Shown here piece after piece: positions 1 to 64,000 of a stretch of 64,000 nucleotides of DNA. Positions within the stretch are counted from its first letter, which is position 1; each line of letters starts with the position of its first letter. Made by a program: the position numbers and the translations under genes. The stretch lies in the IMG/VR virus record IMGVR_UViG_3300042275_000805. One strand, given 5' to 3'. The notes below the pieces were generated by a model. The model saw only the letters and a list, made by a program, of their open reading frames with translations. It was not told the DNA's origin and did not search any database. Source of the DNA: an uncultured virus (IMG/VR IMGVR_UViG_3300042275_000805) (lineage: Duplodnaviria > Heunggongvirae > Uroviricota > Caudoviricetes).

Positions 1-307
1 CACAGCCGGGGCAGTAATTGGGTGGGTTCCATGCTCCGCATGAAAATGGAATTTCAATGGTGTTACTCATGAATGCCGGATCGGTACAGCAGCAACGCTC
101 GTGGGTGTTGCCATAATCGATCAATTGCCAGGTGATCCGGATGCGGGATTGATTGGTGAAGCAGCATGGCCCACACGGACAGGCGTTGACAATGACGGGT
201 TCCTTACAGCATTTGCCACAGATCATGAAGAGGCCATCGTCGGTTAATCCAAAGCTGCCGGTGTCCGTTCGCATGGGATCGATGTCGAATTGCCCGTCAG
301 TTCCCAT
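1..307 (-). CDS. Cys-rich phage protein, N-terminal part only (runs off left edge; tail fibre/tip position)
   Basis: Manual translation from ATG at 307: MGTDGQFDIDPMRTDTGSFGLTDDGLFMICGKCCKEPVIVNACPCGPCCF...RCCC...CPGC; open to position 1; GAGGT SD; overlaps the stop of the upstream gene. Confidence 0.75.
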   Translation of the reverse strand, partial: MGTDGQFDIDPMRTDTGSFGLTDDGLFMICGKCCKEPVIVNACPCGPCCFTNQSRIRITWQLIDYGNTHERCCCTDPAFMSNTIEIPFSCGAWNPPNYCPGC

Positions 308-1208
308 CGTCACATACCTCCACAGCCAGCGTCTCGTTGGCGTCATACAGTTGGAATTCCGTCATGCCGGTGAATGGATCAGTCACGTAAAAGCCAGTGC
401 CGATGATGCCATCGCCAGTGGCAGGTGCGGTGACGAGTTTGCCTGCTGCGGGACGTTGCTTGAGCGGCGTCATTTCTTCACCGAGGATTGTGCCATCTTC
501 CTCTTCGTCGTAGGCGTCGATGGTTTTGACAAAGTACGTGCGATTACATGGCGTGGTCTTGTCACCATCAGTTGTGCCACCATCCTGCCAGACTTTGCAT
601 GGGATCATGGTGGTTGTGTTGACGATGCTGGGCACGCCCATGCGGACAATCGCCCAGCATGGTTCTTCGAGCGGTACATCAGGTTGTCGCCAGAGAATCT
701 GCGTACTGCCCGTTGCTGAGGACATCATGAAGGCGGGGAAACCTGCAGTGGCCTGAGCGAATTGGTGGGTTTCATCGGTAACAACCAAGCGCACTTGGCA
801 GATGCCTTGGATCATGGCACGTCCGATGCCACCGGCCAGGATGGGCTCAAGCACAATTGCGTGCAGATCAGTCAGGCCATGGGCTTGAATATCGGGAAAG
901 ACGCCACTGAAGATCACCTGATCTACAAAACTGCCATCGGTGTCGATGATGGTTTGTGGTTCATGAATCGGCCCATCCAGTCCTAACACAAAATATCGCC
1001 AGCAATCGATGGGCGAATCATTACGCACCCACACCACACCGCTGCCATGAGCAGGCATCCGACTATTTGCCGACTGCATGGACTGTTCAAGTTTTTGGCG
1101 AGGTTTGATGCGTTGTTGGTAATCCGCAGCCGCATCGATGAACGCGTTGTAGGTGTTGGCTGGGATCACCAAGGGATCACCGGTACTGACTTTTTTCATC
1201 ATGGTCAT
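297..1208 (-). CDS. Hypothetical phage tail-region protein
   Basis: 303-aa ORF in the tail operon downstream of the tape measure gene. Confidence 0.7.
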   Translation of the reverse strand: MTMMKKVSTGDPLVIPANTYNAFIDAAADYQQRIKPRQKLEQSMQSANSRMPAHGSGVVWVRNDSPIDCWRYFVLGLDGPIHEPQTIIDTDGSFVDQVIFSGVFPDIQAHGLTDLHAIVLEPILAGGIGRAMIQGICQVRLVVTDETHQFAQATAGFPAFMMSSATGSTQILWRQPDVPLEEPCWAIVRMGVPSIVNTTTMIPCKVWQDGGTTDGDKTTPCNRTYFVKTIDAYDEEEDGTILGEEMTPLKQRPAAGKLVTAPATGDGIIGTGFYVTDPFTGMTEFQLYDANETLAVEVCDDGN

Positions 1209-1226
1209 GATTTAACTTCCGGGTGG

Positions 1227-2096
1227 TTAGGTGCCGATGTCCAACAGGCTGAAGTCGGCATCGTCGTAGACTTTTTCCACGTAGGCGGCCACGGGCCGCT
1301 TGATCATGGCAATGGCATCCAGGTCTTCGACGTCCGCATATCGAACCCACAGGTACTCCCAACCCTTTTTGGCAATGCCTGTGATGTTGCCAATGGTGAT
1401 GCCGGTTTTGTTGGGCGATGCAGCGAAGCGATAGGTGATCTCCCAATCTGCACCGCCAGACGTGCCTTCAGCAGATTCCGTTCCATGCAACGTGCCTGAT
1501 GCACCGAGGAACAAACACTCGCCCGCCGCAAGCCCACGGAACCCCCCGGAATTGACCTTGCCGGTGAGTTGAAAGAGCGTGCCTTTGTATTCGGGCGTCA
1601 CCTGTTCGACAGTGAGGTAATGGGTTTCACTGAAGTTGTAAATCGGCACCGTGATGTCCACGCCCTGGACTTCCGCATTGCCATTGGTATTGGACACGCC
1701 AATTGCACCATTGAAGTTGGGTGCCGAGGGAATCGACGAATCCGCATAAGAACCGATGGTCTCCAACGACTGGGTGATGTGTTGCGTGCCACCCATGGTG
1801 TCGAAGCTGTACGTATACTCGCCACTACCAGGCTCAGGCCCCCCGGAAGTCCCACTGCTGGAAGTGGTGGCTTCAGCGTAGCGAACGCTGGCATCCCAAT
1901 ACTCTTCGCTGATCGGCTCGATCTGCACGGATTGTCGGGGCAAACCGTCATAGGTTTCAGGAGCAAAGTTTTCAACAGCAGACTTGATCGCAAGATCATC
2001 GTCGCTGCCACTTGCAATGTAGGTCAGTGTCACCTGAGCATTGCTGCCCGTGGTGCTTTGACGACTGTCATATTTTTCTGCAACGGTGATGGGCAT
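1227..2096 (-). CDS. Phage tail tip/hub-type structural protein (hypothetical)
   Basis: 289-aa ORF immediately after the tape measure gene; function from position only. Confidence 0.7.
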   Translation of the reverse strand: MPITVAEKYDSRQSTTGSNAQVTLTYIASGSDDDLAIKSAVENFAPETYDGLPRQSVQIEPISEEYWDASVRYAEATTSSSGTSGGPEPGSGEYTYSFDTMGGTQHITQSLETIGSYADSSIPSAPNFNGAIGVSNTNGNAEVQGVDITVPIYNFSETHYLTVEQVTPEYKGTLFQLTGKVNSGGFRGLAAGECLFLGASGTLHGTESAEGTSGGADWEITYRFAASPNKTGITIGNITGIAKKGWEYLWVRYADVEDLDAIAMIKRPVAAYVEKVYDDADFSLLDIGT

Positions 2097-2114
2097 AAAG
2101 TAGTTCCCAAAGAG

Positions 2115-4481
2115 TTAACTAAAAGACAAAGACGAACCACCGCCACCATTCTGCACTTCATTGAGCAGACGTTTGACGTGCCGGGCTGTTTCCTCGGTGG
2201 CATTTGCAGTTCGTTGGGCAATCGACTGATTCGTCATGAGTCCCTGCAATGCTGCGGAATTGAATGTGCCGCGTGATTGTTGATTGGGACTCAGCGATCC
2301 GATCTGGCCACCGAGTTCAGCGAGTTTTTTCTTGAGGGTGTCGATCAGATTGTCGGGTGATGCGGGTTGAGCCTGATCACCCGACTGCGTGTTCTGCTTC
2401 GCTTGAGCGGCCTGTTGAAGTAACTGCTGGTATTCAGCACGCGTCTTTTCCAGATCGTCCAACGCAGTGGCCATCTGTTTTTCGTACTGCGTTTGACGGC
2501 TCTTATTGCCCGAAGCCTGTTCCTGATCAATGAGATTCTGTTGGGTTTGGCGTTCGTGATCGATACGTGCCAAGTCCGAATCATATTGCTGTTTGTTCTC
2601 AGCCAATGCTGCATCGCGTTGCCTGCTGATGTTGGCTTTGTCCGCATTAGCATTGGTGCGGGCGATGTTGATCGCCATGTCGACGTTGTAGTCCTTGTCG
2701 AATAGGCCAATCAGATGATGCATGCCTTCCTCGACCTTGAGTTGGGCTGATCGAAACGTCGACTGCAATCCCGCTGTCATCGTCGTCCATGCATCGGAGA
2801 GGAATGATGTGGTTTGAACCCACAGGATGCGCAGACCATGCCACGCATCAACGAGTACCTTGGTCACTTTATAGAAGGCTTGGCTGGCCACATTGACGAT
2901 GGTGTACTTGAAGCTGTACCACAGTGATTCCACTTGGTAGATGCCGCGTTGCCACTCGACTTTGAGAGCTTGCCAGAGAATCTTTGCAGCCAGACTCAGA
3001 TCACCGGAAGCCAAGGCATCTCGGATTCCCTGCCAGGCAACGAGGGCACGATCCTTGGGTTCGCCAAAGCGGTCACAGAGCCAGTTGAGCGTTTTGGACG
3101 CAATGTCCGTCATGCTGAGAATCGCAATGCCGATGCCTGCCGCAGCCACGATCACCAGTCCCATGGGTGAGATCAGTGCGCCAAGCACCGTGAGTAACGT
3201 ACCGATGACACCGACACTACCGGTGATGATGCCCGACAAGCCGCCGAAGATAAACGCCATTGCCTGAGCTGCGACACCGGTGGTCATCAGGATCACCCCG
3301 ACGGCAGCGATGCCAGCAATCACCAACGCAGCCGATCGCACCAGCGACTGGTTCTTAGACAGCAGATCAATCACCACGCCTGCATATTTGGACACGATGG
3401 CCGCCGCCTTGGCCACCGGTTCGCTTAAGGCTTCGCCCATGATGCCCAGCGTGATGATGCCCGCCTGCTTGATGCGGTTAAAAGCATGCGTCAGGGTCTT
3501 GCTGAGTTTGGCATAGGCTTTGTCGGCCAAGCCAGCGCGGCTTTGCATCGCGTCCAGGTCGGATTCAAAACCCTTCAGATTATTCAACGCGGGCACGATG
3601 CCACGCAACGCAGCGGAATCGGGGAACAGCTTAGCTAACACATCCGGTGGCAGCTTGGCGAGTTTTTCCATGACGCCATGCAGCCCCTCGGTCTTGAGCG
3701 TCGTGGTGTTCATTTCAAAACCAAGCTCATGCGCCAACTGGGTTGCCTCAGCACTGGGTTTGAGGAAGCTTCGCAAAATGCCGTTCACCGAGTCGATGGC
3801 CGTGGTGGTGCGCAAACCGTTGCGGGTGAGTGTGGCGATCATCGCACCCAGTTCATCCAGCGGCAATCCTGCACTTGCAGCTGTCGATGCGACCATGCCG
3901 ATCTGTGGTGCCAGTTCGGCAAACGTCGTTTTGCCGCGCTGCACGATGCCGAACAACCAGTCGGAGACGTCTCCGGCGTTTTCCGCAGCCAGTCCATAAC
4001 TGTTGAGCACGGTGGTGATCGCATCGGCTGCGGTGCGTGTGTCTGTGAGCCCCGCTTTGGCAGACTTGGCAGCAACACCCAACACATCCAATGCCTTGGC
4101 TGGGGCAATCGAAGCTGACAGGATGTCATACAAACCGCCCGACAAGGCTTCGGTGGATTCACCAAAACTCACCGCCATCTTGCGGATGCCTTTGGTGAAG
4201 CCGTCCATGTATTTTTCGGCGTCGGAGTCCGAAAGCATCGTGGCGACGGTGGCCATCTGCTGCTGAAAATCCGCGTAGATTTTCAGGCCGGAGAGCAGAG
4301 GCACCGCCGCCACGGCCGACACAGCGGTCAGTCGCTTGCCGATCTCGCCCACAGACTTGCCAAAGGCTTTGACGCGCTTCTGTGCTCTATCGAGTCCACG
4401 CACCAACTTGCTGTCCTGCGTGCTCAGCTCAATGTATGCAGCCCCGGCGCGTATATTCCGACTGTTGGCGATACCTGCCAT
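2115..4481 (-). CDS. Phage tail tape measure protein (TP901-like core)
   Basis: 788 aa, Ala/Leu-rich helical; GKTTFAELAPQIGMVASTA core; hydrophobic middle; GGAG SD. Confidence 0.92.
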   Translation of the reverse strand: MAGIANSRNIRAGAAYIELSTQDSKLVRGLDRAQKRVKAFGKSVGEIGKRLTAVSAVAAVPLLSGLKIYADFQQQMATVATMLSDSDAEKYMDGFTKGIRKMAVSFGESTEALSGGLYDILSASIAPAKALDVLGVAAKSAKAGLTDTRTAADAITTVLNSYGLAAENAGDVSDWLFGIVQRGKTTFAELAPQIGMVASTAASAGLPLDELGAMIATLTRNGLRTTTAIDSVNGILRSFLKPSAEATQLAHELGFEMNTTTLKTEGLHGVMEKLAKLPPDVLAKLFPDSAALRGIVPALNNLKGFESDLDAMQSRAGLADKAYAKLSKTLTHAFNRIKQAGIITLGIMGEALSEPVAKAAAIVSKYAGVVIDLLSKNQSLVRSAALVIAGIAAVGVILMTTGVAAQAMAFIFGGLSGIITGSVGVIGTLLTVLGALISPMGLVIVAAAGIGIAILSMTDIASKTLNWLCDRFGEPKDRALVAWQGIRDALASGDLSLAAKILWQALKVEWQRGIYQVESLWYSFKYTIVNVASQAFYKVTKVLVDAWHGLRILWVQTTSFLSDAWTTMTAGLQSTFRSAQLKVEEGMHHLIGLFDKDYNVDMAINIARTNANADKANISRQRDAALAENKQQYDSDLARIDHERQTQQNLIDQEQASGNKSRQTQYEKQMATALDDLEKTRAEYQQLLQQAAQAKQNTQSGDQAQPASPDNLIDTLKKKLAELGGQIGSLSPNQQSRGTFNSAALQGLMTNQSIAQRTANATEETARHVKRLLNEVQNGGGGSSLSFS

Positions 4482-4508
4482 TGCGACTCCTGTTTACAAG
4501 GCAATTAA

Positions 4509-4595
4509 CCACAGATACACACAGATGAACACAGATAAAAATCAAGCCACGAATCACAGCAACACATCAAAAAAACATCTGCGTTTATCTGTGTG
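4509..4595. repeat. Intergenic palindromic element built from 10-nt CACAGAT-type tandem units
   Basis: CACACAGATGAACACAGAT (4518-4536) pairs with ATCTGCGTTTATCTGTGTG (4577-4595), 17/19. Confidence 0.75.
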
Positions 4596-4623
4596 ATTTC
4601 CGGGGGTGCGGCAAAAAATGTCT

Positions 4624-5088
4624 TTATGCTGTGGCTACAGTCGAAGCCGGAGTCGTTTTGCGGCCTTCGTCCAGGCCCTTGTTGAAGGAGTCTTCTTTTT
4701 CCTTGCGGAGTTTGCCGCTGCCGAGGAATAAACCGAGCAAACCGGATGCAGCAGGTAACATGGGACCGAGGACTGGAACACCTGCAACAGTGGGACCGAT
4801 TTCATCGAGAGCGGACAGCGACAACTGGTTGACCATGTTGCGGATTTCGTTGGCATGTTCGATGTTGGATTTCCACTGACTACCTGCGGTTTGCATGTGT
4901 TGATACCAGAGTTGGTATTCGCTTTCAGCTTCGTTGAGGGAGATGGTGCTGGCCAGCCCAGTCTGCTGCTGAATCGTGTTGGGCGTTTTGACGTGAATCA
5001 TGTCGCCCATATCGCAGCCTGCAAAACTCAGCAAGCCAAGGACAACAAACGTGAGGATGAACAGGAAGATCAGGTGATTGGTTTTCAT
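4624..5088 (-). CDS. Predicted lipoprotein with C-terminal hydrophobic segment
   Basis: Signal peptide ending in lipobox FAGC; C-terminal GVPVLGPMLPAASGLLGLFLG then basic KLRKEK. Confidence 0.75.
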   Translation of the reverse strand: MKTNHLIFLFILTFVVLGLLSFAGCDMGDMIHVKTPNTIQQQTGLASTISLNEAESEYQLWYQHMQTAGSQWKSNIEHANEIRNMVNQLSLSALDEIGPTVAGVPVLGPMLPAASGLLGLFLGSGKLRKEKEDSFNKGLDEGRKTTPASTVATA

Positions 5089-5384
5089 GGTGATGGTTTC
5101 CTTTGGGTTCCGGGGGCGGGGACAAAAGTGCGTTTGAGTAGTGCCATGGCATCAGCGGTGTCCAACGGGATCACCTGTGATGACTGGCTTTGGGCAAACG
5201 GATCAAAGTCCGCTGCCTTGAACGTGTGGGAACGATTGAAGGTGAGTAGATTGGCAAGTAGTGCCATCAGGTTGGACGTGTGCTGCCAATCCTGTTTCTG
5301 ACGGCTCTGGGCCATCTCGTAGAGTTCACGCATGGTGAACGGATCGGGATGGACACCGAGGATGCCTGCCAGTTGCCAGATCAT
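5085..5384 (-). CDS. Tail assembly chaperone, second ORF (gpT-like)
   Basis: In the -1 frame relative to the upstream chaperone (ATGA overlap), between tail tube and tape measure genes. Confidence 0.7.
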   Translation of the reverse strand: MIWQLAGILGVHPDPFTMRELYEMAQSRQKQDWQHTSNLMALLANLLTFNRSHTFKAADFDPFAQSQSSQVIPLDTADAMALLKRTFVPAPGTQRKPSP

Positions 5385-5824
5385 GTCTTGGCAGGTTGCA
5401 GCAGGTGTTCGAGTTGCTGTTGGAGTTCCGGACTGTCCAGTTGGGCACTGGCGATTTCCAGTGCTTTTTCCTCGACCTGGCGAAGCTTTGCCAGTGCCTT
5501 CTTGAGCACGGTTCGCTTCGCTGCGGGGAAAAAATCTGCCAACTCCTGGAGCAGTGCTGTGGTGGCATGATCGATCACGTCACCTGCCAGTGCCTGGCCG
5601 AACTGTTCATCGCTGACGTTGGCACTCTCGGCCTGCTGCTGGCAGATGGCATACAGCACATCGCAGAGCAGGATCGGATCGGTGGACAGTTTTTCCAGCA
5701 GATGCGATTTACTGTCCAACACATCCAACAGGTTGACGCCGACGAGTGCCTGGACACGTTTGATGGTGGCGACGGTAATATGCACAGTCCACACATTGTT
5801 GCTGTTATCAGAAAATGACTGCAT
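5381..5824 (-). CDS. Tail assembly chaperone (gpG-like)
   Basis: Start MQSFSD at 5824 overlaps the tail tube stop (TAATG); position after tail tube. Confidence 0.75.
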   Translation of the reverse strand: MQSFSDNSNNVWTVHITVATIKRVQALVGVNLLDVLDSKSHLLEKLSTDPILLCDVLYAICQQQAESANVSDEQFGQALAGDVIDHATTALLQELADFFPAAKRTVLKKALAKLRQVEEKALEIASAQLDSPELQQQLEHLLQPAKT

Positions 5825-6048
5825 TAGCTGCCACCTCCATCCACCCAAGTTGGTGCACGAGTAACATACGTTGGCTTGACGGTCACGTTGACGGTGATGG
5901 CTTCTTCGAGCGGTTCGTTGCGCGTGAAGTTGGTGACCGAGAAGTCAGCATCAAGTCCACTGCCACCTTCACCATCGAGCACGGCCATTGCGATGGGTGT
6001 GTTGTTGAAGTAGGCGTTCTTGATCGCGGTAAAACCTGCGTCCTCGGT
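5824..6048 (-). CDS. Major tail tube protein, exon 2 (TEDAGFTAIKNAYF...GGGS)
   Basis: Joins exon 1 (8531-8734) in frame after intron removal, giving a 142-aa protein. Confidence 0.88.
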   Translation of the reverse strand, partial: TEDAGFTAIKNAYFNNTPIAMAVLDGEGGSGLDADFSVTNFTRNEPLEEAITVNVTVKPTYVTRAPTWVDGGGS

Positions 6049-6087
6049 GTGGTGTAGGCCAAGGAGTTGCACCCTGACCCCAACCCC

Positions 6088-6121
6088 AAACCGGGCGTGC
6101 AAGTTTCCAAGCACCCGGCTT
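6088..6121 (-). ncRNA. Group II intron catalytic domain V
   Basis: AAGCCGGGTGCTTGGAAACTTGCACGCCCGGTTT hairpin with AGC triad, GAAA loop and AC bulge. Confidence 0.92.
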
Positions 6122-6139
6122 TCCCGATATTTCTTGACT

Positions 6140-7807
6140 TTATTTCGCATAGGTCTTTTCCTTGTGACAAAACAGACACAGGGTCTGCATGTTTTCCAGA
6201 TAACTTGCCTGTGCAAAGCTGGCAAAGCTTTGGACGGGTTTGATATGATCGGCCTGTGAGGTTGCTGCTGTGATGGGCTTGCCGCATTGGCTGCATTTCA
6301 AACCGTCACGTGCCAGGGCCTGATGCTTCAGGTCCATGCCACCGGTTCTGTTCTTTTCGTGGATGTAGCGTTCGCCGTCCACGTCAGAATCAGACTCGTA
6401 GTCGCCGTTGCCCGGCACATAAGGTTCGGGGCCACCTTGGTCCCATGCCATGCGTATATCGCGGAATTTCGCGAGTGTGCATGTTGAGAACATCCCAATG
6501 TAGCTTCCGAATGTGTACCCGCGAAGGCACTTGGCAGTGGATATGTCCTGCTTGCGACATATCGCTTTGACGGCTATCCAGTAGGCGTGATGGTCCAACA
6601 AGGACGACACGACTGAATAGTTATGGGCGATCTTGTAATAATGAGCCCATCCCCGTACAACTGCCGAGCCCCGGATCATGCGGACGGCAATCGACTCTTG
6701 TTGGGGTCGATGCCGAATCGCTTTCGCCAGGCTTCGCTTGGCATTGGCCACTGCTTCCAGCGGAACCTTGATCTTCGCAGCGTGGTGGCCACGTCTGACA
6801 ACACCCATTTCCAAGCGGAAACTGAGAAATTCAAAACCCTCGCGGACATGCGTGATGTGCGTCTTCTCCTCCGAAAGTCGCAGGCCGCAGTTGACGGCAA
6901 GGAACCCACGGATTTCCTCACGGAGATTCTCGGCATAACGCTTTGAAGCCCGCGTGATGAACACACACCAATCATCGGCATAGCGGACGAACCGAAGGTT
7001 CGGCTCCCGGTTATACCATGCTCGCCGACTGGCCAGATTGTGTGAACCCTTTGCATGCAGGAACCAGTCCAGCTTGTTCAGGACCACGTTGGCCAGTAAC
7101 GGTGAGACGACACCGCCTTGAGGCACGCCTTTCTCAGTGGGATGGACGATACCCTCAATTTCCACGCCTGATTTAAGGAACAGACGAATCAGATTGAGGA
7201 ATTTGTTATCCATCACCTTTTTCCGCAAGGCTTGGAGTATTGCCTTGTGCGAGATCTCATCGAAACACGCCTTCACATCGCCTTCGATCACCCATGTGAA
7301 CTGACGGTTCATCAGGTGTTTGCATCGAAAGATGGCATGATGCGTGCTTCTGTTGGGCCGAAACCCGTAGGAATCGTCATGGAATTCGACTTCAAAGATT
7401 GGTTCGAGTGCCATACGGACAGTCTCTTGCACAATCTTGTCCCGCAGGCAGGGAATCCCAAGCTTTCGCGGTTTCCCGTTGGGCTTGATGATCACACTGC
7501 GCCGCAGGGGCTGAGGACGATAGGTTCCATGTTTCAATTCCAACCGAAGTGCTTCCAGTTCCTTGGTCTGTGTTCTTTCAAACACGGACACGGTGATACC
7601 GTCAACACCCGGTGCTTTGCCTCGGGAACGTGTCATCACGCGAGCACAGGCTTCTGCGATCCATTGTGGATGATGCAGCAGGTCCATCAGGTTGCGAACC
7701 CGGCCATCGTACGAATTGACCGGAAACAGAGGTGATCCTGATTCCCTGTGTTGCTTGTGCATACGTGACTGTTCCCACAGTCTTCTCTGGACTTCTTTCA
7801 CGTTCAT
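6140..7807 (-). CDS. ltrA: Group II intron reverse transcriptase/maturase with C-terminal HNH endonuclease
   Basis: APGVDG, RKLGIP, SYGFRP, GVPQGGVVSPLLAN and RYADD RT motifs; RGWAHYY maturase; CxxC...DHI...N...LCxxCH HNH; alternative start at 7822. Confidence 0.95.
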   Translation of the reverse strand: MNVKEVQRRLWEQSRMHKQHRESGSPLFPVNSYDGRVRNLMDLLHHPQWIAEACARVMTRSRGKAPGVDGITVSVFERTQTKELEALRLELKHGTYRPQPLRRSVIIKPNGKPRKLGIPCLRDKIVQETVRMALEPIFEVEFHDDSYGFRPNRSTHHAIFRCKHLMNRQFTWVIEGDVKACFDEISHKAILQALRKKVMDNKFLNLIRLFLKSGVEIEGIVHPTEKGVPQGGVVSPLLANVVLNKLDWFLHAKGSHNLASRRAWYNREPNLRFVRYADDWCVFITRASKRYAENLREEIRGFLAVNCGLRLSEEKTHITHVREGFEFLSFRLEMGVVRRGHHAAKIKVPLEAVANAKRSLAKAIRHRPQQESIAVRMIRGSAVVRGWAHYYKIAHNYSVVSSLLDHHAYWIAVKAICRKQDISTAKCLRGYTFGSYIGMFSTCTLAKFRDIRMAWDQGGPEPYVPGNGDYESDSDVDGERYIHEKNRTGGMDLKHQALARDGLKCSQCGKPITAATSQADHIKPVQSFASFAQASYLENMQTLCLFCHKEKTYAK

Positions 7808-8530
7808 CGGAAACCCTTCCAATTGTTAAACCTTTCCGTCGTCCAGAACGAAACATCCTGCCTCCCTTCGCCATGTGGACGGCTTTCCCGTCCTCGGACT
7901 ACTACGGAGGCTCCGCCACTTGGTCGCCTCTTCGGTGTGGATTCAGTCAATTTCATATGGATCAACCTATCCGTGTGAGCACCGTTTGCCGGACCGTCCG
8001 GCGTTCTACTCGACCAAGCTTCACTGGTTCCTTTGCTGACACAATTCGCTTTCGCGTAGGCTCCGACTCTTGAGACACCCAACAGCGTTCCGCTGCTCCT
8101 CCAAACACCGTCAGATAGTTGACCACTCTGACGACTACGGAACTCTTGCGAGTTCGTCAGGACAAACGACTGGGATAATATCGTTTGTCCGTTTGGATCA
8201 TTCCCTATTCCGGGAGCAACCCCGGACGGCTTCTGTGTTATCAGGAATGAGGACATGTTTTTCCGAAGGTGCAAGTCAGTTTCCTAATTAAGTAGCCATA
8301 CGAAAACACTACCTTGAGAGACTGCCACGGCTAAGAAGCCTTGCCTGTGTCTCCCGTTGTCCGGGGAGCTCTTTTGCCGAGCCGGCTCACACATTCCGGT
8401 CGACTTACCCCGTAGGTACGGTGGACGGCCAAACGTCCACGGTGTGCAATCACACATTGTCAAGCAAAGTATCTCGTGCTGTTGATTGCTTGTTGCCAAG
8501 CACTCAAGCAGCGCGATACATCAGTCGCAC

Positions 8531-8734
8531 ATCCCAGGCCATCGTGAATTCAACACTGCCATTTTTGAGCGTGGCGATGGTTGTACGCCAACCATTGCTG
8601 GCTCGCGTGGTGATGTCGGCTTCGCCAGTTTCCAGGTTGAGCGTGACGTCCTTGACGTTGGTCAGCTCGGTTGTTGCGGATGCTCCGGCCGCGCCGTGGT
8701 ATAGCTTGGCCTGCATCCCTAAACGGATGGACAT
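8531..8734 (-). CDS. Major tail tube protein, exon 1 (MSIRLG...VEFTMAWD)
   Basis: 68 codons ending exactly at the intron GTGCG; AAGGAG SD. Confidence 0.88.
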
Positions 8735-8770
8735 AAAATTCTCCTTGAATTAAGGGGTTTTGTGTGTGGT

Positions 8771-9166
8771 TTATCGAATCGAGCCTGCCCAGAACCGGGG
8801 CAAACGCGTTAAGTTTTTACTGAGTGCAGGGCCCATGAATGGTCTGGCACGGTAATTGGCTTTGCGGTAGCGGCCACCAAATTCGTGTGCCATGGCCGAC
8901 GGGCCAACGTGGGCGAATCCTGGGCCGATCAGTACGCGGTCGCTGCCTTCGCGTGCATACACAATGGCACGCCGCAGTTGGCCGTGTCGGGTACGGGGTG
9001 GCGAACTGGGTGGTGCATAGCGTTTACTCCGTCGAATGCTGCGTCGTGCTGTTAACCGGATCGCCGCCCCGGCATGGCCCAGACTCTGGAAACTCGCCTG
9101 GTTCATCTTTTGCCGGATCAGTTTTTTGTTGAGCCCGTTATGGGGTGTAAAGTGAACTCTGAGCAT
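8771..9166 (-). CDS. HK97 gp10-like neck/tail completion protein
   Basis: Basic; PPxTRxGxLRRAI, HEFGG and ARPFMGPAL motifs. Confidence 0.75.
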   Translation of the reverse strand: MLRVHFTPHNGLNKKLIRQKMNQASFQSLGHAGAAIRLTARRSIRRSKRYAPPSSPPRTRHGQLRRAIVYAREGSDRVLIGPGFAHVGPSAMAHEFGGRYRKANYRARPFMGPALSKNLTRLPRFWAGSIR

Positions 9167-9172
9167 GGTGAT

Positions 9173-9604
9173 TTACTTCGTGATCCTGTACGTCAACGTC
9201 AGTACCGACGTGAACACCCGCTGATTGGCCAGATGTTCTGGATCATAGATGGGTACATTCTCAACCTTGATCCAGATGGCATACGGCATGTCCGTTAGTG
9301 GTTGGCGTTGCAGATACTCACCGAGCTGCTGCACCAACCCACTCAGCCCATGTACAGCAGTGTCGATTTCGTCCTGCGGTACGGAGAGTTTTTGCTGGAT
9401 ACCAATATCCACCTGACAGTCGTATTGACTGAGCTTGCGTGTGATGCTTTGAACCTGCACACCACGAGGAACGACACTGATTGTCAGTTCCCTTAATTGC
9501 GACAGATCGTGAATCGGCAATACCATCCGCTTGGCATTGGTGACGATCTCCGATTGATTGAGTTGCGAAGTCACAGCATCAGCCAAATCAATGGTCATTT
9601 GCAT
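9173..9604 (-). CDS. Putative tail terminator protein
   Basis: 143 aa in the head-tail connector block; GGAGG SD. Confidence 0.6.
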   Translation of the reverse strand: MQMTIDLADAVTSQLNQSEIVTNAKRMVLPIHDLSQLRELTISVVPRGVQVQSITRKLSQYDCQVDIGIQQKLSVPQDEIDTAVHGLSGLVQQLGEYLQRQPLTDMPYAIWIKVENVPIYDPEHLANQRVFTSVLTLTYRITK

Positions 9605-9622
9605 ATTTACCCTCCCCCCGGA

Positions 9623-9853
9623 TTAACCCCGGAAAATACTAAAAAGAATGTTCACCAGACTCGTCACACCGGCACCGGCGATGAGCCACATCCAACGAGC
9701 ATGACGAATCGCATTTTGCTCAAGGCGATCCAAACGGATGTTGATGCCCGGTTCACCATTGCCACGGATGGCGTGATCGAGCCGGTCGAGCTTGTTATGC
9801 AGTTCATCAAACTGACTGCAACTGCCAACGTCCTGTGAATTACATTGATTCAT
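9623..9853 (-). CDS. Small coiled-coil + C-terminal TM protein (holin/XhlA-like candidate)
   Basis: Start MNQCNS at 9853 (ATGA overlap); LDRLD..GNGEPG..LDRLE then one TM helix. Confidence 0.55.
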   Translation of the reverse strand: MNQCNSQDVGSCSQFDELHNKLDRLDHAIRGNGEPGINIRLDRLEQNAIRHARWMWLIAGAGVTSLVNILFSIFRG

Positions 9854-10215
9854 ACTTGGGGTTCTCCCAATAAACGGGTGTGAATACGGAGTGTCGTGTG
9901 ATATGGATCGCAGTAACGGTAGCAACCATCGTCACCCAAGTTGGTGATCTCGTATTGCTTGCTGCCCATCGTCAGAACATCGCCGGGTTCAGGTTCAAAC
10001 TCTGTCGGGAAGTCATCAGCATTCACGAGAAAATCCCACATGCTTGACTCGATGGTCACGCCACCGACGGTGGATTTTTCGTACTTGCTGATGCCTGGCG
10101 AGGCGTGGACGGTGTACGAGGATTCGCCTTGTTTGTAGGCAACTTCCTGCGTACACCATCCTGCCCGAACCTTGGCGAGCCACTGCATGCCATCTTTCAT
10201 GTAGTCTCTGGCCAT
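9850..10215 (-). CDS. Head-tail joining/head closure protein
   Basis: 121 aa with PEPGDVL...YEI pattern of FII-like closure proteins; position after capsid genes. Confidence 0.65.
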   Translation of the reverse strand: MARDYMKDGMQWLAKVRAGWCTQEVAYKQGESSYTVHASPGISKYEKSTVGGVTIESSMWDFLVNADDFPTEFEPEPGDVLTMGSKQYEITNLGDDGCYRYCDPYHTTLRIHTRLLGEPQV

Positions 10216-10230
10216 ACAGTTCGCCTTTGA

Positions 10231-10563
10231 TCATGCTGTGAGTTTGACGCGAATGGTCGCATCGTTGTCACCGGCATCAGACACGGCTTTGCCCATGTAC
10301 TTGCCTTCGATTTCGATGGTTGTTGCGTATTTGTTGGCCGAGTCCCAGTAGAGCTTGGTGCCCGTGGTGATGGCCATGCCTGGACCACCGATCTTGGGCA
10401 CATCGAAAATGCCGGTCACCGACAGGCTGCCTAGCGTGTTGGCAGCGATGTCGAGTTTGGCAATACCCACCAGGTCGCCTTGGACAACCACGTCGCCAGC
10501 AGCCACATCAGCAGCCGGAGTGTGGTCGATACTGTCACCTTTGTGAACGTAAGTTGCGGTCAT
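10231..10563 (-). CDS. DUF2190-family capsid cement/decoration protein
   Basis: ADVAAGDVVVQGDLVGIA...G.FDVPK...LYWD pattern; directly after the major capsid gene. Confidence 0.85.
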   Translation of the reverse strand: MTATYVHKGDSIDHTPAADVAAGDVVVQGDLVGIAKLDIAANTLGSLSVTGIFDVPKIGGPGMAITTGTKLYWDSANKYATTIEIEGKYMGKAVSDAGDNDATIRVKLTA

Positions 10564-10626
10564 GTATGAATACTCCTGTTGAAAGTGAATGGGTCAGAAA
10601 AAGTCACGAAATCACGCGAAGACGAA

Positions 10627-12720
10627 TCAGGCTTCACCCTTCATCTTCAGTGCGCCACGGTGGTCCTGTTCACGGACGCCGAAGTCGATGTAGCCACGGA
10701 ACTGAATGCCCAACGTATTGAAGTCGGCATCGGTCTTTTCGACGGTGGGACGATCCACGCCGTTAAGGAAAGCCACCTCAATCGAGGGCAGACGGTTGGG
10801 GTCGGCCAACAGATACCATGCCTTGCTGCTGGCCCCGGTGAAGCTGGCGTTAGCCAGATAGACACTGGAGACGACATCGAACTTGCCCACGTGCGGGTTG
10901 ATCGACGGTTTAGCTTTGTTGGCAGTGGTGGTTTCGTTGAGCTGAATGCTCTTCATGAGAAGTTCAGCTGCGACCTTCAGTGCGGTGGGCACGAGCAGGA
11001 TGTTGGCAGGCATCCCCAAGGGTTTGCCATTGGGCTTGATCTGTTCGCTGAATTTCACTTCAGCAGCGGTCAGACCATCGACGGACAAGGCAGTATCCAC
11101 GCCTTCGAGATAGTTGTTGTGATCAGCATGGAAGAAGGACTTGTTGTCGGATTGGTTGGGGTTGCGCAGCCACAGGCCCCAGACTGCATCCGCGATAGCT
11201 TCAGCAGCACCCATGCCGATCTGACGCGGGATGTCGGTGAACGCACCCATGTCATCGTTGATGATCATCTGGCGAGTGAGGGCAAACATGATGCCATGGG
11301 TGTCGGCACGCTGGCCGAACTTCTGTTCATCAAGTTTGCCGTGCTTGAGTTCACCGTCGGGGCCGACCTGTTCGAACTTGAACGCGCCGGTCATGCGATA
11401 GCGACTGTGTTCCTTGAAGTCGTTGACGCTGGCAATCTTTGCGATACGACGCCATGCATCTTCGACGTAGTTGTAGCCTTCGAGCAGCATCTTGTTGGCG
11501 ATGTTGCTGAGAACCCCCGGAAGGGATGCCGTGCTGAAAGCAGCCTGCAACCAGCCGGTAGCATCACGACGGAAGCGCGGCAGTTGCTGGCCGGATACCA
11601 GTTCGCAAAACTCCTGAACACCAATGCCGCGCAATTTGTCGGCAGCTTCGAGGACAGGTTCAGCGTACATCGCTTCGATGCGGGTATTGGGCAAACCACT
11701 GGCCATCAGGGCGACCGCTTCATACACCTGCGGATTGTTGGGACGCTGCGTCATCGGGCCAGCACCGTGCGCTGCCACCGGAATGTTGGGACGCGAAGCA
11801 CGCAGGACGTGCAGTTCGGTCTTGGTCGTATCCCAGCCTTCTTCAATGGCCTGAGCTTCGACGGTCGGGAACTTGCCATTGCAGATCTGACGAATCGCTG
11901 CGATGCGTTTGCTTTCGGCAGCAACCTGGGCACGGATGTCCGCAACAGCTTCGGGGACATTGTTTGTGTTGATGCTTGGCAGAGCAGTGGGCGTCGGAGT
12001 TTGGGCCTGAATTGCGGATGCATTTTCGGCCTGATTCTCGGAAGCATTGGTGTTCGACGCATCCGTGTTCGGGGAAAGGGTGGAAGTTCCGTTGGTACGA
12101 TTCATGCTGCTGTTCTCCTTGGCCGATGCGGCCACGTTGGCCGAGGTGTTGCCATCGGCACCGAGGTCTACGAAACTGATTTCGCCCAGCGTCGCACGCC
12201 GGACCACGTTGACAGGACCAGTGAATTGGCGGCCATTGACTTGGGCCACCTGACCGTCCTTGAAGAATTCGAACTGTTCAACCGAAGCGCCGATGCTGGC
12301 TTGCCAGGGGAATCCGTTGCGGGCATCAGCGACGAGTTCCTTGGCAGTGTGCCCAGTGCAGGAGACCACGCCTTCAGCCACGAGTTGGTTGTTGTCTACG
12401 CGGATGGCATGGGTGTGACCAACGCGTTTGTCGGTGTCGTGTCCCACACGAATCGGCCGGATTTGCGAAGGGATGGCAAGACCTGCCAGGTCGACAATGA
12501 CCGGGAATTTCCAGCCAGCTAGCCGCATGGGACCGCCGGTGTATGCCAGCATGGAAAAACGCGGGAGCATTGACTCAGACTGTTGGCCACCAGAGTCATT
12601 GGCCTGTGCCTGGGCATCAATGGTCAGCGTTGCGGTAAGCTGCAACTGGCCATTGGTGTGATTCTGACTGTCAGTCTGCTGAGTTTGATGTTGCTGGTTC
12701 ATTGTCATCGGCTGCGTCAT
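10627..12720 (-). CDS. Prohead protease-major capsid protein fusion (Mu gpT-like capsid domain)
   Basis: N-terminal AYTGG...H...PWQASIGA...EISFVDLGAD protease, scaffold-like linker, C-terminal SVNDFK...TRQMIINDD...DFG capsid; start 12702-12753 uncertain. Confidence 0.88.
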   Translation of the reverse strand: MTQPMTMNQQHQTQQTDSQNHTNGQLQLTATLTIDAQAQANDSGGQQSESMLPRFSMLAYTGGPMRLAGWKFPVIVDLAGLAIPSQIRPIRVGHDTDKRVGHTHAIRVDNNQLVAEGVVSCTGHTAKELVADARNGFPWQASIGASVEQFEFFKDGQVAQVNGRQFTGPVNVVRRATLGEISFVDLGADGNTSANVAASAKENSSMNRTNGTSTLSPNTDASNTNASENQAENASAIQAQTPTPTALPSINTNNVPEAVADIRAQVAAESKRIAAIRQICNGKFPTVEAQAIEEGWDTTKTELHVLRASRPNIPVAAHGAGPMTQRPNNPQVYEAVALMASGLPNTRIEAMYAEPVLEAADKLRGIGVQEFCELVSGQQLPRFRRDATGWLQAAFSTASLPGVLSNIANKMLLEGYNYVEDAWRRIAKIASVNDFKEHSRYRMTGAFKFEQVGPDGELKHGKLDEQKFGQRADTHGIMFALTRQMIINDDMGAFTDIPRQIGMGAAEAIADAVWGLWLRNPNQSDNKSFFHADHNNYLEGVDTALSVDGLTAAEVKFSEQIKPNGKPLGMPANILLVPTALKVAAELLMKSIQLNETTTANKAKPSINPHVGKFDVVSSVYLANASFTGASSKAWYLLADPNRLPSIEVAFLNGVDRPTVEKTDADFNTLGIQFRGYIDFGVREQDHRGALKMKGEA

Positions 12721-14173
12721 CTTCCTGTTGCGGTTTGCTATTGGGCTGAACACTGTCTGTGGTTAAGCCCAGTTGTTTCATCAGGGCGACCTCACGGGCA
12801 CGTTGCCGTAGTTCGGTTTCCCAGTCTTTACCTTGTCGTGCGTATTCAATGGCCAAAGTGGTGGTGTTGCTGGCCAGGCGTGTGGATTGAGCGTTGGCTT
12901 CCTTGGCGGGGTCGACGTGTTCATGCCCATCCCAAAACCACTGGTGCGGGAATCTGGCAAACGACGTGCGAAATGATTGAGGCAAGAGTCCTTCGATCAG
13001 GACTGCCTCGGACATCCAGGCTGAAAAAATCCGGTCCAGGACCACTGACTCCATGTGTGACTGTTCAACGCGGACACTCTTGAAGTATGTCTGGTGGTCC
13101 AGGCGACCGGATGCATAGTTGTAGCCCGATGAATTGCCAGCGGCGATGTTGAATGGCATGTTCAAACAACGGGCGATTTCGTTGAGGATTTCCTTCTTGA
13201 ATTCACCATAGGTGGTGGCGGGTTGTTCAGCAGTGACCTGCCCGAGTTTCCAGCCGCCGGGCAACACCGTGGCCATGCGACGTTCCAGTTCCACCAGGTC
13301 CATCGGCTCAACGTTTTCCGCTTCACCATTGGCTGGAGCATCGGTGTAGAGCACCGCAGCAAAGTCGGCAGCGGTTTCGGCGGCAGCAATCACCGCCAAG
13401 GTGTAACGTCGCAATTGGGCAAACAATGGTAATGCAGGTGTGATGTCGGGAATCCCACGTGCCTGCCCCGGGCGATCCGGTTTGAAATAATGGATCATCC
13501 TCTCAGAGGAAATCGCATCGAACTCTGCGCCAGATGTCCAGATTGCATTGTCACCGGGATGGTTTCGCATCAGGTGGTATTCGCAGGGATTGCCAAAGAC
13601 ATCAAAGACGATCCCATCAACCCCATCCAGCGACGAACCGTGCCGCCTGATGCTTTGTGTCGAAGTGAGGTACGGCGTGGCAATCTGATCCGCTTCGATC
13701 AGGCGGATGTCAACCTGCACGGGATGATCAACGTGATGGTTGCCAAAGAGCAAGGCGAAGACTTCGCCGCTTTCGGCTCGGGCGATCCGCATGGTGCGGA
13801 GTTTCTGGGCCAAACCGATTGCATCTGCCCAGTCGGAAAACGCCTGTTCAACAAGGCGATTGGCGATGGGGTTTTCACAGAGCAGTTGCAGACTCGGGCC
13901 GGTGCCCACCACGTCGTTGGCCAGTGTCTGGACAATGCCACGAGCGTAGGAGTTGTTGGCGACTTCGTACCGGGCACGTTTCCTGAGAGTACTGCGTACA
14001 TCGGGACTCAACGCAGAATTGGGTGACAAGCCATCTGCATGAGCCCAGTGACGCCGGTTTTCATCCGTTGTCACTGCCGCGTCATACCGGGCACGCATCA
14101 CCCGCACATCGCTGTGCTGTTTGCCTTGCAGCGTGCGTTTGCCCGATGCGATGGATTTGAGCCAGCCAAACAT
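12671..14173 (-). CDS. Lambda-family portal protein
   Basis: LRKRARYEVANNSYARG, RPGQARGIP, NYASGRLD and HVDPAKEA motifs. Confidence 0.93.
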   Translation of the reverse strand: MFGWLKSIASGKRTLQGKQHSDVRVMRARYDAAVTTDENRRHWAHADGLSPNSALSPDVRSTLRKRARYEVANNSYARGIVQTLANDVVGTGPSLQLLCENPIANRLVEQAFSDWADAIGLAQKLRTMRIARAESGEVFALLFGNHHVDHPVQVDIRLIEADQIATPYLTSTQSIRRHGSSLDGVDGIVFDVFGNPCEYHLMRNHPGDNAIWTSGAEFDAISSERMIHYFKPDRPGQARGIPDITPALPLFAQLRRYTLAVIAAAETAADFAAVLYTDAPANGEAENVEPMDLVELERRMATVLPGGWKLGQVTAEQPATTYGEFKKEILNEIARCLNMPFNIAAGNSSGYNYASGRLDHQTYFKSVRVEQSHMESVVLDRIFSAWMSEAVLIEGLLPQSFRTSFARFPHQWFWDGHEHVDPAKEANAQSTRLASNTTTLAIEYARQGKDWETELRQRAREVALMKQLGLTTDSVQPNSKPQQEDDAADDNEPATSNSAD

Positions 14174-14192
14174 GCAGAATCCTTCAAGTGGT

Positions 14193-14390
14193 TCAGTCAG
14201 ACGATGGTGGGACGAGTTTTTTGAGTGAAATTCTCAAGCCCTTTTTGCGGGACGCCTTCTTGCTTTGCAGATAACGGTCCGCAGCAATCTGGTCTGGAAG
14301 CGAGTGTTGTTCGACGGTCATCCCATCGACATCCGCTTTGCGTGGGGCCTGGGCGTTTTGAGCGATGGATTCATCAAGTTCATCCGTCAT
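14193..14390 (-). CDS. gpW-like head completion protein
   Basis: 65 aa between terminase and portal; VDGMTVEQHSLPDQIAADRYL. Confidence 0.6.
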   Translation of the reverse strand: MTDELDESIAQNAQAPRKADVDGMTVEQHSLPDQIAADRYLQSKKASRKKGLRISLKKLVPPSSD

Positions 14391-14605
14391 CCGGTAAGCT
14401 CCGTGACATGGTGTGTGGTAATGGTGCGTTGGCGGTTACGCCGGAGTCTTTGGGCAAACGTCGCCACCGCGCGTGCGGGATTGCGTCCTTCCAGATGCGC
14501 GATCCACGCTTCCTGTATGGCATCTTCACGGTCCACCAGATTGACGAAACGAAGTTCCATCAGCAGTGGGCCGTTGTCCGACATGGGTGGGAGTATGCTT
14601 GTCAT
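14387..14605 (-). CDS. Hypothetical protein
   Basis: 72 aa, ATGA overlap with next gene. Confidence 0.5.
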   Translation of the reverse strand: MTSILPPMSDNGPLLMELRFVNLVDREDAIQEAWIAHLEGRNPARAVATFAQRLRRNRQRTITTHHVTELTG

Positions 14606-14680
14606 CTACCTATATGTGTCACCGTGTCTGGATTCGTGCTGCATGCTTCAGACAAAAAGAATAAAATTCACGTGGATGGA

Positions 14681-17047
14681 TCAACGCGTTTTGCGTTTGA
14701 TGCTTGAGAGCTTGATTCGGGGACGGTTGTTCTGCTGGCGAACGTCCGTACCAAAGAGCACGCATCCCTGCATACTCGCAGCCACCGCACATCCGACCAG
14801 ACAGTCAAGCCAGTGATTGTCGCGACCCGGTGTTCGGAGTTTCCATTCATCAATCTGGCGACCACGTCCTTCGGTTTTGACCCGGTATTCAGCGGTCAGA
14901 TGTTCAGCCAGCATCCGATGATCCATTGATGAGCTATGTGCAAACAGTGACAAGCAACCCGGATCACCCATAGCCACGGACAATCTGGCATGCACAAAAC
15001 TTTTCCAGTAGTTGGTATCGATCAATGCATAGCGTATGGATCGACGTCCCTGAACACAGGGCACTCGCCAATGGAGACCAACCCGGTCACCGCGTTTGGG
15101 CTTGTAGTCGGAGAAAGGGATGCTGGACGCACCCACATACCGACCATGACTTGGCATCAGGACAGCAGCATGACTGCTTTGCCGACAGAACTGATACACG
15201 ACATCGGTGGAGTTGCCCCAGTTGGCGTCGATCATGCAGCGTTCGATACTCAACTCCGCACCATCATCCCGTCGAAAATGCTGCGCCAGACGTTTGGCGG
15301 TCAACGTTTCGAGTCCAGCATAGATTGCTCCTTCCAGGCCGGTCCCGGGGTGAGACATCATCATCGTCTTGCGTACATCACGAAGCGTGAAGTAACTCCG
15401 TTTCTGATCGGGATACGTACCATAGTCCAGGATGTAGCCGGTGAAATCGTCCTCCCAACCGCAGACCATCCAGAACAGTGCATTGCCCTGGACGTCAATG
15501 AACATGGTCATGTGATTGACACCCAATGGGACTTCACCACGTTGATGCCCGTTGGTTTTGGATGCGATGGTGTCCGCATCCAGCATCTCTTCACCTTGAT
15601 CCAAGATCGGCGGTTCATTCTGGTACTCAGCCCAGAACGCGGTTTCGCCCTGATCCAGTTTCAGGTTCATCGCATGTTGGATTGCTGACAACTCGTCGGG
15701 GTTGTGGCGCTCAGGCCATGCGACGACAAAACCTTCATCCATCTGCTGGCGATGCTTGCGATAGAACGCGGTGGATTCACCTGTCCCACGGTCTGTGCGT
15801 TGGCCTTCAGCACGGATCTGTGCATACTGCTGCCAGAGTTTGTCTGCGGGGCTGCCCGATGGTGGGAACGCATAGACCATCTTGGTGCGTTGGCCTTGCC
15901 ATTGCGGGTGTTTGTCACGATTGAGAATCCGGTCTGCCATGTCGTCAGGGCGCACCACGGTCAACGTCATCAGCCCGGCAATCTTCTTGCCTGGTCCAGC
16001 CAACCCCAGGATCGCACCCGACAGAATCTGTTCGCGCGTGGCACATTGCGATGGCGAACGGGCAGACTCATCCGTCTGCGGGTCATCCAACAACACCAGC
16101 GACGGCCGTGTCGTCTTGCCATCAGCACGTTTATGCTTCATGCCACGGATTCGACCCGTGATCCCAGCAACTTTGATGATCCCCGCAGAGGCAGTGGAAC
16201 CTTCGATATCCGGCAGAATGATCTCCTTGGAGGTCCAGCCAATATGCGTGCGTGCGCCACGATACAGTTGGCCTGCAGCACGTTGGTGAATGCCTTCCAA
16301 CGCACGGATTGGCCCGGTGACTTCCGAGAAGTCTTCGTCGATCAGATCGTTGTTTTCCAGCTCGGATTTGATCGAATCGAGCATGTCCGCAGCGTGATCT
16401 TCATCCGAACCAATCAACGCCACGAACTGCCGATGCCCATAAACCAACGCCCATAGACATGCCGTTTCGCACAAAGAGGTTTTGCCTGACCCACGCGGCA
16501 TGGCCATGGCAAACAAACCACCCTCCAGCACGGCCTGTTCAATCTTGGCAATCACAGCCAGGTGATCCGGCGACCAGGTCAAATGAAAGGTCATCTGGAA
16601 ATACTGCTCGCAAAACTCACGAAAACTGTTTCGGCAGGATTCCTTTCGCTCCGCATTGACGGGTGGGTGGACCCAACCATCAGAACCAATGTCACGCGAT
16701 GACTCTGAAGCTGCACGACTCCGTGCGTTGACTGCATCCTTATGTCGGGAGTACAGACTGTCGGCAGAGTCGGACGTGTCCGGTTCCTGCGACATCTCCT
16801 GACGTTCATGGAACAGCCACGCTGCATATCGCAACAGATCAAGCCGCCGCAGGTTTCCCGGCGATGCGATTCGACTGGCTGCACGGTTGAGATGGCGATA
16901 GACCACATGCGGCTGAATCACTTCACCCAACGGGGATGAATTGAGCAGCCGAACCGCCTCTGCCACACGCAATTGTCGCGGGTCGAGATTTCGAGATGGT
17001 GGATTGTTACCGGAACTCAACGGGCCTGTACCTCTCTGGCTAACCAT
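14681..17047 (-). CDS. Terminase large subunit (GpA-like) with N-terminal HTH-like extension
   Basis: Walker A AMPRGSGKT, Walker B VLLDDPQ, nuclease FIDVQ...IDANWG...NHWLDCLV. Confidence 0.9.
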   Translation of the reverse strand: MVSQRGTGPLSSGNNPPSRNLDPRQLRVAEAVRLLNSSPLGEVIQPHVVYRHLNRAASRIASPGNLRRLDLLRYAAWLFHERQEMSQEPDTSDSADSLYSRHKDAVNARSRAASESSRDIGSDGWVHPPVNAERKESCRNSFREFCEQYFQMTFHLTWSPDHLAVIAKIEQAVLEGGLFAMAMPRGSGKTSLCETACLWALVYGHRQFVALIGSDEDHAADMLDSIKSELENNDLIDEDFSEVTGPIRALEGIHQRAAGQLYRGARTHIGWTSKEIILPDIEGSTASAGIIKVAGITGRIRGMKHKRADGKTTRPSLVLLDDPQTDESARSPSQCATREQILSGAILGLAGPGKKIAGLMTLTVVRPDDMADRILNRDKHPQWQGQRTKMVYAFPPSGSPADKLWQQYAQIRAEGQRTDRGTGESTAFYRKHRQQMDEGFVVAWPERHNPDELSAIQHAMNLKLDQGETAFWAEYQNEPPILDQGEEMLDADTIASKTNGHQRGEVPLGVNHMTMFIDVQGNALFWMVCGWEDDFTGYILDYGTYPDQKRSYFTLRDVRKTMMMSHPGTGLEGAIYAGLETLTAKRLAQHFRRDDGAELSIERCMIDANWGNSTDVVYQFCRQSSHAAVLMPSHGRYVGASSIPFSDYKPKRGDRVGLHWRVPCVQGRRSIRYALIDTNYWKSFVHARLSVAMGDPGCLSLFAHSSSMDHRMLAEHLTAEYRVKTEGRGRQIDEWKLRTPGRDNHWLDCLVGCAVAASMQGCVLFGTDVRQQNNRPRIKLSSIKRKTR

Positions 17048-17226
17048 GCGGTGTAGTGAATCAGATTGATCTTGCCATCCGCTCCGATTGGCATGCCACG
17101 GTCAATATCTGCCTGAATCTGCTCAGGTGTGATCCGCTTACTGCCCGCAGCAGAGAGCAGTCGTGACACTTCTTCTATAGACAACGCCATTGGATTGACT
17201 GGCTGGTTGCCAGGTGTCTTTGGCAT
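17017..17226 (-). CDS. Small HTH protein (terminase small subunit-like)
   Basis: 69 aa from MPKTPG; overlaps the TerL start; resembles the TerL N-terminus. Confidence 0.6.
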   Translation of the reverse strand: MPKTPGNQPVNPMALSIEEVSRLLSAAGSKRITPEQIQADIDRGMPIGADGKINLIHYTAWLAREVQAR

Positions 17227-17358
17227 GGCAAAAACCTCATGTTTCAAGGGAAAACGGGCACATTCAGAAGTTACCCACAATGTCAGAAAGATGCCTTGAT
17301 GTCATTGAAAATGAATGGCTCAATGTGTCCACAACGCAGCACGAAAGGAAAAACACAG

Positions 17359-17637
17359 ATGCGTATCAAACGAATTGAACTTGAAGGCGACAACGGACAC
17401 GCAACCATCGAACGCACCCGGACCACCCCGGGAAGCCAGACCATCCGGATCGACAGCATCCTTCGCAACCCCAAGGCACACGAACAAGCCTGGCGTACCT
17501 GGGAGATTTCCTCCCGCACCGACAGCGACGAACTCTACAACATCGCCAAGATCCTCCAGCAACGATGCGACGGTGTACGCGGCACAGGCGGCGACGTACA
17601 GGATTACTACACCGAACTGCAACGCTTCGCAGACTAA
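17359..17637 (+). CDS. Hypothetical protein (counter-oriented cassette)
   Basis: MRIKRIELEG start with AAGGA SD. Confidence 0.7.
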   Translation: MRIKRIELEGDNGHATIERTRTTPGSQTIRIDSILRNPKAHEQAWRTWEISSRTDSDELYNIAKILQQRCDGVRGTGGDVQDYYTELQRFAD

Positions 17638-17658
17638 CCCCAAACCACGGAGCCCCCG

Positions 17659-18015
17659 ATGAAAACCATCAACACCATCATCAGCAAGATCGCCAAGCAG
17701 CATCTGCACATTCAAACACTCAAAGCCCGCAAACGCGACTGCCTGGATTTCCACAACGTCGCGGTTTGGGAAGTAGGTGACGCATTGGAGGCGGCATACC
17801 GGGCGGGCCAGGCCAGCACATCGCCACAGATGACTGAAGCGATCTGCGACAACCTTTCGCCCGATGCGGTCGGAGCCATCGCCACACGACTGCAAAACAC
17901 CCAGACCAACGATGACAACGTCAACCGAGAAGTGCTTTGGTTCACCCAGCAACTGATTCAGGCCCTTGGCGGCAAGGAACAGCAGGAGCGGATCGCCAAG
18001 GAACTCGGTTTGTAA
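17659..18015 (+). CDS. DUF6900-like protein
   Basis: IAKQHLHIQTLKARKRDCLDFHNVAVWEVGDALEAAYRAG. Confidence 0.7.
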   Translation: MKTINTIISKIAKQHLHIQTLKARKRDCLDFHNVAVWEVGDALEAAYRAGQASTSPQMTEAICDNLSPDAVGAIATRLQNTQTNDDNVNREVLWFTQQLIQALGGKEQQERIAKELGL

Positions 18016-18081
18016 AACCCCATTACGGGGGCGGGCCTGGCCAGCCTGATTTCTACCAACACGGCCAAAGGAGCATTGATC

Positions 18082-18495
18082 ATGCCACGTACCAAGAAGA
18101 TTCAACCGTCCAAACCCACCACCCGCAAGCAACGCGCCAAGGCCGTCGCCAAAGTCACGAAGGAACGCATCACCGAGTCGCTGCCGATCACCATCGACGA
18201 AGCGATCACCAACAGCCTTGATGGCAATGCACCTCGCAAACGTTCGACGCCCAAACCGCAGAAGAGCAAGAAAAGCAGCGGTCTGGATATCGCCGCACAG
18301 ATTCTCAAGGCATCCGAACAACCCATGCGATGCCGGGACATCGTCCAACGGATGATCGACGATGGCCTTTGGCAAACCAATGGCAAGACCCCACACGCCA
18401 CGATCTACGCGGCCATGATTCGGGAGATCCAAACCAAAGGCGAGCAGAGCAGGTTCAAGAAAACCGACCGGGGATTGTTCACACACAACGGATGA
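18082..18495 (+). CDS. Winged-helix (HARE-HTH-like) DNA-binding protein with Lys-rich N-terminus
   Basis: SGLDIAAQIL...GLWQTNGKTPHATIYAAMIREI...RFKKTDRGLF; AAGGAG SD. Confidence 0.8.
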   Translation: MPRTKKIQPSKPTTRKQRAKAVAKVTKERITESLPITIDEAITNSLDGNAPRKRSTPKPQKSKKSSGLDIAAQILKASEQPMRCRDIVQRMIDDGLWQTNGKTPHATIYAAMIREIQTKGEQSRFKKTDRGLFTHNG

Positions 18496-18498
18496 CAT

Positions 18499-19881
18499 TC
18501 AACACTTCTCCTTGCCACCACCAACCCCGACCACATCTTGTTGGCTCGGGGTTTTCTTCGGTTGAGTCTTTTCAGCAGCAGGGATGCGTTCTGCCTTCTG
18601 CCCCGTGAATTTCTCCCATCGCTGCACGATCACATCTGCATACAGCGGATCAATCTCCATCAGGTACGCATGTCGCCCGGTTTGTTCAGCAGCCATCAAG
18701 GTCGAGCCGCTGCCACCGAACAAGTCGAGGACGTTTGCACCAGGTTTTGATGAGTATTGAATACAGCGGATGCCCAATTCGACAGGTTTTTCAGTCAGAT
18801 GCACCATGGCCTGTGGATTGACTTTTTTGACATGCCAGAGATCGGTTGCATTGTTGGGGCCATAGAAGTGATGGCCTGCACCTTCCTTCCAACCGTAAAA
18901 ACAAATCTCAAATGCCCCCATGAAATCCTTGCGAGTCAGAACGGGATGTTGCTTATCCCAGATAATTCCCTGAGAAAAGTACAGACCGGCAGCTTTGATC
19001 GGTGCAGGATAGTTACCGAGATTGGCATAGCCGCCCCAGATGTAGAATGACGCACCGGGTTTCATGACACGTGACGCATTGGCAAACCATGCCAACAGCA
19101 TCTTGTCGAAATCCTCAGCACTGACGAAATCGTTAGCAAGCGGTCGATCCTTTGCACGCATCTTCTTTTGGGCTTTTTTCTTGTCGGTAGTCCCTCGTGC
19201 CTTGTCGAATCCCTGATGATGAAGTTGTACTTTCTTATCTCCAAACGAGCTTAAACCCGCTGCAATAGCAGTGTTACTGCGAGGTTCAACTTTGACATTG
19301 TATGGAGGATCGCTGGCAAATAGATCAATGATTGCACCATCAAGCAGACGATCCAAATCATCTTTTAAGCTGCTGTCACCGCACATCAAACGGTGATTAC
19401 CTAGTATCCAAATGTCACCCGGTTTGGTGGTCGCTTCGTCAGGCGGCTGGGGCACATCATCTGGGTCTGTCAATCCCTGCTGGACTTCACCACTGACCAT
19501 GCTTGTTAATTCATCCTGGTTGAAACCCAGCAGCCCCATGTCAAAATCCATCTCCTGCAAGGCTGACAATTCGATGGGCAGGAGTTTGTAATCCCATTCG
19601 GCAAGGCTGGCGGTCTGGTTGTCAGCAAGGCGGTAGGCTTTGACCTGCGCGTCGGACAGGTCGGTGGCCACATGCACCGGCACCTTGGCAAGCCCCAGCT
19701 TCTTGGCAGCTTTCCAGCGGGTATGCCCGACGATGATCACATTCTCGCTGTCGACGACAATGGGTTGACGGAAGCCAAATTCCCGCAGCGAAGCAGCCAC
19801 CGCGTCGATGGCATCGTCGTTGATGCGGGGGTTACCGGGATAGGGTTGAACCTGGTCAATGTCACGTAATTCGATCTTCAT
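18499..19881 (-). CDS. ParB-like N-terminal domain + DNA N6/N4 methyltransferase
   Basis: YPGNPR...FGFRQPIVVD...GHTR ParB domain; DPPY and LDLFGGSGST MTase motifs; HLTEKP. Confidence 0.92.
   Translation of the reverse strand: MKIELRDIDQVQPYPGNPRINDDAIDAVAASLREFGFRQPIVVDSENVIIVGHTRWKAAKKLGLAKVPVHVATDLSDAQVKAYRLADNQTASLAEWDYKLLPIELSALQEMDFDMGLLGFNQDELTSMVSGEVQQGLTDPDDVPQPPDEATTKPGDIWILGNHRLMCGDSSLKDDLDRLLDGAIIDLFASDPPYNVKVEPRSNTAIAAGLSSFGDKKVQLHHQGFDKARGTTDKKKAQKKMRAKDRPLANDFVSAEDFDKMLLAWFANASRVMKPGASFYIWGGYANLGNYPAPIKAAGLYFSQGIIWDKQHPVLTRKDFMGAFEICFYGWKEGAGHHFYGPNNATDLWHVKKVNPQAMVHLTEKPVELGIRCIQYSSKPGANVLDLFGGSGSTLMAAEQTGRHAYLMEIDPLYADVIVQRWEKFTGQKAERIPAAEKTQPKKTPSQQDVVGVGGGKEKC
18523..18556 (+). 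terminator. Probable intrinsic terminator of the + cassette
   Basis: AACCCCGA...TCGGGGTT stem followed by T-rich tract. Confidence 0.55.
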
Positions 19882-20145
19882 GAAATTTTTCCTTTGAGAA
19901 AGAAAGTCTGTCTATAAGCGTTGCCGTTCCCGCGGCCATTTCTTTTGGTTTGGGCCAGGGAGGAACCATCGAGTGCTCAGCCCCATGCCCAGGCTCCGGC
20001 CTGCCGCCTGCCAGTCTGGCACCCAGTGCCCGGCCTCGGCCCAGTCGCGCCACGTTGGCGTCTGTGGCCCACGGTGGCTTGGTGGTCTATTCGTTCGCCT
20101 TGCCCGTACCAACGCGACGTGGGCCAACGTGGGCGGGGGCACGGC

Positions 20146-20303
20146 GATTCGTTTTGTGTGCCGAGATTCGTCCTCTGAAATCGGGGCACGCCGGTCTTGG
20201 TCTGATTCATTTTGTGTGCGCCCCTTTAGGGGGCGCACAAAATGAATCCAGACCCGGCGTGCAGCTTTCATTTTGTGGGTTTGTTTTGCGCACAAAATGA
20301 ATC
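20146..20303. repeat. Iteron-like repeats plus cruciform (candidate phage replication origin)
   Basis: Five GATTCATTTTGTG-like copies in both orientations; long hairpin 20186-20262; directly downstream of the primase-helicase gene. Confidence 0.65.
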
Positions 20304-20343
20304 ACCAAACCAATCAAAATCCATTGCCCAAAGCACGTGTTCA

Positions 20344-22356
20344 TCACTTGGAACTCCCTCTATTGGTATGTGTCACAGCACGCTGATATGTGTAGGGTTC
20401 GTTGCGTTGACCGCTGCCATGACGCAGGAGAAGCCCGTCGTTGTCAGCTGCCCGGAGCAGGTTGTCAGCCGCCCAACGCGACATCCCGGCATCGACCGCC
20501 TTGGCGATGATGCTGGTTCTCACAGCCGGTGTGTCATCCACAAACGCATCGATAAACGACTGAGCGGTCCACTCGTCCTTTTTCTGCCCGCGCTTTTTAG
20601 TCTTGTCAGATCGCAGTTGGGCAGGGTCCAGATCGTTGGCTGAATACCAAACCGGGTACGACCAACGCAGACAGCATGGCGACACCGGTGGCCAGGACCG
20701 TACCGCAGCATCCAGCACGACGGCATCTTCCTCCTCGTGGCTGCGCAGAATCATGTGTGTGTCCGTCGCACGACTCTGACTGCCTGCACCTGCACCGACA
20801 TCTGTGACGCTCTTGCCCGACTGGTTGCCTTTGGAACTGTGATGGATCAGCACGAACGAACAGGCCAACTGGTCGGCATATCGGTCGATGTGGTTGTAGA
20901 GCGATGCCATCGTCCCGTTGTCGTTCTCGTCCATATCCCGAGGCATGAACCGATAGAACGCATCGAGAATGATCACCTTGTACCGGCCTGGCTCAATTGA
21001 CTGGAAAAACGAACCCAAGGTGAACACATCCTGCAAAGCACCACGCAGGTTCAGCACCGAAACCCGGTCGGCATACGCGTCTGCAGGGATGCCACGAGCA
21101 TTACCCACCTTGGGGATGCGATCAGAGCTTGTTTCACAATGCAATTCGTTATCAAGGATCAACACGTTGCCACGTTCACACGGGAACGTATCCAACCAGT
21201 CACGTCCAGTTGACACTGCCAGGGCAAGGTCGGTCGCCAACCAGCTCTTACCCATCTTGGGGGCAGAGATCAGGTTCATGGTCTCACCTTCACGAAGCAG
21301 GCCATGAATGATCGGTTTGCGGAGTTTGGGGTGCTTGGCCATCAGTTCTCGCACAGTCAGCGGCACGAGTGTCAATGGCGGTGTCGCAGGCATGACTGGA
21401 GTCGGCATCGTGCTGGGAGCAGGTGAACCATAGCCCTGGGCACGCAATGCCGATGCAGCCCGAGCGAAATCGCCACCATGCTCCAACAAGGTGTACACCG
21501 AGAATGGCGAATAAGCTTTGCGTGATTCAAAGGGATGGGCATTGACGGTGAACACATAGAATGCACCGTCCTTGAGCGTGGCTGACCAGCCGGAGTTTTT
21601 GTCTGGACGTCGCCAGTATTCATTGCCATCGTTGCCATTGCGGACGTGTGCCCAACCGTGCTGCTTGAGGATATCTCTGGGATCAGCTTCGTTATTGAAT
21701 GCATCCCCAGGTCGGATTGATCCATCATAGGCTGCCCGTGAATTGGGTGGCGGACCATTGATGACCGGCGGGATGTACTCGTTGAGTTCCCATGCAGCTT
21801 GCAGCAGGATTTCACGTTGGGCTTCGGAGAGTACAGGCAGATCGCGGAGATCGCCTTGAATCAATTCGTAGCCCGGGGTCGGATCGCACAGGAATAGGCC
21901 ACCTTCGCCACGGGTCTCAATGAGTGTGGTGATTTTCTGAGTCTGACTGTCCTGACGCTGAGCGAGTTTGAGATTGCCACTGACGGGTGACTGGCAACGG
22001 TAGATGACGTGTTCGCCATTGGAAGGAGTCGATTCGACAACCAGGTGATCACGCAGATCGGGCGGGATGCGTTCAAACCATGCAGAGAACAACTCACCGT
22101 TGGCATCAAAGTCGATGACTTCCAGATTGCCTGACGTTTTGCCACAGACAATGCAAAGTCCATCATGTTTGCTTGAGGGATTGCCGAACCAAGTCTCAAC
22201 CTGCTCAAGCGTGGGAGATTGATCCTGGTAGGCTTTCCACGATGGGATCGCAGGCCGCTTCTGGGCCTTGATCGCGGGTAGCACGGTCAGGCCAGCGTGT
22301 TGATATGCAATGGCTCGTTCACGAATCGTCATAGTTCTGGCTGCCTGCTTCATCAA
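20344..22356 (-). CDS. Bifunctional primase/polymerase fused to RepA/AAA_25 helicase
   Basis: LEVIDFD, TPSNGEHV and IETRGEGG Prim-Pol motifs; SAPKMGKS Walker A, IILDAF, LIHHSSK; start may be 22332. Confidence 0.88.
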   Translation of the reverse strand: MMKQAARTMTIRERAIAYQHAGLTVLPAIKAQKRPAIPSWKAYQDQSPTLEQVETWFGNPSSKHDGLCIVCGKTSGNLEVIDFDANGELFSAWFERIPPDLRDHLVVESTPSNGEHVIYRCQSPVSGNLKLAQRQDSQTQKITTLIETRGEGGLFLCDPTPGYELIQGDLRDLPVLSEAQREILLQAAWELNEYIPPVINGPPPNSRAAYDGSIRPGDAFNNEADPRDILKQHGWAHVRNGNDGNEYWRRPDKNSGWSATLKDGAFYVFTVNAHPFESRKAYSPFSVYTLLEHGGDFARAASALRAQGYGSPAPSTMPTPVMPATPPLTLVPLTVRELMAKHPKLRKPIIHGLLREGETMNLISAPKMGKSWLATDLALAVSTGRDWLDTFPCERGNVLILDNELHCETSSDRIPKVGNARGIPADAYADRVSVLNLRGALQDVFTLGSFFQSIEPGRYKVIILDAFYRFMPRDMDENDNGTMASLYNHIDRYADQLACSFVLIHHSSKGNQSGKSVTDVGAGAGSQSRATDTHMILRSHEEEDAVVLDAAVRSWPPVSPCCLRWSYPVWYSANDLDPAQLRSDKTKKRGQKKDEWTAQSFIDAFVDDTPAVRTSIIAKAVDAGMSRWAADNLLRAADNDGLLLRHGSGQRNEPYTYQRAVTHTNRGSSK

Positions 22357-24104
22357 AATGGGATGTCATCGTCTGCCGGGACATACGCGGGGAAGTTGTC
22401 ATCCTCGTCACCAATGAATCCCCAGTCGTCGTCGGCATCCGGCTTGGGGCCCAAGTCGTAATGCACGATCCGATCAAACTTCTCACCGGCAACGGATCGC
22501 ACCTTGATGGATCGGGGCATGGCCAGTTGATCACGCTCTGCCAACTCCACAGCCTCTTCGACATTGCTTGGACATGGCAGCTTGCTGCGAGATGCCCACC
22601 ATTGCTCGGCTTTGCGTCGGGCAAAACTGTCCTGCGGATGTTCCAGACAAATCCATTCAGACTTCTGCTGATGGAAACCGACTTCGTAATCCACACGCAT
22701 GGATCGCGGTGCGTCGGCGGGTGCATTGCGTTTGACGTGAATGCTGTAATAGACTCGGCGGACTTCGTATTCGTCGATACTGACCTGACCCGTGAGTATG
22801 CCGGTGGAGTCGGATTCTGCTTCATGCTTGCGACGTTGCGGTGGTGGGAATACGTGACCGCAATCCGGGCAGGTGGCGTAGCCGGTCGCAATCAATGCCA
22901 AGCAGGATGGGCATTCCTTGGCCGGTGCTTCGCCGGTGCCTTTACTGGCCGGAGCATTAACACGAATCGCATCGACTGGGCCATGGCGCAGCACATTGCC
23001 ACCAAAGTCCAGCACCAAACAGTCGGTCTTGCCTTCACAGATGCGAAAGCCTCGCCCCACCATCTGGTAGTACAACCCCGGCGACATCGTCGGGCGCAGC
23101 AAGGCCACGCAATCGACATTGGGCGCATCAAAGCCTGTGGTCAGCACATTGACATTGACCAGGTATGCCAAGTCGCCATCGCGGAACCGTTGGATCAACA
23201 TGTCGCGGTACAGGGTGGGCGTCTGTCCATCGATAAATCCACATTCCTTGCCGGAGACCTGCTCGAGCAGTTTGGTTACGTGCATGCCATGATCCACGCC
23301 TGATGCAAACACCAGACAGGACTTTCGTTCGGTGGTTTTCATTGCCTCGACGATTTCCCGACAGGCTGCATGCACCAGTGAGTCCTGGTCCATGAGTGTT
23401 TCCACCTCATCAGCCACAAACTCACCTGCACGAACATGTAACTGCTGGAAATCAGGCTTGAATCGACCAGCTTTGGATTTGAGTGGCGAGAGAAAACCAT
23501 CGCGGATCAGCTCGCGCACACCAATCTCAAAACAGATGCTGTTGAGAATCCCATCGGGCGGTGGCACGCAGATCGGGCCAGACGACATCCGAAATGGCGT
23601 GGCAGTCAAACCGATCACACGTAACGCAGGATTGATCTGCCGCATGTCGGTGAGCAATCGCCGATACATCCCATCGCCATCGACGATGGGGATCATGTGA
23701 GCTTCATCCACGATCACCAGATCGAAATGCCCCAGTTGATCTGCCTTCTGGTAGACCGACTGAATCCCGGCAATGATCACCGGGTGCGACGTGTCACGGC
23801 GTTTGAGTCCCGCAGAATAAATGCCCACGTGAATGTCCGGGCAGACCTGGTCGAGTTTGTCTTTGGCCTGTTCAAGCAGTTCTTTGACATGGGCAAGAAT
23901 CAGGACGCGACCATTCCAACGTGTGACCGCATCCGAGCAGATACGAGCGATGACGGGCGTTTTACCACCACCGGTGGGGATCACCACGCAGGGATTGTCA
24001 TCCCGCATGCGGAGATGTTCATAGACCGCATCGACTGCCTGCGTCTGGTATGGTCGCAGTGTCATGGGCAGGCGTTGGGATTGTGCCTGGGTGAACAGGG
24101 TCAC
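22353..24104 (-). CDS. SF2 DEAH helicase (RadD-like) with zinc ribbon
   Basis: PTGGGKT, DEAH, GLTATP, LTTGFDAP, QMVGRG; CPSC...CPDC; acidic DDDIPF tail. Confidence 0.92.
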   Translation of the reverse strand: MTLFTQAQSQRLPMTLRPYQTQAVDAVYEHLRMRDDNPCVVIPTGGGKTPVIARICSDAVTRWNGRVLILAHVKELLEQAKDKLDQVCPDIHVGIYSAGLKRRDTSHPVIIAGIQSVYQKADQLGHFDLVIVDEAHMIPIVDGDGMYRRLLTDMRQINPALRVIGLTATPFRMSSGPICVPPPDGILNSICFEIGVRELIRDGFLSPLKSKAGRFKPDFQQLHVRAGEFVADEVETLMDQDSLVHAACREIVEAMKTTERKSCLVFASGVDHGMHVTKLLEQVSGKECGFIDGQTPTLYRDMLIQRFRDGDLAYLVNVNVLTTGFDAPNVDCVALLRPTMSPGLYYQMVGRGFRICEGKTDCLVLDFGGNVLRHGPVDAIRVNAPASKGTGEAPAKECPSCLALIATGYATCPDCGHVFPPPQRRKHEAESDSTGILTGQVSIDEYEVRRVYYSIHVKRNAPADAPRSMRVDYEVGFHQQKSEWICLEHPQDSFARRKAEQWWASRSKLPCPSNVEEAVELAERDQLAMPRSIKVRSVAGEKFDRIVHYDLGPKPDADDDWGFIGDEDDNFPAYVPADDDIPF

Positions 24105-24355
24105 AGAACCTCCTCGGGAAGTCCCATGCCTTGGAGCACCATTTTGCGATGCCCGTGTTGGCGCAGTGCCTGAGCACCAGCCTGACGCAGTTCTTTTTCT
24201 GCCTGGTTAAACACGGCCATCGCCTGTTCATCGTTCATGTTTTTCTGCCAGGTGCAGGGATGACCTTCAAACCAATCCGCGACTGCACAATAGCGCAAGG
24301 CAGCACAGATCAGTTCATTCTGAATGGCAGTTTGTTTTTTTAGAGAACGAGTCAT
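24101..24355 (-). CDS. Hypothetical protein
   Basis: MTRSLKK start, ATGA-coupled on both sides. Confidence 0.55.
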   Translation of the reverse strand: MTRSLKKQTAIQNELICAALRYCAVADWFEGHPCTWQKNMNDEQAMAVFNQAEKELRQAGAQALRQHGHRKMVLQGMGLPEEVL

Positions 24356-24702
24356 TGTTTCTCCGTAATCCGCACGTGAACTTTGCCTGTCTTGGGCATG
24401 ACCTGAGCCTTTTCGACAAGCAGCCAAACGATCTGGCTGTCGTCATGGAATGCACCGCCATGCTCCAACGCATCGCCGATGGCCTTGAGCAGGTTGTCCA
24501 GATCACGCCGACGGCGATCCGGCGGGAAAACCTCAATATGCACAGCCAACGGCCCGGACATGGGCTGAACCTGCATGGCATGGAGAATGCCCCGAACCGC
24601 GTCGCGGAAACGCAGACCATTGCGGCTGATCACCGTGCGGCCACGAAAGTGACGCCAGTAGTGATTAACCGAAGGCGGGTATGGCAAATCCAGTTCAAGC
24701 AT
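24352..24702 (-). CDS. rusA: RusA-family Holliday junction resolvase
   Basis: LPYPPSVNHYW, PPDRRRRDLDNLLKA..DAL, DDSQI. Confidence 0.9.
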   Translation of the reverse strand: MLELDLPYPPSVNHYWRHFRGRTVISRNGLRFRDAVRGILHAMQVQPMSGPLAVHIEVFPPDRRRRDLDNLLKAIGDALEHGGAFHDDSQIVWLLVEKAQVMPKTGKVHVRITEKQ

Positions 24703-24725
24703 GATTGCCCTGTAAATGCAGGTTC

Positions 24726-24765
24726 AAAACAAACCTCCCGACAGTCAGAACAACTGCCGGGAGGT
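24726..24765 (-). terminator. Intrinsic terminator after the DUF669 gene
   Basis: ACCTCCCGGCAGT/ACTGTCGGGAGGT stem followed by TTGTTTT on the minus strand. Confidence 0.6.
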
Positions 24766-24786
24766 CAGGAGATGGGAATGGAGCGA

Positions 24787-25257
24787 TCAACGTTTCCAGG
24801 GAGGCGTGGTCGGTGCGGTCTGCGTGGATGCGGTGCCATCGGGTGCATTACCGGTAGACGCATCACGTTTGGCATAGCCACGGACTTCGTTGGACATGTC
24901 GCCGTTGTCATCACGTTTTTTGAGCTTGACGGTGATGACCAGCGGGATGTTGTGCAGTTCGACACTGTCGTTGGGCTGCATCACACCCACTGCGCGGCAG
25001 ATGGATGAGAGTTCCTGCCGGGCGATATGCACTGCGGTGGGATTGGGATTCTTGAGATTCAGACGTGCCCAGACACAGCGGCCTTTGTACGGGCCATCGA
25101 GAATCTGAAAGGTCAGCTGCAGGTATTCGCCGCTGCCATTCTTGGTGGGCTTGGATTCGGACTCGGTGATCACCGCCAGGTACTTGCCTGCGGGGATCGG
25201 CTCAAAATCCTGGGACGGTTCGACCTGAGATGCGTTAAAACCATTGAGGTTGGCCAT
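24787..25257 (-). CDS. DUF669-family ssDNA-binding-like protein
   Basis: FEPIPAGKY...YLQLTFQILDGPYKGR...PPWKR. Confidence 0.85.
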   Translation of the reverse strand: MANLNGFNASQVEPSQDFEPIPAGKYLAVITESESKPTKNGSGEYLQLTFQILDGPYKGRCVWARLNLKNPNPTAVHIARQELSSICRAVGVMQPNDSVELHNIPLVITVKLKKRDDNGDMSNEVRGYAKRDASTGNAPDGTASTQTAPTTPPWKR

Positions 25258-25287
25258 GGATCAATCTCCTTGTTCAATAGGTAAGTG

Positions 25288-26070
25288 TCAGTTGGAAGCA
25301 GAAATGTTGGATTCGGTGGTTGACGTGTCGGTTGAAGAGTCGTTTTGCGGGTGGGCCTGCTGGGCGTAATAGGCGTAGGCATCCCATTCCAAAGGCAGTT
25401 CGTAAGGCATGTTCAGCCGGTTCTTGGCCACGTGGGTCGGACCTTCACAGGTACGCATCACACGCTGAGGCGCGGTCATGCTCTTGATCTTCTTGGGATC
25501 GGTGGTGACGGTGTACGTTGCGAAAAACACTTCGTCACACCATTCCATGACGACCGATGCAGCCAGCTTGTGCAGGCGCGGCGAGAAACGGTCGAAGGCT
25601 GAATCCTCCGGCGTCTGGAACTTTTCGATACGGGTGTGAGCGATCAGGACCACTGTCATCCCACGCAGACGACGCAGTTCATCCAAGGCATCAAGGAACT
25701 TTCTCCAGAAGTTCAGGGCATAGGTGTATCCCTTCTGGAAGCCGATTTTTTCGATATTCGAGACGTTTTCGCTGGTGCAGACTTCCTGCCAGATCAGACG
25801 TTCGAGCCAGTCCAGTGAGTCGATGACGACGGTTTGAAAGTCGTGCGCATCGTTACGCAGGTCGGTTAATGCCTCCATGACCTGGCCGAACGAACGGGCT
25901 AGCGGGAACTTGGCACAATCGATTTCACCCAGGCCATCTTCGGTCTGGATGAAGATCGGATTGCGTGCGGTGGCACCGAACGTGCTCTTGCCGACACCTT
26001 GTACGCCGTGGATCATGCAGCGACGCGGGGAGGCTTGTTTGCCAATGTGAATTTGTGATAGAAGGCTCAT
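25288..26070 (-). CDS. AAA_24 / Sak4-like ATPase
   Basis: HGVQGVGKST, QTEDG, VVIDSLDWLE, AKNR; start MSLL at 26070. Confidence 0.85.
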   Translation of the reverse strand: MSLLSQIHIGKQASPRRCMIHGVQGVGKSTFGATARNPIFIQTEDGLGEIDCAKFPLARSFGQVMEALTDLRNDAHDFQTVVIDSLDWLERLIWQEVCTSENVSNIEKIGFQKGYTYALNFWRKFLDALDELRRLRGMTVVLIAHTRIEKFQTPEDSAFDRFSPRLHKLAASVVMEWCDEVFFATYTVTTDPKKIKSMTAPQRVMRTCEGPTHVAKNRLNMPYELPLEWDAYAYYAQQAHPQNDSSTDTSTTESNISASN

Positions 26071-26150
26071 GTCAGAGATTCCTTTCGGGATTGAATTGCA
26101 GAATGGTTTGTCGTGTTGTCGGATTGACTTCCGGTGAAAACCTCCGGGGG

Positions 26151-26975
26151 TTACATCCAGTCGAAGGTGCGGAGTTCTTCGAAGCCTGTGGGCCAGACAT
26201 TGGATTGGCGGCATTGACGCAGACGTTTGACCGCGTCTTCGTTTTCACGTTGGGCGATGGCAAGTACGTCTTCACCCATCCGCCACACGCCGCAGCGATA
26301 CGGCTCGGACTTCTCGATGGCAATCAGATGCACCGGCAGATCGCGGGGATCGATCATGGCTGCGGCAGCAGCGACACTGCGATAGAACGCCAGTTGATGG
26401 ACATAGCCAAACCGACGGGCGTCTGCTTCGAAATAGTTCAGGTCGCCAGTCGTTTTCAGATCAACAATGCCAGCACCGAGCATGTGCGAAAGCCAGTCAA
26501 TGCGGATCTGGCAATCGACATTCTGCCAACGCGTGCGAACCACAGATTCGGCGGTCCCCAACACGAGCAGCTGCTTGGCAAGCGGATGAGCCATCACACC
26601 TTCAGCCATCATCTCGATCTCGTGTGCCTGTTTGGCTGTGAGAATCGCTTTGCTCTGTTCATCCAACCACTGGGCGTATGCCTTGGTGTTGCTTCCAAAT
26701 GGCTTGCCGGTCTGCGGATTGATGGGGCCATCGCTGACGATGTACTCCGCATCAAACTTCTGACGGCCTTCAAGGATCATCGTGTGCGTGGCACGCCCGA
26801 TGAGATAGGCACTGCTGTCTTCGTCCTTAGCCAGGCCGGTCAGTTTCCAGTGATACAGCAAGGGACACTTGCGGAAGTCCGCCAGTCGGTGACTACTGAG
26901 ATTTTCCTTGGATTGTGCGTGGTACGTGTCAGCAGGTTCAAAGATCAGTTGTGAAACCAGACTCTTGGGAATCAT
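26151..26975 (-). CDS. PD-(D/E)xK exonuclease VIII (RecE/DUF3799-like)
   Basis: YHA...LSS, GRATHTMILE, RIDW...IVDLKT, YVHQLAFY; TAATG coupling. Confidence 0.85.
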   Translation of the reverse strand: MIPKSLVSQLIFEPADTYHAQSKENLSSHRLADFRKCPLLYHWKLTGLAKDEDSSAYLIGRATHTMILEGRQKFDAEYIVSDGPINPQTGKPFGSNTKAYAQWLDEQSKAILTAKQAHEIEMMAEGVMAHPLAKQLLVLGTAESVVRTRWQNVDCQIRIDWLSHMLGAGIVDLKTTGDLNYFEADARRFGYVHQLAFYRSVAAAAAMIDPRDLPVHLIAIEKSEPYRCGVWRMGEDVLAIAQRENEDAVKRLRQCRQSNVWPTGFEELRTFDWM

Positions 26976-27268
26976 TATTTGTCCTCCTGCAATGGATACC
27001 AGGTCATGCTCAGATGGCCGGTGACGCTGCATTCACGTTCCGGACCGTTGGTGACCTGACCGGATTCACGCAGTTCGGGCAAACGACGGGATGGGACATG
27101 ACGTTGCATGCCTGCGGTGACTGCGATTTCCGCAGCGGTTCGCCCAGGTTGCTTCCAGACTTCAATCAGGCAGATTTGTCGCTGCGATGTGGCACGGCCT
27201 GAGGATTCAGCTTCTTGTGCAGCAATGTGGGATGTGATCGGGTCACGTGATCGGGCTCTTGCGGTCAT
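26975..27268 (-). CDS. Winged-helix DNA-binding protein
   Basis: ARSRDPITSH...PGRTAAEIA...SRRLPEL; GGAG SD. Confidence 0.7.
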   Translation of the reverse strand: MTARARSRDPITSHIAAQEAESSGRATSQRQICLIEVWKQPGRTAAEIAVTAGMQRHVPSRRLPELRESGQVTNGPERECSVTGHLSMTWYPLQEDK

Positions 27269-27586
27269 GGTTTACTCCAGCGTGTTTGATGTTGCATGCC
27301 ACAGGCTCACGACGCGATGTGGCACAGACACCTGTTATTTGCCGCTGGGGCGAAAATTTGCTGGATCAAAATGACGGAGATGAACAACACATACGTGGCA
27401 CATATGTCTCACGCATGAGCCAGTAACTGTGCATGGTGATCCGACAACAGGTCACGCACGCTGGACATAAGAGATGGGCAGCACGTCCCACGAACCACAG
27501 ACTTGAACCAACACCGCGCAGAGCATGGGAGTAACGACACCGAGGTTGTCTCGGCGTCAATCAAACCAACCAGTGAAAGGTCAACC

Positions 27587-28162
27587 ATGCACTGCAATGC
27601 TTATGTCGGAAATCAAAATCAAACCGTCGCCAATCTCGTGATTCATCGTGCCAGACGTTTTGGCATCAAGCCTGATGAGTTTGATGATCTACAACAGAAG
27701 ATCGTCCCCAAGCTCGCACGTTTGCTCTACAAACCCGAACGATCCAACGGGGCCAATCTCAATACGGTTCTCATCAGTGCCATTGATAAGCAGTTGCTGT
27801 GTTATCTGCGGGCCTGCAAGCGATATCAGCAACGCATCGAACACATGCGAAACATCCACTACATCAAGATGACGCAGCCGGATTCTGTTCCGCAGACCCA
27901 GATGGCAGATATGCGGATGGACATTGAATCGGTCCTTTCCCAACTCAGTGAACGCGACCGCAACATCTGCATCGGCTTAAGCCACGGGCACACCATCAAG
28001 GACATTGCCAAGCAGGTGGGTTGTGGCCGGGACACCGTATCGCGTGCCATCCAGCGGATGCGCAAGACATTCACCGATGCTGGCCTGAAGGTGTGGGTCG
28101 ATCCGGACTTTGATGCAGAACATGCAAAAAGCCCTGAAAATCAGGAGGAATCTTATGTCTGA
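27587..28162 (+). CDS. Sigma-70/ECF-like regulator (region 2-like + region 4 HTH)
   Basis: EFDDLQQ region-2-like segment; LSQLSERDRNIC...TIKDIAKQVGCGRDTVSRAIQRMR. Confidence 0.7.
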   Translation: MHCNAYVGNQNQTVANLVIHRARRFGIKPDEFDDLQQKIVPKLARLLYKPERSNGANLNTVLISAIDKQLLCYLRACKRYQQRIEHMRNIHYIKMTQPDSVPQTQMADMRMDIESVLSQLSERDRNICIGLSHGHTIKDIAKQVGCGRDTVSRAIQRMRKTFTDAGLKVWVDPDFDAEHAKSPENQEESYV

Positions 28163-28436
28163 GCATTTAAATCGGACTGGACAGGTGACTGGATTTGAGC
28201 GACTGTGTCCGTCGCAAGGTAGCGGTTCTGAGAATGTGTACAGGACCGCCCACGCCGCCCGCATCGTGCCAGGGGCATCGTGGATTACCCAGGGCTTGTT
28301 CGACGCCACACGGCGGCTATGGTCGCCACGATACGGCTACGAGCTACCTGACAAGGAGGTCATTGAGATTCTGATGAATGTCAAGAATCTGGCACGGGTG
28401 CTCAGAGAGATCGGAGGTCAAAACGATGAGCAATAA
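28155..28436 (+). CDS. Hypothetical protein coupled to the recombinase
   Basis: GGAGGA SD before ATG 28155; overlaps both neighbours. Confidence 0.6.
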   Translation: MSEHLNRTGQVTGFERLCPSQGSGSENVYRTAHAARIVPGASWITQGLFDATRRLWSPRYGYELPDKEVIEILMNVKNLARVLREIGGQNDEQ

Positions 28437-30063
28437 ATGTGTGATATGGGCTCGCGTCTCATCGCGCGAACAACGTGAAGGCTATTCCATCGATGCCCAA
28501 CTGCGGATCACCCGCGAACGGGCGCAACGCGAAGGCTGGGAAATCGTCCGTGAATTTGTCGTGGCAGAATCAGCCAAGCGCGGTGCTGAACGTGTTACGT
28601 TCAACCACATGGTCCGATGGGTGCTTGCCAACGCCAAGCGACACAACATCGACTATATCCTGGCCCACAAACTCGACCGCATCTGCCGCAACATGAAAGA
28701 CGCGGTGCGCATGCAGGAGATCGAAGACAAGCATGGCATCAAACTCGCCTTCGTCGACAACCAATTCGGGACCGGGGCAGCAGGTGCGTTGTCCTTCAAC
28801 ATCATGGCAGCGGTCGCCCAGTACTATTCGGACAACCTGCGACAGGAGGTGCTCAAGGGGATCGAAGAGCGCGTGCGGCAGGGCTGGACGTCCGGGCTTG
28901 CGGCCTACGGGTACATGAATGTGCCCACGGATAAGGAAAGGCCGATCCACCCGCATCCTGAGAAATGCAAGGCCGTTCGCCGCATCTTTGAACTCTATGC
29001 CACCGGGACGATGACGTTTGAGCAGGTTGCCGATGTGCTAAACCGGGAGGGATTCGTTTACCGACCAAGCGTGCCACGGTTCAGCCGAACAGCGATTTCC
29101 TACATCCTCAATAACCCGTACTACACCGGGCTGGTCAGGCTCCGCGATGAATTGTTTGTCGGCAAACACGAACCGATCATCGACCAGGATACCTTCGACC
29201 AATGCCAGGCACTGCTCAAACGCAAGAACCGCCGCAGCAACAAGGTCAATCACTACCTGGCTTCGGGCATGTTCATCTGTGCCCACTGCGGGTATGGCAT
29301 CACGTCCGAACGCATCCGCCGAAAAAACAAGAATGGCAAGGTACGCGAGTACGTTTACTACCGCTGTGGCAACGTGTATCCCGACACAGACCATCCCAAG
29401 CTCCGCTGGCGACAGGAAGACCTGGAGGAGGCCATCCTCACCGACCTGCGTTCGATCCGCATTCAGGACGACAAGGAACGGCAGTGGTTCCGCGACAGCA
29501 TCATTGCCGCGTTTCAGGACGATACGCTTCTTCGGGCAGAACGGGCCAAGTCGCTCAAGCGTCGTGTGTCCGATCTTGAGAAGATGCAGCAGCGCCTTTT
29601 GGACGCCTATTTGGCGGGTGGGCTCGACCAGAAAACGTTCACCACCAAGACCAGCCAGTTCAAAGACCAGATTGCCCAGGCCCGGATGGATATCCAGACC
29701 AGCAAGGCTGCGCCACTGACTGGATTTGAACAGGTCTTGGAGGTCTTTGATTTGGCTCAGGAAGCGGCAAAACGGTGGGAAACCGGCGATCACGCGGCCC
29801 GTCGTGATCTCTTGGACGCGATACTATTGAACCGATCATTGAGTGCCACAAGTCTAGTGACGACAAAAAGAAAGCCCTTCGACCTGTTGGCCGAAGGGCT
29901 TGTCTTGAAGAAAAGTCGCCACTCCCTTTCCGGGTTTGAACGCATACCGCTTGAGTTTTTGTACTGGTTCTTGGAGACATCATTACAACACGATGCCATT
30001 GAGGAACTTATGGAAAACTGGAAGAGCGGAGCGTTTTTCATAGGATCAGGTGATGACGATTAA
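28426..30063 (+). CDS. Large serine recombinase (integrase)
   Basis: WARVSS catalytic Ser, ESAK, KLDRICRN, recombinase domain ILNNPYYTG...HEPII, CAHCG...YYRC zinc ribbon, coiled coil. Confidence 0.93.
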   Translation: MSNKCVIWARVSSREQREGYSIDAQLRITRERAQREGWEIVREFVVAESAKRGAERVTFNHMVRWVLANAKRHNIDYILAHKLDRICRNMKDAVRMQEIEDKHGIKLAFVDNQFGTGAAGALSFNIMAAVAQYYSDNLRQEVLKGIEERVRQGWTSGLAAYGYMNVPTDKERPIHPHPEKCKAVRRIFELYATGTMTFEQVADVLNREGFVYRPSVPRFSRTAISYILNNPYYTGLVRLRDELFVGKHEPIIDQDTFDQCQALLKRKNRRSNKVNHYLASGMFICAHCGYGITSERIRRKNKNGKVREYVYYRCGNVYPDTDHPKLRWRQEDLEEAILTDLRSIRIQDDKERQWFRDSIIAAFQDDTLLRAERAKSLKRRVSDLEKMQQRLLDAYLAGGLDQKTFTTKTSQFKDQIAQARMDIQTSKAAPLTGFEQVLEVFDLAQEAAKRWETGDHAARRDLLDAILLNRSLSATSLVTTKRKPFDLLAEGLVLKKSRHSLSGFERIPLEFLYWFLETSLQHDAIEELMENWKSGAFFIGSGDDD

Positions 30064-30198
30064 TAACGGTTGTTTGGTACGATTAGATGCCGATTGGTGG
30101 CGTTTGTTTGGGGCGGTTTTACACAGCCAGTTGTCCAATGAACACTCAATATGCACGTTGAAAATCAGTTGGTGGCTGCTACTACAGATGAGGTTTGT

Positions 30199-30284
30199 CG
30201 CAGGGACACGATCATTTCATGCAGGGACATTTGTGGATAAGTCCCTGCAAAGTCCCCGCACGATGTCCCTGCATTGTCCCTGTG
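30199..30284. repeat. Six-copy GTCCCTGCA-like array (2 inverted + 4 direct)
   Basis: GCAGGGAC at ~30200 and ~30221; GTCCCTGCA, GTCCCCGCA, GTCCCTGCA and GTCCCTGTG at 30241-30284. Confidence 0.75.
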
Positions 30285-30374
30285 CAATATACTCGATTCA
30301 ATGAATTGGGGGGGGCAGTGAGGGCAGACATCAATGGTCGCATGCTTGCGTGCCAATGAGGGGAATTGGCCAAA

Positions 30375-30880
30375 CTTCCGTCAATGCCTGCCGGAAGGTC
30401 GAAGCCACCGTCGTCGACCAACTGCGGGTCCTGTTACGACACCATGACGTGATCGCCCGAACCTATAACCAGATCCGCAAGGCCAGCGAGTCTGGCCCAG
30501 ACGCCGCGACGTTGGCCCGTCTGGAAGAACTGGGCAGGCACCGCAAATAAACCGAACATGCCAGCCAGTCCGTCTTAAATACCGAGTACCAAGACGGCGA
30601 CTTCATTACCGATGAACTCAAATACCTCAATAGCCAGTTCAAACTCTTGAACACCGAGATTCCAGATTTGAATGAGAAGTCATCGATCAAATCCGTCGAA
30701 TTAAACCAAGCCACAGAAGTTCCGCGTGCCATCAATCCGGTATAGATGTTCCTGGTTTTCGAGGAGCAGCACCGGATTATTCAACTGCTGCTCGAAGACA
30801 CCGTCGTCACCGCCAGTGGCATGAAGATCACACGCGACAATGGCAGCATCGTCGTTGACATCCCCATCCGGTTCTTAGCT
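30375..30880 (+). pseudogene. Relic of a second serine recombinase C-terminus
   Basis: Single frame reading VEATVVDQLRVLLRHHDVIARTY...EEQHRIIQLLLEDTVV, broken by TAA (30548) and TAG (30743); no catalytic N-terminus. Confidence 0.6.
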
Positions 30881-31166
30881 ATAGCGAAGTTCAATTGTTG
30901 CTTTTCACCATATGGTGTGTCAAGTCAGTTATTCGTCTTGGAATAGTTGTGCGTCTCAGATAAACTAATGTATATCTTGCCGGGGGGGTGTTCTCCAGCA
31001 AAATGACCGCGCACCGGTCTGTTTCTCACGAAAAATTAATGCTTTACTAGATTAGCCTAATCAACTGTTAGCGGCACAGAGGCCGTGATATCACCAGTTG
31101 GTGCGTGAGTTACCAAGCGACAGAACATGGTCTGTGCAAACAGTAGCAACTTAAACGAGGAGAAGC

Positions 31167-32117
31167 ATGGCAGTGAAGGTTTCGACCAACAACCATCAAG
31201 CCGACCGCTGGAAAATGCGTGGTGGTCCAGCAGGGTTTCACCTATTCAATCGTACCACCGGTCTGAACGTCCTCCTCGACGAAGTGGCCGTGCCACCCTC
31301 GCTTCACGCTCGAGTACCTCGGCAGGTTTCCATCGCTCTCACCAACCGCTGCGATCTTGCGTGTGCTCACTGCTATGCACCGAAGTCCCGAGCCGAACTT
31401 CGGTTTGATGACATCACACGATGGTTGGCCGAACTTGATTCGAATGGCACCCTCGGAGTTGGCTTTGGTGGTGGCGAGCCGACGCTTTACCCGGAGTTTG
31501 AGAGGCTCTGTCAACATATAGCACGCGAGACCCAGCTCTCCATGTCGTTTACAACCCACGGCCACCACATTGATGATGTTCTTGCGGAGAGTATTCGCGG
31601 CAGCGTCAACTTTGTCCGCGTAAGCATGGATGGCGTCGGTGCCACCTACGAATCTATTCGGCGTCGCTCCTTCGATGAGTTACTCGCTCGGTTTCAGCAC
31701 GTACGATCCATCTCCAACTTCGGTATCAATGTAGTGATCAATGAGCTTACATTGCCCAATCTAGATGACGTCGCCATTGTCGCATCGGATGTTGGCGCCT
31801 GTGAGTTGTTGCTGCTCCCACAGGTTCCGGTACGCGGGGTTCCAGCGATTTCCCAGGATACTTTGCAAGGCCTACGCCGTTGGGTTGACTCCTACAGGGG
31901 CTCACTGAAGCTCTGCATTAATGAGATGAGTGCCGAAGGCTTTCCGACGTGCGATCCATTGAGTCAGGAACACGGCTTACTCGCATATGCCCACATTGAC
32001 GCGATGGGTGTTCTCAAGCCCACTTCGTATTCGGACACCGGGGTGAAACTCGGTGATCGAGGAATGCTGCAGACGCTCGAGCAACTTACTCATGACCTTA
32101 AGGAGAATGAATCATGA
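31167..32117 (+). CDS. Radical SAM protein
   Basis: LTNRCDLACAHCY CxxxCxxC, FGGGEPT, FTTHG, RVSMDG; GAGGAG SD. Confidence 0.93.
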   Translation: MAVKVSTNNHQADRWKMRGGPAGFHLFNRTTGLNVLLDEVAVPPSLHARVPRQVSIALTNRCDLACAHCYAPKSRAELRFDDITRWLAELDSNGTLGVGFGGGEPTLYPEFERLCQHIARETQLSMSFTTHGHHIDDVLAESIRGSVNFVRVSMDGVGATYESIRRRSFDELLARFQHVRSISNFGINVVINELTLPNLDDVAIVASDVGACELLLLPQVPVRGVPAISQDTLQGLRRWVDSYRGSLKLCINEMSAEGFPTCDPLSQEHGLLAYAHIDAMGVLKPTSYSDTGVKLGDRGMLQTLEQLTHDLKENES

Positions 32118-32518
32118 AGATTTGGTACCAGCACAGCTCCGAGCACTCCGCGAATCTCGTGATGATCGGGCATTTCGAGGACGCAGCCAAGGCGAAGAAA
32201 GCCGAAATGATTATCGATACGCTAACGAAACACGTCTGTAAGGAGGAATTAGATGGCAACCTGATCGTGGGGCAGCCGTCGGAGCGGTACGGCAGCGAGA
32301 TGCTCGATTTTCTTTTGAAGCTTAACGTCTCATCAATCGGTCCACGTGAGTTAGAGCAGTTCCTCTACGACGTGAGAGTGGAGGTAAAGGAAAGCAAGAT
32401 CGTCGTTACGACCGATGAGATCGAAATCTCTGCCTTCCTCAAAGTCATGCTAGATCATGGAGCACGCATTGAGGTCTACTCAGCACACAACCATCCCAAC
32501 AGCGAGTACGGAAGGTGA
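32114..32518 (+). CDS. Conserved hypothetical protein (DUF6375-like)
   Basis: MKIW...SEHSANLVMIGHF N-terminus and GARIEVYSAH C-terminus, recalled as DUF6375; ATGA overlap with the rSAM gene. Confidence 0.65.
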   Translation: MKIWYQHSSEHSANLVMIGHFEDAAKAKKAEMIIDTLTKHVCKEELDGNLIVGQPSERYGSEMLDFLLKLNVSSIGPRELEQFLYDVRVEVKESKIVVTTDEIEISAFLKVMLDHGARIEVYSAHNHPNSEYGR

Positions 32519-32540
32519 TGCCGATGAGAATGGAGCCGCA

Positions 32541-35500
32541 ATGCCAGCGCTGAATTGGGACATCTTCACCAACCTACCAGGAAGCGCGGAAAAGAACTTC
32601 GAGTTGCTCTGCCGAGGAATCGTACGCCAGAACTTTGGCAGCTACGGTACCTTCCGCGCTCTCGCGAACCAGCCGGGCGTCGAGTTCCATCTCATACTCG
32701 ACAAGCACTGCAATACACTCGGTGATCCGGAACGTTGGTGGGGCTGGCAGTGTAAGTGGTACAACCTCGCAGCGAACCGCAAGCTGGGTTCGACCAGGCG
32801 AAATAAAATCGAGGATGGACTCCGAAAGACGGAACAGCACTTACCTGACCTCACGGATTGGGTACTCTGGACACGCCGCACGCTAACCAAGGACGACCAA
32901 GACTGGTTCAACGGCCTTTCCTCCAAAATGACACTCCATCTATGGACAGGTGACGAGGTCGACAACCTTCTCACGGGGCAAGCTACCGTCCTTCGTGGCA
33001 CTTTCTTTGGCGAGTTGGTACTCACGCCCGACATGCTGCGTGAGTTTCATGAACAGGCTGTCGCTCCGATTCAAGCGCGATGGCAGCCAAACGTGCATCA
33101 TGTTGGTGAAGCCGAGCGTGATTTGCGTCGTATGCTTGGAGAAGTAGAAGTATGGAAGGTGCTTAGCGAACTGGCAATAGAATTGCGTGCGATCGCCAGT
33201 GCGGTCGATTCGTCGCCAGCCGTGCCTGCTCTACTTGAACCGCTCGTGATAGGAGTCGTCGACACGGCCCTGCAATCGGCAGTCACCCTCGACAGGATCG
33301 CGGCAAGCATCGGCGTCGGTGACCTGGACCTTCTTCGCGATGAGTTCACCGCCTATTCACGTACGCTACCTTCTGAGGTGAAGACTGCCCCTCGAAGACT
33401 CAGGGCACGCAGGCAGCGCGCGGGGCTTTACGCGACAAACGCGGTGGCGGGTTGTCACGATGCGATACAGTTGATTGGCGAGGTTGAGGCGGGGTTTTCT
33501 TCGCGATTGGTCGCAGTCCTTGCGCCCGCAGGATGCGGAAAGACGCACCTTGCGGCGCAACTCACGGCAGGAACAACGGAGCGTCCCCACGGGGTGCTTT
33601 TGCACGGAAGGGACTTGCACGCGCGTCACACCCTCGACGACCTAGCTCGTCGTGTGTCGATCGCGGCGCAACCTGTGGCGAGCATGGAGGCGCTCCTTGC
33701 TGCAGTGAATGCTGCTGGCCAGCGTGCTCAGAAACGTCTTCCTATTTTCATCGACGGCCTGAATGAGTCGGAAGACCCTAGGACGTGGAAGCCGTTACTC
33801 GCTGCGCTAGAGACCACCCTCGCAAAGTATCCGTACGTGCTGCTGGTCTGCACGCTTCGCCCCGAATTTTCGGATGAAGCACTCCCCGAGGTTACTCGCC
33901 GCATGGAGATCAACGACTACGGTGAGGAGACTGACGAGGCAATTCGCAAGCATTTCCACTACTGGAAGATCAATGCCACCGACGCATCCTTCCCCAGCTT
34001 TCTAAGGCATCCTCTTACGCTACGCCTCTTCTGCGAAGTGACGAACCCGACCCGGCAGCAGGTCGTCGGCATGGGGGCGACGCCGGGATCTTTGAGCGAG
34101 CTTTTTGAGCGTTTCTTGAAACAGGTGGGAGAACGGATCGTTGAACTGGCTCCACGCACGCACAAGTTTAATGCGCAGGACGTAAACACGGCGATCACAG
34201 CCATTGCAAACAAGCTGTGGGAGTCAAAAGCCCGTCATATAGAGCTCAGTGAACTTCGAAATATGCTCGCAGATGCGCATCGTCCTTGGGACCAGAGTCT
34301 TGTGCGTGCTTTAGAGCATGAGGGCGTGTTGCTCCGCATGCCTTCGAACGGTACCCACACCTATGTGCCCGTATACGACCTGCTCGGTGGGCACATCATA
34401 GCCAACGCACTATTGGCAAAGCATGGTCAAGATAGCTTTGAGGCATGGATCAAGGATTCTTCCACAACAACATTGCTTGCTGGCAGCAGTGACGTTCGGC
34501 ACCCGCTTGCCGATGATATTCTCCACTCGTTGGTGGGGCAGGTCCCTCGTCGCTCCTACGCGAATCAGGTCTGGCAACTGGTGGACGAGCCGCTGCGTGG
34601 TCGTGCGCTGCGGATGTCGGCGTACCACGATCCAGCTTACCTTGATGTGGTGACGGTCGACGCGCTGCTAGATCTTGTTCGGGCTGGAGACTCAGAGATA
34701 CTATTCCGCTTTTGGCAAATACGTGGTACTCATGGCCATCCGCTGAACGCTGAGGGCTTGGATCGGGCACTGCGTGACATGACGGTTTCGGAACGCGACC
34801 TTTGTTGGACGGAATGGATTCGCAGGAACAAAGACGACTTGTTTTCGAACCGTCGAAACGTGATCGGCGATCTTGAGCGTTTAGAGCGGCGATGGCGAGA
34901 CGAGAATGTTCGCGGGGGTGAGGGTGAACAACTACGCGCTCGCTGGGTCATGTGGACACTCACGAGCACGATTCGTCGGCTTCGTGATCAAGCAACGCGC
35001 ACGCTCTACTGGTTCGGACGCGTCGATCCCGAAGGGTTTTTCACGCTGACCATCGATTCACTGCCAGTGAACGACGCCTACGTGAGCGAGCGGATGCTCG
35101 CGGCCGCATACGGCGTGGTGATGACCTATCAGCAAGTAGATGCTGGATTCGCAGATTCTCTGGGGCGGTTTCTCGAACAACTCGCGTCGGCGCTCGTGGG
35201 GCATTCGGCGACAGCGCCGACGCATCACTACCTCATGCGGCTCTATGTTCGCGGTATCGTCAACTTTGCCGCGAAGTTCTATCCGGCATCACTGCCTACC
35301 TCGCTGAAAGGTGCATGGATGTTCGCCGCACCTGCACCAGTGCTGCCCCTCCCCGACGGTGATATAGATGCTGACGAGGCTGGGCGAACACTGCATATGG
35401 ACTTTGAGAATTACACACTGGGAAGACTGATCGACGGTCGCAGAAATTACGACATGAACCATGCGGGGTATAAGGCTGCCGTGGCTCATGTGCGAGGCGT

Positions 35501-36668
35501 TGTGTGGGCGCTTGGATGGCGAAGCGAGATCTTCAGGACGTTGGACATAAGCATCTCAGAGGATGTTCATCGCAGAGGGCGTGGAGATCAACCGAACGTA
35601 GAACGTTATGGGAAGAAGTACGGCTGGATTGGGTTCTACACGTACGCTGGTCTACTCGAGGATCGGGGCCAGTTTCCTCGCGAAAACAACGAGTTCTCTG
35701 ATGTGGACATTGATCCATCGTTCCCTGAAAAGCCACCCGCAGATGGATCTGCGTCAGTTCCAGTGACTTGGCTGTCACCGACTGTGGAGAGTCATCAGAC
35801 TTGGATGCTGGAGAGCACCACGTCGGTACCACGCAACCTCCTTCGTCGAGAGCAGATCGGTGACAGTTGTGGCCCGTGGGTGGGCGTCCACGGCTTCGTT
35901 AAGACTGAGGACCGGGTTCTCGGGCGTGAAGCATGGGCATTCATCTCTGCATTTGTGACGTCAAAGGAGAGCGTTTCGCGACTAGTAGCCGCGTTGAACG
36001 CAGGTGAACAGCCATGGTTGGCTCGTGAAGTTCCGAGCGATTACTACATGTTCGCTGGCGAGATGCCGTGGCATCCAAACTTTGGTTCTCTGGCGCTCTC
36101 CGAGGAAGCATACAGTGAGAGCGTTGGGAGCGAAGCTGACGCTGTCGAGGTGGAGGTGGTCGCGCACGGCTACGCATGGGAGAGCTACCACAGCGAAATG
36201 AATCGCGCGGGAAGTACGATAGTACCGTCCCAGCCTTTTTCACATCGATTCGATCTCCGTAGCTCTGCGCAATCCTTCGACCAGTTCCTTGCGGACGGTA
36301 GCAAAGCTACGGTAACACTTAGCGGTGTCGATGGCCTCGAAGGACAGTTGCTCTATATCCGAGAAGATCTACTCAAGCAGTATGTAGATGACCGAGCAAT
36401 TATCTGGTATGCATTCGGCGAGAGGGAGTTGCGACCTTATCCACCATCACCACCACAATGGCTCGTGGACGCTCAGCAACAAGAGTTGAACTCTTGGCGC
36501 GAAGTACTCACTGAAGCAGACCTCTTGCAGAATGAGAAACCGTCTCGGAAGAAGAAAGAAGTCAAGCAGCAGCGAGCTAAAAAGAGCACGGCGAAAAAGC
36601 GATCTGCCAAGGTGGCTACGAAGCAAGTAACTACCAAGCGGGTGAAGCGAGCCAAGAGGAAGCCGTGA
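32541..36668 (+). CDS. Avs (AVAST)-like STAND NTPase with N-terminal Mrr/PD-(D/E)xK-type nuclease
   Basis: NFE...NQPGVE...GWQCKWY N-terminus like Avs4; Walker A APAGCGKT, Walker B IFIDGLNE; HPLNA, NDAYVSER, ERYGKKYGWI and DIDPS sensor-region motifs; GGAG SD; 1,375 aa. Confidence 0.8.
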   Translation: MPALNWDIFTNLPGSAEKNFELLCRGIVRQNFGSYGTFRALANQPGVEFHLILDKHCNTLGDPERWWGWQCKWYNLAANRKLGSTRRNKIEDGLRKTEQHLPDLTDWVLWTRRTLTKDDQDWFNGLSSKMTLHLWTGDEVDNLLTGQATVLRGTFFGELVLTPDMLREFHEQAVAPIQARWQPNVHHVGEAERDLRRMLGEVEVWKVLSELAIELRAIASAVDSSPAVPALLEPLVIGVVDTALQSAVTLDRIAASIGVGDLDLLRDEFTAYSRTLPSEVKTAPRRLRARRQRAGLYATNAVAGCHDAIQLIGEVEAGFSSRLVAVLAPAGCGKTHLAAQLTAGTTERPHGVLLHGRDLHARHTLDDLARRVSIAAQPVASMEALLAAVNAAGQRAQKRLPIFIDGLNESEDPRTWKPLLAALETTLAKYPYVLLVCTLRPEFSDEALPEVTRRMEINDYGEETDEAIRKHFHYWKINATDASFPSFLRHPLTLRLFCEVTNPTRQQVVGMGATPGSLSELFERFLKQVGERIVELAPRTHKFNAQDVNTAITAIANKLWESKARHIELSELRNMLADAHRPWDQSLVRALEHEGVLLRMPSNGTHTYVPVYDLLGGHIIANALLAKHGQDSFEAWIKDSSTTTLLAGSSDVRHPLADDILHSLVGQVPRRSYANQVWQLVDEPLRGRALRMSAYHDPAYLDVVTVDALLDLVRAGDSEILFRFWQIRGTHGHPLNAEGLDRALRDMTVSERDLCWTEWIRRNKDDLFSNRRNVIGDLERLERRWRDENVRGGEGEQLRARWVMWTLTSTIRRLRDQATRTLYWFGRVDPEGFFTLTIDSLPVNDAYVSERMLAAAYGVVMTYQQVDAGFADSLGRFLEQLASALVGHSATAPTHHYLMRLYVRGIVNFAAKFYPASLPTSLKGAWMFAAPAPVLPLPDGDIDADEAGRTLHMDFENYTLGRLIDGRRNYDMNHAGYKAAVAHVRGVVWALGWRSEIFRTLDISISEDVHRRGRGDQPNVERYGKKYGWIGFYTYAGLLEDRGQFPRENNEFSDVDIDPSFPEKPPADGSASVPVTWLSPTVESHQTWMLESTTSVPRNLLRREQIGDSCGPWVGVHGFVKTEDRVLGREAWAFISAFVTSKESVSRLVAALNAGEQPWLAREVPSDYYMFAGEMPWHPNFGSLALSEEAYSESVGSEADAVEVEVVAHGYAWESYHSEMNRAGSTIVPSQPFSHRFDLRSSAQSFDQFLADGSKATVTLSGVDGLEGQLLYIREDLLKQYVDDRAIIWYAFGERELRPYPPSPPQWLVDAQQQELNSWREVLTEADLLQNEKPSRKKKEVKQQRAKKSTAKKRSAKVATKQVTTKRVKRAKRKP

Positions 36669-36709
36669 CACTATAGCCGGAAGGCGGCTGTGATCTCATT
36701 GGCACTATT

Positions 36710-37198
36710 TTAAGCTTTCTTTTCTACAGCCGGCTCTGGACTTAGAAACAGTCCAGCTATACCCAGGCAGATAATGCTCCAGAATGCGATTTTCTGGCCG
36801 AACTTTCGTCGAACTGCTTTCTTGATTAGATTTTCAAATATCTGATTGATTTCCGCTTGGGTTTTGTTCTGTAGAACAACAGCCTGAATGTGCTTTAATT
36901 CGCTAGGCAATTGTTCGGGAGGCATATTCCAAAGGATTATGATGATTTCTTTTTCGTTGTGTTCAGCAACTGCGATTTCGCGGGTTACTGCTCTTGACTC
37001 ACACGCTTCTTTACTGGCCAAGAGCCAAAGAGCATCGCATTCTTTGAGTTCTTGGTGCAATCGGCATTGCCAGTCTTCTCCAGGATCAATGCTGTGCTCG
37101 TCTAGGAACACCGAAAGTTTTGCTTTTTCACAGTACTTCTTCAAACCTGTGGCTATTTGTGAATCATGATGGCTGTGGCTGATAAAAATGTCTGACAT
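36710..37198 (-). CDS. TIR-domain protein with C-terminal TM helix
   Basis: IFISHSHHD, VFLDEHSIDPGEDW, VTREI (catalytic Glu position); IAFWSIICLGIAGLFL. Confidence 0.85.
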   Translation of the reverse strand: MSDIFISHSHHDSQIATGLKKYCEKAKLSVFLDEHSIDPGEDWQCRLHQELKECDALWLLASKEACESRAVTREIAVAEHNEKEIIIILWNMPPEQLPSELKHIQAVVLQNKTQAEINQIFENLIKKAVRRKFGQKIAFWSIICLGIAGLFLSPEPAVEKKA

Positions 37199-37438
37199 GT
37201 GAGGTTTCCGGAAATTGCGAAGATAAACAGTGAGCATCAAATGAAGGTGCTCAATTTCAGTTGGATCGTAATGACTCCATGATACGGTTTTTAGCCATGC
37301 AGTTCACTTTGTTGTGAGGGCATTTGTTGGATGGCGACTGTAAATGATGTCTCACAGCTGTACGCGAGACTTAGAGTGAATTCTATCCCGGAAGATTCTT
37401 GATTAGGGGTAAGTAATTTGGTTTTATCACGTTTGTAG

Positions 37439-38557
37439 TTAAATCTGACGAGTCTTCAACACGTAGTATCCCGGCCTCGGCTTTCGGATGAATGACACCA
37501 TTCCTCGGTTGGTCAGTCCAGTCAATTCACGTTTGGCCTGTTTGTCGCCAATGGCAAATTGATCCTCCACCATTTTGCGGGTCAATTGCATTCCGTTGCG
37601 AAGTTGATCCAGAATCCAGAGTTGGCGTTCGGTCAATGGTGAATGTGCGTCACCCATCGAAGTGCATTGGGTTGATGTAGTGTTTGATGACAGGACTGGT
37701 GCATGTGATACTGGTTCTGCGGGGCCTGTTTTTTCATCATACCGCTCAATCCTCAGCCAATCGGCCAGGTGGTAGCCTTTACCTTTGTTGGCGATGACGT
37801 CGTTTCGACTGACGGTTAAGCGTGATTCTTCAAGTAAGATTTGGGCGATGCGTGTTCGCAAGGTGTGGACGCATGAATTGATTGCACCGTCTGAGAGTTG
37901 ACCTGATGGATCAATGGCCTTGGCCAATCTGGGAGCACTGAGGCGGGGGCGTTTGCCATTGTTTTGTGGTTTGCTCAGAGCGTGGAGGATGAGCCAACCA
38001 TTTCCGGGGGCGGGGTGTTGGGATTCGAGAATGGTTTCACCGGCCAGTTCGATGTGATTGGGAAAGAACGCCAGCACACCACCTTCAAATGGTTTGGGCG
38101 GATCGCCAAGGCAGGTGCCTTTGGGTAGTGATATGCGGTGCATGTTCAGTACGTTGCGAATGGCTTGTGGCAGACTTTTGCCGGTGGTGCCGTCACCGAA
38201 GGGTTTGGAGATAAAATCCATCGCGCCGTTGCCCATGAGATCCATCACCATATTCAGACCTTTTTCGTGATGACCTGTCATGACGATGACGGGTGTGATG
38301 CCACGCCCGTTGATTTGCTGAATCTGTTCGATGAGCAGTTTGCCATACTCGATGTTGGCAAAGCCACGTCCGGTACGAGCGGGGATTTCCAGATCGGCAA
38401 GCACGTACTGGTAAGTGTTTTGCTCGATCAAGTCGCGAGCCTGCTGCTGGCTTTGTGCCCAGTCGTGTTCGTGGCCAAGTAGTTGCAGCACATCCATGAT
38501 CTGTTCCTGGATTTGAAGATCATCTTCAACAACCAGTGCTTTAACTTTCGACTTCAT
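37439..38557 (-). CDS. Response regulator: REC + OmpR-like wHTH + second C-terminal wHTH
   Basis: LVVEDD, LADLEIP (phospho-Asp), MTG, FISKPF; NKGKGYHL wing; LTERQLWILDQL...AKRELTGL. Confidence 0.88.
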   Translation of the reverse strand: MKSKVKALVVEDDLQIQEQIMDVLQLLGHEHDWAQSQQQARDLIEQNTYQYVLADLEIPARTGRGFANIEYGKLLIEQIQQINGRGITPVIVMTGHHEKGLNMVMDLMGNGAMDFISKPFGDGTTGKSLPQAIRNVLNMHRISLPKGTCLGDPPKPFEGGVLAFFPNHIELAGETILESQHPAPGNGWLILHALSKPQNNGKRPRLSAPRLAKAIDPSGQLSDGAINSCVHTLRTRIAQILLEESRLTVSRNDVIANKGKGYHLADWLRIERYDEKTGPAEPVSHAPVLSSNTTSTQCTSMGDAHSPLTERQLWILDQLRNGMQLTRKMVEDQFAIGDKQAKRELTGLTNRGMVSFIRKPRPGYYVLKTRQI

Positions 38558-39702
38558 GGGGTTGTCTCCGGTGTTGGTGATTGCTTGCGTTTGAATGTGA
38601 TCAAGGCGGTGGTGCCAGCATCCTCACTACTGGCAAAGGCCAACGTGCCAGCATGGGCTTCGATATAGCGACGGGCGATGGGCACCCCAAACCCCGTGCT
38701 TTTGCGCTTGGCTTTGTTGCGACGTCGCGGCATGCCTGAATCCAGAATAGTGAGATGTTCGGAGGCCATGCCCATGCCGTTGTCATGGATGCTTATCTGT
38801 ACTTCATCATTACGTTGGTCGGCAGTGACCAGGATTTCGCCGGAACGTAAATGCTCGTGTTGTTCCATGAAAGATTCATAGGCGTTCTTGACGAGATTGG
38901 CGACAGCCAGAATGATCAGGTGCTTGGACATGCGCAGACGCAAGCCGTCGGGAACGTCCTGTCGTAAGGTGATGTTGCGTGGATCGTAGCCCAGTTCCTC
39001 GATGTTCTTGGCAGCCATCTCGCACGCAGCAGTCAGCACTTCGCCTACATCCTCAGCCTGCTGTTGTGGCGGTATTGGTTCGGTGTAGCGTTCCATGTCA
39101 CTGACACATCGCTCAATGAATGCCAAACTTTCCAGCACACGGGATGTCTTGCGTCGGGCAGCGTCGATATCAACGCTGCCATCCAAGGCGTTGTTTAATC
39201 CACGTGCAGCGGGTTGCAGATGTGTCAGAACACTACGCAGATCGTGGGCCATCGAACCAGCCAACTGGTTGAATCGCATTTCGCTGATGGCCTTGACATC
39301 ATCAATGGCATCGGGACCATACTTGTTTCGTAATCGTGTTAACCGACTGGCCAACTGCCGATCCACCGTTTCACGCTTGCGATCAAGCCGATGCGTTTGC
39401 CTGCGTTTGGTATCGCTTTGTTCAGCAGCACGTTTGACGAAGCCATTGGGGTCATCCGTCAGGTCTGACACAAGTTTGGAATACAGATCGTCATCCACCA
39501 GATACAAACCATTGGCAATGACCTTGCGGACTTCCCATTTGGGATCGTTGGCAAAGTGTTCAAGCAACTGTCGGATTGAGGTGGTGTATTCAACCACCTG
39601 CCCGGTCTGCACAGCATCCATCAAAGATTGAGCCATAGCCAGACGATCGCGCCAGTGGGGTGATTGACTTAATTGTGCAAGTATGTCATCCCAACGATCC
39701 AT
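38554..39702 (-). CDS. Soluble histidine kinase with N-terminal HEAT-like repeats
   Basis: DPKWEVRK and DPNGFVKRAA HEAT-like motifs; H-box AHDLRS, N-box NLVKNA, DNGMG, TGFG; no TM segment. Confidence 0.88.
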   Translation of the reverse strand: MDRWDDILAQLSQSPHWRDRLAMAQSLMDAVQTGQVVEYTTSIRQLLEHFANDPKWEVRKVIANGLYLVDDDLYSKLVSDLTDDPNGFVKRAAEQSDTKRRQTHRLDRKRETVDRQLASRLTRLRNKYGPDAIDDVKAISEMRFNQLAGSMAHDLRSVLTHLQPAARGLNNALDGSVDIDAARRKTSRVLESLAFIERCVSDMERYTEPIPPQQQAEDVGEVLTAACEMAAKNIEELGYDPRNITLRQDVPDGLRLRMSKHLIILAVANLVKNAYESFMEQHEHLRSGEILVTADQRNDEVQISIHDNGMGMASEHLTILDSGMPRRRNKAKRKSTGFGVPIARRYIEAHAGTLAFASSEDAGTTALITFKRKQSPTPETTP

Positions 39703-41588
39703 CAGCGAGCATACCTTTCCCGTCGTTGAGCGAATGCCTCCTCACCACCTTCCAGAAGGTTGATGATTTCGGGTTTGCAGGTGTCTACGTCACCTTGGTT
39801 GAGCAGGCGGGATTGGTTGCCATCAGAGGTCAGAACGAACACATGTGCCGCATCACCCAGCACCGGGATGTTGGGATTGTGCGTGATCAGAATCAACTGG
39901 CGATTGGCTTTGACGCGGTGAATACCCTCGACGACCGTGTCGTAGATGAAGCGATTGTCCAGGTTGTCTTCCGGTTGATCAATGAGCAGTGGGTTTTCAC
40001 TGTCCAGCAACAAGATCGGCAAAATGGTGGTGCATTTCTGTCCGGTGGACAGGGATAGTGAATCCTTCCAATGATCACCATCCTTGAGTTCGATCTTGGG
40101 TAGATCAATCAAATCGACGATCTCAATCTTCAGAAGCAGTTCCGTGTCATTGAGTGCGTTGATGACTTTTTCAGCCTGGTTGCCGTTGAGTGTGGTTTGC
40201 TTCTGAAGCGAGTGGATGTCCAGTTGCTGGACTAGAGAGACCAATTCCGAAGGTGCAACCACCTTGGCAATCCGTTTGGCAACCTGATTGTGATTGATAC
40301 CGGCATGTTTCAGAACATCGGCCAGAAGGCAGATGTATTGTTCTCGGTTTTCATCTTGAGCGATCCGCACACGCACTGGTGATGAAACCGCATCCGTGAT
40401 CTGCTGGGCAATCGATAGACGCAGATTGAACCGTTGATCACGTAATTCCGTCAGTTGATCGATGTGAGTCTGGCGTTCTGATTGAAGCGTTTGTAGCCGA
40501 TCCTTGAGTTCCTTGTGTTGACGCTGCTTGTTGAGCAGATCGTTGCGTTTACGTTCCCACTGTGCGCGTTCGGTTGCCTGTCCCTGAGCTTCTTTGTGTC
40601 GCGTCATCAAGTCGCGGAAGGCCAACTCCTGTTGACTGTGCTTGCCTTGTAATTCCTGAGTTTGTACAGCCAGTTCTGATTGCGAACGATGGAGCAGGGC
40701 GACGGCTTGTTGAAATAGCTTGTCCAACTCGTTGCCTGTTTGATGCATTTGCGTGCGGATGGCCTGAATGATGCTGCCGTTGGGGCCGTTTATCACATCT
40801 TCAGCAAACAGGCTGTCAACACCAGTGGTAAATCGGCCATTGGCATCACATAGCCATTCAGTGTATTCATTGATCTGCTGCTTGGCTTGCCCGATCGCAT
40901 GAGTTTCCCGGTCGCGCAATGCCTTATGCGTCTGGGCTTGGTTCATCTGGTCCGCATTCTCGCCACCGACATGAGCCAGTTTGTCGATCCGATCTTCAAC
41001 GCTCTTGAGCGTGGTCAATTCATCAGCCAGTTTGGCCAGCGTGATCTGGGCAGGCACCATCGTCTTGGCATTGGCCTGTAACTTGGCATGGACTTCAGCA
41101 ATCGCCGTATCCAGACTTGCGATCTCATCAGCCACAAACGCATCGATCAATGCCAACTGGGATTCCGGGCTGTCAGCAATGTTCTCCACCTCGTTCTGGC
41201 TGAACAGATCCGCACTGAAGATACCGCCGGAATTGATGGTGATATCGGTGGGTTGCCCATCTATCGTGAGTACGATGGGATTGCCGGTGGCTGTGCGATC
41301 CACGATGTAGTCTAAGCCGTCCTTGGTTTGGATCGTAAGACGAATACGTCCGTCCCCCAGATTCTGCCGCACCAACGATTCCACACGACGTCGGCAAACT
41401 TGCCCGACATCACCCGGCTGAAACTCGTTGAGCACATAGCGGACGAATTCCAGAATCGTGGTCTTGCCTGTCCCGCGATGGCCGATCAGACAATTCAATC
41501 CATCCACAAACTGGATGTCCAGGCTATCCAGAAACCCTCCCGTCACCGACAAGGATTTGATTAGGTGACAACGTTTTGATTCAAACAT
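39702..41588 (-). CDS. SMC/ABC-type ATPase with long coiled coil (TrlF/Ppl-ATPase-like, no PHP domain)
   Basis: GHRGTGKT, FSQNE Q-loop, LSTGQK signature, LLIDQPEDNLD, ITHNPN, LEGGEEAF. Confidence 0.88.
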   Translation of the reverse strand: MFESKRCHLIKSLSVTGGFLDSLDIQFVDGLNCLIGHRGTGKTTILEFVRYVLNEFQPGDVGQVCRRRVESLVRQNLGDGRIRLTIQTKDGLDYIVDRTATGNPIVLTIDGQPTDITINSGGIFSADLFSQNEVENIADSPESQLALIDAFVADEIASLDTAIAEVHAKLQANAKTMVPAQITLAKLADELTTLKSVEDRIDKLAHVGGENADQMNQAQTHKALRDRETHAIGQAKQQINEYTEWLCDANGRFTTGVDSLFAEDVINGPNGSIIQAIRTQMHQTGNELDKLFQQAVALLHRSQSELAVQTQELQGKHSQQELAFRDLMTRHKEAQGQATERAQWERKRNDLLNKQRQHKELKDRLQTLQSERQTHIDQLTELRDQRFNLRLSIAQQITDAVSSPVRVRIAQDENREQYICLLADVLKHAGINHNQVAKRIAKVVAPSELVSLVQQLDIHSLQKQTTLNGNQAEKVINALNDTELLLKIEIVDLIDLPKIELKDGDHWKDSLSLSTGQKCTTILPILLLDSENPLLIDQPEDNLDNRFIYDTVVEGIHRVKANRQLILITHNPNIPVLGDAAHVFVLTSDGNQSRLLNQGDVDTCKPEIINLLEGGEEAFAQRRERYAR

Positions 41589-42168
41589 ATCAATATGCCT
41601 TTAACAACAGGCGCAAACCAACAGCCTATGAACATCATTGCGATGCTCATTTACATGTTTGGCGAGATCAGTGGGGAATATGAACCCGAAGGTGATTCGG
41701 GAAAGCTTCCGGGGGCGGGGGCTTCCGGGGTTATGTCAAATGTGTGTTTAGATGCTCATACATATGCATCACTTGTCGCTCCTCGGAAATATAAAACAGT
41801 CGATCCATTCATGCGATCCATCCATTTGGCAGTTACTCAGACCACCGTTTAATGGAATACCCATGCATTGTGTTAGGATTAAATTTGGATGTCAAATCGG
41901 GTATAAGCAGGTGAATTTCAGGTTAATTCGAAGGGTAAAAAATGCGAAAAACACTGGACTTTATAGGATAATGCGTATTGGGGGCGTGGCGATTGTTGTT
42001 GGATGTGCCGAATAAAGTCAAAATATTTTTTGATTAGGCTGGTAATTCTGTATATGTTCGGCAATCAATACCAAAAATACCAATGGCCAATTGCAGGAAT
42101 ATTTGATATGGTTCGCGTCTGTTTTGAATTAACCGATTTCATATCACCATTATCAGGAGAGTTATTCC

Positions 42169-42609
42169 ATGGCAAAATCCGATGCCGCATCCGAACTGAT
42201 CCAACTTGTGCAGAAGCTGCAAGACGAACGTACTGGTCATGTCCAGGCCATCGAGGCGATTGACCTGACCTTCAAGCAATTGGGTATTGAGGTCCAAACG
42301 TCTGAACCAACAGTTAAGCCACGTCGCGGTCGTCCAGCAGGTACTGGCAAGAAGGCCAAGGCAGCCAAGGCCACCCCAAGGAAGACCAGTAAACGCACCC
42401 GCAAGACGTTTGCGGTGTCAGGCGATGAGTCCGTCTTGGTATTCGTCAAAGCCAATCCGGATTGCACGACTGCACAGGTCAATGAACACTGGACCAAAGA
42501 AGGCCGTAGCGGCAAAGCCGACAACGCCTTGGGCAAACTGGTCAAGGAAGGCAAGATCACCCGCAAGAACATCAAAGGCCAACGCGGTAGCACGTACAAG
42601 GCCAAGTGA
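42169..42609 (+). CDS. Basic nucleoid-type DNA-binding protein (coiled coil + AT-hook + wHTH)
   Basis: AGGAGAG SD; N-terminal helix, KPRRGRP, Lys/Ala-rich linker, C-terminal winged helix. Confidence 0.75.
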   Translation: MAKSDAASELIQLVQKLQDERTGHVQAIEAIDLTFKQLGIEVQTSEPTVKPRRGRPAGTGKKAKAAKATPRKTSKRTRKTFAVSGDESVLVFVKANPDCTTAQVNEHWTKEGRSGKADNALGKLVKEGKITRKNIKGQRGSTYKAK

Positions 42610-42879
42610 GTAGACTTCTGCCATTAAGTGATCAATGCCAGCCCCACAGCGAAAAAACTGCATCGTGAATGGTTGACGTGTTGGCTAATCCAACATGTGG
42701 CTGCCTGACGGATCTTTCAAAAAGTGTGAGACATTGTGGTTTGGCAAGGTTATTTTTGATTTCGTCGTTCATCATGGCCGGTGATTAAACCAGTATATGA
42801 CAATTGTATAAAACCGTTCTGGGTGACTGGGGTAGCCTGCAAGGTGTTTCGGTTCTTGAGACTGCAACAAAAAAAAGCA

Positions 42880-42907
42880 TTGACAGTATGTTGTTGAAAC
42901 GGATAAT
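42880..42907 (+). promoter_or_regulatory. Candidate sigma70 promoter for the giant gene
   Basis: TTGACA-16 nt-GATAAT preceded by an A tract (UP-like). Confidence 0.5.
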
Positions 42908-43288
42908 GCGAATAGATGTCTAGGGGGCTGACTGATGAGTAGACGTTCTAAAAACTTCCGGGTGTTTGGAGCTTCCGCAGGGGCATTTCAAGTAGGGGGG
43001 GAATCAAGTGTACATTCGTTTGGTAGAAGCAACGGAAAAACGCATGGTCACATGCGTATCAAGTTGACGGATTGATTGTTTTGTTGTGCAACTCTTTACA
43101 CACTGTAGATATGACATTGTGTACTTTGCAGCGATGAGGGGGCTGTCATTACGTAACTCGTGTTGGGGTGGGTTAAGTCTTAAATATTCAACGTGCTTTT
43201 GAGGCACGTTAAGCAAGATGCAGCGATTGTATCTTGTGTGTATGTCTATTGTCCATTTGTCCACAGTCTATTTTCGTAGGGGTCCTTT

Positions 43289-46200
43289 ATGCGATTATCA
43301 CGTCGTGCCTTGGGTTGGTTGAATCTTCGATATCGCTCCGTTATTTCTCATATGCGTGTTGGTGAGCCATGTATGGGGGCATGGTGGAGTGATCAGTGTG
43401 CTAAAGTACAAGCTATTTTGCATCGTCTGAAAAAGAAGACAGTCAAAACGGCACGTCGGCTCTTTGAGCATCACGCCCAGTCATTTAGTCTGGAACAGAT
43501 GGAACCGCGCGTGTTGCTCAATGGTGATCCCAGCTTTCTGGCAGCCGATACCTACGCATGGGGATCGGGATACAGCGGGCAGGTGATGGTGGTTGACCTG
43601 GAAAACGATCAGATGTCCGAAATCATCAGGCAGCCTGTTTACCGGGATACCAATTACCGCTTGCTCAACAATAACGAGGATGGCACATTTGGTGATGTCG
43701 ATCTTTTACCTACCGCAGGTGGATATGGCCAGTTGATCTTTGAAGATCTTAATGACGACGGGTATCTGGACATGATCAGTGTCGGCTCGTCGAATGACCG
43801 CGTGGGCATCAGTTACAACGACCAACTTGGTGGTTTTGATGAGATGAGTTTTTATGCGACAGGTGATGCACCCTATGGTGTTGGTATTGCCGATTTTGAT
43901 AACGACGGCATCAAAGACCTGATGGTCACGCATAGTGAGTGGGTGGAAGGTACGGATTGGTATGGCGGTGTACGTTTCCTTAAGGGGCTAGAAGATGGGA
44001 CGTTTGCTTCATATACAAATGCCTACCCTCTTGATATGTCCAGCAGCTATTACTCGGATGGTGCCTATGTAATCCATGCTGGTGATCTAGATGCCGATGG
44101 TAATGCGGACTTGTTGGTTGCCGACTATTACGGGTATGGCGTCAGTCTGCTCAAAGGAGCCGGTGATGGTACGTTTTCTGAAAATCAAACATTAGGTATT
44201 TACACGGAAAATCCAGATGGATTAAGTAATCAGCGCGTTTTTGAAGATATCAACTTGGATGGTCATCGTGACTTGATGGTTGCACAGTACTATAGCAATC
44301 AGGTTACCTTTGCTTTTGGTCATGGTGATGGGACGTTTAGTGTACAGACTTATTCCTTGACGACTGCGGAATATGGGACGTCTTTTGAAATGATTGGTGC
44401 GTCATTAGGCGATGCCAACAATGATGGTTATCTGGATATTGTCTTTTCGATCTATGATTACAATGACTATTCTCAACATATCATGATTGCTACGGGTAAT
44501 GGCGATGGCACATTCAATCAAGCTAATGAAATCGATCCCGGGTCTTCGATCAGCACCAATTACACGCCAATTCTGGCAGATGTGAACGATGATGGGTGGG
44601 ATGATGTTATCTTTGCAGGATATTACGACCAAGGCAATGTCCATGTAGTCTTGAACGAAGGTGTTTCGATTAATCATGGTGGGCCTTACGCACTAAGCGA
44701 AGGTGAAAGCATCGTGCTACACGGGACTGCCGACGATCCTGCTGTGCTTGATTTGATGGAATGGGATTTTGATTATGACGGGGTCACATTCGATGTGGAT
44801 GCGATTGGAGCGAATCCCACTTTTACCGCCGGGCCCGATGGAACATATGTCATTGCCGTCCGCGCGCCGGATGGGGAAGGTGGCTACAATGTTTTACAGA
44901 CTTTGGTGAACGTCACAGAGTTACCACCGGTTGTTGAAGTCAGTGGGGTTTCGCAGATTGATCAGGGAGTTGAATTTTCTCTGGATATCAATGCCTATGA
45001 TCCAGGTGGTGATTTAATCACTTCATTGACCATTGATTGGGGGGATGGGCAAGTTGAAACTGTTGATCCAACTGTAACCAGTGCACAGCATGTTTATACC
45101 TTTGCAGACAGTTATCAGATCAGTGTGGCTGCGCAAACAGAGGATGGTTTGTCGAGTACAGAGTTATCCTCGCTGATTGTGGAACAGATTGTTGATCCTG
45201 TTGCGATCATGGGAGCTGTTCTTTCGATGGATGAAGGGCAAACCGTGGTTCTCACGTCGGATATTGGGAACAATACGCCCACAGAAACAATTTATAATTG
45301 GATCGTCACACGTGATGGTATGCCGATTGTACCGGCACTGGTAACAGATGAATCAACATTCACTTTTGCTCCTGATGATAATGGTGCTTATGACATTACG
45401 TTGGAAGTATTGATGGATGGGATGGGGGCTCGATATTCGAGTCAGATTCAAGTCGATAACGTTGCGCCTGAACTATCTTCGGTCCAGACAAATGGTGTGA
45501 TTGACGAAGGCTCACAAGCCAATGTGACCGGTTTTGTTGCCGATGCTGGATTGGCAGATGTTCTGACACTGACGATTGACTGGGGGGATGGCGAAGTATT
45601 GGACTACGAACTACCTGTTGGTAGTACTTCATTTGATTTTTCGCATGTATATACAGATGACAATCCCACCGGCACTGCCTCTGATACATATGATGTGACA
45701 GTTTCATTGGCCGATGATGATGGTGGCGTTGCCCTGCCATTGACTGTGACTCAGGATGTGTTGAATGTGGCCCCACTGGTTGACGTTCAAGTGACTTCCC
45801 TGAACCCTGAGGCTGGTTCGCAGGTTGATTTTGTCACGACCATTACGGATCCCGGTGCTGATACGTTTGTCTATTCATGGACGCTTTGGTTTGAAGGCGA
45901 TCAAATCGCGACAGGTGATTCATCTGATTTTTCGTTTGTACCAGATAGCAATGGCGTATATGACATTCATTTGACTGTTACGGATGATGATACTGGTAGT
46001 GTAAATCAAACCTATCAGCTTGATGTGGCGCCTGGTGCTCAGATATATGATTTGCCTTCATCCGTTGCCGAAGGCCAGGTGTTGGACTTGACCGGGGCAT
46101 CCATCGCAGATGATGTTAGTGGCGATTTTGTTTATCGTTGGGAATTGCATTCTCAGAATTCTGGTCAGTTGTTGGCTTCGTCAGATACGACATCGTTTTC

Positions 46201-49200
46201 CTATCAATTTGTCAATGAGGATGATGTCGAATTGACATTTACGGTCACTGATGCTCTGGGGCGTGAAAGTCAGGTCATTAAGCAATGGAACGTGGCCAAT
46301 CTTCCACCCGTTTTGGATTGGAGTAACCTACCGACTTCAGCCTATGAGGGTGACGTCATCACGTTTGATGTTGAGGTGTCTGATCCCGGAATGAATGATT
46401 CGGTGTGGATGGATTGGTGGATCTATTTTTATGATGATACTGTCTATTATGAAGCATATGGGTCAGGATCGACGATCAGCTTTACCCCACCAGAGCAAGG
46501 CAGTTACTACATTGAAATCAATGCGTACGATGATTATGGCGGTTATGTCTATGACAGCAGAACGATTGATGTTTTAAACGTCGCTCCGTCGGTTTCCATC
46601 ATTGGTGTACCTGAGCAGATTGATGAAGGTAATAGTGTGCAACTCACTGCAGAGGTGAGTGACCCCGGTGAGTATGACACGGCTTTTACCTATGATTGGC
46701 AAATTTTCAAAGATGGGCAATTGTACCAGTCCGGGTCTGATAGCGAGATCACCTTTTTGCCAGATGTTGTGGGTACTTATGATATCCAGCTTCAAGTAAC
46801 TGATAAAGATGGTGCCATTGGTTCTGAAACGATCTCAATAACAGCCGATGATGTGGCTCCCACTGCACAAATAGGTTTTACTTCGTCGACTTTGTATGAA
46901 GGCCAAAGTCTTGCATTGACTGGTCAGTCAACAGGTGAAGCGACTGATGGTGCATTAACCCATATCTGGCGTGTCCTCAAGGATGGCCAAGTCTATGTTG
47001 CGGATACAGAACGATCCGCTGGGCAAAACTTCAATGTGAATTTTGATGATGATGGGATCTATATTGTTGAATATACGGTCTTAGATGATGATGGTGGTTC
47101 GGATACTGCTGTGAAAAGCTTGACTGTTTTGAATACTAATCCGACATTAAGTTTGACTGGTGTCAATACGGTTCAGCAGGATTCAGAATATACACTTGTT
47201 CTTGCTTATTCGGATCTGGGAACCGACACCATCACGCAATGGGATATCGACTGGGGCGATGGGACCATCCAAACCGTCGATGGCACACTTGCGTCCATCA
47301 CACACGCCTATGCCGTTGCGGGCGCCTATGCCATTCATGCGACCGCGACCGATGAAGATGGTACGTATGCAGGTCCCGTCAAAAACATCACCGTTAACCC
47401 GCGCGCCTTGATCACAGGCAGTGGGCAGGTATCAGAAGGTAGTGACTACAGTGTGCTGCTTGACGCGAATCCTGTGTTTGATGCTGGTAGCAGCATCGCG
47501 TGGTCCATCGACTGGGGCGATGGTACGGTGACGGAGAATATCACCGATACGACCCAAGCGATCAATCATGTCTATGCGGACAATGCTCAATACACTGTCA
47601 TTGCAACAGCGGTGGTTGACGGTCAAACCTATCAATCCACGCAACATCTGGTCACCGTCTCTGACGTCGCGCCGGTTATCACTGTTGTGGGGTTAAATGA
47701 TGTCAACGCGCTTGAACCTGTCAGCTTGGAATTTTCCGCGACCGATGTTGGTCTGGATACAGTCAGTCAGTGGATTATTGATTGGGGCGACGGCCAGAGC
47801 AGTGTTGTCCAAGGTGATGCAATCAATGAAGCCAGTCATGCTTATTCGCAGGCGGATATCTATCAAGTGACCGTCTCGGCTGTGGATGAAGACGGTGTGC
47901 ATGATGCTGCTGACTATCCCATTCTCGTCCGTGGCGAGGAGTTGCTCGATTTTACCTGTACCGAACCCTGGACATGGCGGCAAGCAGGGGGCACGGTGGA
48001 TTTGACCGGACTCGTCACCGAAGTCCCAGAAGGTTTGCTTATCACCGAAGGCGATTCGTTCGTGGTCGAGGTGATGCAAAATATCACCCTTCCTACCCAT
48101 ACGGATTGGTATGTCTTTGAATTTGATGATCTGGTTTTCGACCAGTCAGACAACTTCATTCGCGACGCATTTGAAGTGGCGATCCTCGATGCAGACGGCC
48201 AAACGCTGGTTGATACGTTCAGCAATGGTACGGATACCTATTTCAATATCACCGAAGGTTTCAATGAGCAGACCGGCGATGGCGTGCTGATGTTCGGCAA
48301 TACCATTGCCATTGACGTTTCACAGATTCCCGATGGCACCGATGCTCAGGTTGTTTTCAGACTGGTGAATAACGACAGCGATATGAACACCTCTGTCGTG
48401 TTGGTTTGTGCCGAATTGCCGGTTGTCACGACAAGTGGCCCAGCGACAGTCAATGAAGGCGACACCTACATCTTGAACGTGGACCTTTCCGGTAGCAATG
48501 CGGATATCGTGACACATCTGAATATTGATTGGAATGACGCCCCCGGAAACATTCAAACGGTCGCTGTGACAGACCTGTCCATGATGATTGATCATGTCTT
48601 TGCAGATGGCTTTGCCCAACACGATATCACCGTCACTGCGTTGGATAGTTTGGGCAGACAGATTCAGTCGGAGCCGTTGGCGGTTACAGTGAGTAATGTC
48701 GACCCGACTTTGGTCATTGAAGGCGCCCAGACCGGTACTGTGGATCAAGCATACGTTCTGAGTCTGCTCAGTTCGGATCCCGGTGCAGATACGATTTCGC
48801 AATGGTCGATTGACTGGGGCGATGGCTCGGATGTCCAGGTGGTGACAGGTAATCCATCATCTGTCGATCATGTGTACACCACTGCTGGCGAGCATATCAT
48901 CACAGCGATGGCAACCGACGAGGATGGCAGCTATGACGCGAATCAAATCACAACCACCATTGATCCGACAGTCGTCATCAACGGTGATGCGATGGTTGAT
49001 GAAGGTGATCTGTACACCTTGAATCTGGCAATCAACGGGATGGAAGCTGATGGCTGGCAGATCAACTGGGGCGACGGTTCGGAACTCCAAACAGTCATCG
49101 GTTCGCTGGATCAGATCACGCACACCTTTGCAGACGGCGATGAGCAGCACACCATCACAGCCACCGCCATCACATCACAGGGGGACTATCAGGCAGCCAG

Positions 49201-52200
49201 CGTCACGGTGGACGTAGCCAATGTTGCACCCACGCTCAACATCTCCGGCAATGCAACGGTGACAGCAACCCTTGCCTACACGCTCAATCTTCAATCGTCT
49301 GATCCAGGTGCGGACACTATCAGTCAGTGGACCATCGACTGGGGCGATGGCACTCCCGGAAGTATTCAGACCGTCGACGGTAGCCTCGAATCGGTAACGC
49401 ACACCTATGACCTGGCGGGTGATTACAACATCACCGCGACCGCGACCGATGAAGATGGTGCTTACGCTGCCAACACGCAGAACGTCACCGTCAATCCCAT
49501 GGTCAGTATGTCCGGCAGTCCAGCAGACGAGGGTTCTGTTTTTACCTTGAACATGACATACATCGGACTGACCGACACCCAATGGACGGTGGATTGGGGA
49601 GATGGGGTGATCGAAACAGGCCCAACTGACGCCACGCAGGCAACGCATGTTTATGCCGATGGGGATGCGGTTTACACCATCACCGCAACCATCGATTCAA
49701 CGCAAGGCCAATACGCCGTCGCACCGACAACAGCGGTCATTGGCAATGTCGCCCCGACGTTGACCATCACAGGCGATAGTAATGTTGATGTCGAACAACT
49801 CTACGCGCTGGATTTATCCAGCGTTGATCCCGGTGATGATACGATTGCCACCTGGACGATAGACTGGGGCGATGGCAGTGATCTGCAAACGGTAGCGGGT
49901 GATCTGTCGACCGTGACGCATGTCTATCTGCTTGCTGGTGTCTACACCATCGCTGCCAGCGCGACGGATGAAGATGCCACGTTCGATGCCAACACCGTCG
50001 AAGTCAACGCACATCCCGTCCCGACCATCGCAGGCAATTCGTCTACGTTTGAAGGTGATACGTACACTCTGGCTCTGGCAACTGCGGGGATTGCACCTGA
50101 TGGTTGGACAATTGACTGGGGCGATGGCAACATCGAAACCTTAGCTGGTAATCCCGATCACGCAACCCATGTTTATGCGGACGGTGATAACGCCTGCACC
50201 ATCACCGCGACCGCACAAACCGACATGGGCGATTATGCCGCAGCATCATTTGATCTGACGGTTACCAATGTTGCACCGACGTTGACCATTGCAGGTGATG
50301 AACAGATCAACGTTGAAGAACTTTACACACTAAACCTTGCCAGCATCGATCCGGGTGACGATACCATCACCCAATGGCAGGTGGACTGGGGCGACGGCAC
50401 CCCCGGAAGCATCGAGACAATCACCGGTAATCCATCACAAGTCACGCACACGTACACCACAGCAGGTGACTACACCATCACCGCAACCGCCACTGACGAG
50501 GATGGCACCTTTATTGCCAATACGCAAGACATTGCTGTGGAACCAGTCGCATCCATTTCCGGTGACAGCAGTGTCGCAGAAGGTGACAGTTACACCTTGG
50601 ATCTGGCGTTGGCAGGGATCGTGGCGCAGAGTTGGACAATCGATTGGGGTGACGGCCCCGGAAGCCCCGAAACACTGACCGGTGATCTTGATGCAGCCAG
50701 TCATGTTTATGCTGATGGTGATCAGTCGCACACCATTACTGTCTACGCCACCACCTCACGTGGTGACATTGACGCGGGAACGCTTCAGATCAACGTGACC
50801 AACGTCGCACCGACCTTGACGATCAGCGGTGATGACACCGTTATCGTCAATGCGTCATACACGCTTGATCTTACATCTGCTGATCCCGGTGATGACACCA
50901 TCACGCAGTGGTCCATTAATTGGGGCGACGGCAGCGATGTGCAAGTCGTTGCAGGCAATCCCGACAGTGTGATCCACACCTACACATCAGCAGGCAACTA
51001 CACCATCACCGCGACTGCTATCGATGAAGACGGCACGTTCAACGCCAACACGCAGGACATCACCGTTGACCCGGTTCTGACAATCAGTGGTGATAGCACC
51101 GTCAACGAAGCAGACACCTACTCGCTCAACCTTGCCATCGATGGCATAACGCCAGAGAGCTGGACAATTAACTGGGGTGATGGGCTGACGCAGGTGATCT
51201 CGGGGAATCCCGCATCAGTCACGCACGTCTTTGCTGACGGTGATGCGAACATGACCATCACCGCGACAGCCAATACATCGTTGGGTGATTTTGTTGCAGC
51301 ATCTCATGCCATCAATGTGTTAAACGTGGCACCAACGTTGATCACGTCAGGTGATGCCAACACCATCGTCAATCAAACCTACACGCTTGATCTTGCCAGC
51401 AGTGATCCCGGCGATGACACCATCACGCAGTGGTCCATCAACTGGGGCGATGGTTCAGATACGCAAATCGTCACCGGCAGCCCCGATTCGATCACCCATG
51501 TCTACACACTGGCTGGTGACTACACCATCTCCGCAACGGCAACCGACGAAGACGGCACGTTTACTGCTAACGACACCACGCTTAACGTCGCCCCCATCGT
51601 CACCATGACCGGCAACGGTATGGCAGTTGAAGCACAAAATTACATTCTCACCGTCGATGCCATCGGCTTGACGAGCAATACCTGGACCATCGACTTTAAC
51701 GATGGCACACCTGTCGTCACCGTGACTGGTGATGGGCAATTGCAGGTGCCTCACGTCTATGCAGATGGACCGGCACAACGCACCGTCACCGCAACCGTAG
51801 TTTCGGATCAGGGAACGTTTGCGCCTGTCGACCTGCTGGTTAATGTCATGAATGCCGACCCGCTTCTGGCAATCAGTGGCGCGGATACCACGCCTGTCAA
51901 TCAGGACTATACGCTTAACCTTGCGGTCAATGATCCCGGTGACGATACGGTCGATAGCTGGACCATTGATTGGGGTGATGGCAATACCGAAATTGTGGAC
52001 GGTTCGCTCGATAGCGTGACCCATCAATATGCCTTGGCCGGTGATTACACCATCACGGCGTCTGCTGTCGATGACGATGGCATTTATGCAGCTTCACCAC
52101 TGGATGTCACTGCGACACCGGTGGTCGCCATCACGGCCCCAGTATCGATTGATGAAGGTTCCGCCATGACACTGGACTTGTCTGCAATTGGTCTGGTTGG

Positions 52201-55200
52201 AGCATCGTGGGATATCGATTGGGGTGATGGAAGCACCCAAACCATCGCAGGCGATCCGACACAAGTGAGTCATGTCTATGCGGACGGCGATCAGTCGCAC
52301 ACCATCTCCGCGACGGTAACCAATAGCGTAGGTACCTTTGCAGCAGACAGTGTGACGGTCGCTGTACTCAATGTCGACCCAACACTCACCATTGCAGGTA
52401 ACGATACGGTCGATGTTAATACGGATTACACGCTGTCTCTGGCATCTATCGATCCCGGTGCAGACACCATCACGCAGTGGTCAATTGATTGGGGCGATGG
52501 GTCAGCTATTCAAGTGGTTGCGGACAATCCTGGCAATGTGATTCACAATTACGATCAAGCCGGTGATTACACCATCACCGCTACCGCCACCGACGAGGAT
52601 GGCACGTTCTCCGCCAACACGCAGACGGTGACCGTGGATCCTGTTCTGACCATCACAGGTGACAGCACCACCAACGAAGCAGACATCTACACACTCAACT
52701 TGAGCGTCGACGGCATCACACCCGATAGCTGGACCATCGACTGGGGCGATGGCACTGCTGAAACCATCACCGGCAATCCGTCATCAATCACGCATATCTT
52801 TGCTGACGGTGATGCCAATGTCATCATCACTGCGACCGCCAACACATCGCTGGGTGATTTTGTGGCTCAGACGTTGACCGTTGATGTGCTCAACGTTGCC
52901 CCAATTCTCACCATCTCCGGGGATAGCAGTGCGAATGTGCAGTCCGACTACACGTTGACTCTTGCTTCCATTGATCCCGGGGCCGACACCATTTCGCAAT
53001 GGAACATCGACTGGGGTGATGGCTTAAGCAGCATCGTCTTCGGTGATCCAACATCCTTCACCCATCAATATGACACAGCAGGCAGCTATACCATAACCGC
53101 GACGGCAACCGATGAGGATGGAACGTTCACTGCCAATGACATTGAAGTGACCATTGATCCTGTCTTGTCGATCACGGGTAACAACACCGTTGCAGAAGCT
53201 GATCTCTACACGCTTGATTTGTCAGTAGACGGCATCGTGCCCGAGAGCTGGACCATCGATTGGGGTGATGCCCCCGGTAGTACCGAAGTCATCACCGGCA
53301 ATCTCACGTCAGTGACCCATACCTATGCTGATGGCGATAACACCTACACCATCACCGTTACCGCCAACACCACATTGGGTGACTTCGCAGCAGGCACGGT
53401 TGATGTGGATGTCACCAATGTTCCACCGACACTCACCATCGCAGGTGACAGCAACACATCTGTCAATGACACATACACACTCGCCTTGACATCAGTCGAT
53501 CCGGGCGATGACACCATCACACAATGGACGATTAACTGGGGCGATGGCACCCCCGGAAGCATTGAGACCATCACCGGCAATCCTGACGAAATTACACACA
53601 CTTACACCACCGCAGGCAGCTTCACCATTACCGCCACTGCCACCGATGAAGATGGCACATTCATCGCCAACACGCAAAACGTCACCGTCGATCCGGTGCT
53701 GTCAATTGCAGGCGATTCGCTGGTCAATGAAGGCGATGTCTACACCCTTGCACTTGACGTTATTGGCATCACCCCCGAGAGTTGGAGCATTGATTGGGGT
53801 GATGGTCATGTCGAAGTGATCACAGGAAATCCGTCCGCCGTGGCACATACCTACACGGATGGGGATACTGCGCGCACTGTGATCGCCACCGCCAACACAA
53901 TGCTAGGCGACTTCACCGCCCAGTCACTCGATTTAACCGTTCTCAACGTCGCGCCAATTCTTACCATTGCTGGTGAAGATGTGGCTGATACCGGTGCGGA
54001 TTACACGCTCGATCTCACAGCAAGCGACCCCGGCGATGACACCATTGATCACTGGACCATCGATTGGGGCGATGGCTCTGCCTTACAGACTGTTGCCGGT
54101 AATCCCTTGCAGGTCATTCACGTCTACAACACCGAAGGCACCTTCACCATCACCGCCACCGCGACCGACGAGGATGGCACGTTTGATGCCAACAGCATCG
54201 ATGTGATCTCCGACATCCCGGTCCAGCCGGATATCAGTGGCGAATTAGAATCCGACGAAGGCGATGTCTATACCTTGATCCTCGATTCAGACACCTTGCC
54301 TGATGGCCAATGGACCGTGGATTGGGGTGATGGCACGGTTGAACAGGTCACGCCCGTTCTCGAAACAACTTCACATGTCTATGCGGATGGTGATGCAACT
54401 TATCAGATCAACGCTTCGATCACCGATGGTACGTTCACCTACAACGCAGAAGCATTCACCGTCACCGTGAATAACGTAGACCCGACCTTGACGCTCGATG
54501 GCAACACCATCAGCGCAGTCGGCGTGGATTACACTTTGAACCTGTCATCAACCGATCCCGGTACGGATACCATCACGCATTGGACGATCAATTGGGGGGA
54601 CGGCAGCGATGCTCTGATCGTTGATGGTGATCCGGATACCACCGTTTACGCCTTTGCAGCGGCCGGTATTTACACCATCACCGCGACTGCTACCGATGAA
54701 GATGGCACGTTCGTTGCGTCCAATGATGTCATCGTCGAAGTCTCAGAAGAGTCCTGTGAAACACCGGGCTTGCTTGAAGATTTGATTCTCTATTACAGCT
54801 TCGACGAAGGCGTCAATCCAACCGGCCCAGTCACACTGATTGAGGATCAAACCATCTATGACAATGATGGCACAATGATGCCCGGAAGCAATGAGGCTGA
54901 TGGCCCGGACTTCATGCGTGGCGTGGTTTGCACCGGGTTGCGTTTCGATGGCATGGATGATCAACTCATCGCAGCCGACAGTTCCTCACTTGATGCTCAG
55001 TGCACGGATATCACGTTCTCCATGTGGATTCGCATCAATGACAGCGATGACAACACCACGATGACACTGCTGTCCAAGCGTGACCCGGATGGTTGCGAAT
55101 CGGGCTATGCCATCGATTACAACCCCGCAACCAACACGCTGCGATTACTCGGTGGCGGTGATAACGAAGCCTGGGCGGAAGATGTCGATCTGGATACAGG

Positions 55201-58200
55201 GTGGCATCACATTGCCATCACCTATGATAAGGGCTGCTACTGCTCGTGGAGTGAAGCCAAGTTCTATGTCGATGGTGAAAATGTCACGACCAACAGCAGT
55301 GTCTCTAACATCAACAGTAATGGTTTGGACCTGGTCGTCGGCGGACCTGCGACGGATGATACAGGAGAAAACTTCCGGGGGTTCCGTGGTGACATGGATG
55401 AATTGCGCATCTATGGCCGTAAACTCTCAGCCAGCGATATCCAATATCTGGCGGGCTTTGAGAATATCCCCAATAACGATGCACCCACCGTGGATCTGGG
55501 TGAAGATATCACCATGACTTTGCCCCAGGCCACGCTGGAACTCAATGCCATTGTCGGTGATGATGGTTTGCCGACCCCTCCGGGCATGACCACTGTGAAT
55601 TGGACCCTGCTTTCCGGCCCGACGTCTGTCGGTTTCTCCAGTACGGATTCAGCTTCCACCACACTGAACTTTACGGAAGTTGGCACCTATGTTCTGCGTC
55701 TGACAGCAGACGACGGTTCGCTGCTTGCCAGTGACGATATCACTATTACCGTCAATCCGCCTGCCAACCTCAATGACGGGCTCATTGCGCACTGGACCTT
55801 CGACAGTGACCACTGTCATACAGCTGTCGACAACACCGGCAATGGGCACGATGGTTATATTTCCGGAGCTGATCATGAAGCAGGTTACATTGATCAGTCA
55901 CTCGAATTTGACGGTTGGAATGATTACGTGAGCGTCGCCCCTATGGATATCCTGGCCGACGACGGTTCACGCACGGATCAACTGACAATCTCTGCCTGGA
56001 TCAATGCCGATGATTTTGGCACCAGCGATGCACGCATCATCTCAAAGGCTGACGGTACGTCATCAGATGATCACTACTGGATGCTCAGCACGGTCAACGA
56101 CTGTGGCCAAATCAAACTCCGCGCTCGACTCAAGACCGATCAAGGTTGGTGTGATTCCACGGTGACATTGACAGGTGATGAAATTCTAGAAGCTGGTCAA
56201 TGGACGCATGTCATGATGGTCTACGATGGCAGCGAATTGAAGCTCTATCAGGATGGCGTGGCGGTCGGTTCGACGCAGTTGGCTGGCAATGTCTCCGTCA
56301 ATCATTGTGTGGGTGTACGCATCGGCGATAATCCCGTGGGCAGTCGTTTCTTCGATGGTAACATCGACGATGTTCGCATCTACAACCGCGCGCTGAGCGA
56401 ATCCGAACGCCAGCAATTGGCCAATAGTGAAGTGGGTAACCAGGCCCCCCAAGTGACTGCCGGTGATGATGTGGTTGTGCTTGATGGTGATACCATCACC
56501 TTAAGCGGCAGTGTTTCCGATGATGGTCTACCCGAAGAAGGGACGCTTAGCACGCAGTGGGTTGTGGTCAGCCAACCGGAGGGTTCAACGGTTCAATTCG
56601 CGGATGCCACGGCCTTGAACACCGCGGTGCAAGTCAGCACGCCCGGCGAGTATGTCTTTAAGCTCATTGCAAGTGATGGTGAATTGACATCCTACGATGA
56701 AGTCGCCATCACCCAGCTTGCCCCCGTCGACTTGGCTGATGGCTTGATAGCACATTGGCACATGGATGAAGGTGCGGGCAATCTTGTCACCGACACATCT
56801 GGCAACGATAACCACGGCACACTTGATGACGGTACATGGCAAGACAACGGCCAACTCGGCGGTAGCTTGAGCTTCGATGGCGTTGATGATGCGGTGAGTC
56901 TGGGCAATCTGGATATCACCAACAAGCAAGGCGATGCCGTTCAGGCGATGACCATCAGTGCATGGTTTAATGCTGATGATTTTAATACGGATGATGCGCG
57001 CATCATCTCCAAGGCAACGGGAACCGCGACCAGTGAACACTACTGGATGCTCAGCACGTTCAATGACAACGGTCAGATTAAACTCCGCGCCCGACTCAAG
57101 ACAGCGGGGCATGGCACGGTCACGCTCATTGCTGATGCTGGCGATATTCAAGCTGGTCAATGGACGCATGCCGCCATGGTCTATGATGGCCAGACTCTTT
57201 CGTTGTATCAGGATGGCGTACTCGTGGGCAGCACATCGGTCTACGGTGCGGTGGCAACCAATGATGATGTTCAAGCAACCATCGGCGCTAATCCCGAAGG
57301 TGGCAGAAACTTTGACGGGCAGATTGATGACGTGCGCATTTACAGCCGTGCACTGGAAGCCCATGAATTGACCGCTATGGTGAATTTGCCCAATGACAAT
57401 AGGGCGCCGCAGGTCGATGTAGGTGATGATGTGGTGACCGATACCACCGAGTCCGCCGATGTCGCGCTGCATGTGACAATCACCGACCTGACGATTCCTG
57501 ATGGCCAACAGGTCAGTGGTTTCTGGACACTGGTCAGTGGTCCGACGGATGTGACTTTTGATGATGCAAACAGCACGGACACCACGGCCCACTTCTCGTC
57601 TCCCGGCAGTTATGTCCTGCGGTTTACCGCAACGGACGGTTCATTAACCAGCATTGATGATATGACGGTGTTCGTCCCGGCCGATGCCGATCTTGATTTT
57701 GGCTTGGTGGCGCATTACACCATGGATACCGATGGTTTTGCTCAGGATATTTCCGGTAATGCCAATGACGGTGACATTCGCGGTGCCCGTTTGGATACGG
57801 GTTACATCGGTGGTGCGATGAAATTCGATGGTCGCAATGACCGCATTGACCTGGGCAATCTCGATATCACCGACGATGCCGGTCAGACTGTCAATAGCAT
57901 GACCATTACCGCGTGGTTCAATGCCGATGATTTTGGTACCGATGATGCACGCATCATCTCCAAGGCCACAGGTACTTCTGAAGATGATCACTATTGGATG
58001 ATCAGCACGATCAAGGACCACGGTCAGATGAAACTCCGCGCGCGTCTAAAAACAGCGGATGGTCAAACCACCACACTCATTGCCGACGCCAGCAATCTCC
58101 ATGCAGGTGACTGGACACATGTGGCGATGATCTATGACGGTCAGACAATCAAGCTTTATCAGGATGGTGTCGAGGTAGGCAGCATTGCGATGTCCGGTGA

Positions 58201-61200
58201 TGTAGCAGTTAATTCCAACGTTGCGGTACGCATTGGTGACAATCCAGTTGGTAATCGCTATTTCGATGGCAAAATTGATGACGTGCGGATTTACAGCCGT
58301 GCGATTGATGCTACGGAACTGGCTTCGCTGATCTCACCAGTAACCGATGAATTGCCCAGTCAACGTCGATTCTTCGTCGCTGATGCCGGGGTGATTGCTG
58401 TGACGGCGGATGACGCGGTGAATCGTGTCTTTGCCTACAACAGCAGCTTCAGCGAATCAGGCTCGTTTGCGATAGATGATATTGAGCTTGCCGACCCGGT
58501 GGGTATTGCAACCGACAATGGTGAGAAACTCTGGATGCTCGATAGTGAGGGCAATATCACGGTCATGAACAATGTCGGTGGTATCCTCGGACAATGGCAT
58601 GCAGATGGTTTGGTGAATCCAACAGGTATTACTGTGGACCATCATGATTTATACGTCGTCGATGCAGGTACGAATTCCGTGATGCGCTTCTCCTATCAAA
58701 CCAATCGTGTTGATGGTTCAGCCAGTGGGCAGACGGTCTTCACATTGCATGCTGAAAACACGCATGCTGACGATCTGGTGACGGACGGTCATCATGTCTG
58801 GGTGGTCGATAGTCAGGCCGATGAAGTGTTCGTCTACGAAATGGATGGCGATCTGGACGGACGTTGGCAGTTGGATACACGCAACAGCGATGCGTCGGGC
58901 ATCACGATTGGGACACATCACCAGAAGGATATCTGGACGGTGGATCGGTCGACTGGTGAAGTCTTCAAATACCGCAATGCCATGTACTGGGATTTTGAGT
59001 CCGGCCCGATGACTGCCTCGGATGTCGATGCGCTGGCTGGCGAAAATCTCCAGCCTGAAGCCATTGCTGACCCGCTGAACCTGGTGGGGGCGGTGGATGA
59101 TATCACGGACCTGTTTGATGGCATCACGTTGACCGATCTGTCGGATCGTTTTGATGCAACCTATGGCACGACGTCATACAACCTGGCAGAGCAAACATTA
59201 CTTGCTGAATTGGAACTGATCAATCGCTCCAACAGCGATGTCGATGGTCCACTGATTCTAGGCATTATCAATCTCTCCGACCCCGATGTCAGTGTGTTGG
59301 ACATTGATGGTGTGACCAGTGGTGGCATGCCGTACTTTGATCTGACAAGCATGCTTGAGGAGGGCAGCATTGCCCCCGGCAGTTCGCTATCGGATCTTGT
59401 GCTGCGATTTGAAAATCCCAATGAAGGTCGCTTTACCTATGACCTGGTGATCATGGGCACACTCAATGAAGCACCGTATTTCACCAGTTCGCCGGAGTTG
59501 ACGGTTTCGCCCGATGTGCCTTATGTGTACGACGCCGATGCGATTGATCCTGATGGGGATGTGCTGACATACACGTTATTGTCATCACCCGATGGTATGA
59601 CGATTGATAGTGCGACGGGTCAGATCAATTGGGCACCCACGGCTGAAGATGAAGGCAATTACAGCGTGATCATCCAGGTCGATGACGGACGTGGTGGCAG
59701 TGCTCAGCAGTCTTACAACTTGACCGTCGAAACCGTTCCCAACCGTCCGCCATTGTTTGTGACCACGCCTGTGTTGGATGCCAACGTGGCGACAGCGTAC
59801 ATGTACGATGCGGATGCGGTGGATCTGGATGGTGATGTGTTGACCTACACTTTGCAGTCGGGCCCCGAGGGGATGTCGATTGATTCAATGACAGGTCAGA
59901 TCAACTGGACGCCTTCAGATGATCAACTTGGTGAACACAACGTGTCGATTCTGGTTGATGATGGCCAGGGCGGTCAAGCCACACAGGATTACACCATACT
60001 GGTTTTACCTGCGGAGGGTAATCATGCGCCGGTGATTACAACATTGCCGAACTTGAGCGTTGCATCGAGTGTGACAAACGATAGTGGCATTCGTTCCGTC
60101 GCATTTAATACAACCGTTCGTGATTTTGATTATTCACATCCTGACTTTGAATCTTTCCTTTCTGGTCAGATAAATGGATTGGTCATGGATCAGCTTGGTA
60201 CGGATAGAACACCTGTAGCCAATACTGATAATTCGTCGTTCTATAGTGCAATCACATCCGCTGAGTCATTCTACGATTGGTATCACGATGTCGAGGGTGT
60301 GAATATGACTGCCCAGATACCGTTGGTCTTTACTGAGACCGAAGAAGGTTCGGGGTTGTTTGTCTATAACAGTAGTTCCTTCTTCCCGATCAATGGCATG
60401 TTGTTACAGGAAGGTTCCGGTGGCACAAACTATGCCTTTACACTTGAGATGCATTCCACATTCACCTATCTGGGAGGCGAGACATTTAACTTCACGGGTG
60501 ACGATGATGTCTGGGTCTTTATCGATGATCAACTTGCTGTGGATATTGGTGGTGTGCATGGTGCGGTTTCCAAGTCAGTAAATCTTGATGATCTGAATCT
60601 GACGATTGGCGAGAGTTATACATTTGACCTGTTTTTTGCTGAACGGCACACATCCGAATCTAATTTCCGAGTTTCGACGACGCTACAGCTAGGTGATTTT
60701 CAGCAGTATGACTACGACGTTAATGCGATTGATGCTGATGATGATGTGCTGACTTACGAGTTGCTTGATGCACCTGAGGATGCAACGATTGATTCTGAAA
60801 CAGGCGAGATCACATGGCAACCCAGTGAACTTGGCACGTACAGTTTCACCATGCAGGTCAGAGATGGTCAAGGTGGATTTGATTCACAGACATGGGAAGT
60901 TGAAGTCAAGGAATTGTATTCAGATAATCAAGACCCCGTGTTCGACTCAACACCGACGGTGCTTGATGCTCAGGTGGGGCGTACGTGGGTATATGACGTC
61001 GATGCAACGGATCCCGATGGTGACCGCGTGCTGTATTCCCTGCTACAATCGCCTGTGGATGACGACAATCTTATTGATAGCACGACTGGTGTTCTGACGT
61101 GGACGCCGACTGAAGCAGGTCAATACACTTTTACTGTTAGAGCGAATGATGACTTTACAGGTCGTTCGGATCAGACATTTGTTGTTAACGTGGTTGAGTC

Positions 61201-64000
61201 AGATGATCCTGTTAATACTCCACCTGTTTTCACGACGGCGCCTGAACTTGAAATCGAAGCGGGGCAAACATGGACATACGACTTTGCCGCGACGGATGCC
61301 CAAGCTGATGCCGTGACATATCGTTTGTCTTTGGCACCGGAGGGAATGGTGCTTGATGCTGATTCTCATCAATTGATATGGCAGACACAGACGGATCAAA
61401 CCGGGTCACACAAGATCATTCTCAGTGCGACCGACAGTCTGGGAGAAGTGTCTGCACAGGTCTTTACCCTGAACGTGCAAGCAGCCAACCGTGCACCAGG
61501 ATTTGTAACCACCACCATCGACGACGCCGTGGTGGGCAACATATATCAGCAGAAAGTTGAAGCGATTGATCCGGATGGTGATACACTGAGTTTCAGCTTG
61601 ATCGATCCTGCATCCGGTATGGTGATTGACCCGGATACCGGTTTGATTGAATGGACACCATCTCTTACGGATATTGGTGATCGTGAAGTTACCGTTCGCA
61701 TTGCAGATGGACGTGGCACGTTCGTTGAGCGAACCTTTACTTTCAGCGTTTCTCAACTTGCAGTCAATTCGATACCCGTCATCACTTCGGTGCCCACGGG
61801 CCCGGCACTGGCGGATGCGGATTACCGTTATATTGTGACGGCTGAGGATGCCGATGGTGATGTTCTGTCTTACAGTCTGACGCAATCCCCTGTGGGAATG
61901 ACCATTGATGAACAGACCGGTGAGTTGAGTTGGTTGCCCGGCCATGAATTTATCGGCAACACGGTTGACGTTGCGATTCGGGTTGGCGACGGTCGTGGCG
62001 CCTATACAACACAGTCATTCAGTTTACCTGTGTCAGAACAGTCGATTGAAAACAATACTTTGCCGGTGATCACGTCTGATCCCACCGGTCCCGCAACCGT
62101 GGGACGTCAGTACCGTTATGCTGTCGTTGCAAGTGATGCCAATGGTCAAACGCTGACCTATTCGCTTGCCAACGGGCCTGAAGGTGCAGTGCTTGATCCT
62201 GTGACAGGTGTTTTGACATGGACACCCGTCGATCATCAGGCTGGAACGCACAGCATTGTTATCGAAGTCTCCGATGGCATTGACACTGTGAGTCAGTCCT
62301 TCGATCTGGAAGCTGTTGTTGATAGCAATAATTCTGCGCCCGATATCGATTCATTGCCAACTGGTCCGGCGGTGGTCGGTTTGCCTTGGCAGTATGCGAT
62401 TCAGAGCAGCGATATCGATGGTGATGAAGTGACTTTGACATTGACCGATGCACCGGGTGGTGCGTTATTGGATGCGCAAACCGGTATTTTGTCCTGGACA
62501 CCTGATGCTGACGGACTGTACAGCTTTACGGTGACAGCTGCTGACGGACGCGGTGGTTTGGTAAGTCAGAGTTTTGATCTACTGGTCAATTTGCCTGAAA
62601 ACGCAGTCAATACTGCTCCTGTGATTTTAACCACACCGGCAGGTTCAGCCATTGCGGGTGAACTTTATACTTACTCCTTTGCTGCCAGTGATGCGGATGG
62701 TGATCCACTTACATACAGTCTTGATACCACCATTGTCGGTATGAGTATTGATGCCCAGACGGGAGTACTGACATGGACGCCGGACAACAGTTTGATTGGA
62801 ACCTCACAATCTGTGGTGATACGTGTTGATGATGGGCGTGGCGGCATCTTGACTCAGAGTTTTGATTTGGATGTGGTTGACAATGTCCCGGAAAATAATG
62901 CTGCGCCGGTCATTATGTCGACACCATCAGGTTCACCGATGGTTGGGCGTTTGTTCCGTTATCAGGTGACTGCCACTGATGCGAATGGTTCGACGCTGTC
63001 ATATGCGTTAAGCGATGCTCCACAAGGGATGCAGATCGATGCAACGAGTGGACTGTTAACATGGACACCCAGCGATAACCAGCTGGGTGAAGCTTCGGTT
63101 GTACTGAAGGTGACCGATGGCACGAATACTGTCAGCCAATCCTTTACTCTGACGGTACTCAGTGACGCTAATAATAACTTACCAACGATAGGTTCGACAC
63201 CTTACGCGACTGCAGCGGTTGATCGTCCCTATCAGTATCAGGTCGCAGCGGCGGATTCGGATGGCGATGTTCTTCGCTATGGCCTGGTTGATGCTCCGAC
63301 CGGTATGCAAATCAATGAAGCGACAGGCTTGCTTACCTGGACACCGACAAGTGTTCAGGAAGGCGAACATACCTTTGCTATCAATGTCTACGATGGGCGT
63401 GGTGGCGTTACCATTCAGACAGTGAGTTTGCAGGTTTCGGTGCCCAAAGATAATCAAGTGCCGGTTATTGACAGTCAACCGCGCATCACGACACAGATTG
63501 ACACACTTTACCGTTATGACATTTCCGCTAATGATCCGGACGCCAGTGGTAATGAGCAGTTGATTTATACGCTTATCCAGGCCCCATCTGGTATGTCAGT
63601 TGACAGCAGTGGTGCTTTGACGTGGACACCTGACAGCAGTCAATTGGGTAATCATGATGTGGTGCTTGAAGTGACCGATGCGCAGGGTGCATCCCAATCC
63701 CAAAGTTTCACTTTAACGGTGACTCAGGAAGCAACCAATCAGCCACCGGTGATCACATCAAATCCTGATGTCGCTGCAAAGGTTGGGAATACTTATCGCT
63801 ATGAATTAACAGCAAGTGATGCGGATCATGATACCGTGGTCTTCCTGTTGGAAAATGCCCCCCAAGGCATGTCGATAACACAGACTGTTTCCGGTCATGC
63901 AATTTTAACTTGGCAGCCGGATGTCGATCAACTCGGGCAGCATTCCATTGAAATTACGGCCATGGACCCATACGGCTTAAGCACGAGTCAAACCTTCACG
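43289..64000 (+). CDS. Giant secreted repeat protein (>6,900 aa, 3' end beyond window): LEPRxLL leader, FG-GAP, PKD, 4x LamG, propeller, putative-Ig, fibro-slime
   Basis: ATG 43289 gives MRLSRR...FSLEQMEPRVLLNG; the same frame reads MDPYGLSTSQTFT at the window end; no stop-terminated ORF in this frame appears in the track. Confidence 0.9.
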   Translation, partial: MRLSRRALGWLNLRYRSVISHMRVGEPCMGAWWSDQCAKVQAILHRLKKKTVKTARRLFEHHAQSFSLEQMEPRVLLNGDPSFLAADTYAWGSGYSGQVMVVDLENDQMSEIIRQPVYRDTNYRLLNNNEDGTFGDVDLLPTAGGYGQLIFEDLNDDGYLDMISVGSSNDRVGISYNDQLGGFDEMSFYATGDAPYGVGIADFDNDGIKDLMVTHSEWVEGTDWYGGVRFLKGLEDGTFASYTNAYPLDMSSSYYSDGAYVIHAGDLDADGNADLLVADYYGYGVSLLKGAGDGTFSENQTLGIYTENPDGLSNQRVFEDINLDGHRDLMVAQYYSNQVTFAFGHGDGTFSVQTYSLTTAEYGTSFEMIGASLGDANNDGYLDIVFSIYDYNDYSQHIMIATGNGDGTFNQANEIDPGSSISTNYTPILADVNDDGWDDVIFAGYYDQGNVHVVLNEGVSINHGGPYALSEGESIVLHGTADDPAVLDLMEWDFDYDGVTFDVDAIGANPTFTAGPDGTYVIAVRAPDGEGGYNVLQTLVNVTELPPVVEVSGVSQIDQGVEFSLDINAYDPGGDLITSLTIDWGDGQVETVDPTVTSAQHVYTFADSYQISVAAQTEDGLSSTELSSLIVEQIVDPVAIMGAVLSMDEGQTVVLTSDIGNNTPTETIYNWIVTRDGMPIVPALVTDESTFTFAPDDNGAYDITLEVLMDGMGARYSSQIQVDNVAPELSSVQTNGVIDEGSQANVTGFVADAGLADVLTLTIDWGDGEVLDYELPVGSTSFDFSHVYTDDNPTGTASDTYDVTVSLADDDGGVALPLTVTQDVLNVAPLVDVQVTSLNPEAGSQVDFVTTITDPGADTFVYSWTLWFEGDQIATGDSSDFSFVPDSNGVYDIHLTVTDDDTGSVNQTYQLDVAPGAQIYDLPSSVAEGQVLDLTGASIADDVSGDFVYRWELHSQNSGQLLASSDTTSFSYQFVNEDDVELTFTVTDALGRESQVIKQWNVANLPPVLDWSNLPTSAYEGDVITFDVEVSDPGMNDSVWMDWWIYFYDDTVYYEAYGSGSTISFTPPEQGSYYIEINAYDDYGGYVYDSRTIDVLNVAPSVSIIGVPEQIDEGNSVQLTAEVSDPGEYDTAFTYDWQIFKDGQLYQSGSDSEITFLPDVVGTYDIQLQVTDKDGAIGSETISITADDVAPTAQIGFTSSTLYEGQSLALTGQSTGEATDGALTHIWRVLKDGQVYVADTERSAGQNFNVNFDDDGIYIVEYTVLDDDGGSDTAVKSLTVLNTNPTLSLTGVNTVQQDSEYTLVLAYSDLGTDTITQWDIDWGDGTIQTVDGTLASITHAYAVAGAYAIHATATDEDGTYAGPVKNITVNPRALITGSGQVSEGSDYSVLLDANPVFDAGSSIAWSIDWGDGTVTENITDTTQAINHVYADNAQYTVIATAVVDGQTYQSTQHLVTVSDVAPVITVVGLNDVNALEPVSLEFSATDVGLDTVSQWIIDWGDGQSSVVQGDAINEASHAYSQADIYQVTVSAVDEDGVHDAADYPILVRGEELLDFTCTEPWTWRQAGGTVDLTGLVTEVPEGLLITEGDSFVVEVMQNITLPTHTDWYVFEFDDLVFDQSDNFIRDAFEVAILDADGQTLVDTFSNGTDTYFNITEGFNEQTGDGVLMFGNTIAIDVSQIPDGTDAQVVFRLVNNDSDMNTSVVLVCAELPVVTTSGPATVNEGDTYILNVDLSGSNADIVTHLNIDWNDAPGNIQTVAVTDLSMMIDHVFADGFAQHDITVTALDSLGRQIQSEPLAVTVSNVDPTLVIEGAQTGTVDQAYVLSLLSSDPGADTISQWSIDWGDGSDVQVVTGNPSSVDHVYTTAGEHIITAMATDEDGSYDANQITTTIDPTVVINGDAMVDEGDLYTLNLAINGMEADGWQINWGDGSELQTVIGSLDQITHTFADGDEQHTITATAITSQGDYQAASVTVDVANVAPTLNISGNATVTATLAYTLNLQSSDPGADTISQWTIDWGDGTPGSIQTVDGSLESVTHTYDLAGDYNITATATDEDGAYAANTQNVTVNPMVSMSGSPADEGSVFTLNMTYIGLTDTQWTVDWGDGVIETGPTDATQATHVYADGDAVYTITATIDSTQGQYAVAPTTAVIGNVAPTLTITGDSNVDVEQLYALDLSSVDPGDDTIATWTIDWGDGSDLQTVAGDLSTVTHVYLLAGVYTIAASATDEDATFDANTVEVNAHPVPTIAGNSSTFEGDTYTLALATAGIAPDGWTIDWGDGNIETLAGNPDHATHVYADGDNACTITATAQTDMGDYAAASFDLTVTNVAPTLTIAGDEQINVEELYTLNLASIDPGDDTITQWQVDWGDGTPGSIETITGNPSQVTHTYTTAGDYTITATATDEDGTFIANTQDIAVEPVASISGDSSVAEGDSYTLDLALAGIVAQSWTIDWGDGPGSPETLTGDLDAASHVYADGDQSHTITVYATTSRGDIDAGTLQINVTNVAPTLTISGDDTVIVNASYTLDLTSADPGDDTITQWSINWGDGSDVQVVAGNPDSVIHTYTSAGNYTITATAIDEDGTFNANTQDITVDPVLTISGDSTVNEADTYSLNLAIDGITPESWTINWGDGLTQVISGNPASVTHVFADGDANMTITATANTSLGDFVAASHAINVLNVAPTLITSGDANTIVNQTYTLDLASSDPGDDTITQWSINWGDGSDTQIVTGSPDSITHVYTLAGDYTISATATDEDGTFTANDTTLNVAPIVTMTGNGMAVEAQNYILTVDAIGLTSNTWTIDFNDGTPVVTVTGDGQLQVPHVYADGPAQRTVTATVVSDQGTFAPVDLLVNVMNADPLLAISGADTTPVNQDYTLNLAVNDPGDDTVDSWTIDWGDGNTEIVDGSLDSVTHQYALAGDYTITASAVDDDGIYAASPLDVTATPVVAITAPVSIDEGSAMTLDLSAIGLVGASWDIDWGDGSTQTIAGDPTQVSHVYADGDQSHTISATVTNSVGTFAADSVTVAVLNVDPTLTIAGNDTVDVNTDYTLSLASIDPGADTITQWSIDWGDGSAIQVVADNPGNVIHNYDQAGDYTITATATDEDGTFSANTQTVTVDPVLTITGDSTTNEADIYTLNLSVDGITPDSWTIDWGDGTAETITGNPSSITHIFADGDANVIITATANTSLGDFVAQTLTVDVLNVAPILTISGDSSANVQSDYTLTLASIDPGADTISQWNIDWGDGLSSIVFGDPTSFTHQYDTAGSYTITATATDEDGTFTANDIEVTIDPVLSITGNNTVAEADLYTLDLSVDGIVPESWTIDWGDAPGSTEVITGNLTSVTHTYADGDNTYTITVTANTTLGDFAAGTVDVDVTNVPPTLTIAGDSNTSVNDTYTLALTSVDPGDDTITQWTINWGDGTPGSIETITGNPDEITHTYTTAGSFTITATATDEDGTFIANTQNVTVDPVLSIAGDSLVNEGDVYTLALDVIGITPESWSIDWGDGHVEVITGNPSAVAHTYTDGDTARTVIATANTMLGDFTAQSLDLTVLNVAPILTIAGEDVADTGADYTLDLTASDPGDDTIDHWTIDWGDGSALQTVAGNPLQVIHVYNTEGTFTITATATDEDGTFDANSIDVISDIPVQPDISGELESDEGDVYTLILDSDTLPDGQWTVDWGDGTVEQVTPVLETTSHVYADGDATYQINASITDGTFTYNAEAFTVTVNNVDPTLTLDGNTISAVGVDYTLNLSSTDPGTDTITHWTINWGDGSDALIVDGDPDTTVYAFAAAGIYTITATATDEDGTFVASNDVIVEVSEESCETPGLLEDLILYYSFDEGVNPTGPVTLIEDQTIYDNDGTMMPGSNEADGPDFMRGVVCTGLRFDGMDDQLIAADSSSLDAQCTDITFSMWIRINDSDDNTTMTLLSKRDPDGCESGYAIDYNPATNTLRLLGGGDNEAWAEDVDLDTGWHHIAITYDKGCYCSWSEAKFYVDGENVTTNSSVSNINSNGLDLVVGGPATDDTGENFRGFRGDMDELRIYGRKLSASDIQYLAGFENIPNNDAPTVDLGEDITMTLPQATLELNAIVGDDGLPTPPGMTTVNWTLLSGPTSVGFSSTDSASTTLNFTEVGTYVLRLTADDGSLLASDDITITVNPPANLNDGLIAHWTFDSDHCHTAVDNTGNGHDGYISGADHEAGYIDQSLEFDGWNDYVSVAPMDILADDGSRTDQLTISAWINADDFGTSDARIISKADGTSSDDHYWMLSTVNDCGQIKLRARLKTDQGWCDSTVTLTGDEILEAGQWTHVMMVYDGSELKLYQDGVAVGSTQLAGNVSVNHCVGVRIGDNPVGSRFFDGNIDDVRIYNRALSESERQQLANSEVGNQAPQVTAGDDVVVLDGDTITLSGSVSDDGLPEEGTLSTQWVVVSQPEGSTVQFADATALNTAVQVSTPGEYVFKLIASDGELTSYDEVAITQLAPVDLADGLIAHWHMDEGAGNLVTDTSGNDNHGTLDDGTWQDNGQLGGSLSFDGVDDAVSLGNLDITNKQGDAVQAMTISAWFNADDFNTDDARIISKATGTATSEHYWMLSTFNDNGQIKLRARLKTAGHGTVTLIADAGDIQAGQWTHAAMVYDGQTLSLYQDGVLVGSTSVYGAVATNDDVQATIGANPEGGRNFDGQIDDVRIYSRALEAHELTAMVNLPNDNRAPQVDVGDDVVTDTTESADVALHVTITDLTIPDGQQVSGFWTLVSGPTDVTFDDANSTDTTAHFSSPGSYVLRFTATDGSLTSIDDMTVFVPADADLDFGLVAHYTMDTDGFAQDISGNANDGDIRGARLDTGYIGGAMKFDGRNDRIDLGNLDITDDAGQTVNSMTITAWFNADDFGTDDARIISKATGTSEDDHYWMISTIKDHGQMKLRARLKTADGQTTTLIADASNLHAGDWTHVAMIYDGQTIKLYQDGVEVGSIAMSGDVAVNSNVAVRIGDNPVGNRYFDGKIDDVRIYSRAIDATELASLISPVTDELPSQRRFFVADAGVIAVTADDAVNRVFAYNSSFSESGSFAIDDIELADPVGIATDNGEKLWMLDSEGNITVMNNVGGILGQWHADGLVNPTGITVDHHDLYVVDAGTNSVMRFSYQTNRVDGSASGQTVFTLHAENTHADDLVTDGHHVWVVDSQADEVFVYEMDGDLDGRWQLDTRNSDASGITIGTHHQKDIWTVDRSTGEVFKYRNAMYWDFESGPMTASDVDALAGENLQPEAIADPLNLVGAVDDITDLFDGITLTDLSDRFDATYGTTSYNLAEQTLLAELELINRSNSDVDGPLILGIINLSDPDVSVLDIDGVTSGGMPYFDLTSMLEEGSIAPGSSLSDLVLRFENPNEGRFTYDLVIMGTLNEAPYFTSSPELTVSPDVPYVYDADAIDPDGDVLTYTLLSSPDGMTIDSATGQINWAPTAEDEGNYSVIIQVDDGRGGSAQQSYNLTVETVPNRPPLFVTTPVLDANVATAYMYDADAVDLDGDVLTYTLQSGPEGMSIDSMTGQINWTPSDDQLGEHNVSILVDDGQGGQATQDYTILVLPAEGNHAPVITTLPNLSVASSVTNDSGIRSVAFNTTVRDFDYSHPDFESFLSGQINGLVMDQLGTDRTPVANTDNSSFYSAITSAESFYDWYHDVEGVNMTAQIPLVFTETEEGSGLFVYNSSSFFPINGMLLQEGSGGTNYAFTLEMHSTFTYLGGETFNFTGDDDVWVFIDDQLAVDIGGVHGAVSKSVNLDDLNLTIGESYTFDLFFAERHTSESNFRVSTTLQLGDFQQYDYDVNAIDADDDVLTYELLDAPEDATIDSETGEITWQPSELGTYSFTMQVRDGQGGFDSQTWEVEVKELYSDNQDPVFDSTPTVLDAQVGRTWVYDVDATDPDGDRVLYSLLQSPVDDDNLIDSTTGVLTWTPTEAGQYTFTVRANDDFTGRSDQTFVVNVVESDDPVNTPPVFTTAPELEIEAGQTWTYDFAATDAQADAVTYRLSLAPEGMVLDADSHQLIWQTQTDQTGSHKIILSATDSLGEVSAQVFTLNVQAANRAPGFVTTTIDDAVVGNIYQQKVEAIDPDGDTLSFSLIDPASGMVIDPDTGLIEWTPSLTDIGDREVTVRIADGRGTFVERTFTFSVSQLAVNSIPVITSVPTGPALADADYRYIVTAEDADGDVLSYSLTQSPVGMTIDEQTGELSWLPGHEFIGNTVDVAIRVGDGRGAYTTQSFSLPVSEQSIENNTLPVITSDPTGPATVGRQYRYAVVASDANGQTLTYSLANGPEGAVLDPVTGVLTWTPVDHQAGTHSIVIEVSDGIDTVSQSFDLEAVVDSNNSAPDIDSLPTGPAVVGLPWQYAIQSSDIDGDEVTLTLTDAPGGALLDAQTGILSWTPDADGLYSFTVTAADGRGGLVSQSFDLLVNLPENAVNTAPVILTTPAGSAIAGELYTYSFAASDADGDPLTYSLDTTIVGMSIDAQTGVLTWTPDNSLIGTSQSVVIRVDDGRGGILTQSFDLDVVDNVPENNAAPVIMSTPSGSPMVGRLFRYQVTATDANGSTLSYALSDAPQGMQIDATSGLLTWTPSDNQLGEASVVLKVTDGTNTVSQSFTLTVLSDANNNLPTIGSTPYATAAVDRPYQYQVAAADSDGDVLRYGLVDAPTGMQINEATGLLTWTPTSVQEGEHTFAINVYDGRGGVTIQTVSLQVSVPKDNQVPVIDSQPRITTQIDTLYRYDISANDPDASGNEQLIYTLIQAPSGMSVDSSGALTWTPDSSQLGNHDVVLEVTDAQGASQSQSFTLTVTQEATNQPPVITSNPDVAAKVGNTYRYELTASDADHDTVVFLLENAPQGMSITQTVSGHAILTWQPDVDQLGQHSIEITAMDPYGLSTSQTFT
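48430..54740 (+). repeat. About 12 tandem ~525-nt PKD-dyad repeats inside the giant ORF
   Basis: DPGxDTI.QW.IDWGDG recurs at about 48776, 49302, 49826, 50349, 50882, 51404, 51932, 52451, 52974, 53498, 54026, 54554. Confidence 0.85.
59465..64000 (+). repeat. About 14 putative-Ig/cadherin-like repeats inside the giant ORF
   Basis: NxxPVIxSxP...YxYxxxAxDxDGDxLxYxL...PxGMxID..TG.LxWTP...DGRGG units about every 280 nt. Confidence 0.85.

Follow-up and report, generated by a model that had tools for sequence, protein, structure and literature searches.

Very probably, the sole TP901-1-type tail-tube gene of a planctomycete prophage is split by an intact and recently mobile group II intron, which appears to recognise its exons in the IIA manner and encodes a reverse transcriptase-maturase-HNH protein. 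This reading of the window (the whole 64,000-nt stretch of DNA analysed here) is carried by the anatomy of the intron, a precise exon junction, exon-recognition pairings that covary in relatives and a population signature of spread. The features are collected in Table 1.

Table 1. Features of the split tail-tube gene, its intron and neighbouring genes in the window
Feature	Positions	Strand	Description
Group II intron	6049..8530	-	2,482 nt; starts GUGCG (8530..8526), ends ...CCUACACCAC
Exon 1, major tail-tube gene	8531..8734	-	68 codons, MSIRLGMQ...EFTMAWD; from the ORF listing
Exon 2, tail-tube gene	5824..6048	-	74 codons, TEDAGFTAIK...WVDGGGS (6048..5827), plus stop
Intron-encoded protein	6140..7807	-	555 aa, ATG at 7807; reverse transcriptase (YADD), maturase X, DNA-binding, HNH endonuclease
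Domain V	6088..6121	-	AGC triad 6120..6118, GAAA loop; Rfam alignments
Domain VI	6049..6085	-	A6055 bulged, 7 nt ahead of the 3' splice site; RF00029 consensus structure line
EBS1 hairpin	8160..8190	-	Stems 8190..8181 / 8169..8160, loop UAUUAUCCCAG; exon covariation in relatives
Variable segment AAAAACAUGUC	8252..8262	-	EBS2 position of the family; pairs weakly with the exon here
Conserved motif GAAGCCGUC	8225..8233	-	Half of a tertiary pairing; contains GCCGUC (8230..8225)
GGCUUC	8335..8340	-	Loop partner of GAAGCC 8233..8228; covarying long-range pairing
Empty site CUGGGAU/A in ParB-N6/N4 methylase gene	18954..18961	-	...GIIWD/KQH...; same as tail-tube IBS1 plus delta'
Tail completion gene	8771-9166		Matches phrog_5
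Tape measure gene	2115-4481		Tape measure protein

The split gene and its intron

The initial annotation had proposed that the intron interrupts the major tail tube gene and that its removal restores an in-frame protein, and both points were borne out. The joined exons encode 142 residues with the insertion in phase 0 after codon 68, and the uninterrupted homolog P0001 (142 aa, 96% identical) aligns without a gap across the junction, ...FTMAWDTEDAGF.... In alignment A1 the two exon pieces fall end to end on the 142-aa homologs, with exon 1 forming residues 1-68, and the expected continuity at WD/T (a slash marks the insertion point) was observed in these intron-less proteins as ...FTMAWD/TEDAGF.... 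P0001 matches PF06199 (TP901-1-type) with 30.3 bits against a Pfam cut-off of 23.8, and this family was found in 118 of the 120 homologs among the matches listed. Exon 1 matches phrog_1407 (major tail protein) at E 2e-5; searched on their own against Pfam, the exon pieces gave no match. The genes are arranged in the order neck/tail-completion, tube, two small genes and tape measure, and the exon-2 stop codon shares bases with the following start codon (TAATG). Searched by tblastn for the tail-tube gene, the window yielded nothing but the two exon pieces, which indicates that the prophage has a single tube gene. The prophage modules elsewhere in the window are all open.

The first bases of the intron agree with the GUGYG 5' boundary and directly abut the exon end ...CUGGGAU, which forms IBS1 (8537..8531, minus strand). 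Domains V and VI together match Rfam RF00029 at 6123..6049 over model positions 1-77 (50.4 bits, gathering score 40), and A6055 is the probable branch point according to the consensus structure. For the seven Rfam D1-D4 models (clan CL00102), no family was listed for 5950-8650 at E values up to 10. The open reading frame of the intron-encoded protein lies in domain IV. Its reverse transcriptase, YADD motif and HNH domain are intact, as first described: YADD is present in the translation, and the protein matches RVT_1 (E 7.5e-35, 120.9 bits), HNH (E 2.1e-6) and TIGR04416 (344.3 bits, cut-off 300). The match to GIIM (X), at 22.9 bits, falls just below the cut-off of 23. Relatives of the protein align with it across residues 1-555.

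Contigs of DNA runs cross both intron junctions (records 8 and 10) and the same arrangement is found in a complete genome, which together rule out an assembly artefact. Four DNA runs were mapped, and no single piece covers the whole stretch. Separately, the DNA-run contigs were observed to break at 6047 and 8530, and the depth over the intron was higher in X1; depth and uncovered parts of the DNA runs were left out of the evidence.

Recognition of the exons

The EBS1 sequence AUCCCAG (8176..8170) pairs perfectly with CUGGGAU through seven of seven Watson-Crick pairs, in agreement with the initial annotation, and the EBS1 loop tracks the exon in relatives that have other exons. Exon-end-anchored pairings of at least 6 bp were found in 24 of 35 cognate intron/exon pairs vs 106 of 1190 non-cognate pairs. 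The preceding residue, U8177, stands opposite A6048, with which exon 2 begins, as delta and delta', which had also been proposed. The U8177 column pairs with exon-2 position +1 in all 32 non-redundant relatives and uses all six pair types, and the next best column reaches 0.69; this column scan superseded an anchored count of delta (20/22).

The 3' exon is therefore read by delta beside EBS1 and not by a separate EBS3, which is the IIA arrangement in Table 1 of Zimmerly and Semper (2015; PMC4424553). The exon recognition thus appears to be of the IIA type, a label that rests on delta-delta' together with the endonuclease domain. According to the part of the same review available, IIA introns are associated with the intron-encoded-protein lineages ML or A, ML being the IIA lineage with En, and the ML, CL and B lineages have acquired En. 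The lambda/epsilon' region looks more IIB-like, as an RNAalifold consensus predicts that intron positions 124-126 (UAA) form a bulge of 3 nt; the IIA criterion of Merk, Jones and Eddy is a lambda/epsilon' loop of about 11 nt (PMC12350094, partial text). The intron-encoded protein matches PDB chains of IIA, IIB and IIC proteins about equally well (E 1e-49 to 1.5e-48).

GCCGUC (8230..8225) had been put forward as EBS2. The letters are present and can pair with GAUGGC (8543..8538), but this element is conserved independently of the exon and takes part in a tertiary pairing, and it was rejected. Among 45 aligned relatives whose exons are unrelated, 21 carry the same hexamer, the mean run for its segment is 3.86 in cognate pairs, a level attained by 1412 of 2000 permutations, vs 3.89 in non-cognate pairs, and a run of at least 6 is seen in 49 of 1190 non-cognate pairs (4.1%). 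In addition, its GCC belongs to the covarying pairing of GAAGCC with GGCUUC, where 84 of 96 cells are paired in 16 distinct combinations with changes on both sides, a result that none of 2000 shuffles reached.

The EBS2 of the family was located instead at 8262..8252, where the mean run is 4.83 in cognate vs 3.69 in non-cognate pairs and none of 2000 permutations reaches the observed value. Wider segments did not discriminate (5.11 vs 4.81), whereas narrowing to this 11-nt variable segment did. With the window exon the segment forms only 4 bp (UGUC with GAUG), two of which are G-U; in copies L168 and L169 the sequence of this segment is AAUGAGAG, which matches CUCAU in their exon. The earlier description of the exon-binding sites as fully matched is thus overstated, since it stands for EBS1 and delta but the EBS2 match is poor.

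From these features a mechanism can be proposed. Transcription of the late operon would run through the intron, and the intron-encoded protein would be made from the unspliced RNA and help the ribozyme to fold. The bulged A of domain VI would then attack the 5' junction, leading to exon ligation and the 142-aa tube protein; the unspliced RNA would yield only a 76-aa stump. Virion production may thus be expected, on sound grounds, to depend on splicing. The excised lariat with its protein would reverse-splice into intron-less tail-tube alleles, reading the target chiefly by the 7 bp of EBS1 and the 1 bp of delta, EBS2 being weak, and the inserted intron would then be copied into DNA. Here, we infer splicing, its efficiency and the homing pathway from sequence.

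Copies, relatives and spread

The complete planctomycete genome CP087563.1 (G002) has exactly three full copies of the intron, each in a tail-tube gene at the same WD/T codon. They are 97-98% identical to the window intron, while their exons and neighbouring DNA reach only 81-90% identity. When the copies were compared, the introns were found to be 96.9-100% identical, the exons 82-100% and the outer flanks 81-87%. Since intron identity lies far above flank identity, the spread is likely to be recent and selfish, and the near-identical copies in more diverged tail-tube genes suggest that it took place among related viruses. Of the 11 tail-tube genes in this genome, 3 are occupied and 8 are empty. 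These copies and empty sites support the homing among related phages first suggested. The DNA of G001, L001 and L002 is the same as that of the window and was not counted as support. Both EBS1 and EBS2 vary with the exon allele in the CP087563.1 copies (GUCCCAG with ...GGGAC, AUGAG with CUCAU), and in copy L167 delta is an A opposite A.

In two of these copies, L168 and L169, an identical tract begins 289 nt upstream of the intron and reaches exon-2 base +2, with one difference in the 2482 bases of their introns; from +3 onwards the two differ. During retrohoming of the yeast mitochondrial introns aI1 and aI2, co-conversion is one-sided and affects the upstream exon, and the one-sided identity of the 5' flank plus intron in L168 and L169 resembles this. 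The setting here, unlike that of aI1/aI2, is bacterial or phage, and the pattern is drawn from the sequence of one copy pair. To our knowledge, Ll.LtrB homing in bacteria proceeds without co-conversion, and we know of no one-sided co-conversion from bacteria. The 5'-only tract could also have arisen by ordinary recombination between co-resident prophages that ended by chance at the intron.

Relatives of the intron were found at about 13 sites in homologs of prophage genes. These sites are distributed over the tail tube (at least 4), ParB-methylase (3), large terminase (2) and AAA_24 (2) genes, with one further site in a small head-tail ORF and another upstream of the tape measure; the same family also occurs in transposase and deaminase genes. 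The exons of L137 and L088 were assigned by blastx only. L148 and L149 were considered as same-site tail-tube relatives and rejected, as their exons encode a DNA methylase.

The closest ribozyme relatives sit in this DNA methylase gene, at ...UGGGAC/A, so the tail-tube site may be a secondary target. The home site would then be WD/K of the phage ParB-N6/N4 methylase, and the tail-tube copy would have arisen by retrotransposition into the look-alike C UGG GAY/A and become partly adapted. We regard this as possible but rather doubtful. Domains I-III are 85-89% identical to those of L149 and L143 vs 66-79% for the other relatives compared, and L148 and L149 lie at ...GUGUGGGAC/AAG of a methylase 63% identical to that of the window. 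At the homologous position the window methylase has an empty AUCUGGGAU/AAG, which shares the same 8 letters with the tail-tube target, and EBS2 is unmatched in the tail-tube exon. However, this 8-letter word is expected by chance about once per window, and the intron-encoded protein falls together with that of L089, whose host gene codes for a Y-family polymerase, rather than with those of L148/L149 (SH-aLRT 99). Furthermore, all four known near-identical copies (the window and the three in CP087563.1) are in tail-tube genes, the 12 full-length methylase genes in that genome all lack one, and a distant second intron, L163, occupies the same tail-tube codon.

The intron could also have been co-opted by the phage as a regulatory device, compatible with a selfish element, in which splicing efficiency throttles the supply of tube protein and of the translationally coupled downstream tail genes. 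The overlap of the exon-2 stop with the next start would fit this idea, as would the location in a late structural gene needed in abundance and the recurrence of related introns in tail-tube genes. The throttling of the tail operon raised by the initial annotation found no support. We consider the regulatory reading improbable, as most alleles are intron-less: besides the 8 of 11 in CP087563.1, all 80 viral loci among the matches listed lack the intron, although this listing, obtained with the single protein P0001, is biased towards uninterrupted genes. Of the empty viral alleles, 14 of 79 have the full IBS1 together with A at +1. The high intron identity relative to the flanks and the presence of the same family in methylase, terminase, transposase and deaminase genes also argue against a regulatory role. 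Finally, a dead relic in a defective prophage, with splicing lost and the tail-tube gene inactivated, is highly improbable despite the weak EBS2 and the possible decay of some of the approximately 11 related prophage-like tail modules in CP087563.1, because the 555-aa frame is open with all domains kept, domains V and VI are canonical, the exon-encoded protein remains 96% identical to uninterrupted homologs, near-identical copies lie in diverged alleles and the remaining prophage modules of the window are open.

Relation to known introns and significance

Group II introns in phages have been described before. In 2008 group II introns were stated to be 'not found in bacteriophages' (PMC2504315, partial text), and they were thought to be absent from phages until 2025, when Merk, Jones and Eddy (Nucleic Acids Res 2025, PMC12350094) catalogued them. 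The present case shares with theirs a group II intron in a conserved phage gene, identified by a D5/D6 match, an uninterrupted homolog and EBS/IBS pairing, and the initial GTGCG, the final AC and the AGC triad are features of their IIA examples as well. This record appears in their Table S2 (IMGVR_UViG_3300042278_000591, RF00029 match), where it has no D1-D4 match, together with the records of L003 and L006. In the available text of that survey, IMG/VR hits are counted only, without analysis of the host genes, and the 20 curated cases, unlike the present one, include no major tail or tube gene. Clostridium phage c-st comes closest, with a IIB intron that lacks an ORF in its gene for a minor tail protein. 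A homing signature and a multi-site radiation are likewise absent from that text. What is new here is the set of tail-tube copies in CP087563.1, the one-sided tract and the family of about 13 sites. Among deposited phage genomes, none matches the intron-encoded protein at 60% identity or more, and the matches listed reach at most 40%.

The model IIA/ML intron is Ll.LtrB of Lactococcus lactis with its protein LtrA, as described in part by Zimmerly and Semper (2015; PMC4424553). As in Ll.LtrB, domain IV encodes a protein that combines RT, X, D and En domains and the exons are read by EBS1, EBS2 and delta-delta'; by analogy, target-primed reverse transcription would be the expected route. The protein is only remotely similar to LtrA (chain 5g2x_C, E 2.4e-49, no better than IIB/IIC proteins), the host gene encodes a phage structural protein and not a relaxase, and the window intron has its EBS2 about 75 nt upstream of EBS1, all unlike Ll.LtrB. 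Group I introns are known from phage tail genes; Bacillus prophage BwK1 has one in its tail-tube gene, and others lie in tape-measure genes (Tourasse and Kolsto 2008, PMC2504315) and in tail genes of Cluster J mycobacteriophages (PMC3706429), as far as the available texts show. There too, a mobile self-splicing intron interrupts an essential late structural gene in frame, and related introns occupy several sites. In contrast to the homing endonuclease and DNA repair used by group I introns, the window intron would be expected to move by reverse splicing and reverse transcription.

A split tube gene of this kind escapes ordinary gene callers. The public provirus record ends a few bases past the intron's 3' terminus, and all downstream tail genes lie outside it. 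Where the published survey counts metagenomic hits without examining them, this intron provides a worked example with exact boundaries, covariation-backed exon-binding sites, an essential late structural gene as host and sequence signs of ongoing spread between prophages. We tentatively propose, as a plausible though rather uncertain picture, an intron lineage that has specialised in a single family of temperate phages of planctomycetes and may have radiated to about 13 core-gene sites, retrohoming between co-resident prophages with copying of the upstream exon and reshuffling its ribozyme and protein modules. With three occupied and eight empty tube genes, CP087563.1 allows direct tests of homing and co-conversion and of what an intron costs in a highly expressed virion gene.

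Intron, host gene and prophage setting

The tail-tube gene of this phage is interrupted by a genuine group II intron. The 5' junction (8531/8530, minus strand) reads ...GAATTCACGATGGCCTGGGAT|GTGCGACTGATG... and the 3' junction (6049/6048, minus strand) reads ...GGCCTACACCAC|ACCGAGGAC..., while the Rfam model for domains V and VI (RF00029) matches 6123..6049 over its whole length with 50.4 bits (gathering score 40). Domain V contains the AGC triad and a GAAA loop, and the bulged A of domain VI (A6055) is located seven bases 5' of the intron 3' end. The intron-encoded ORF matches RVT_1 (Pfam, E 7.5e-35), HNH (E 2.1e-6) and TIGR04416, the NCBI equivalog for group II reverse transcriptase/maturase (344.3 bits, cut-off 300), and its GIIM maturase domain scores 22.9 bits, slightly below the cut-off of 23. 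The YADD motif was also found in the translation, in agreement with the initial annotation, which had described RT, YADD and HNH as intact. Judged by its sequence, the intron is apparently active.

Removal of 6049-8530 had been said to restore an in-frame protein of 142 residues, and this was borne out. The 68 codons of exon 1 and the 74 codons of exon 2 are adjacent pieces which abut exactly on uninterrupted homologs in the alignment (...EFTMAWD then TEDAGF...), so that the WD-T continuity sought in intron-less homologs was found. One of these homologs (P0001, 96% identical) matches the Phage_tail_2 tail-tube family with 30.3 bits (Pfam cut-off 23.8). When longer proteins were searched with exon 1, 469 of 543 candidates matched at E <=0.001, with PF06199 occurring in 118 of the 120 matches listed, and exon 1 also matches phrog_1407, 'major tail protein'. 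Contigs from four public DNA runs span both junctions. In X16, a public DNA run, a related uninterrupted allele (...FTMIWNTED...) was also observed, and two contigs fuse 6124 to 7858, omitting the whole protein ORF; they represent a derived, ORF-less form of the intron from the same habitat.

The element carrying the split gene is a prophage whose genes reach about 30 kb in the window, after which cellular genes follow. Its gene set comprises portal, large terminase, ParB-N6/N4 methylase, primase-AAA_25, helicase, AAA_24, PD-(D/E)XK nuclease and serine recombinase, and the capsid-protease fusion, decoration and head-tail joining genes are located upstream of the tail-tube gene. No second tube gene was found within the 64-kb window. 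The major capsid protein and the maturation protease form a single ORF of 708 aa (10627-12753, minus strand), which matches phrog_4523, 'major head and protease protein'. Because the cellular genes are 89-90% identical to those of the complete planctomycete genome CP087563.1, the host is a related planctomycete.

The public provirus record of this DNA (30,626 bases, CheckV completeness 63%) covers 36668..6043 and stops five to six bases beyond the 3' splice site; exon 2, two small ORFs, the tape measure and the distal tail genes (297-6043) are therefore absent from it. Next to the prophage, minus-strand genes at 36710-41588 encode a TIR-domain protein (36710-37240), a response regulator, a histidine-kinase-like ATPase and an AAA_23/AAA_15/AbiEii-like ATPase (39702-41588), and this cluster may be a defence island. 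A plus-strand ORF (43289-64000) extends over 6,904 codons or more, runs open past the window end and contains PKD and FG-GAP repeats within its first 2,000 residues.

Features around the intron and insertion sites of related introns in phage genes
Feature or gene	Position	Strand	Loci or remark
Intron-encoded ORF, 555 aa	ATG 7807, stop 6140	-	between ribozyme halves
Tail-completion gene	8771-9166		adjoins tail-tube gene on one side
Tape measure	2115-4481		beyond two small ORFs from tail-tube gene
Methylase	after residue 195 (DPPYN|VKVEP)		a dozen loci (blastx/Pfam)
Methylase	after residue 309 (WD|K)		L148/L149
Methylase	after residue 415		L100
Large terminase	near N-terminus		L088, L090
Large terminase	after residue 611		L137
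Tail tube	after residue 33		L004 (same contig as L131)
Tail tube	after residue 41 (GEADV|TTR)		L006, L125, L138
Tail tube	about residues 44-46		L123/L124, L152
Tail tube	after residue 68		window and L163 (...LVWD|ADD..., EBS1 GUCCCA)
AAA_24	two sites		L139, L126
Small ORF resembling 9623-9925			L104
Upstream of tape measure			L005 (same contig as L135)

Recognition of the exons

Relatives of the intron protein with 55-70% identity were found in four viral contigs besides the window's own record, together with the best 80 of 129 relatives from metagenome contigs. The 5' ends were placed in 45 introns, the window included. Of these, 35 were kept for the pairing tests: introns with the same last 10 bases of the exon were counted once, and loci L092 and L093, which have tandem or duplicated intron ends, were removed. 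In L092 a second intron lies directly behind the 3' end of the first (about 33-127), and in L093 (389-415) the first 26 intron bases are repeated ahead of the true start.

In the hairpin at 8190..8160, the loop sequence was observed to vary with the exon. End-anchored pairing of at least 6 bp occurs in 24 of the 35 cognate combinations versus 106 of the 1190 non-cognate ones, and the proposed EBS1 (AUCCCAG, 8176..8170) is real. The same holds for the proposed delta contact between A6048 and U8177, the residue immediately 5' of EBS1: when all columns were tested for complementarity to base +1 of exon 2, the U8177 column was found to pair in 32/32 introns, with all six pair types represented, and the second-best column reached 0.69. 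In L167, a near-identical copy of the intron in CP087563.1, the delta A of the EBS1 loop faces an A at +1, which is a mismatch. This A would be complementary to the U that the empty WD|S alleles of that genome have at +1, as if L167 had been derived from a WD|S allele.

The segment GCCGUC (8230..8225), which had been assigned as EBS2, was rejected. It is present at the same place in 21 of the 45 aligned introns whatever the exon, with the remaining 24 differing by one to three letters. Its complementarity is 3.86 with cognate exons versus 3.89 with foreign ones, a value reached in 1412 of 2000 permutations, and 4.1% of foreign intron/exon pairs show a match of 6 bp. Its bases GCC also take part in a covarying long-range contact between GAAGCC (8233..8228) and GGCUUC (8340..8335), where 84 of 96 cells are paired, both sides change and none of 2000 shuffles attains this level. 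The segment that follows the exon is located at 8262..8252, just 5' of the stem UCAUUCC, with a family mean run of 4.83 for cognate exons versus 3.69 (attained in 0/2000 permutations). In the window it pairs with the exon as UGUC/GAUG only, two of these pairs being G-U. The clearest single case is that of L168 and L169, two further near-identical copies, located at the same site in CP087563.1, which keep GAAGCCGUC and in which the variable segment is AAUGAGAG, matching their exon, which differs from that of the window and reads CUCAU.

According to a review (Zimmerly and Semper 2015, PMC4424553), delta-delta' recognition of the 3' exon is a defining trait of IIA introns, and the endonuclease domain was gained by ML, CL and B among eight protein lineages, with classes C, D, E and F lacking it. 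The delta-delta' pairing together with the endonuclease domain hence points to an ML-like IIA intron. IIA, IIB and IIC intron proteins in the PDB score alike against the intron protein, none of the D1-D4 models of Rfam matches the intron, and the predicted consensus fold has a small bulge at the position where IIA expects a large loop.

Sites and possible exchange within the intron family

The flanks of the relatives were compared with the window proteins (blastx) and with Pfam, which placed them in homologs of the prophage genes listed in the table. Further hosts of the family are an IS66 transposase, a YhgA-like transposase, a deaminase, a topoisomerase-type zinc-ribbon protein and a Y-family polymerase. 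Planctomycetota were the source of 23 of the 27 loci in named genomes. A tree of 80 intron proteins, inferred with a fast search and SH-aLRT as the sole support measure, has tail-tube introns in at least four separate places; the window and L163 are not sisters on it, both being inserted after residue 68. Five of 85 loci were excluded from this tree as they had no YADD-containing ORF of at least 430 aa.

Mismatched flanks were noticed in L104 (1-3763), where the 5' side resembles the head-tail joining gene and small ORF 9623-9925 of the window and the 3' side is methylase from residue 196. Either two intron copies have recombined here, or the repeat has led to a chimeric assembly. The methylase of L099 (3263-4663) is interrupted at DPPYN|V by a group II intron and has an insert resembling an intein further downstream (Intein_splicing, 31.7 bits, under the cut-off of 35.8).

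Domains I-III of the window (8530-7986) are 85-89% identical to the introns L149 and L143 versus 66-79% for the other relatives compared. The window protein is nearest to that of L089 in every segment (80, 75, 63 and 56%) and forms its sister on the tree, and its identity to L149 is 39% in the X part and 37% in the En part. This discordance between ribozyme and protein suggests module exchange between introns. Either the ribozyme and the ORF of different family members were combined, or L089 would likewise resemble L149 in its missing 5' part. A jump between the tail-tube and methylase WD sites is also plausible, because the empty site in the window methylase (AUCUGGGAU|AAG) is identical to the tail-tube target over eight letters.

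Signs of spread among related prophages

The search for other genomic copies, proposed in the initial annotation, gave exactly three full copies in CP087563.1, which are 97-98% identical to the window intron and all located at WD|T in tail-tube genes. This 7.4-Mb genome has 11 tail-tube and 12 full-length ParB-methylase genes of the window's phage type (L199-L222), and the chromosome thus bears about a dozen related prophage-like elements. Eight of the 11 tube genes are uninterrupted. None of the 12 methylase genes is split, and a single TGA lies within the match in two of them.

Across the four loci of the window and CP087563.1, the introns are 96.9-100% and the exons 82-100% identical versus 81-87% for the outer flanks. 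These values, together with the empty tube genes, favor the suggested homing among related phages, and the signs of spread are clear. L168 and L169 differ at one of 2482 intron bases and are identical upstream over 289 nt, that is, all of exon 1 and 85 nt more, and they diverge starting at exon 2 base +3. Copying of unspliced donor RNA into the upstream exon, a pathway known from yeast mitochondria, would leave such a one-sided tract ending at the 3' junction. Alternatively, the tract might reflect ordinary recombination that ended at the 3' junction by chance. Empty alleles, which in CP087563.1 include WD|S, WD|A and ETVWD|T, depart mostly at +1 or at EBS2 positions, and the full IBS1 with A at +1 was found in 14 of 79 uninterrupted viral alleles.

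A recent survey describes 20 curated phage group II introns and matches in 9,229 IMG/VR contigs (Merk, Jones and Eddy 2025, PMC12350094). Its Table S1 has no major tail gene, though a gene for a minor tail protein is listed there with an intron that lacks an ORF, and the D5/D6 match of the window's record appears in Table S2. Searches of the literature on group II introns and bacteriophage, tail or structural genes did not retrieve a description of the tail-tube intron of the window. Phage group II introns have only recently been recognised and the tail-tube intron of the window is a further, new example, where the seemingly phage-bound radiation of its family adds interest to the case.

Follow-up and report, generated by a model that had tools for sequence, protein, structure and literature searches.

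The three genes at positions 31,167 to 36,668 of the window, by which we mean the whole 64,000-nucleotide stretch of DNA analysed, very probably belong to the KpAvs2-type Avs2 defence system, a published system of three genes for Avap1, Avap2 and Avs2 (Table 1). The type member is the KpAvs2 operon of Klebsiella pneumoniae S_15PV, in which a radical SAM protein (Avap1), a PF19902/DUF6375 protein (Avap2) and Avs2 were described and tested together (Béchon et al., Nat Commun 2024, PMC11564622). Defence, abortive infection and the binding of Avap2 to Avs2 were all demonstrated for this homologue (PMC11564622). The initial annotation of the locus had recognized an NLR-like nuclease-STAND protein paired with a radical SAM and a DUF6375 protein as a candidate undescribed anti-phage system. 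The pairing stands and the novelty does not, since it was published in 2024, where KpAvs2 has in Avap1 a radical SAM partner of the kind of which the annotation knew no example among Avs proteins. The annotation had itself named earlier cataloguing as a point that would count against it, and Béchon et al. is that earlier record. In the literature, Avs2 together with a radical SAM protein was found in that paper alone, and the names Avap1 and Avap2 in the present sense were likewise found only there among the matches listed; a 2026 Avs2/Upx preprint mentions KpAvs2, with the words 'accessory' and 'radical' absent. As the system type was already published and tested, the locus carries little weight as a discovery and is an ordinary new copy. 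The trio is nevertheless likely to be met again as new by users of PADLOC 2.0, NCBIfam and RefSeq names: the first two flag the Avs2 gene alone, and RefSeq calls the three products 'radical SAM protein', 'DUF6375 family protein' and 'ATP-binding protein'.

What is observed here comprises the anatomy of the genes, their motifs and families, and the strict linkage and co-inheritance of the trio. According to the methods of Béchon et al. (PMC11564622), Avap1 and Avap2 are defined by a PF04055 or PF19902 match no more than two genes from an Avs2 homologue. The PF19902 match in the gene adjacent to avs2 reaches 145 bits against a Pfam cut-off of 27.5 (by hmmscan, where that paper used HHsearch), and the avap1 product matches PF04055 with 60.7 bits against a cut-off of 29.5. 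The large protein matches the PADLOC Avs2 model PDLC02164 over residues 2-911, and five more Avs2 models match as well, as expected of an Avs2-family STAND NTPase. Furthermore, its nuclease and Walker A lysines, K72 and K334, are equivalent to K71 and K337 of KpAvs2, the residues altered in the mutants K71A and K337A (PMC11564622), and catalysis by the present protein is predicted. Also, Syntrophobacterales bacterium Delta_02, which is named in Fig. 1B of PMC11564622, carries an orthologous trio in the same order that is 77/62/69% identical to that of the window, and its genome holds a single Avap1 match. The kinship with the KpAvs2 operon is thus drawn from the published definition and from this shared genome, not from an alignment with the Klebsiella proteins.

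Table 1. Features of the avap1-avap2-avs2 locus and its neighbours, in window coordinates
Feature	Position	Strand	Basis or remark
Large serine recombinase ('integrase' of the initial annotation)	28378-30063		
avap1: radical SAM accessory protein, 316 aa	31167..32117	+	PF04055 2.6e-16
CxxxCxxC [4Fe-4S]/SAM motif of Avap1 (C62, C66, C69)	31350..31373	+	invariant in 53 aligned sequences
avap2: DUF6375 accessory protein, 134 aa	32114..32518	+	PF19902 2.1e-42, residues 1-133
Avap2 N-terminal tail, residues 1-11, MKIWYQHSSEH	32114..32146	+	several of Avap2's invariant residues
avs2: nuclease-STAND-sensor protein, 1375 aa	32541..36668	+	PADLOC Avs2 7.8e-99; NCBIfam Avs2 4.7e-68; PDB 9o4e 3.7e-23
N-terminal PD-(D/E)xK/Mrr-type nuclease domain, ~residues 1-140 (E21, E48, Q70-C71-K72)	32541..32960	+	profile match to the EcAvs4 nuclease and invariant residues; boundary inferred
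Linker between nuclease and NTPase, ~residues 141-320	32961..33500	+	helical-bundle role taken from PMC11564622
STAND NTPase module, ~residues 321-911	33501..35273	+	NCBIfam Avs2 325-911; PDB Avs2 327-864
Walker A GCGKT, residues 331-335	33531-33545	+	G331, G333, K334, T335 invariant; D405 too
C-terminal presumed sensor domain, ~residues 912-1330	35274..36530	+	role taken from KpAvs2 Δ1066-1352
Lys/Arg-rich C-terminal tail, ~residues 1331-1375, lineage-specific	36531..36665	+	seen in translation
TIR gene	36710-37240	-	

The open reading frames and the sequence bear out the arrangement first noted, in which an ATGA overlap links the first two of three co-oriented genes and a 22-nt gap precedes the third. 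The TGA stop of avap1 and the ATG of avap2 share the ATGA at 32114-32117, and a count on the locus table finds this 4-nt overlap in 52 of 57 loci; the gap runs from the avap2 stop (32516-32518) to the avs2 ATG. The avs2 frame (32457-36668, + strand) is open from 32457, and its start was taken as the ATG at 32541, which has GGAG in front, because all 40 of the 40 aligned homologues begin at, or no more than two residues from, MPxLNW. Many avap1 homologues use a GTG start two codons downstream of the one taken here. Counts of promoter-like and terminator-like sites did not exceed those in shuffled sequence.

The initial annotation had made conservation of the trio elsewhere a test of its proposal, and a neighbourhood analysis of DUF6375 homologues gave a clear answer. 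Among 58 loci with an Avap2 relative, drawn from many phyla, Avap1 lies directly upstream in 57 and Avs2 directly downstream in 56. HMM-seeded checks point the same way, with three of three PF19902 matches in 401 genomes, and two of two strong Avap1 matches in 401 other genomes, falling within the trio. Moreover, the distance matrices of the three proteins are correlated (r 0.83-0.92), a level reached in none of 2000 permutations. Because linkage is strict and the three genes are co-inherited across many phyla, both helpers should be regarded as integral parts of the system. A lone, degenerate Avap2 was also seen, beside a PglZ gene (locus L032).

The motifs singled out at the outset (CxxxCxxC, the Walker A lysine and QCK) are all present, and all are invariant in relatives except for K72. 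In Avs2, E48, Q70, C71, G331, G333, K334, T335 and D405 are invariant, and at position 72 lysine (25 of the 40 sequences) alternates with arginine (15). The nuclease had been called 'Avs4-like', which fits the N-terminal domain and no other part of the protein: residues 1-160, used as a profile, match residues 3-102 of EcAvs4 (8dgf) with E 3.7e-05, but the whole protein is an Avs2. The eight PADLOC families that match it comprise six Avs2 and two GajB models and no Avs4 model. The recognition of a STAND ATPase is upheld by the Walker A motif and by the Avs2 matches in PADLOC, NCBIfam and PDB. For the NCBIfam Avs2 equivalog NF041813, the curated cut-off is 1000 bits and the protein scores 230.2, with its best stretch at 325-911, and we therefore place it in a divergent subfamily and not with the NF041813 seed equivalog. 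Pfam adds nothing beyond sub-threshold NACHT/AAA matches on the whole protein, and nothing usable on its first 160, next 160 or last 475 residues. Residues 151-200 of the linker are among the best-conserved Avs2 blocks (conservation 0.77); in KpAvs2 the helical bundle of the linker binds Avap2 (PMC11564622). The C-terminal domain, presumed by analogy to be the sensor, lies outside the best-scoring stretch of the PADLOC, NCBIfam and PDB Avs2 matches. Among trio-type homologues its conservation is 0.5-0.7 per block; towards the tail it falls to 0.36 (residues 1301-1350) and then to 0.19 (residues 1351-1375).

An integrase and a TIR gene had also been noted beside the trio. Both are there, but neither belongs to the system; they are incidental neighbours. 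In L022, a close relative, the trio occurs without the prophage. L022 is collinear with the window over 30918-37719 (trio, TIR gene and next gene) at 86% nucleotide identity and over 29916-30460 at 79%, and upstream of the collinear part it carries LacI-type, DUF1559, superoxide dismutase, sulfatase and AraC genes and no prophage genes. With the prophage junction placed by this comparison, the trio is, on sequence grounds, chromosomal and situated ~1.25 kb outside the prophage rather than inside it. One could instead regard the trio as cargo with which the adjacent prophage excludes competing phages, as prophage genes fill window positions 2115-30063 and a public virus record (G001, a provirus of 30,626 bases) has avap2 at 100% identity and, by coordinate mapping, corresponds to about window 6046-36671, ending at the avs2 stop. 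We consider this most improbable in light of the host genes that precede the same trio and TIR gene in L022. In addition, a search of 50,697 phage genomes found no Avap2 relative, the trio DNA has no match in phage records, and recombinase matches lie near the trio in only 3 of the 58 loci, one of them a 49-residue fragment. No convincing att-type direct repeats or tRNA genes were found around the prophage. The public provirus call, judged by the same sequence comparison, probably overshoots the prophage end by ~6.7 kb, which is a warning against scoring such systems as phage-borne.

By analogy with the Klebsiella homologue (PMC11564622), we infer that the present copy likewise senses phage, has an active nuclease, binds Avap2 and protects against infection. 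The C-terminal domain of Avs2 would bind a phage protein (the large terminase, for example, or a small phage-specific protein), the STAND NTPase might then drive assembly, and the N-terminal Mrr-type nuclease would degrade DNA, so that infection is aborted. Avap2 may be a constitutive partner on the helical linker between nuclease and NTPase that is needed for full defence, and Avap1 may be needed against some phages only. The triggers may differ from those in Klebsiella, because the host here, judged by its closest relative L022, appears to be planctomycete-like and its phages are unstudied.

The initial annotation had proposed that radical SAM chemistry arms, regulates or complements the NLR-like effector. 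It is tempting to see Avap1 as a radical SAM enzyme directed at proteins or peptides, with the Avap2 tail or a site on Avs2 as the target of a modification that sets the state of the receptor-nuclease. Such a role would be compatible with the identity proposed for the locus, and we rate it as conceivable but unlikely. The closest folds to the AF2 model of Avap1 (pLDDT 92.7) are those of SkfB (6efn; Z 26.7, 286 residues aligned, rmsd 3.3, model 14-316) and SuiB (5v1s; Z 24.7, 299 aligned, rmsd 3.2), whose alignments take in the model from residue 10-14 onward, including the N-terminal three-stranded sheet (residues 15-37) with its invariant R18, H25 and R29, and SkfB is also the best PDB profile match (9.2e-18). 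On the side of the possible substrate, M1, W4, E10 and H11 of the Avap2 tail are invariant, with S12 and N14 directly after, and a model of Avap2 by itself leaves the tail disordered (pLDDT <50 for residues 1-11); the recurrent ATGA coupling of avap1 and avap2 would fit as well. However, viperin structures score almost equally, within ~4 Z units of SkfB, and fit more tightly (Z ~22.4, rmsd 2.2-2.4, ~237 residues, model 49-308). Their alignments leave uncovered the N-terminal sheet, the three short strands that precede the core of Avap1. Beyond C62, C66 and C69, no cysteine is invariant in the 53 sequences (C115 is near-invariant, C250 and C262 vary), so that Avap1 has no conserved cysteines for the auxiliary Fe-S cluster that marks SPASM/twitch enzymes and that SkfB and SuiB use. 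Moreover, the conserved Avap2 tail could be a mere Avs2-binding surface, and the Klebsiella operon defends against SECphi18 with Avap1 dispensable (PMC11564622). A genuine Avap1-Avap2 fusion, which would have strengthened the link, was not found, three of the four longer forms being frameshifted read-throughs. The fourth, protein P0124, was rejected as an Avap fusion because its N-terminus is an unrelated coiled-coil. The more specific proposal, that Avap1 without an auxiliary cluster modifies the flexible Avap2 tail or the Avs2 linker and that this radical modification licenses or tunes the receptor, we hold to be rather doubtful. To our knowledge, no STAND/NLR protein is controlled by radical-mediated post-translational modification; if true, the proposal would give an NLR-like immune receptor licensed or tuned in this manner.

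Alternatively, Avap1 might be viperin-like and make a modified nucleotide, providing a second, independent antiviral arm beside the nuclease, which corresponds to the 'complement' option of the initial annotation. The fit to viperin structures and the match to PADLOC pVip (3.7e-17) would agree with this, as would the finding that Avap1 is required against T2 (PMC11564622), one phage and not the other, as a separate arm might be. Yet only the radical SAM core takes part in the pVip match (profile positions 2-149 of 257), and at 50.8 bits against a cut-off of 180 for the NCBIfam viperin NF038283, Avap1 fails the curated threshold for a viperin. Furthermore, the discussion of PMC11564622 reports that no pVip-type nucleotides were detected in infected cells expressing the full operon, and the same paper states that the predicted Avap1 site has no room for an NTP and that Avap1 by itself gave no defence. 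Strict linkage to Avap2 and Avs2 would also not be expected of a self-sufficient enzyme, and we judge this possibility highly unlikely. A different kind of explanation turns on Avap2, which might be a restraint or adaptor that keeps Avs2, or the combination of Avap1 and Avs2, inactive as long as no phage is present, with Avap1 lowering the threshold for some triggers; the trio would then keep a toxin-antitoxin-like balance and need no modification. This is possible, if on the whole improbable. In Klebsiella, an avap2 deletion was not obtainable with avap1 and avs2 present, which suggests toxicity, Avap2 is on KpAvs2 before and after infection, and KpAvs2 alone defends weakly (PMC11564622); the co-inheritance of the three proteins and their translational coupling here are in keeping with such a balance. 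However, Avap2 is required for defence in Klebsiella, not for tolerance only (PMC11564622), and its fold is uninformative: Foldseek gave no significant match (best E 9.2e-03), a search of all representatives reached Z 6.2 with a generic ferredoxin-like sandwich, the best profile match in PDB had E 0.19, and the best score in the ESM Atlas, 0.77, is below the meaningful level. Avap2 was also considered as a glycyl-radical cofactor on account of its small size and C-terminal GRGR, an idea that was rejected since conservation of the C-terminal tail does not extend to the more distant members.

Compared with known systems, the locus combines familiar parts. With single-gene Avs2 (AVAST type 2, EcAvs2, 9o4e) it has a homologous STAND NTPase module over residues 327-864, but single-gene Avs2 typically acts alone whereas the KpAvs2 clade needs accessory proteins (PMC11564622), and the best-scoring stretches of the profile matches of the present Avs2 end at ~911, with an NF041813 score far below the cut-off. 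With EcAvs4 it has in common a homologous N-terminal nuclease, in which NQPGVE/NQSGIE and GWQCKWY/GWQSKFY align, but by PADLOC profiles its NTPase and sensor regions are not those of an Avs4. Avs4 senses the portal protein. Avap1 and pVip share a radical SAM core and a similar overall fold (Z ~22) and both come from defence contexts, whereas Avap1 falls below the viperin thresholds with a core-only match, and its Klebsiella homologue is reported with neither a viperin-type product nor solo defence (PMC11564622). SkfB and SuiB are its best structural and profile matches, N-terminal sheet included, but Avap1 is ~100 residues shorter, lacks conserved auxiliary-cluster cysteines and retains only a three-stranded remnant of their peptide-recognition domain, and the locus has no precursor-peptide gene unless Avap2 plays that part. 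The KpAvs2 operon differs from the present copy in its host, here apparently planctomycete-like, and in the lineage-specific basic C-terminal tail of this Avs2, but the domain order is the same and the key residues stand at nearly identical positions (PMC11564622).

In a full-text literature search, DUF6375 led to a single publication, Béchon et al. (Nat Commun 2024; PMC11564622). In the excerpted text of that paper, certain Avs2 homologues, of which KpAvs2 from Klebsiella pneumoniae is the type, share a three-gene operon with Avap1, a radical SAM protein, and Avap2, a match to PF19902/DUF6375. According to the same text, Avap2 is associated with ~5% of Avs2 homologues, and Avap1 also with most of those. 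In E. coli the Klebsiella operon protects against phage via abortive infection, and defence is lost when KpAvs2 is mutated in its nuclease (K71A), its NTPase (K337A) or its C-terminal domain; KpAvs2 alone gives weak defence only. The trio in the window satisfies the operational definition of the operon in the excerpted text. The initial annotation thus recognised correctly an anti-phage defence system, conserved and homologous to the tested Klebsiella operon, and its description of the system as undescribed has to be withdrawn, since the same architecture was published and tested in PMC11564622. Among the papers searched, this is the only one to combine Avs2 with radical SAM, and among the matches listed for the Avap names it is also the only one to use them in this sense; a 2026 Avs2 preprint uses KpAvs2 and does not discuss the accessory proteins.

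Features of the window, with positions in nucleotides
Feature	Position	Strand	Description or basis
Prophage	2115-30063 (within window 1-30063)		Gene content, matches
'Integrase' neighbour	28378-30063		Large serine recombinase
avap1 (gene 1) ORF	31167-32117	+	316 aa; Pfam Radical_SAM 2.6e-16
avap2 (gene 2) ORF	32114-32518	+	134 aa; Pfam DUF6375/PF19902 2.1e-42, full length
avs2 (gene 3) frame	open 32457-36668, start 32541	+	1375 residues
TIR gene	36710-37240	-	175 aa, stand-alone, convergent; TIR_2 2.9e-19; ThsB-like PADLOC models 1.1e-13
Three overlapping genes	37439-41588	-	ATPase; HEAT + HATPase_c; receiver-domain protein
Giant open frame	43289-64000, runs off window	+	>6904 aa

The three genes are co-oriented, with the overlap and the gap that had been read from the sequence. 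Because ATGA stands at 32114-32117, the stop of gene 1 overlaps the start of gene 2, and from the avap2 stop at 32516-32518 to the next ATG there is a 22-nt gap. GGAG precedes that ATG by five bases. MPxLNW is the start, within two residues, of all 40 aligned Avs2 homologues, so that avs2 begins at 32541 and encodes the full length listed in the table.

Pfam finds nothing on the avs2 product beyond NACHT and AAA matches below threshold. In PADLOC its best model is Avs2 (7.8e-99, residues 2-911), with five further Avs2 models matching; the solved Avs2 structure (PDB 9o4e) matches residues 327-864 (3.7e-23), and the NCBIfam Avs2 match (4.7e-68) reaches 230 bits where the curated cut-off is 1000. 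Together these profile matches identify the protein, at the level of sequence, as a divergent Avs2. The suggested likeness to the Avs4 nuclease is right for the first domain, as a profile of residues 1-160 built from 40 homologues matches residues 3-102 of EcAvs4 (8dgf), in its nuclease domain (E 3.7e-05), and aligns the NQPGVE and GWQCKWY motifs; the likeness does not extend to the remainder, for which PADLOC matched Avs2 and no Avs4 model. E21, E48, Q70, C71, the Walker A residues G331, G333, K334 and T335, and D405 are invariant in 40/40 Avs2 homologues. Residue 72 (window 32754-32756) is K in 25 and R in 15 of the 40 trio-type homologues, R mostly in the more divergent ones; K72 here is the equivalent of the catalytic K71 of KpAvs2, and the key lysines of the window protein are K72 and K334.

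That the trio is conserved elsewhere is borne out by the neighbourhood of DUF6375 homologues. At E ≤ 0.001, 1055 of 1058 candidates are Avap2 relatives, and the best 120 of the 1055, at 64-75% identity, come from very different phyla. Two Avap2 peptide patterns, used to seed a scan in which each species was represented by one genome, gave 58 loci, with Avap1 immediately upstream of Avap2 in 57 and Avs2 immediately downstream in 56. The exceptions are L058, whose contig terminates within avap2, and L032 (7340-9561), where a lone avap2 relative with a degenerate or scrambled 3' end lies behind a PglZ-domain gene, overlaps the stop of that gene by the same 4 nt, has no Avap1 or Avs2 near it, and is probably a remnant inside another defence island. 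The 4-nt avap1/avap2 overlap is kept in 52 of the 57 loci, and two of the five exceptions are frameshifted avap1 genes. One locus comes from Syntrophobacterales bacterium Delta_02, which is among the four genomes drawn in Fig. 1B of PMC11564622; its trio is 77/62/69% identical to that of the window, and the genome has a single Avap1 match. Since the pattern seed is biased to close relatives, the linkage test was repeated with profile searches. In a sample of 401 genomes from one phylum, PF19902 matched three, each of them with the trio; an Avap1 profile in another phylum (E ≤ 1e-30) matched 3 of 401, two strongly and with the trio, the third being a weak generic radical SAM match with no partners. 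Furthermore, the pairwise distance matrices of the three proteins, taken from 38 shared loci, show correlations of r 0.83 (Avap1-Avap2), 0.92 (Avap1-Avs2) and 0.92 (Avap2-Avs2), values reached by none of 2000 permutations and accounted for in part by relatedness by itself; they show that partners have not been shuffled among operons.

The pair or trio also occurs on 16 plasmids (12 Vibrio, 2 Deinococcus, 2 cyanobacteria), where RefSeq labels the products only 'radical SAM protein', 'DUF6375 family protein' and 'ATP-binding protein'; none of 50,697 phage genome records encodes Avap2. On the Vibrio parahaemolyticus plasmid pLH80-1 (7397-12731), an IS3-family transposase splits the Avs2 gene and a BREX brxL gene adjoins. 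No genuine fusions were found among the Avap forms. In one protein, P0124 (380 aa, from a 1235-bp contig), ~250 coiled-coil-like residues stand in frame before the Avap2 domain in place of the upstream Avap1, which reflects either an architecture of another kind or an artefact of gene calling.

The prophage beside the trio encodes tape measure, capsid-protease, portal, large terminase (14681-17047), ParB-methyltransferase, primase, helicase, SSB, Sak4, exonuclease, a sigma-like regulator and the large serine integrase. An ORF at 6140-7822 (- strand, 560 aa) matches reverse transcriptase phrog_1423 (2.8e-91) and carries an HNH domain at its C-terminal end, an arrangement like that of a group II intron protein. 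It would be tempting to read the trio as prophage cargo, as a public provirus record, which carries avap2 at 100% identity, maps by coordinates to about window 6046-36671, with its end at the avs2 stop. The closest relative of the trio, in a Phycisphaeraceae MAG (Avap1 92%, Avs2 83% identical), argues for a chromosomal trio lying ~1.25 kb outside the prophage. This locus runs collinear to window 29916-30460 (79%) and 30918-37719 (86%), taking in the trio, the TIR gene and the beginning of the gene after it; upstream it has a LacI-type regulator, a DUF1559 protein, superoxide dismutase, a sulfatase and an AraC regulator, and none of the genes of this prophage. The collinearity and these chromosomal genes place the prophage junction near 29916, so that the right end would fall within the final 49 codons of the integrase frame, and the provirus call probably overruns it by ~6.7 kb. 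The 457-bp stretch 30461-30917, between prophage end and avap1, is missing from the otherwise collinear relative and has no clear terminal repeats. The prophage, which encodes a terminase, here adjoins a receptor whose family senses terminase.

The other neighbours noted initially, an integrase (here the large serine recombinase) and a TIR gene, are present; as parts of the system they fall away. Recombinases lie near the trio in 3 of the 58 loci, one being a fragment, and the TIR protein, 96.6% identical to the copy in the Phycisphaeraceae MAG, has a relative beside the trio in that locus alone (1/58). Neither is part of the Avs2 system, and the TIR gene may be a separate defence gene. Beyond it, the first of the three overlapping genes encodes an ATPase whose match to the TrlF and Ppl families is confined to their C-terminal two thirds (profile 295-943 of 944; 276.7 bits, cut-off 350), the second a histidine-kinase-like HEAT and HATPase_c protein, and the third a receiver domain with an uncharacterised 250-aa C-terminal part; it is possible that this set is an uncatalogued defence module beside the Avs2 operon. 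The giant frame has PKD, FG-GAP, He_PIG, Laminin_G_3, Big_9, cadherin-like and PA14 domains, a make-up by which its predicted product looks like a surface adhesin-type protein.

What might be new here is limited to how Avap1 acts chemically and what Avap2 does. In the structure model of Avap1 (pLDDT 92.7), short strands (15-20, 23-28, 33-37) are followed by a partial TIM barrel and a C-terminal extension, and no cysteine other than the three of the cluster is invariant, so that Avap1 is without an auxiliary cluster. The best structural matches are SkfB (Z 26.7, 286 aligned, rmsd 3.3, model 14-316) and SuiB (Z 24.7, 299 aligned, rmsd 3.2, model 10-316), then viperins (Z about 22.4, about 237 aligned, rmsd 2.2-2.4, model 49-308) and, at ~Z 20, MoaA, anSME, PqqE and BlsE; Foldseek gives the same order, and in a PDB sequence-profile search SkfB is best (9.2e-18), with the best viperin-like enzyme at 4.7e-12. 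The viperin identity was rejected, because Avap1 falls below the curated viperin threshold (50.8 vs 180 bits) and its PADLOC pVip match is restricted to the core. The model thus suggests an enzyme somewhat more akin to peptide- or protein-modifying enzymes than to viperins, although the auxiliary clusters of the former are missing and the lead in Z is a few units. In the excerpted text of PMC11564622, no viperin-type nucleotides were detected for the Klebsiella operon, and Avap1 is not needed against SECphi18 and contributes against T2.

Avap2 is modelled as a small alpha/beta sandwich (pLDDT 84.7), for which structure searches found no informative relative. Its invariant residues include M1, W4, E10, H11, S12 and N14, and residues 1-11 have pLDDT < 50; a tail conserved yet disordered alone is as expected for a segment that folds on a partner, which on this model could be Avap1 or the Avs2 linker. 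The latter is the published site: the excerpted text places Avap2 binding, by AlphaFold-Multimer and co-immunoprecipitation, at the helical bundle between nuclease and NTPase, and reports that an avap2 deletion was not obtainable with avap1 and avs2 present (PMC11564622). The trio in the window is a conserved further copy of a known, experimentally characterised system type.

Follow-up and report, generated by a model that had tools for sequence, protein, structure and literature searches.

Three adjacent minus-strand genes in a 64,000-nucleotide stretch of viral DNA (the window) probably encode one signalling machine, in which an ATPase would act as the sensor, a histidine kinase as the relay and a response regulator as the transcriptional output in phage-host conflict; we put the probability of this reading only a little above even (about 0.55). 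A DNA-clamp-type ATPase seems to serve here as the input of a two-component switch. The region (37439-41588) consists of three minus-strand ORFs at 39702-41588, 38554-39702 and 37439-38557, and the TGATG and ATGA overlaps through which the initial annotation had joined the genes were both read in the sequence. The features discussed below, all on the minus strand, are as follows.

41589 to 42168, minus: AT-rich region upstream of the ATPase gene (GC 0.41), presumed promoter region
39702 to 41588, minus: SMC/Rad50-like ABC ATPase, 628 aa, PHP-less relative of TrlF/Ppl (NCBIfam, AF2, Foldseek)
41457 to 41483, minus: Walker A, residues 36-44, GHRGTGKTT (G36, R38, G39, G41 and K42 invariant, T43 and T44 nearly so)
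40113 to 41132, minus: coiled-coil arm, with helices ascending over 153-249 and descending over 271-401, plus the helical insert 405-490 (AF2 secondary structure)
40191 to 40460, minus: predicted docking patch for the kinase HEAT domain, ATPase residues 377-466 (complex-prediction interface)
39957 to 39989, minus: Walker B and D-loop, LLIDQPEDNLD, residues 534-544 (L534 and D537-D544 invariant)
39700 to 39704, minus: TGATG overlap of ATPase stop and kinase start, one base common to both (...GCT CGC TGATG GAT...)
38554 to 39702, minus: cytoplasmic histidine kinase, 382 aa, with HEAT domain (~1-100), linker helix, DHp with His153, and HATPase_c (Pfam)
39403 to 39702, minus: HEAT-repeat input domain, residues 1-100 (Pfam HEAT_2; DPKWEVR and DxNxxVRxAA motifs in the consensus)
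39244 to 39246, minus: codon of His153, presumed phospho-accepting histidine (invariant column)
38554 to 38557, minus: ATGA overlap of kinase stop and regulator start, 4 nt (...CCC ATGA AG...)
37439 to 38557, minus: response regulator, 372 aa (Pfam Response_reg at 8-122; AF2 pLDDT 88.6)
37742 to 38086, minus: OmpR/PhoB-type winged helix, residues 158-272 (AF2 topology)
37457 to 37630, minus: second, C-terminal winged helix, residues 310-367 (AF2: three helices and a hairpin)
36710 to 37240, minus: TIR-domain gene, 176 aa, hydrophobic C-terminal tail (Pfam TIR_2, 2.9e-19)

A PHP-less relative of Ppl and TrlF

The ATPase matched the NCBIfam model TrlF_fam_ATP (E 6.4e-82) over model positions 295-943 of 944, and its N-terminal ~294 positions are therefore missing from the protein. 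It also matched Spaf_1101 (NF045781, E 7.3e-44), Ppl_antiphage (E 1.2e-34) and the PADLOC Ppl model (E 4.2e-22), with scores under the curated cut-offs of TrlF (NF045780), Spaf_1101 and Ppl alike. Since the translation contains the signature motifs LLIDQPEDNLD, ITHNPNIP and LLEGGEEAF and a Pfam search for a PHP domain gave no match, its earlier description as a Ppl/TrlF-like ATPase without PHP holds. The homology to Ppl, TrlF and Spaf_1101 extends along the whole ATPase, including the head, the coiled coil, the insert and the DQPEDNLD/THNPN/LEGG motifs, but these proteins carry an N-terminal PHP phosphoesterase domain that is absent here (model positions 1-294 unmatched), and they have no partner genes, whereas the cassette ATPase is accompanied by a kinase and a regulator. 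PHP-fused relatives in viral contigs (872-982 aa; PF02811 in five of the six scanned) likewise stand alone, while a distant PHP-less variant (loci L119 and L120) is followed by a short kinase and then by a REC-TCAD9 protein.

Residues of the Walker A, Q-loop, signature, Walker B and H-loop motifs were invariant among 56 sequences. The AF2 model (pLDDT 88.8) showed a head and a coiled coil, and its Foldseek matches included Smc, MukB, Rad50, LmuB, JetC, RecF and RecN. The ATPase shares its fold, an ABC head with an antiparallel coiled coil, with the Rad50-Mre11, SMC-kleisin and Lamassu LmuB-LmuA/C systems (Foldseek E 1.8e-13 to 1e-8), although identity to these proteins is only 10-14% and its coiled coil is short, with arms of ~100 residues. 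Furthermore, the partner in those systems is a nuclease or a kleisin, whereas that in the cassette is a signalling kinase.

The kinase, its predicted docking site and the regulator

Pfam assigned HATPase_c to kinase residues 263-372 (2.8e-15) and HEAT_2 to residues 7-96 (5.5e-6; 27.0 bits against a cut-off of 27.7), and the two domains were found in 56 and 45, respectively, of 56 aligned orthologues, in which H153, N273, D307, G337 and G339 were invariant. Because no 19-residue window of hydrophobicity above 1.34 occurred in the ATPase, the kinase or the regulator, all three proteins look cytoplasmic, in agreement with the initial view of a cytoplasmic kinase with HEAT repeats as its only input; HEAT is indeed its sole additional domain. 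As judged from sequence, the soluble kinase lacks any sensor domain apart from its HEAT repeats, the regulator is of the OmpR type, and all catalytic residues are intact.

Complex prediction of the ATPase with kinase residues 1-135, a check proposed in the initial annotation and here run with controls, favored binding, with ipSAE values of 0.75, 0.73 and 0.75 against 0.00 for the best control; the complex was modeled 1:1 with the HEAT domain as the only part of the kinase. At least 96% of contacts were common to the runs, and the partner pLDDT was at least 83. Of 157 solved complexes, 116 reached the same mark, as did 2 of 215 mismatched pairs; since the alignments were our own, these counts are only a rough guide. 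The predicted patch on the ATPase comprises the base of the descending coiled-coil helix and the insert, and includes the invariant Q411 and the nearly invariant D384 and F387. On the kinase side, the predicted contacts (residues 18, 55-57, 60, 64, 85-92 and 95) were better conserved than the rest of residues 1-135 (0.56 vs 0.39; permutation p ~0.013), and the contact residues of the ATPase showed no extra conservation over their surroundings (0.49 vs 0.45 or 0.51; p 0.21 and 0.62). Docking of the kinase HEAT domain on the coiled-coil base and helical insert of the ATPase is supported by this prediction. Mre11 sits on the coiled-coil base of Rad50, a place equivalent to the predicted HEAT docking site, and a Rad50/Mre11-RBD entry (5da9) was among the Foldseek matches of the ATPase. 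An ATPase-kinase fusion was apparent only in locus L029; as a single G within a homopolymer distinguishes this locus from the related L024, the fusion may be an assembly error.

The regulator has the invariant residues D12, D55, T94 and K118, and REC was the sole Pfam domain matched in the window protein. Its top Foldseek matches were the full-length OmpR-family proteins KdpE, VanR, MtrA and RpaA (E ~1e-10), and the matches, which also included PrrA and PhoP, spanned ~270 columns. The AF2 model contains two winged helices, and the second was matched in many orthologues by the Pfam families HTH_11, HTH_DeoR, HTH_24 and MarR_2, so the regulator does have the two DNA-binding domains initially ascribed to it. 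Shorter regulators of Alphaproteobacteria and Acidobacteriota have the OmpR/PhoB-type winged helix in common with it (hhalign probability 100, columns 1-274) and are devoid of the second one, which lies outside the cassette core.

Conservation and genomic setting of the trio

Among 185,579 species genomes, we confirmed 590 relatives and kept 78 loci for analysis. A kinase homologue lay directly downstream of the ATPase gene in 77 of the 78 loci, representing at least eight phyla; a regulator homologue was detected by tblastn in 63 of the 78, and the third gene encoded a receiver domain in 66 of the 67 scanned. The kinase gene started within 49 nt of the ATPase stop, or overlapped it, at 53 of 56 loci with refined starts, and the kinase-regulator junction fell between -25 and +20 nt in 57 of 67 loci, 37 of which had a 4-nt NTGA overlap. 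Because the three-gene arrangement recurs across phyla, it is far beyond chance. The comparison of gene content and order indicates that the trio is widespread, and that its order and translational coupling are conserved across phyla; the initial annotation had named a lack of conservation as grounds for dropping its proposal, and these counts leave the proposal standing. When 548 neighboring ORFs were clustered, no family extended beyond 10 loci and there was hence no fourth conserved gene; the one same-strand neighbor family at a distance of ~0 consisted of the divergent regulators themselves.

In IMG/VR, we found 69 viral loci, including 39 with a close ATPase (at least 33% identity in the best segment; four of the 39 are partial or stop at a contig end). 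These 39 loci contained the kinase in 35 cases, the regulator in 32 and a serine integrase within the locus in 15. Genes next to the trio, which indicate a mobile and conflict-related setting, encoded HsdR, ResIII/RE_endonuc, N6_Mtase, SacI, NaeI, MmeI, BrxL, WYL-WCX, TIR_2, SAVED, patatin, cNMP-TIR, PLD and NERD-kinase proteins, serine and tyrosine recombinases, and CI-like S24 repressors. From its gene neighborhoods, the cassette is evidently carried by temperate phages and defence islands. In the window, the trio adjoins a siphovirus-like prophage; an IMG/VR provirus record covers 24001-36668 with 100% identity and, by its record length, would span ~6043-36668.

The TIR gene lies 198 bp downstream of the regulator gene on the same strand, and the KD19 maximum of its product is 1.72 at residues 151-169. 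This adjacency is kept in the contig of run X16, in which 34 of 677 aligned letters differ, and non-orthologous TIR genes adjoin the trio in L040, L049, L070 and L073; the TIR gene is a possible cargo or target gene. The earlier statement that the ATPase has no nuclease partner stands for the conserved core but does not extend to the neighborhood, where variable effector-like genes (TIR, SAVED, patatin, restriction enzymes) are often adjacent.

Proposed mechanism and competing explanations

We propose that the ATPase is the input, and that contact with a ligand would lead to ATP-driven engagement of the heads and a change at the coiled-coil base. Rad50, Lamassu and OLD-type ATPases suggest by analogy that the ligand would most likely be a DNA structure, for instance free ends or intermediates of foreign replication. 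The change at the base would toggle the bound kinase between kinase and phosphatase states, phosphate would pass from His153 to Asp55 of the regulator, and the winged helices would then turn genes on or off, so that a transcriptional output would in effect replace the nuclease effector of Ppl/TrlF. The most likely role would be gene control upon infection or DNA damage in phage-host or phage-phage conflict, for example induction of neighboring toxic or immune genes (here the TIR gene) or a prophage response to superinfection.

The functional version that we favor makes a stronger claim and is held only tentatively: the cassette may be a complete, inducible anti-phage defence, with the ATPase as the detector of infection and the regulator as the switch that turns on an adjacent toxic or immune gene, here the membrane-tailed TIR protein and perhaps also a radical-SAM/DUF6375/NACHT-like operon. 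One relative of the ATPase, Ppl, is listed in NCBIfam as an anti-phage protein, and the PADLOC Ppl model matches the ATPase as well. In addition, a same-strand effector-like gene directly follows the regulator gene in the window (TIR), L040 (TIR, with a 4-nt overlap), L059 and L069 (SAVED), L078 (patatin), L046 (Nmad3), L032 (SacI and a methylase) and L013 (cyclase). SAVED genes are usually part of their own CBASS operons. No effector family is conserved beside the trio, which is odd for a defence system, and in about half of the loci the next gene downstream is convergent instead. Orthology among the TIR genes is lacking (E 1.2 and 4e-5), so they may merely share the island with the trio, and many lytic phages may be too fast for a response by transcription. 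A precedent for such control is provided by the defence system Ambrosia, whose kinase and REC-wHTH regulator are thought, in the preprint passages that describe them, to control restriction-like enzymes (bioRxiv 10.1101/2025.09.30.679545). Defence-island neighbors are no proof of a defence role, and a position in the lysogeny region fits self-regulation by the phage equally well. On that account, the trio would be a control device of temperate phages, an SOS-independent sensor of DNA damage or superinfection that feeds the lysis-lysogeny decision from within the lysogeny region, for example by regulating sigma-like or early genes or the integrase. The viral contigs L094 and L108-L112 have the trio placed between a serine integrase gene and early exonuclease/Sak4/helicase genes. 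The trio is convergent with the integrase gene in L020, L024, L035, L082 and the window, where it adjoins a sigma-like gene divergent from the early operon. A gap of 18 nt separates the end of a CI-like HTH-S24 repressor gene from the ATPase start in L031 and L035. We nevertheless regard this account as unlikely, because at many genomic loci phage genes are absent over 6 kb and the flanks carry restriction or BREX-like genes, the prophage marker proteins of the window were matched by tblastn in only 14 of the 78 loci (Pfam finds further recombinases), and, in the window, the trio and the integrase gene have 7 kb of defence-like genes between them. Lysogeny regions are the usual home of phage-borne defence cargo too.

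Complex prediction shows contact, not direction, and HEAT repeats are generic scaffolds; the ATPase might accordingly be the regulated output or a structural partner, such as a DNA-binding clamp with the kinase-HEAT protein in control of its loading, and the regulator might only autoregulate the operon. Such a reversal is improbable, since the kinase has no other input domain and would be left with nothing to sense, the phosphotransfer residues of kinase and regulator are all invariant, and the ATPase of the sister forms is fused to an effector (PHP), not to a sensor. The source annotations 'DNA repair ATPase RecN' and 'SbcCD ATPase subunit', as well as the nearest folds (SMC, Rad50, RecN and RecF), point to a housekeeping regulator of DNA repair or chromosome maintenance. 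That assignment is very unlikely indeed, given a RecN score of 23 bits against an NCBIfam cut-off of 408, scores for Rad50 and SMC also far under their cut-offs, a patchy distribution (590 confirmed stretches in 185,579 species genomes), variable neighbors, adjacent recombinases and presence in viral contigs.

The proposed sensor-relay-output machine has counterparts in KaiC-SasA-RpaA and BceAB-BceS, in which the input to a two-component kinase is the state of an ATPase and not a ligand: a kinase that lacks a ligand-binding sensor uses a protein-binding domain at its N terminus to dock on the ATPase, and its phosphorylation target is an OmpR-type regulator. As these systems are generally described, the cassette would follow the same logic, and RpaA was among the structural matches of its regulator. 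Their ATPases (the RecA-like KaiC and a membrane ABC transporter) and their docking domains are unrelated to those of the cassette, and, unlike the cassette, both are chromosomal housekeeping systems. Ambrosia resembles the cassette, as far as the available description goes, in having a histidine kinase and a REC-wHTH regulator in a phage-defence cluster, for which a transcriptional response to infection was proposed (bioRxiv 10.1101/2025.09.30.679545); it differs in having an XRE regulator, a methyltransferase and an HNH nuclease and no ABC ATPase. Full-text literature searches, and passages of individual papers matched by search terms, yielded no published description of an ATPase-kinase-regulator cassette, as the initial annotation had anticipated.

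Upstream of the ATPase gene, two sigma-70-like matches were found on the minus strand (41895-41867 and 42021-41992), and the count of such sites in 41589-42168 was not in excess over shuffled sequences. The sole candidate for a shared DNA motif, CCTAATCAA, had four matches against 0.31 expected and was found post hoc; the loci of L001 and L002, the closest relatives, lack it, and two of the four sites are altered or replaced in the contig of run X16. No operator array common to the trio and replication genes was found; the only array seen is a local TGCAGGGACA one after the integrase gene in the window.

Gene layout and conservation of the cassette

Three minus-strand genes, encoding an SMC-like ABC ATPase, a histidine kinase and a response regulator, lie end to end in the window.

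39702-41588, minus strand, ATPase gene (ORF, 628 aa)
38554-39702, minus strand, kinase gene (ORF, 382 aa)
37439-38557, minus strand, regulator gene (ORF, 372 aa)

The ATPase stop codon and the kinase start codon have one base in common (TGATG), and the kinase stop and the regulator start overlap by four bases (ATGA), so the junctions described in the initial annotation proved exact when the sequence was read. No hydrophobic segment was found in any of the three proteins. Consensus scans for promoters and terminators around the trio gave no excess over shuffled sequences, and a general repeat search of window 36600-43400 returned nothing notable.

The initial annotation had made conservation of the trio a test of its reading, and the trio is conserved. 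A scan using one genome per species gave 590 confirmed stretches, from which 78 loci were kept; judged by record title, they belong to Planctomycetota, Verrucomicrobiota, Lentisphaerota, Myxococcota, Alphaproteobacteria, Acidobacteriota, Gemmatimonadota and Chloroflexota. A kinase homologue lies immediately 3' of the ATPase gene in 77 of the 78, the exception (L043) being a 3.1-kb contig on which a partial ATPase gene adjoins a phage cement gene. Regulator homologues were detected by tblastn in 63 of the 78 loci, and of the 67 complete third genes 66 have a Pfam receiver domain; in the remaining locus, L027, truncated ATPase and kinase matches are followed by EF-Tu. At 37 of 67 loci, the kinase and regulator genes meet in a 4-nt NTGA overlap, and at 57 of 67 their junction falls between -25 and +20 nt. 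Clustering of 548 flanking ORFs revealed no conserved fourth gene. Close relatives exist, with proteins (P0004-P0007) that are 93-96% identical. With these 590 stretches in species-representative genomes and close copies on 39 viral contigs, the trio is common enough to matter.

Apparent gene fusions were also inspected. In L029, a single in-frame 1011-aa ORF (3461-6496) joins ATPase and kinase and was considered as a Rosetta stone, but it was not counted because it rests on a single base in a G-run, which has one G fewer than in the relative L024; this ORF reflects either a genuine fusion or a misassembly of the MAG. An ostensible kinase-regulator fusion in L056 and a long ORF in L037 were rejected as ORF-calling artefacts in high-GC DNA. 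Among the best 120 of 382 scored ATPase relatives (345-1099 aa), none carries a kinase domain.

The three genes thus form a real, conserved cassette, for which full-text literature searches found no published description; a classification of ABC ATPases that may bear on novelty lay outside the scope of these searches (Krishnan et al. 2020, NAR 48:10045). The term 'TrlF' returned unrelated matches only. In Kaur et al. (2020, eLife e52696), the terms 'ABC ATPase' and 'SMC' are absent, and the histidine-kinase passages are unrelated to such a trio.

The three proteins and their relatives

The ATPase matched three NCBIfam models, TrlF_fam_ATP (E = 6.4e-82), Spaf1101_AAA_ATP (7.3e-44) and Ppl_antiphage (1.2e-34), in each case below the curated cut-off. 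Membership of the TrlF family of AAA-like ATPases (NF045780) takes a score of at least 350 bits across all 944 model positions, with the N-terminal PHP (phosphoesterase) region among them; the ATPase scores 276.7 bits over positions 295-943 only. Ppl (NF042955; PADLOC Ppl) is defined by at least 1000 bits, a PHP domain fused to the ATPase and a single-gene system; here the score is 119.5 bits, the match starts at position 273 of 882, PHP is lacking, and the protein has kinase and regulator partners. Ppl is nevertheless the top PADLOC match (4.2e-22). Pfam found no PHP domain and assigned only the generic AAA_23, AAA_15, SMC_N and AAA_21, and the database names are limited to 'AAA family ATPase', 'RecN', 'SbcCD ATPase subunit' and 'hypothetical'. 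Because PHP (PF02811) is present in five of six scanned viral-contig relatives of 872-982 aa and missing here, the ATPase is, on sequence grounds, a PHP-less member of the TrlF/Ppl lineage, in agreement with the initial annotation. The lineage hallmarks, namely D537-D544 (the DQPEDNLD Walker B/D-loop), T569-L577 (with the THNPN H-loop) and L612-G615 (LEGG), are all invariant.

An alignment of 56 ATPase orthologues (mean column identity 51%) also showed invariance of Walker A (G36-K42), Q131, the LSTGQ signature (513-517), the Walker B/D-loop D537-D544 and the H-loop T569-N573. In the AlphaFold model (pLDDT 88.8, pTM 0.74), an antiparallel coiled coil of helices 153-249 and 271-401 splits the ABC head, and a helical insert follows at 405-490. 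Foldseek matched this model to Smc, MukB, Rad50, Lamassu LmuB, JetC, RecF and RecN at 10-14% identity. The protein therefore has what characterizes an SMC/Rad50-like ABC ATPase, that is, invariant G36-K42, Q131, L513-Q517, D537-E540 (with the catalytic Glu) and H570, and a coiled coil (153-401) between the two halves of the head.

The Pfam matches of the kinase are HATPase_c at 263-372 (2.8e-15) and HEAT_2 at 7-96 (5.5e-6, slightly short of the gathering score). Among 56 kinase orthologues, HATPase_c was found in all, HEAT_2 in 45, and Pfam HisKA in only five. The features of a histidine kinase are present: a phospho-accepting His in the DHp helix and the N, G1 and G2 boxes of the GHKL domain. 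H153, N273, D307, G337 and G339 are invariant, the boxes (D307/G309/G311 and G337/G339 for G1 and G2) are invariant or nearly so, and the same holds for K55, W56, R59, D84 and V89 of the HEAT motif.

For the regulator, Pfam recognized the receiver domain only (Response_reg, 5.1e-14). The acidic pair, the phospho-accepting Asp, the Thr and the Lys of a response regulator are in place within the receiver fold, and all of 37 orthologues keep D12, D55, T94 and K118. Its AlphaFold model (pLDDT 88.6) consists of the receiver (REC), a four-strand/three-helix/hairpin domain (158-272), a disordered linker and a three-helix/hairpin domain (310-367). The top Foldseek matches in the PDB are whole OmpR-family regulators, namely KdpE, VanR, MtrA, RpaA, PrrA and PhoP. 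The OmpR/PhoB subfamily is defined here by a C-terminal winged helix (Pfam Trans_reg_C) right behind REC; full-length matches to KdpE, VanR, MtrA and RpaA span about 270 columns, Trans_reg_C was not matched at E up to 0.1, and an extra winged helix follows. This C-terminal domain matches HTH_11, HTH_DeoR, HTH_24 or MarR_2 of Pfam in many orthologues. Shorter regulators of 257-308 aa from Alphaproteobacteria, Acidobacteriota, Myxococcota and others align to residues 1-274 only (hhalign probability 100). Going by these alignments, REC and an OmpR-like winged helix make up the core regulator, and the second winged helix was added in particular clades.

The defence ATPases known of this type, such as Ppl, Lamassu, PARIS and Gabija, are coupled to nucleases or other direct effectors, the histidine kinases known so far mostly sense via ligand-binding domains, and KaiC-SasA-RpaA and BceAB-BceS offer analogies for a kinase that reads an ATPase. 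The cassette unites the worlds of defence-type ATPases and histidine-kinase signalling. With Ppl and TrlF it shares the ATPase body but neither the PHP domain nor scores above the cut-offs, and with SMC/Rad50-like ATPases it shares the fold. Lamassu pairs its SMC-like ATPase LmuB with an LmuA effector (and LmuC); matches to LmuB in PADLOC are weak (best 1.5e-7, 29 bits), and the flanking-ORF clustering found no conserved LmuA-like neighbour. In its logic, the cassette comes closest to Ambrosia, a defence cluster that combines a kinase with a REC-wHTH regulator and that the preprint describes as five genes, encoding an XRE regulator, an N6 methyltransferase, the kinase, the REC-wHTH regulator and an HNH nuclease (bioRxiv 10.1101/2025.09.30.679545). 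So described, Ambrosia differs in having no ABC ATPase, and its methyltransferase, HNH and XRE genes are all absent beside the trio in the window.

Neighbours in other genomes and a proposed signalling route

Pfam scans of the neighbourhood took in the two closest flanking ORFs per side, up to 2.5 kb away (232 of 245 selected, after third genes already scanned and clearly spurious ORFs were dropped). They found type I, III and IIS restriction and methylase genes, BrxL, WYL-WCX regulators, and also TIR_2, SAVED, patatin, cNMP-TIR, PLD, NERD-kinase, Fic and toxin-antitoxin pairs; the TIR genes adjoining the trio in different loci are not orthologous. Other neighbours are large serine recombinases, tyrosine integrases and CI-like HTH-S24 repressors. 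IMG/VR contributed 69 related loci, including 39 whose ATPase is at least 33% identical in the best segment, and within these 39 loci we found the kinase in 35, the regulator in 32, a serine integrase in 15 and a Sak4-like gene in 19. The trio lies between an integrase and early recombination/replication genes in L094 and L108-L112, and is convergent with an integrase in L020, L024, L035 and L082. In two loci, a CI/LexA-like gene (HTH_3 plus Peptidase_S24; L031:5212-5895 and L035:329-1252) stops 18 nt 5' of the ATPase gene, and the trio may be co-transcribed with this prophage repressor; in L035, the opposite flank of the trio has a convergent serine integrase.

A distant PHP-less variant was found on the IMG/VR contigs L119 and L120 (both at 9995-14123; 26-28% identity by tblastn), where a 612-aa ATPase precedes a 294-aa kinase that gave no HEAT match and, after it, a REC-TCAD9 protein, TCAD9 being a kinase-like 'ternary complex associated' domain. 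Output domains can thus vary: most copies have a winged helix, and this variant has TCAD9.

The complex of ATPase and HEAT domain, whose modelling the initial annotation had suggested as a check, was predicted from the full ATPase and kinase residues 1-135 with a 56-row alignment for each. Three runs gave ipSAE values of 0.75, 0.73 and 0.75, as against 0.00 for the best of three controls, with at least 96% of contacts in agreement and partner pLDDT of at least 83. Of 157 solved complexes, 116 attain the same score mark, as do 2 of 215 mismatched pairs; these counts are only approximate because our own alignments were used. The predicted contacts involve ATPase residues 377-391, 409-413, 442-448 and 463-466, which are the end of the descending coiled-coil helix and the insert, and kinase residues 18, 55-57, 60, 64, 85-92 and 95. 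The kinase contact residues are more conserved than the remainder of the domain (0.56 vs 0.39, p ~0.013), whereas those of the ATPase are not significantly so (0.49 vs 0.45-0.51), with Q411, D384 and F387 invariant or nearly invariant. The model supports binding of the HEAT domain to the coiled-coil base of the ATPase and leaves the direction of signalling aside.

As read from the DNA, the catalytic residues are intact, and the three genes are encoded together, translationally coupled and carried with mobile and conflict-related DNA. We propose that the kinase would dock through its HEAT domain on the coiled-coil base of the ATPase, and that the ATPase would be the sensor, since the kinase lacks any further input and since, in sister proteins, the same ATPase is joined to an effector. 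The ligand may be a DNA feature, as the analogy to Rad50, Lamassu and OLD-type ATPases suggests. Engagement of the ATPase heads would then toggle the kinase, phosphate would pass from His153 to Asp55 of the regulator, and the regulator would alter the transcription of genes that vary between elements. We assign this route as a whole, in which the ATPase senses a DNA feature, the kinase relays and the regulator changes transcription, a probability of about 0.55.

As to its purpose, a conflict-related role, such as inducible immunity or a superinfection response, is favoured over self-regulation of the phage. If the ATPase drives the kinase, the cassette would be a ready, soluble three-protein model for how a partner reads the conformational cycle of an SMC/Rad50-type protein, and also for the transcriptional response of bacteria and prophages to invading or damaged DNA. 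A further-reaching proposal, which we consider tentative and rather doubtful, is that a DNA-clamp ATPase recognizing foreign or broken DNA directly gates a kinase on its coiled-coil base, and that prophages and defence islands of many phyla in this way turn detection into a programmed change of expression and not into immediate nuclease attack; it would represent a new two-component input and a new output for immune-type SMC-like ATPases.

Surroundings of the cassette in the window

Window 1-30063 is a siphovirus-like prophage with genes for tape measure, head, portal, terminase, methylase-ParB, primase, helicase, RusA, SSB, Sak4 and exonuclease. Other features of the surroundings are as follows.

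27503-28162, sigma-factor-like gene, divergent from the early operon, at the expected repressor position
28378-30063, large serine integrase gene
36710-37240, minus strand, TIR gene (TIR_2), 176 aa, 198 bp 3' of the regulator gene
42169-42609, plus strand, 146-aa ORF, repeated AAGAAGGCCAAGGC... units that would give lysine/alanine-rich repeats
43289-64000, plus strand, giant ORF, >6904 aa, continuing past the window end

Among the structural genes of the prophage, a group II intron is inserted (Rfam RF00029 at 6049-6123, with its RT-HNH ORF at 6140-7822).

Between the integrase and the TIR gene lies a tight plus-strand operon (31167-36668) encoding a radical-SAM protein (316 aa), DUF6375 (134 aa, E = 2.1e-42) and a NACHT-like protein (1403 aa; weak NACHT/AAA_16), which appears to be a candidate defence system in its own right. 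The IMG/VR provirus record G001 (30,626 bp) is 100% identical to window 24001-36668 and covers this operon up to its stop at 36668; going by its length, the record would span approximately 6043-36668. The TIR protein ends in a hydrophobic stretch (residues 151-169, KD19 1.72) and so may be a tail-anchored membrane TIR.

On the opposite side of the trio, a 1.7-kb AT-rich spacer precedes the giant ORF, whose first 3000 residues contain 14 PKD_4 and several FG-GAP repeats and which is, by these repeats, a surface or adhesin-type protein. The 146-aa ORF had no match in Pfam or PHROG and may encode a histone-H1-like or nucleoid protein.

Contigs of sequencing run X16, for the most part with 85-99% similarity to the window, extend over the integrase, radical-SAM, NACHT-like, TIR, trio and giant genes. 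Single contigs link the TIR gene to the regulator gene and the spacer to the giant ORF, and the intergenic DNA is replaced in part. No joint skipping the island or the prophage was present in the contigs of four runs.

The motif CCTAATCAA occurs four times (0.31 expected), at 31056, 37399, 41557 and 42030, all within the 11-kb island and each oriented as the downstream gene (the radical-SAM operon, the TIR gene or the ATPase gene). A shared operator was considered and rejected, as the idea was post hoc, the motif is missing from the related loci L001 and L002, and two of the four differ or have been replaced in run X16. No operator array common to the cassette and the replication genes was found in the window. 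About 140 bp 3' of the serine integrase stop, five copies of TGCAGGGACA / TGTCCCTGCA, two direct and three inverted, are packed into 84 bp (window 30200-30283); the rest of the window shows no enrichment of this motif, and the array may bind a protein or belong to the attachment region.
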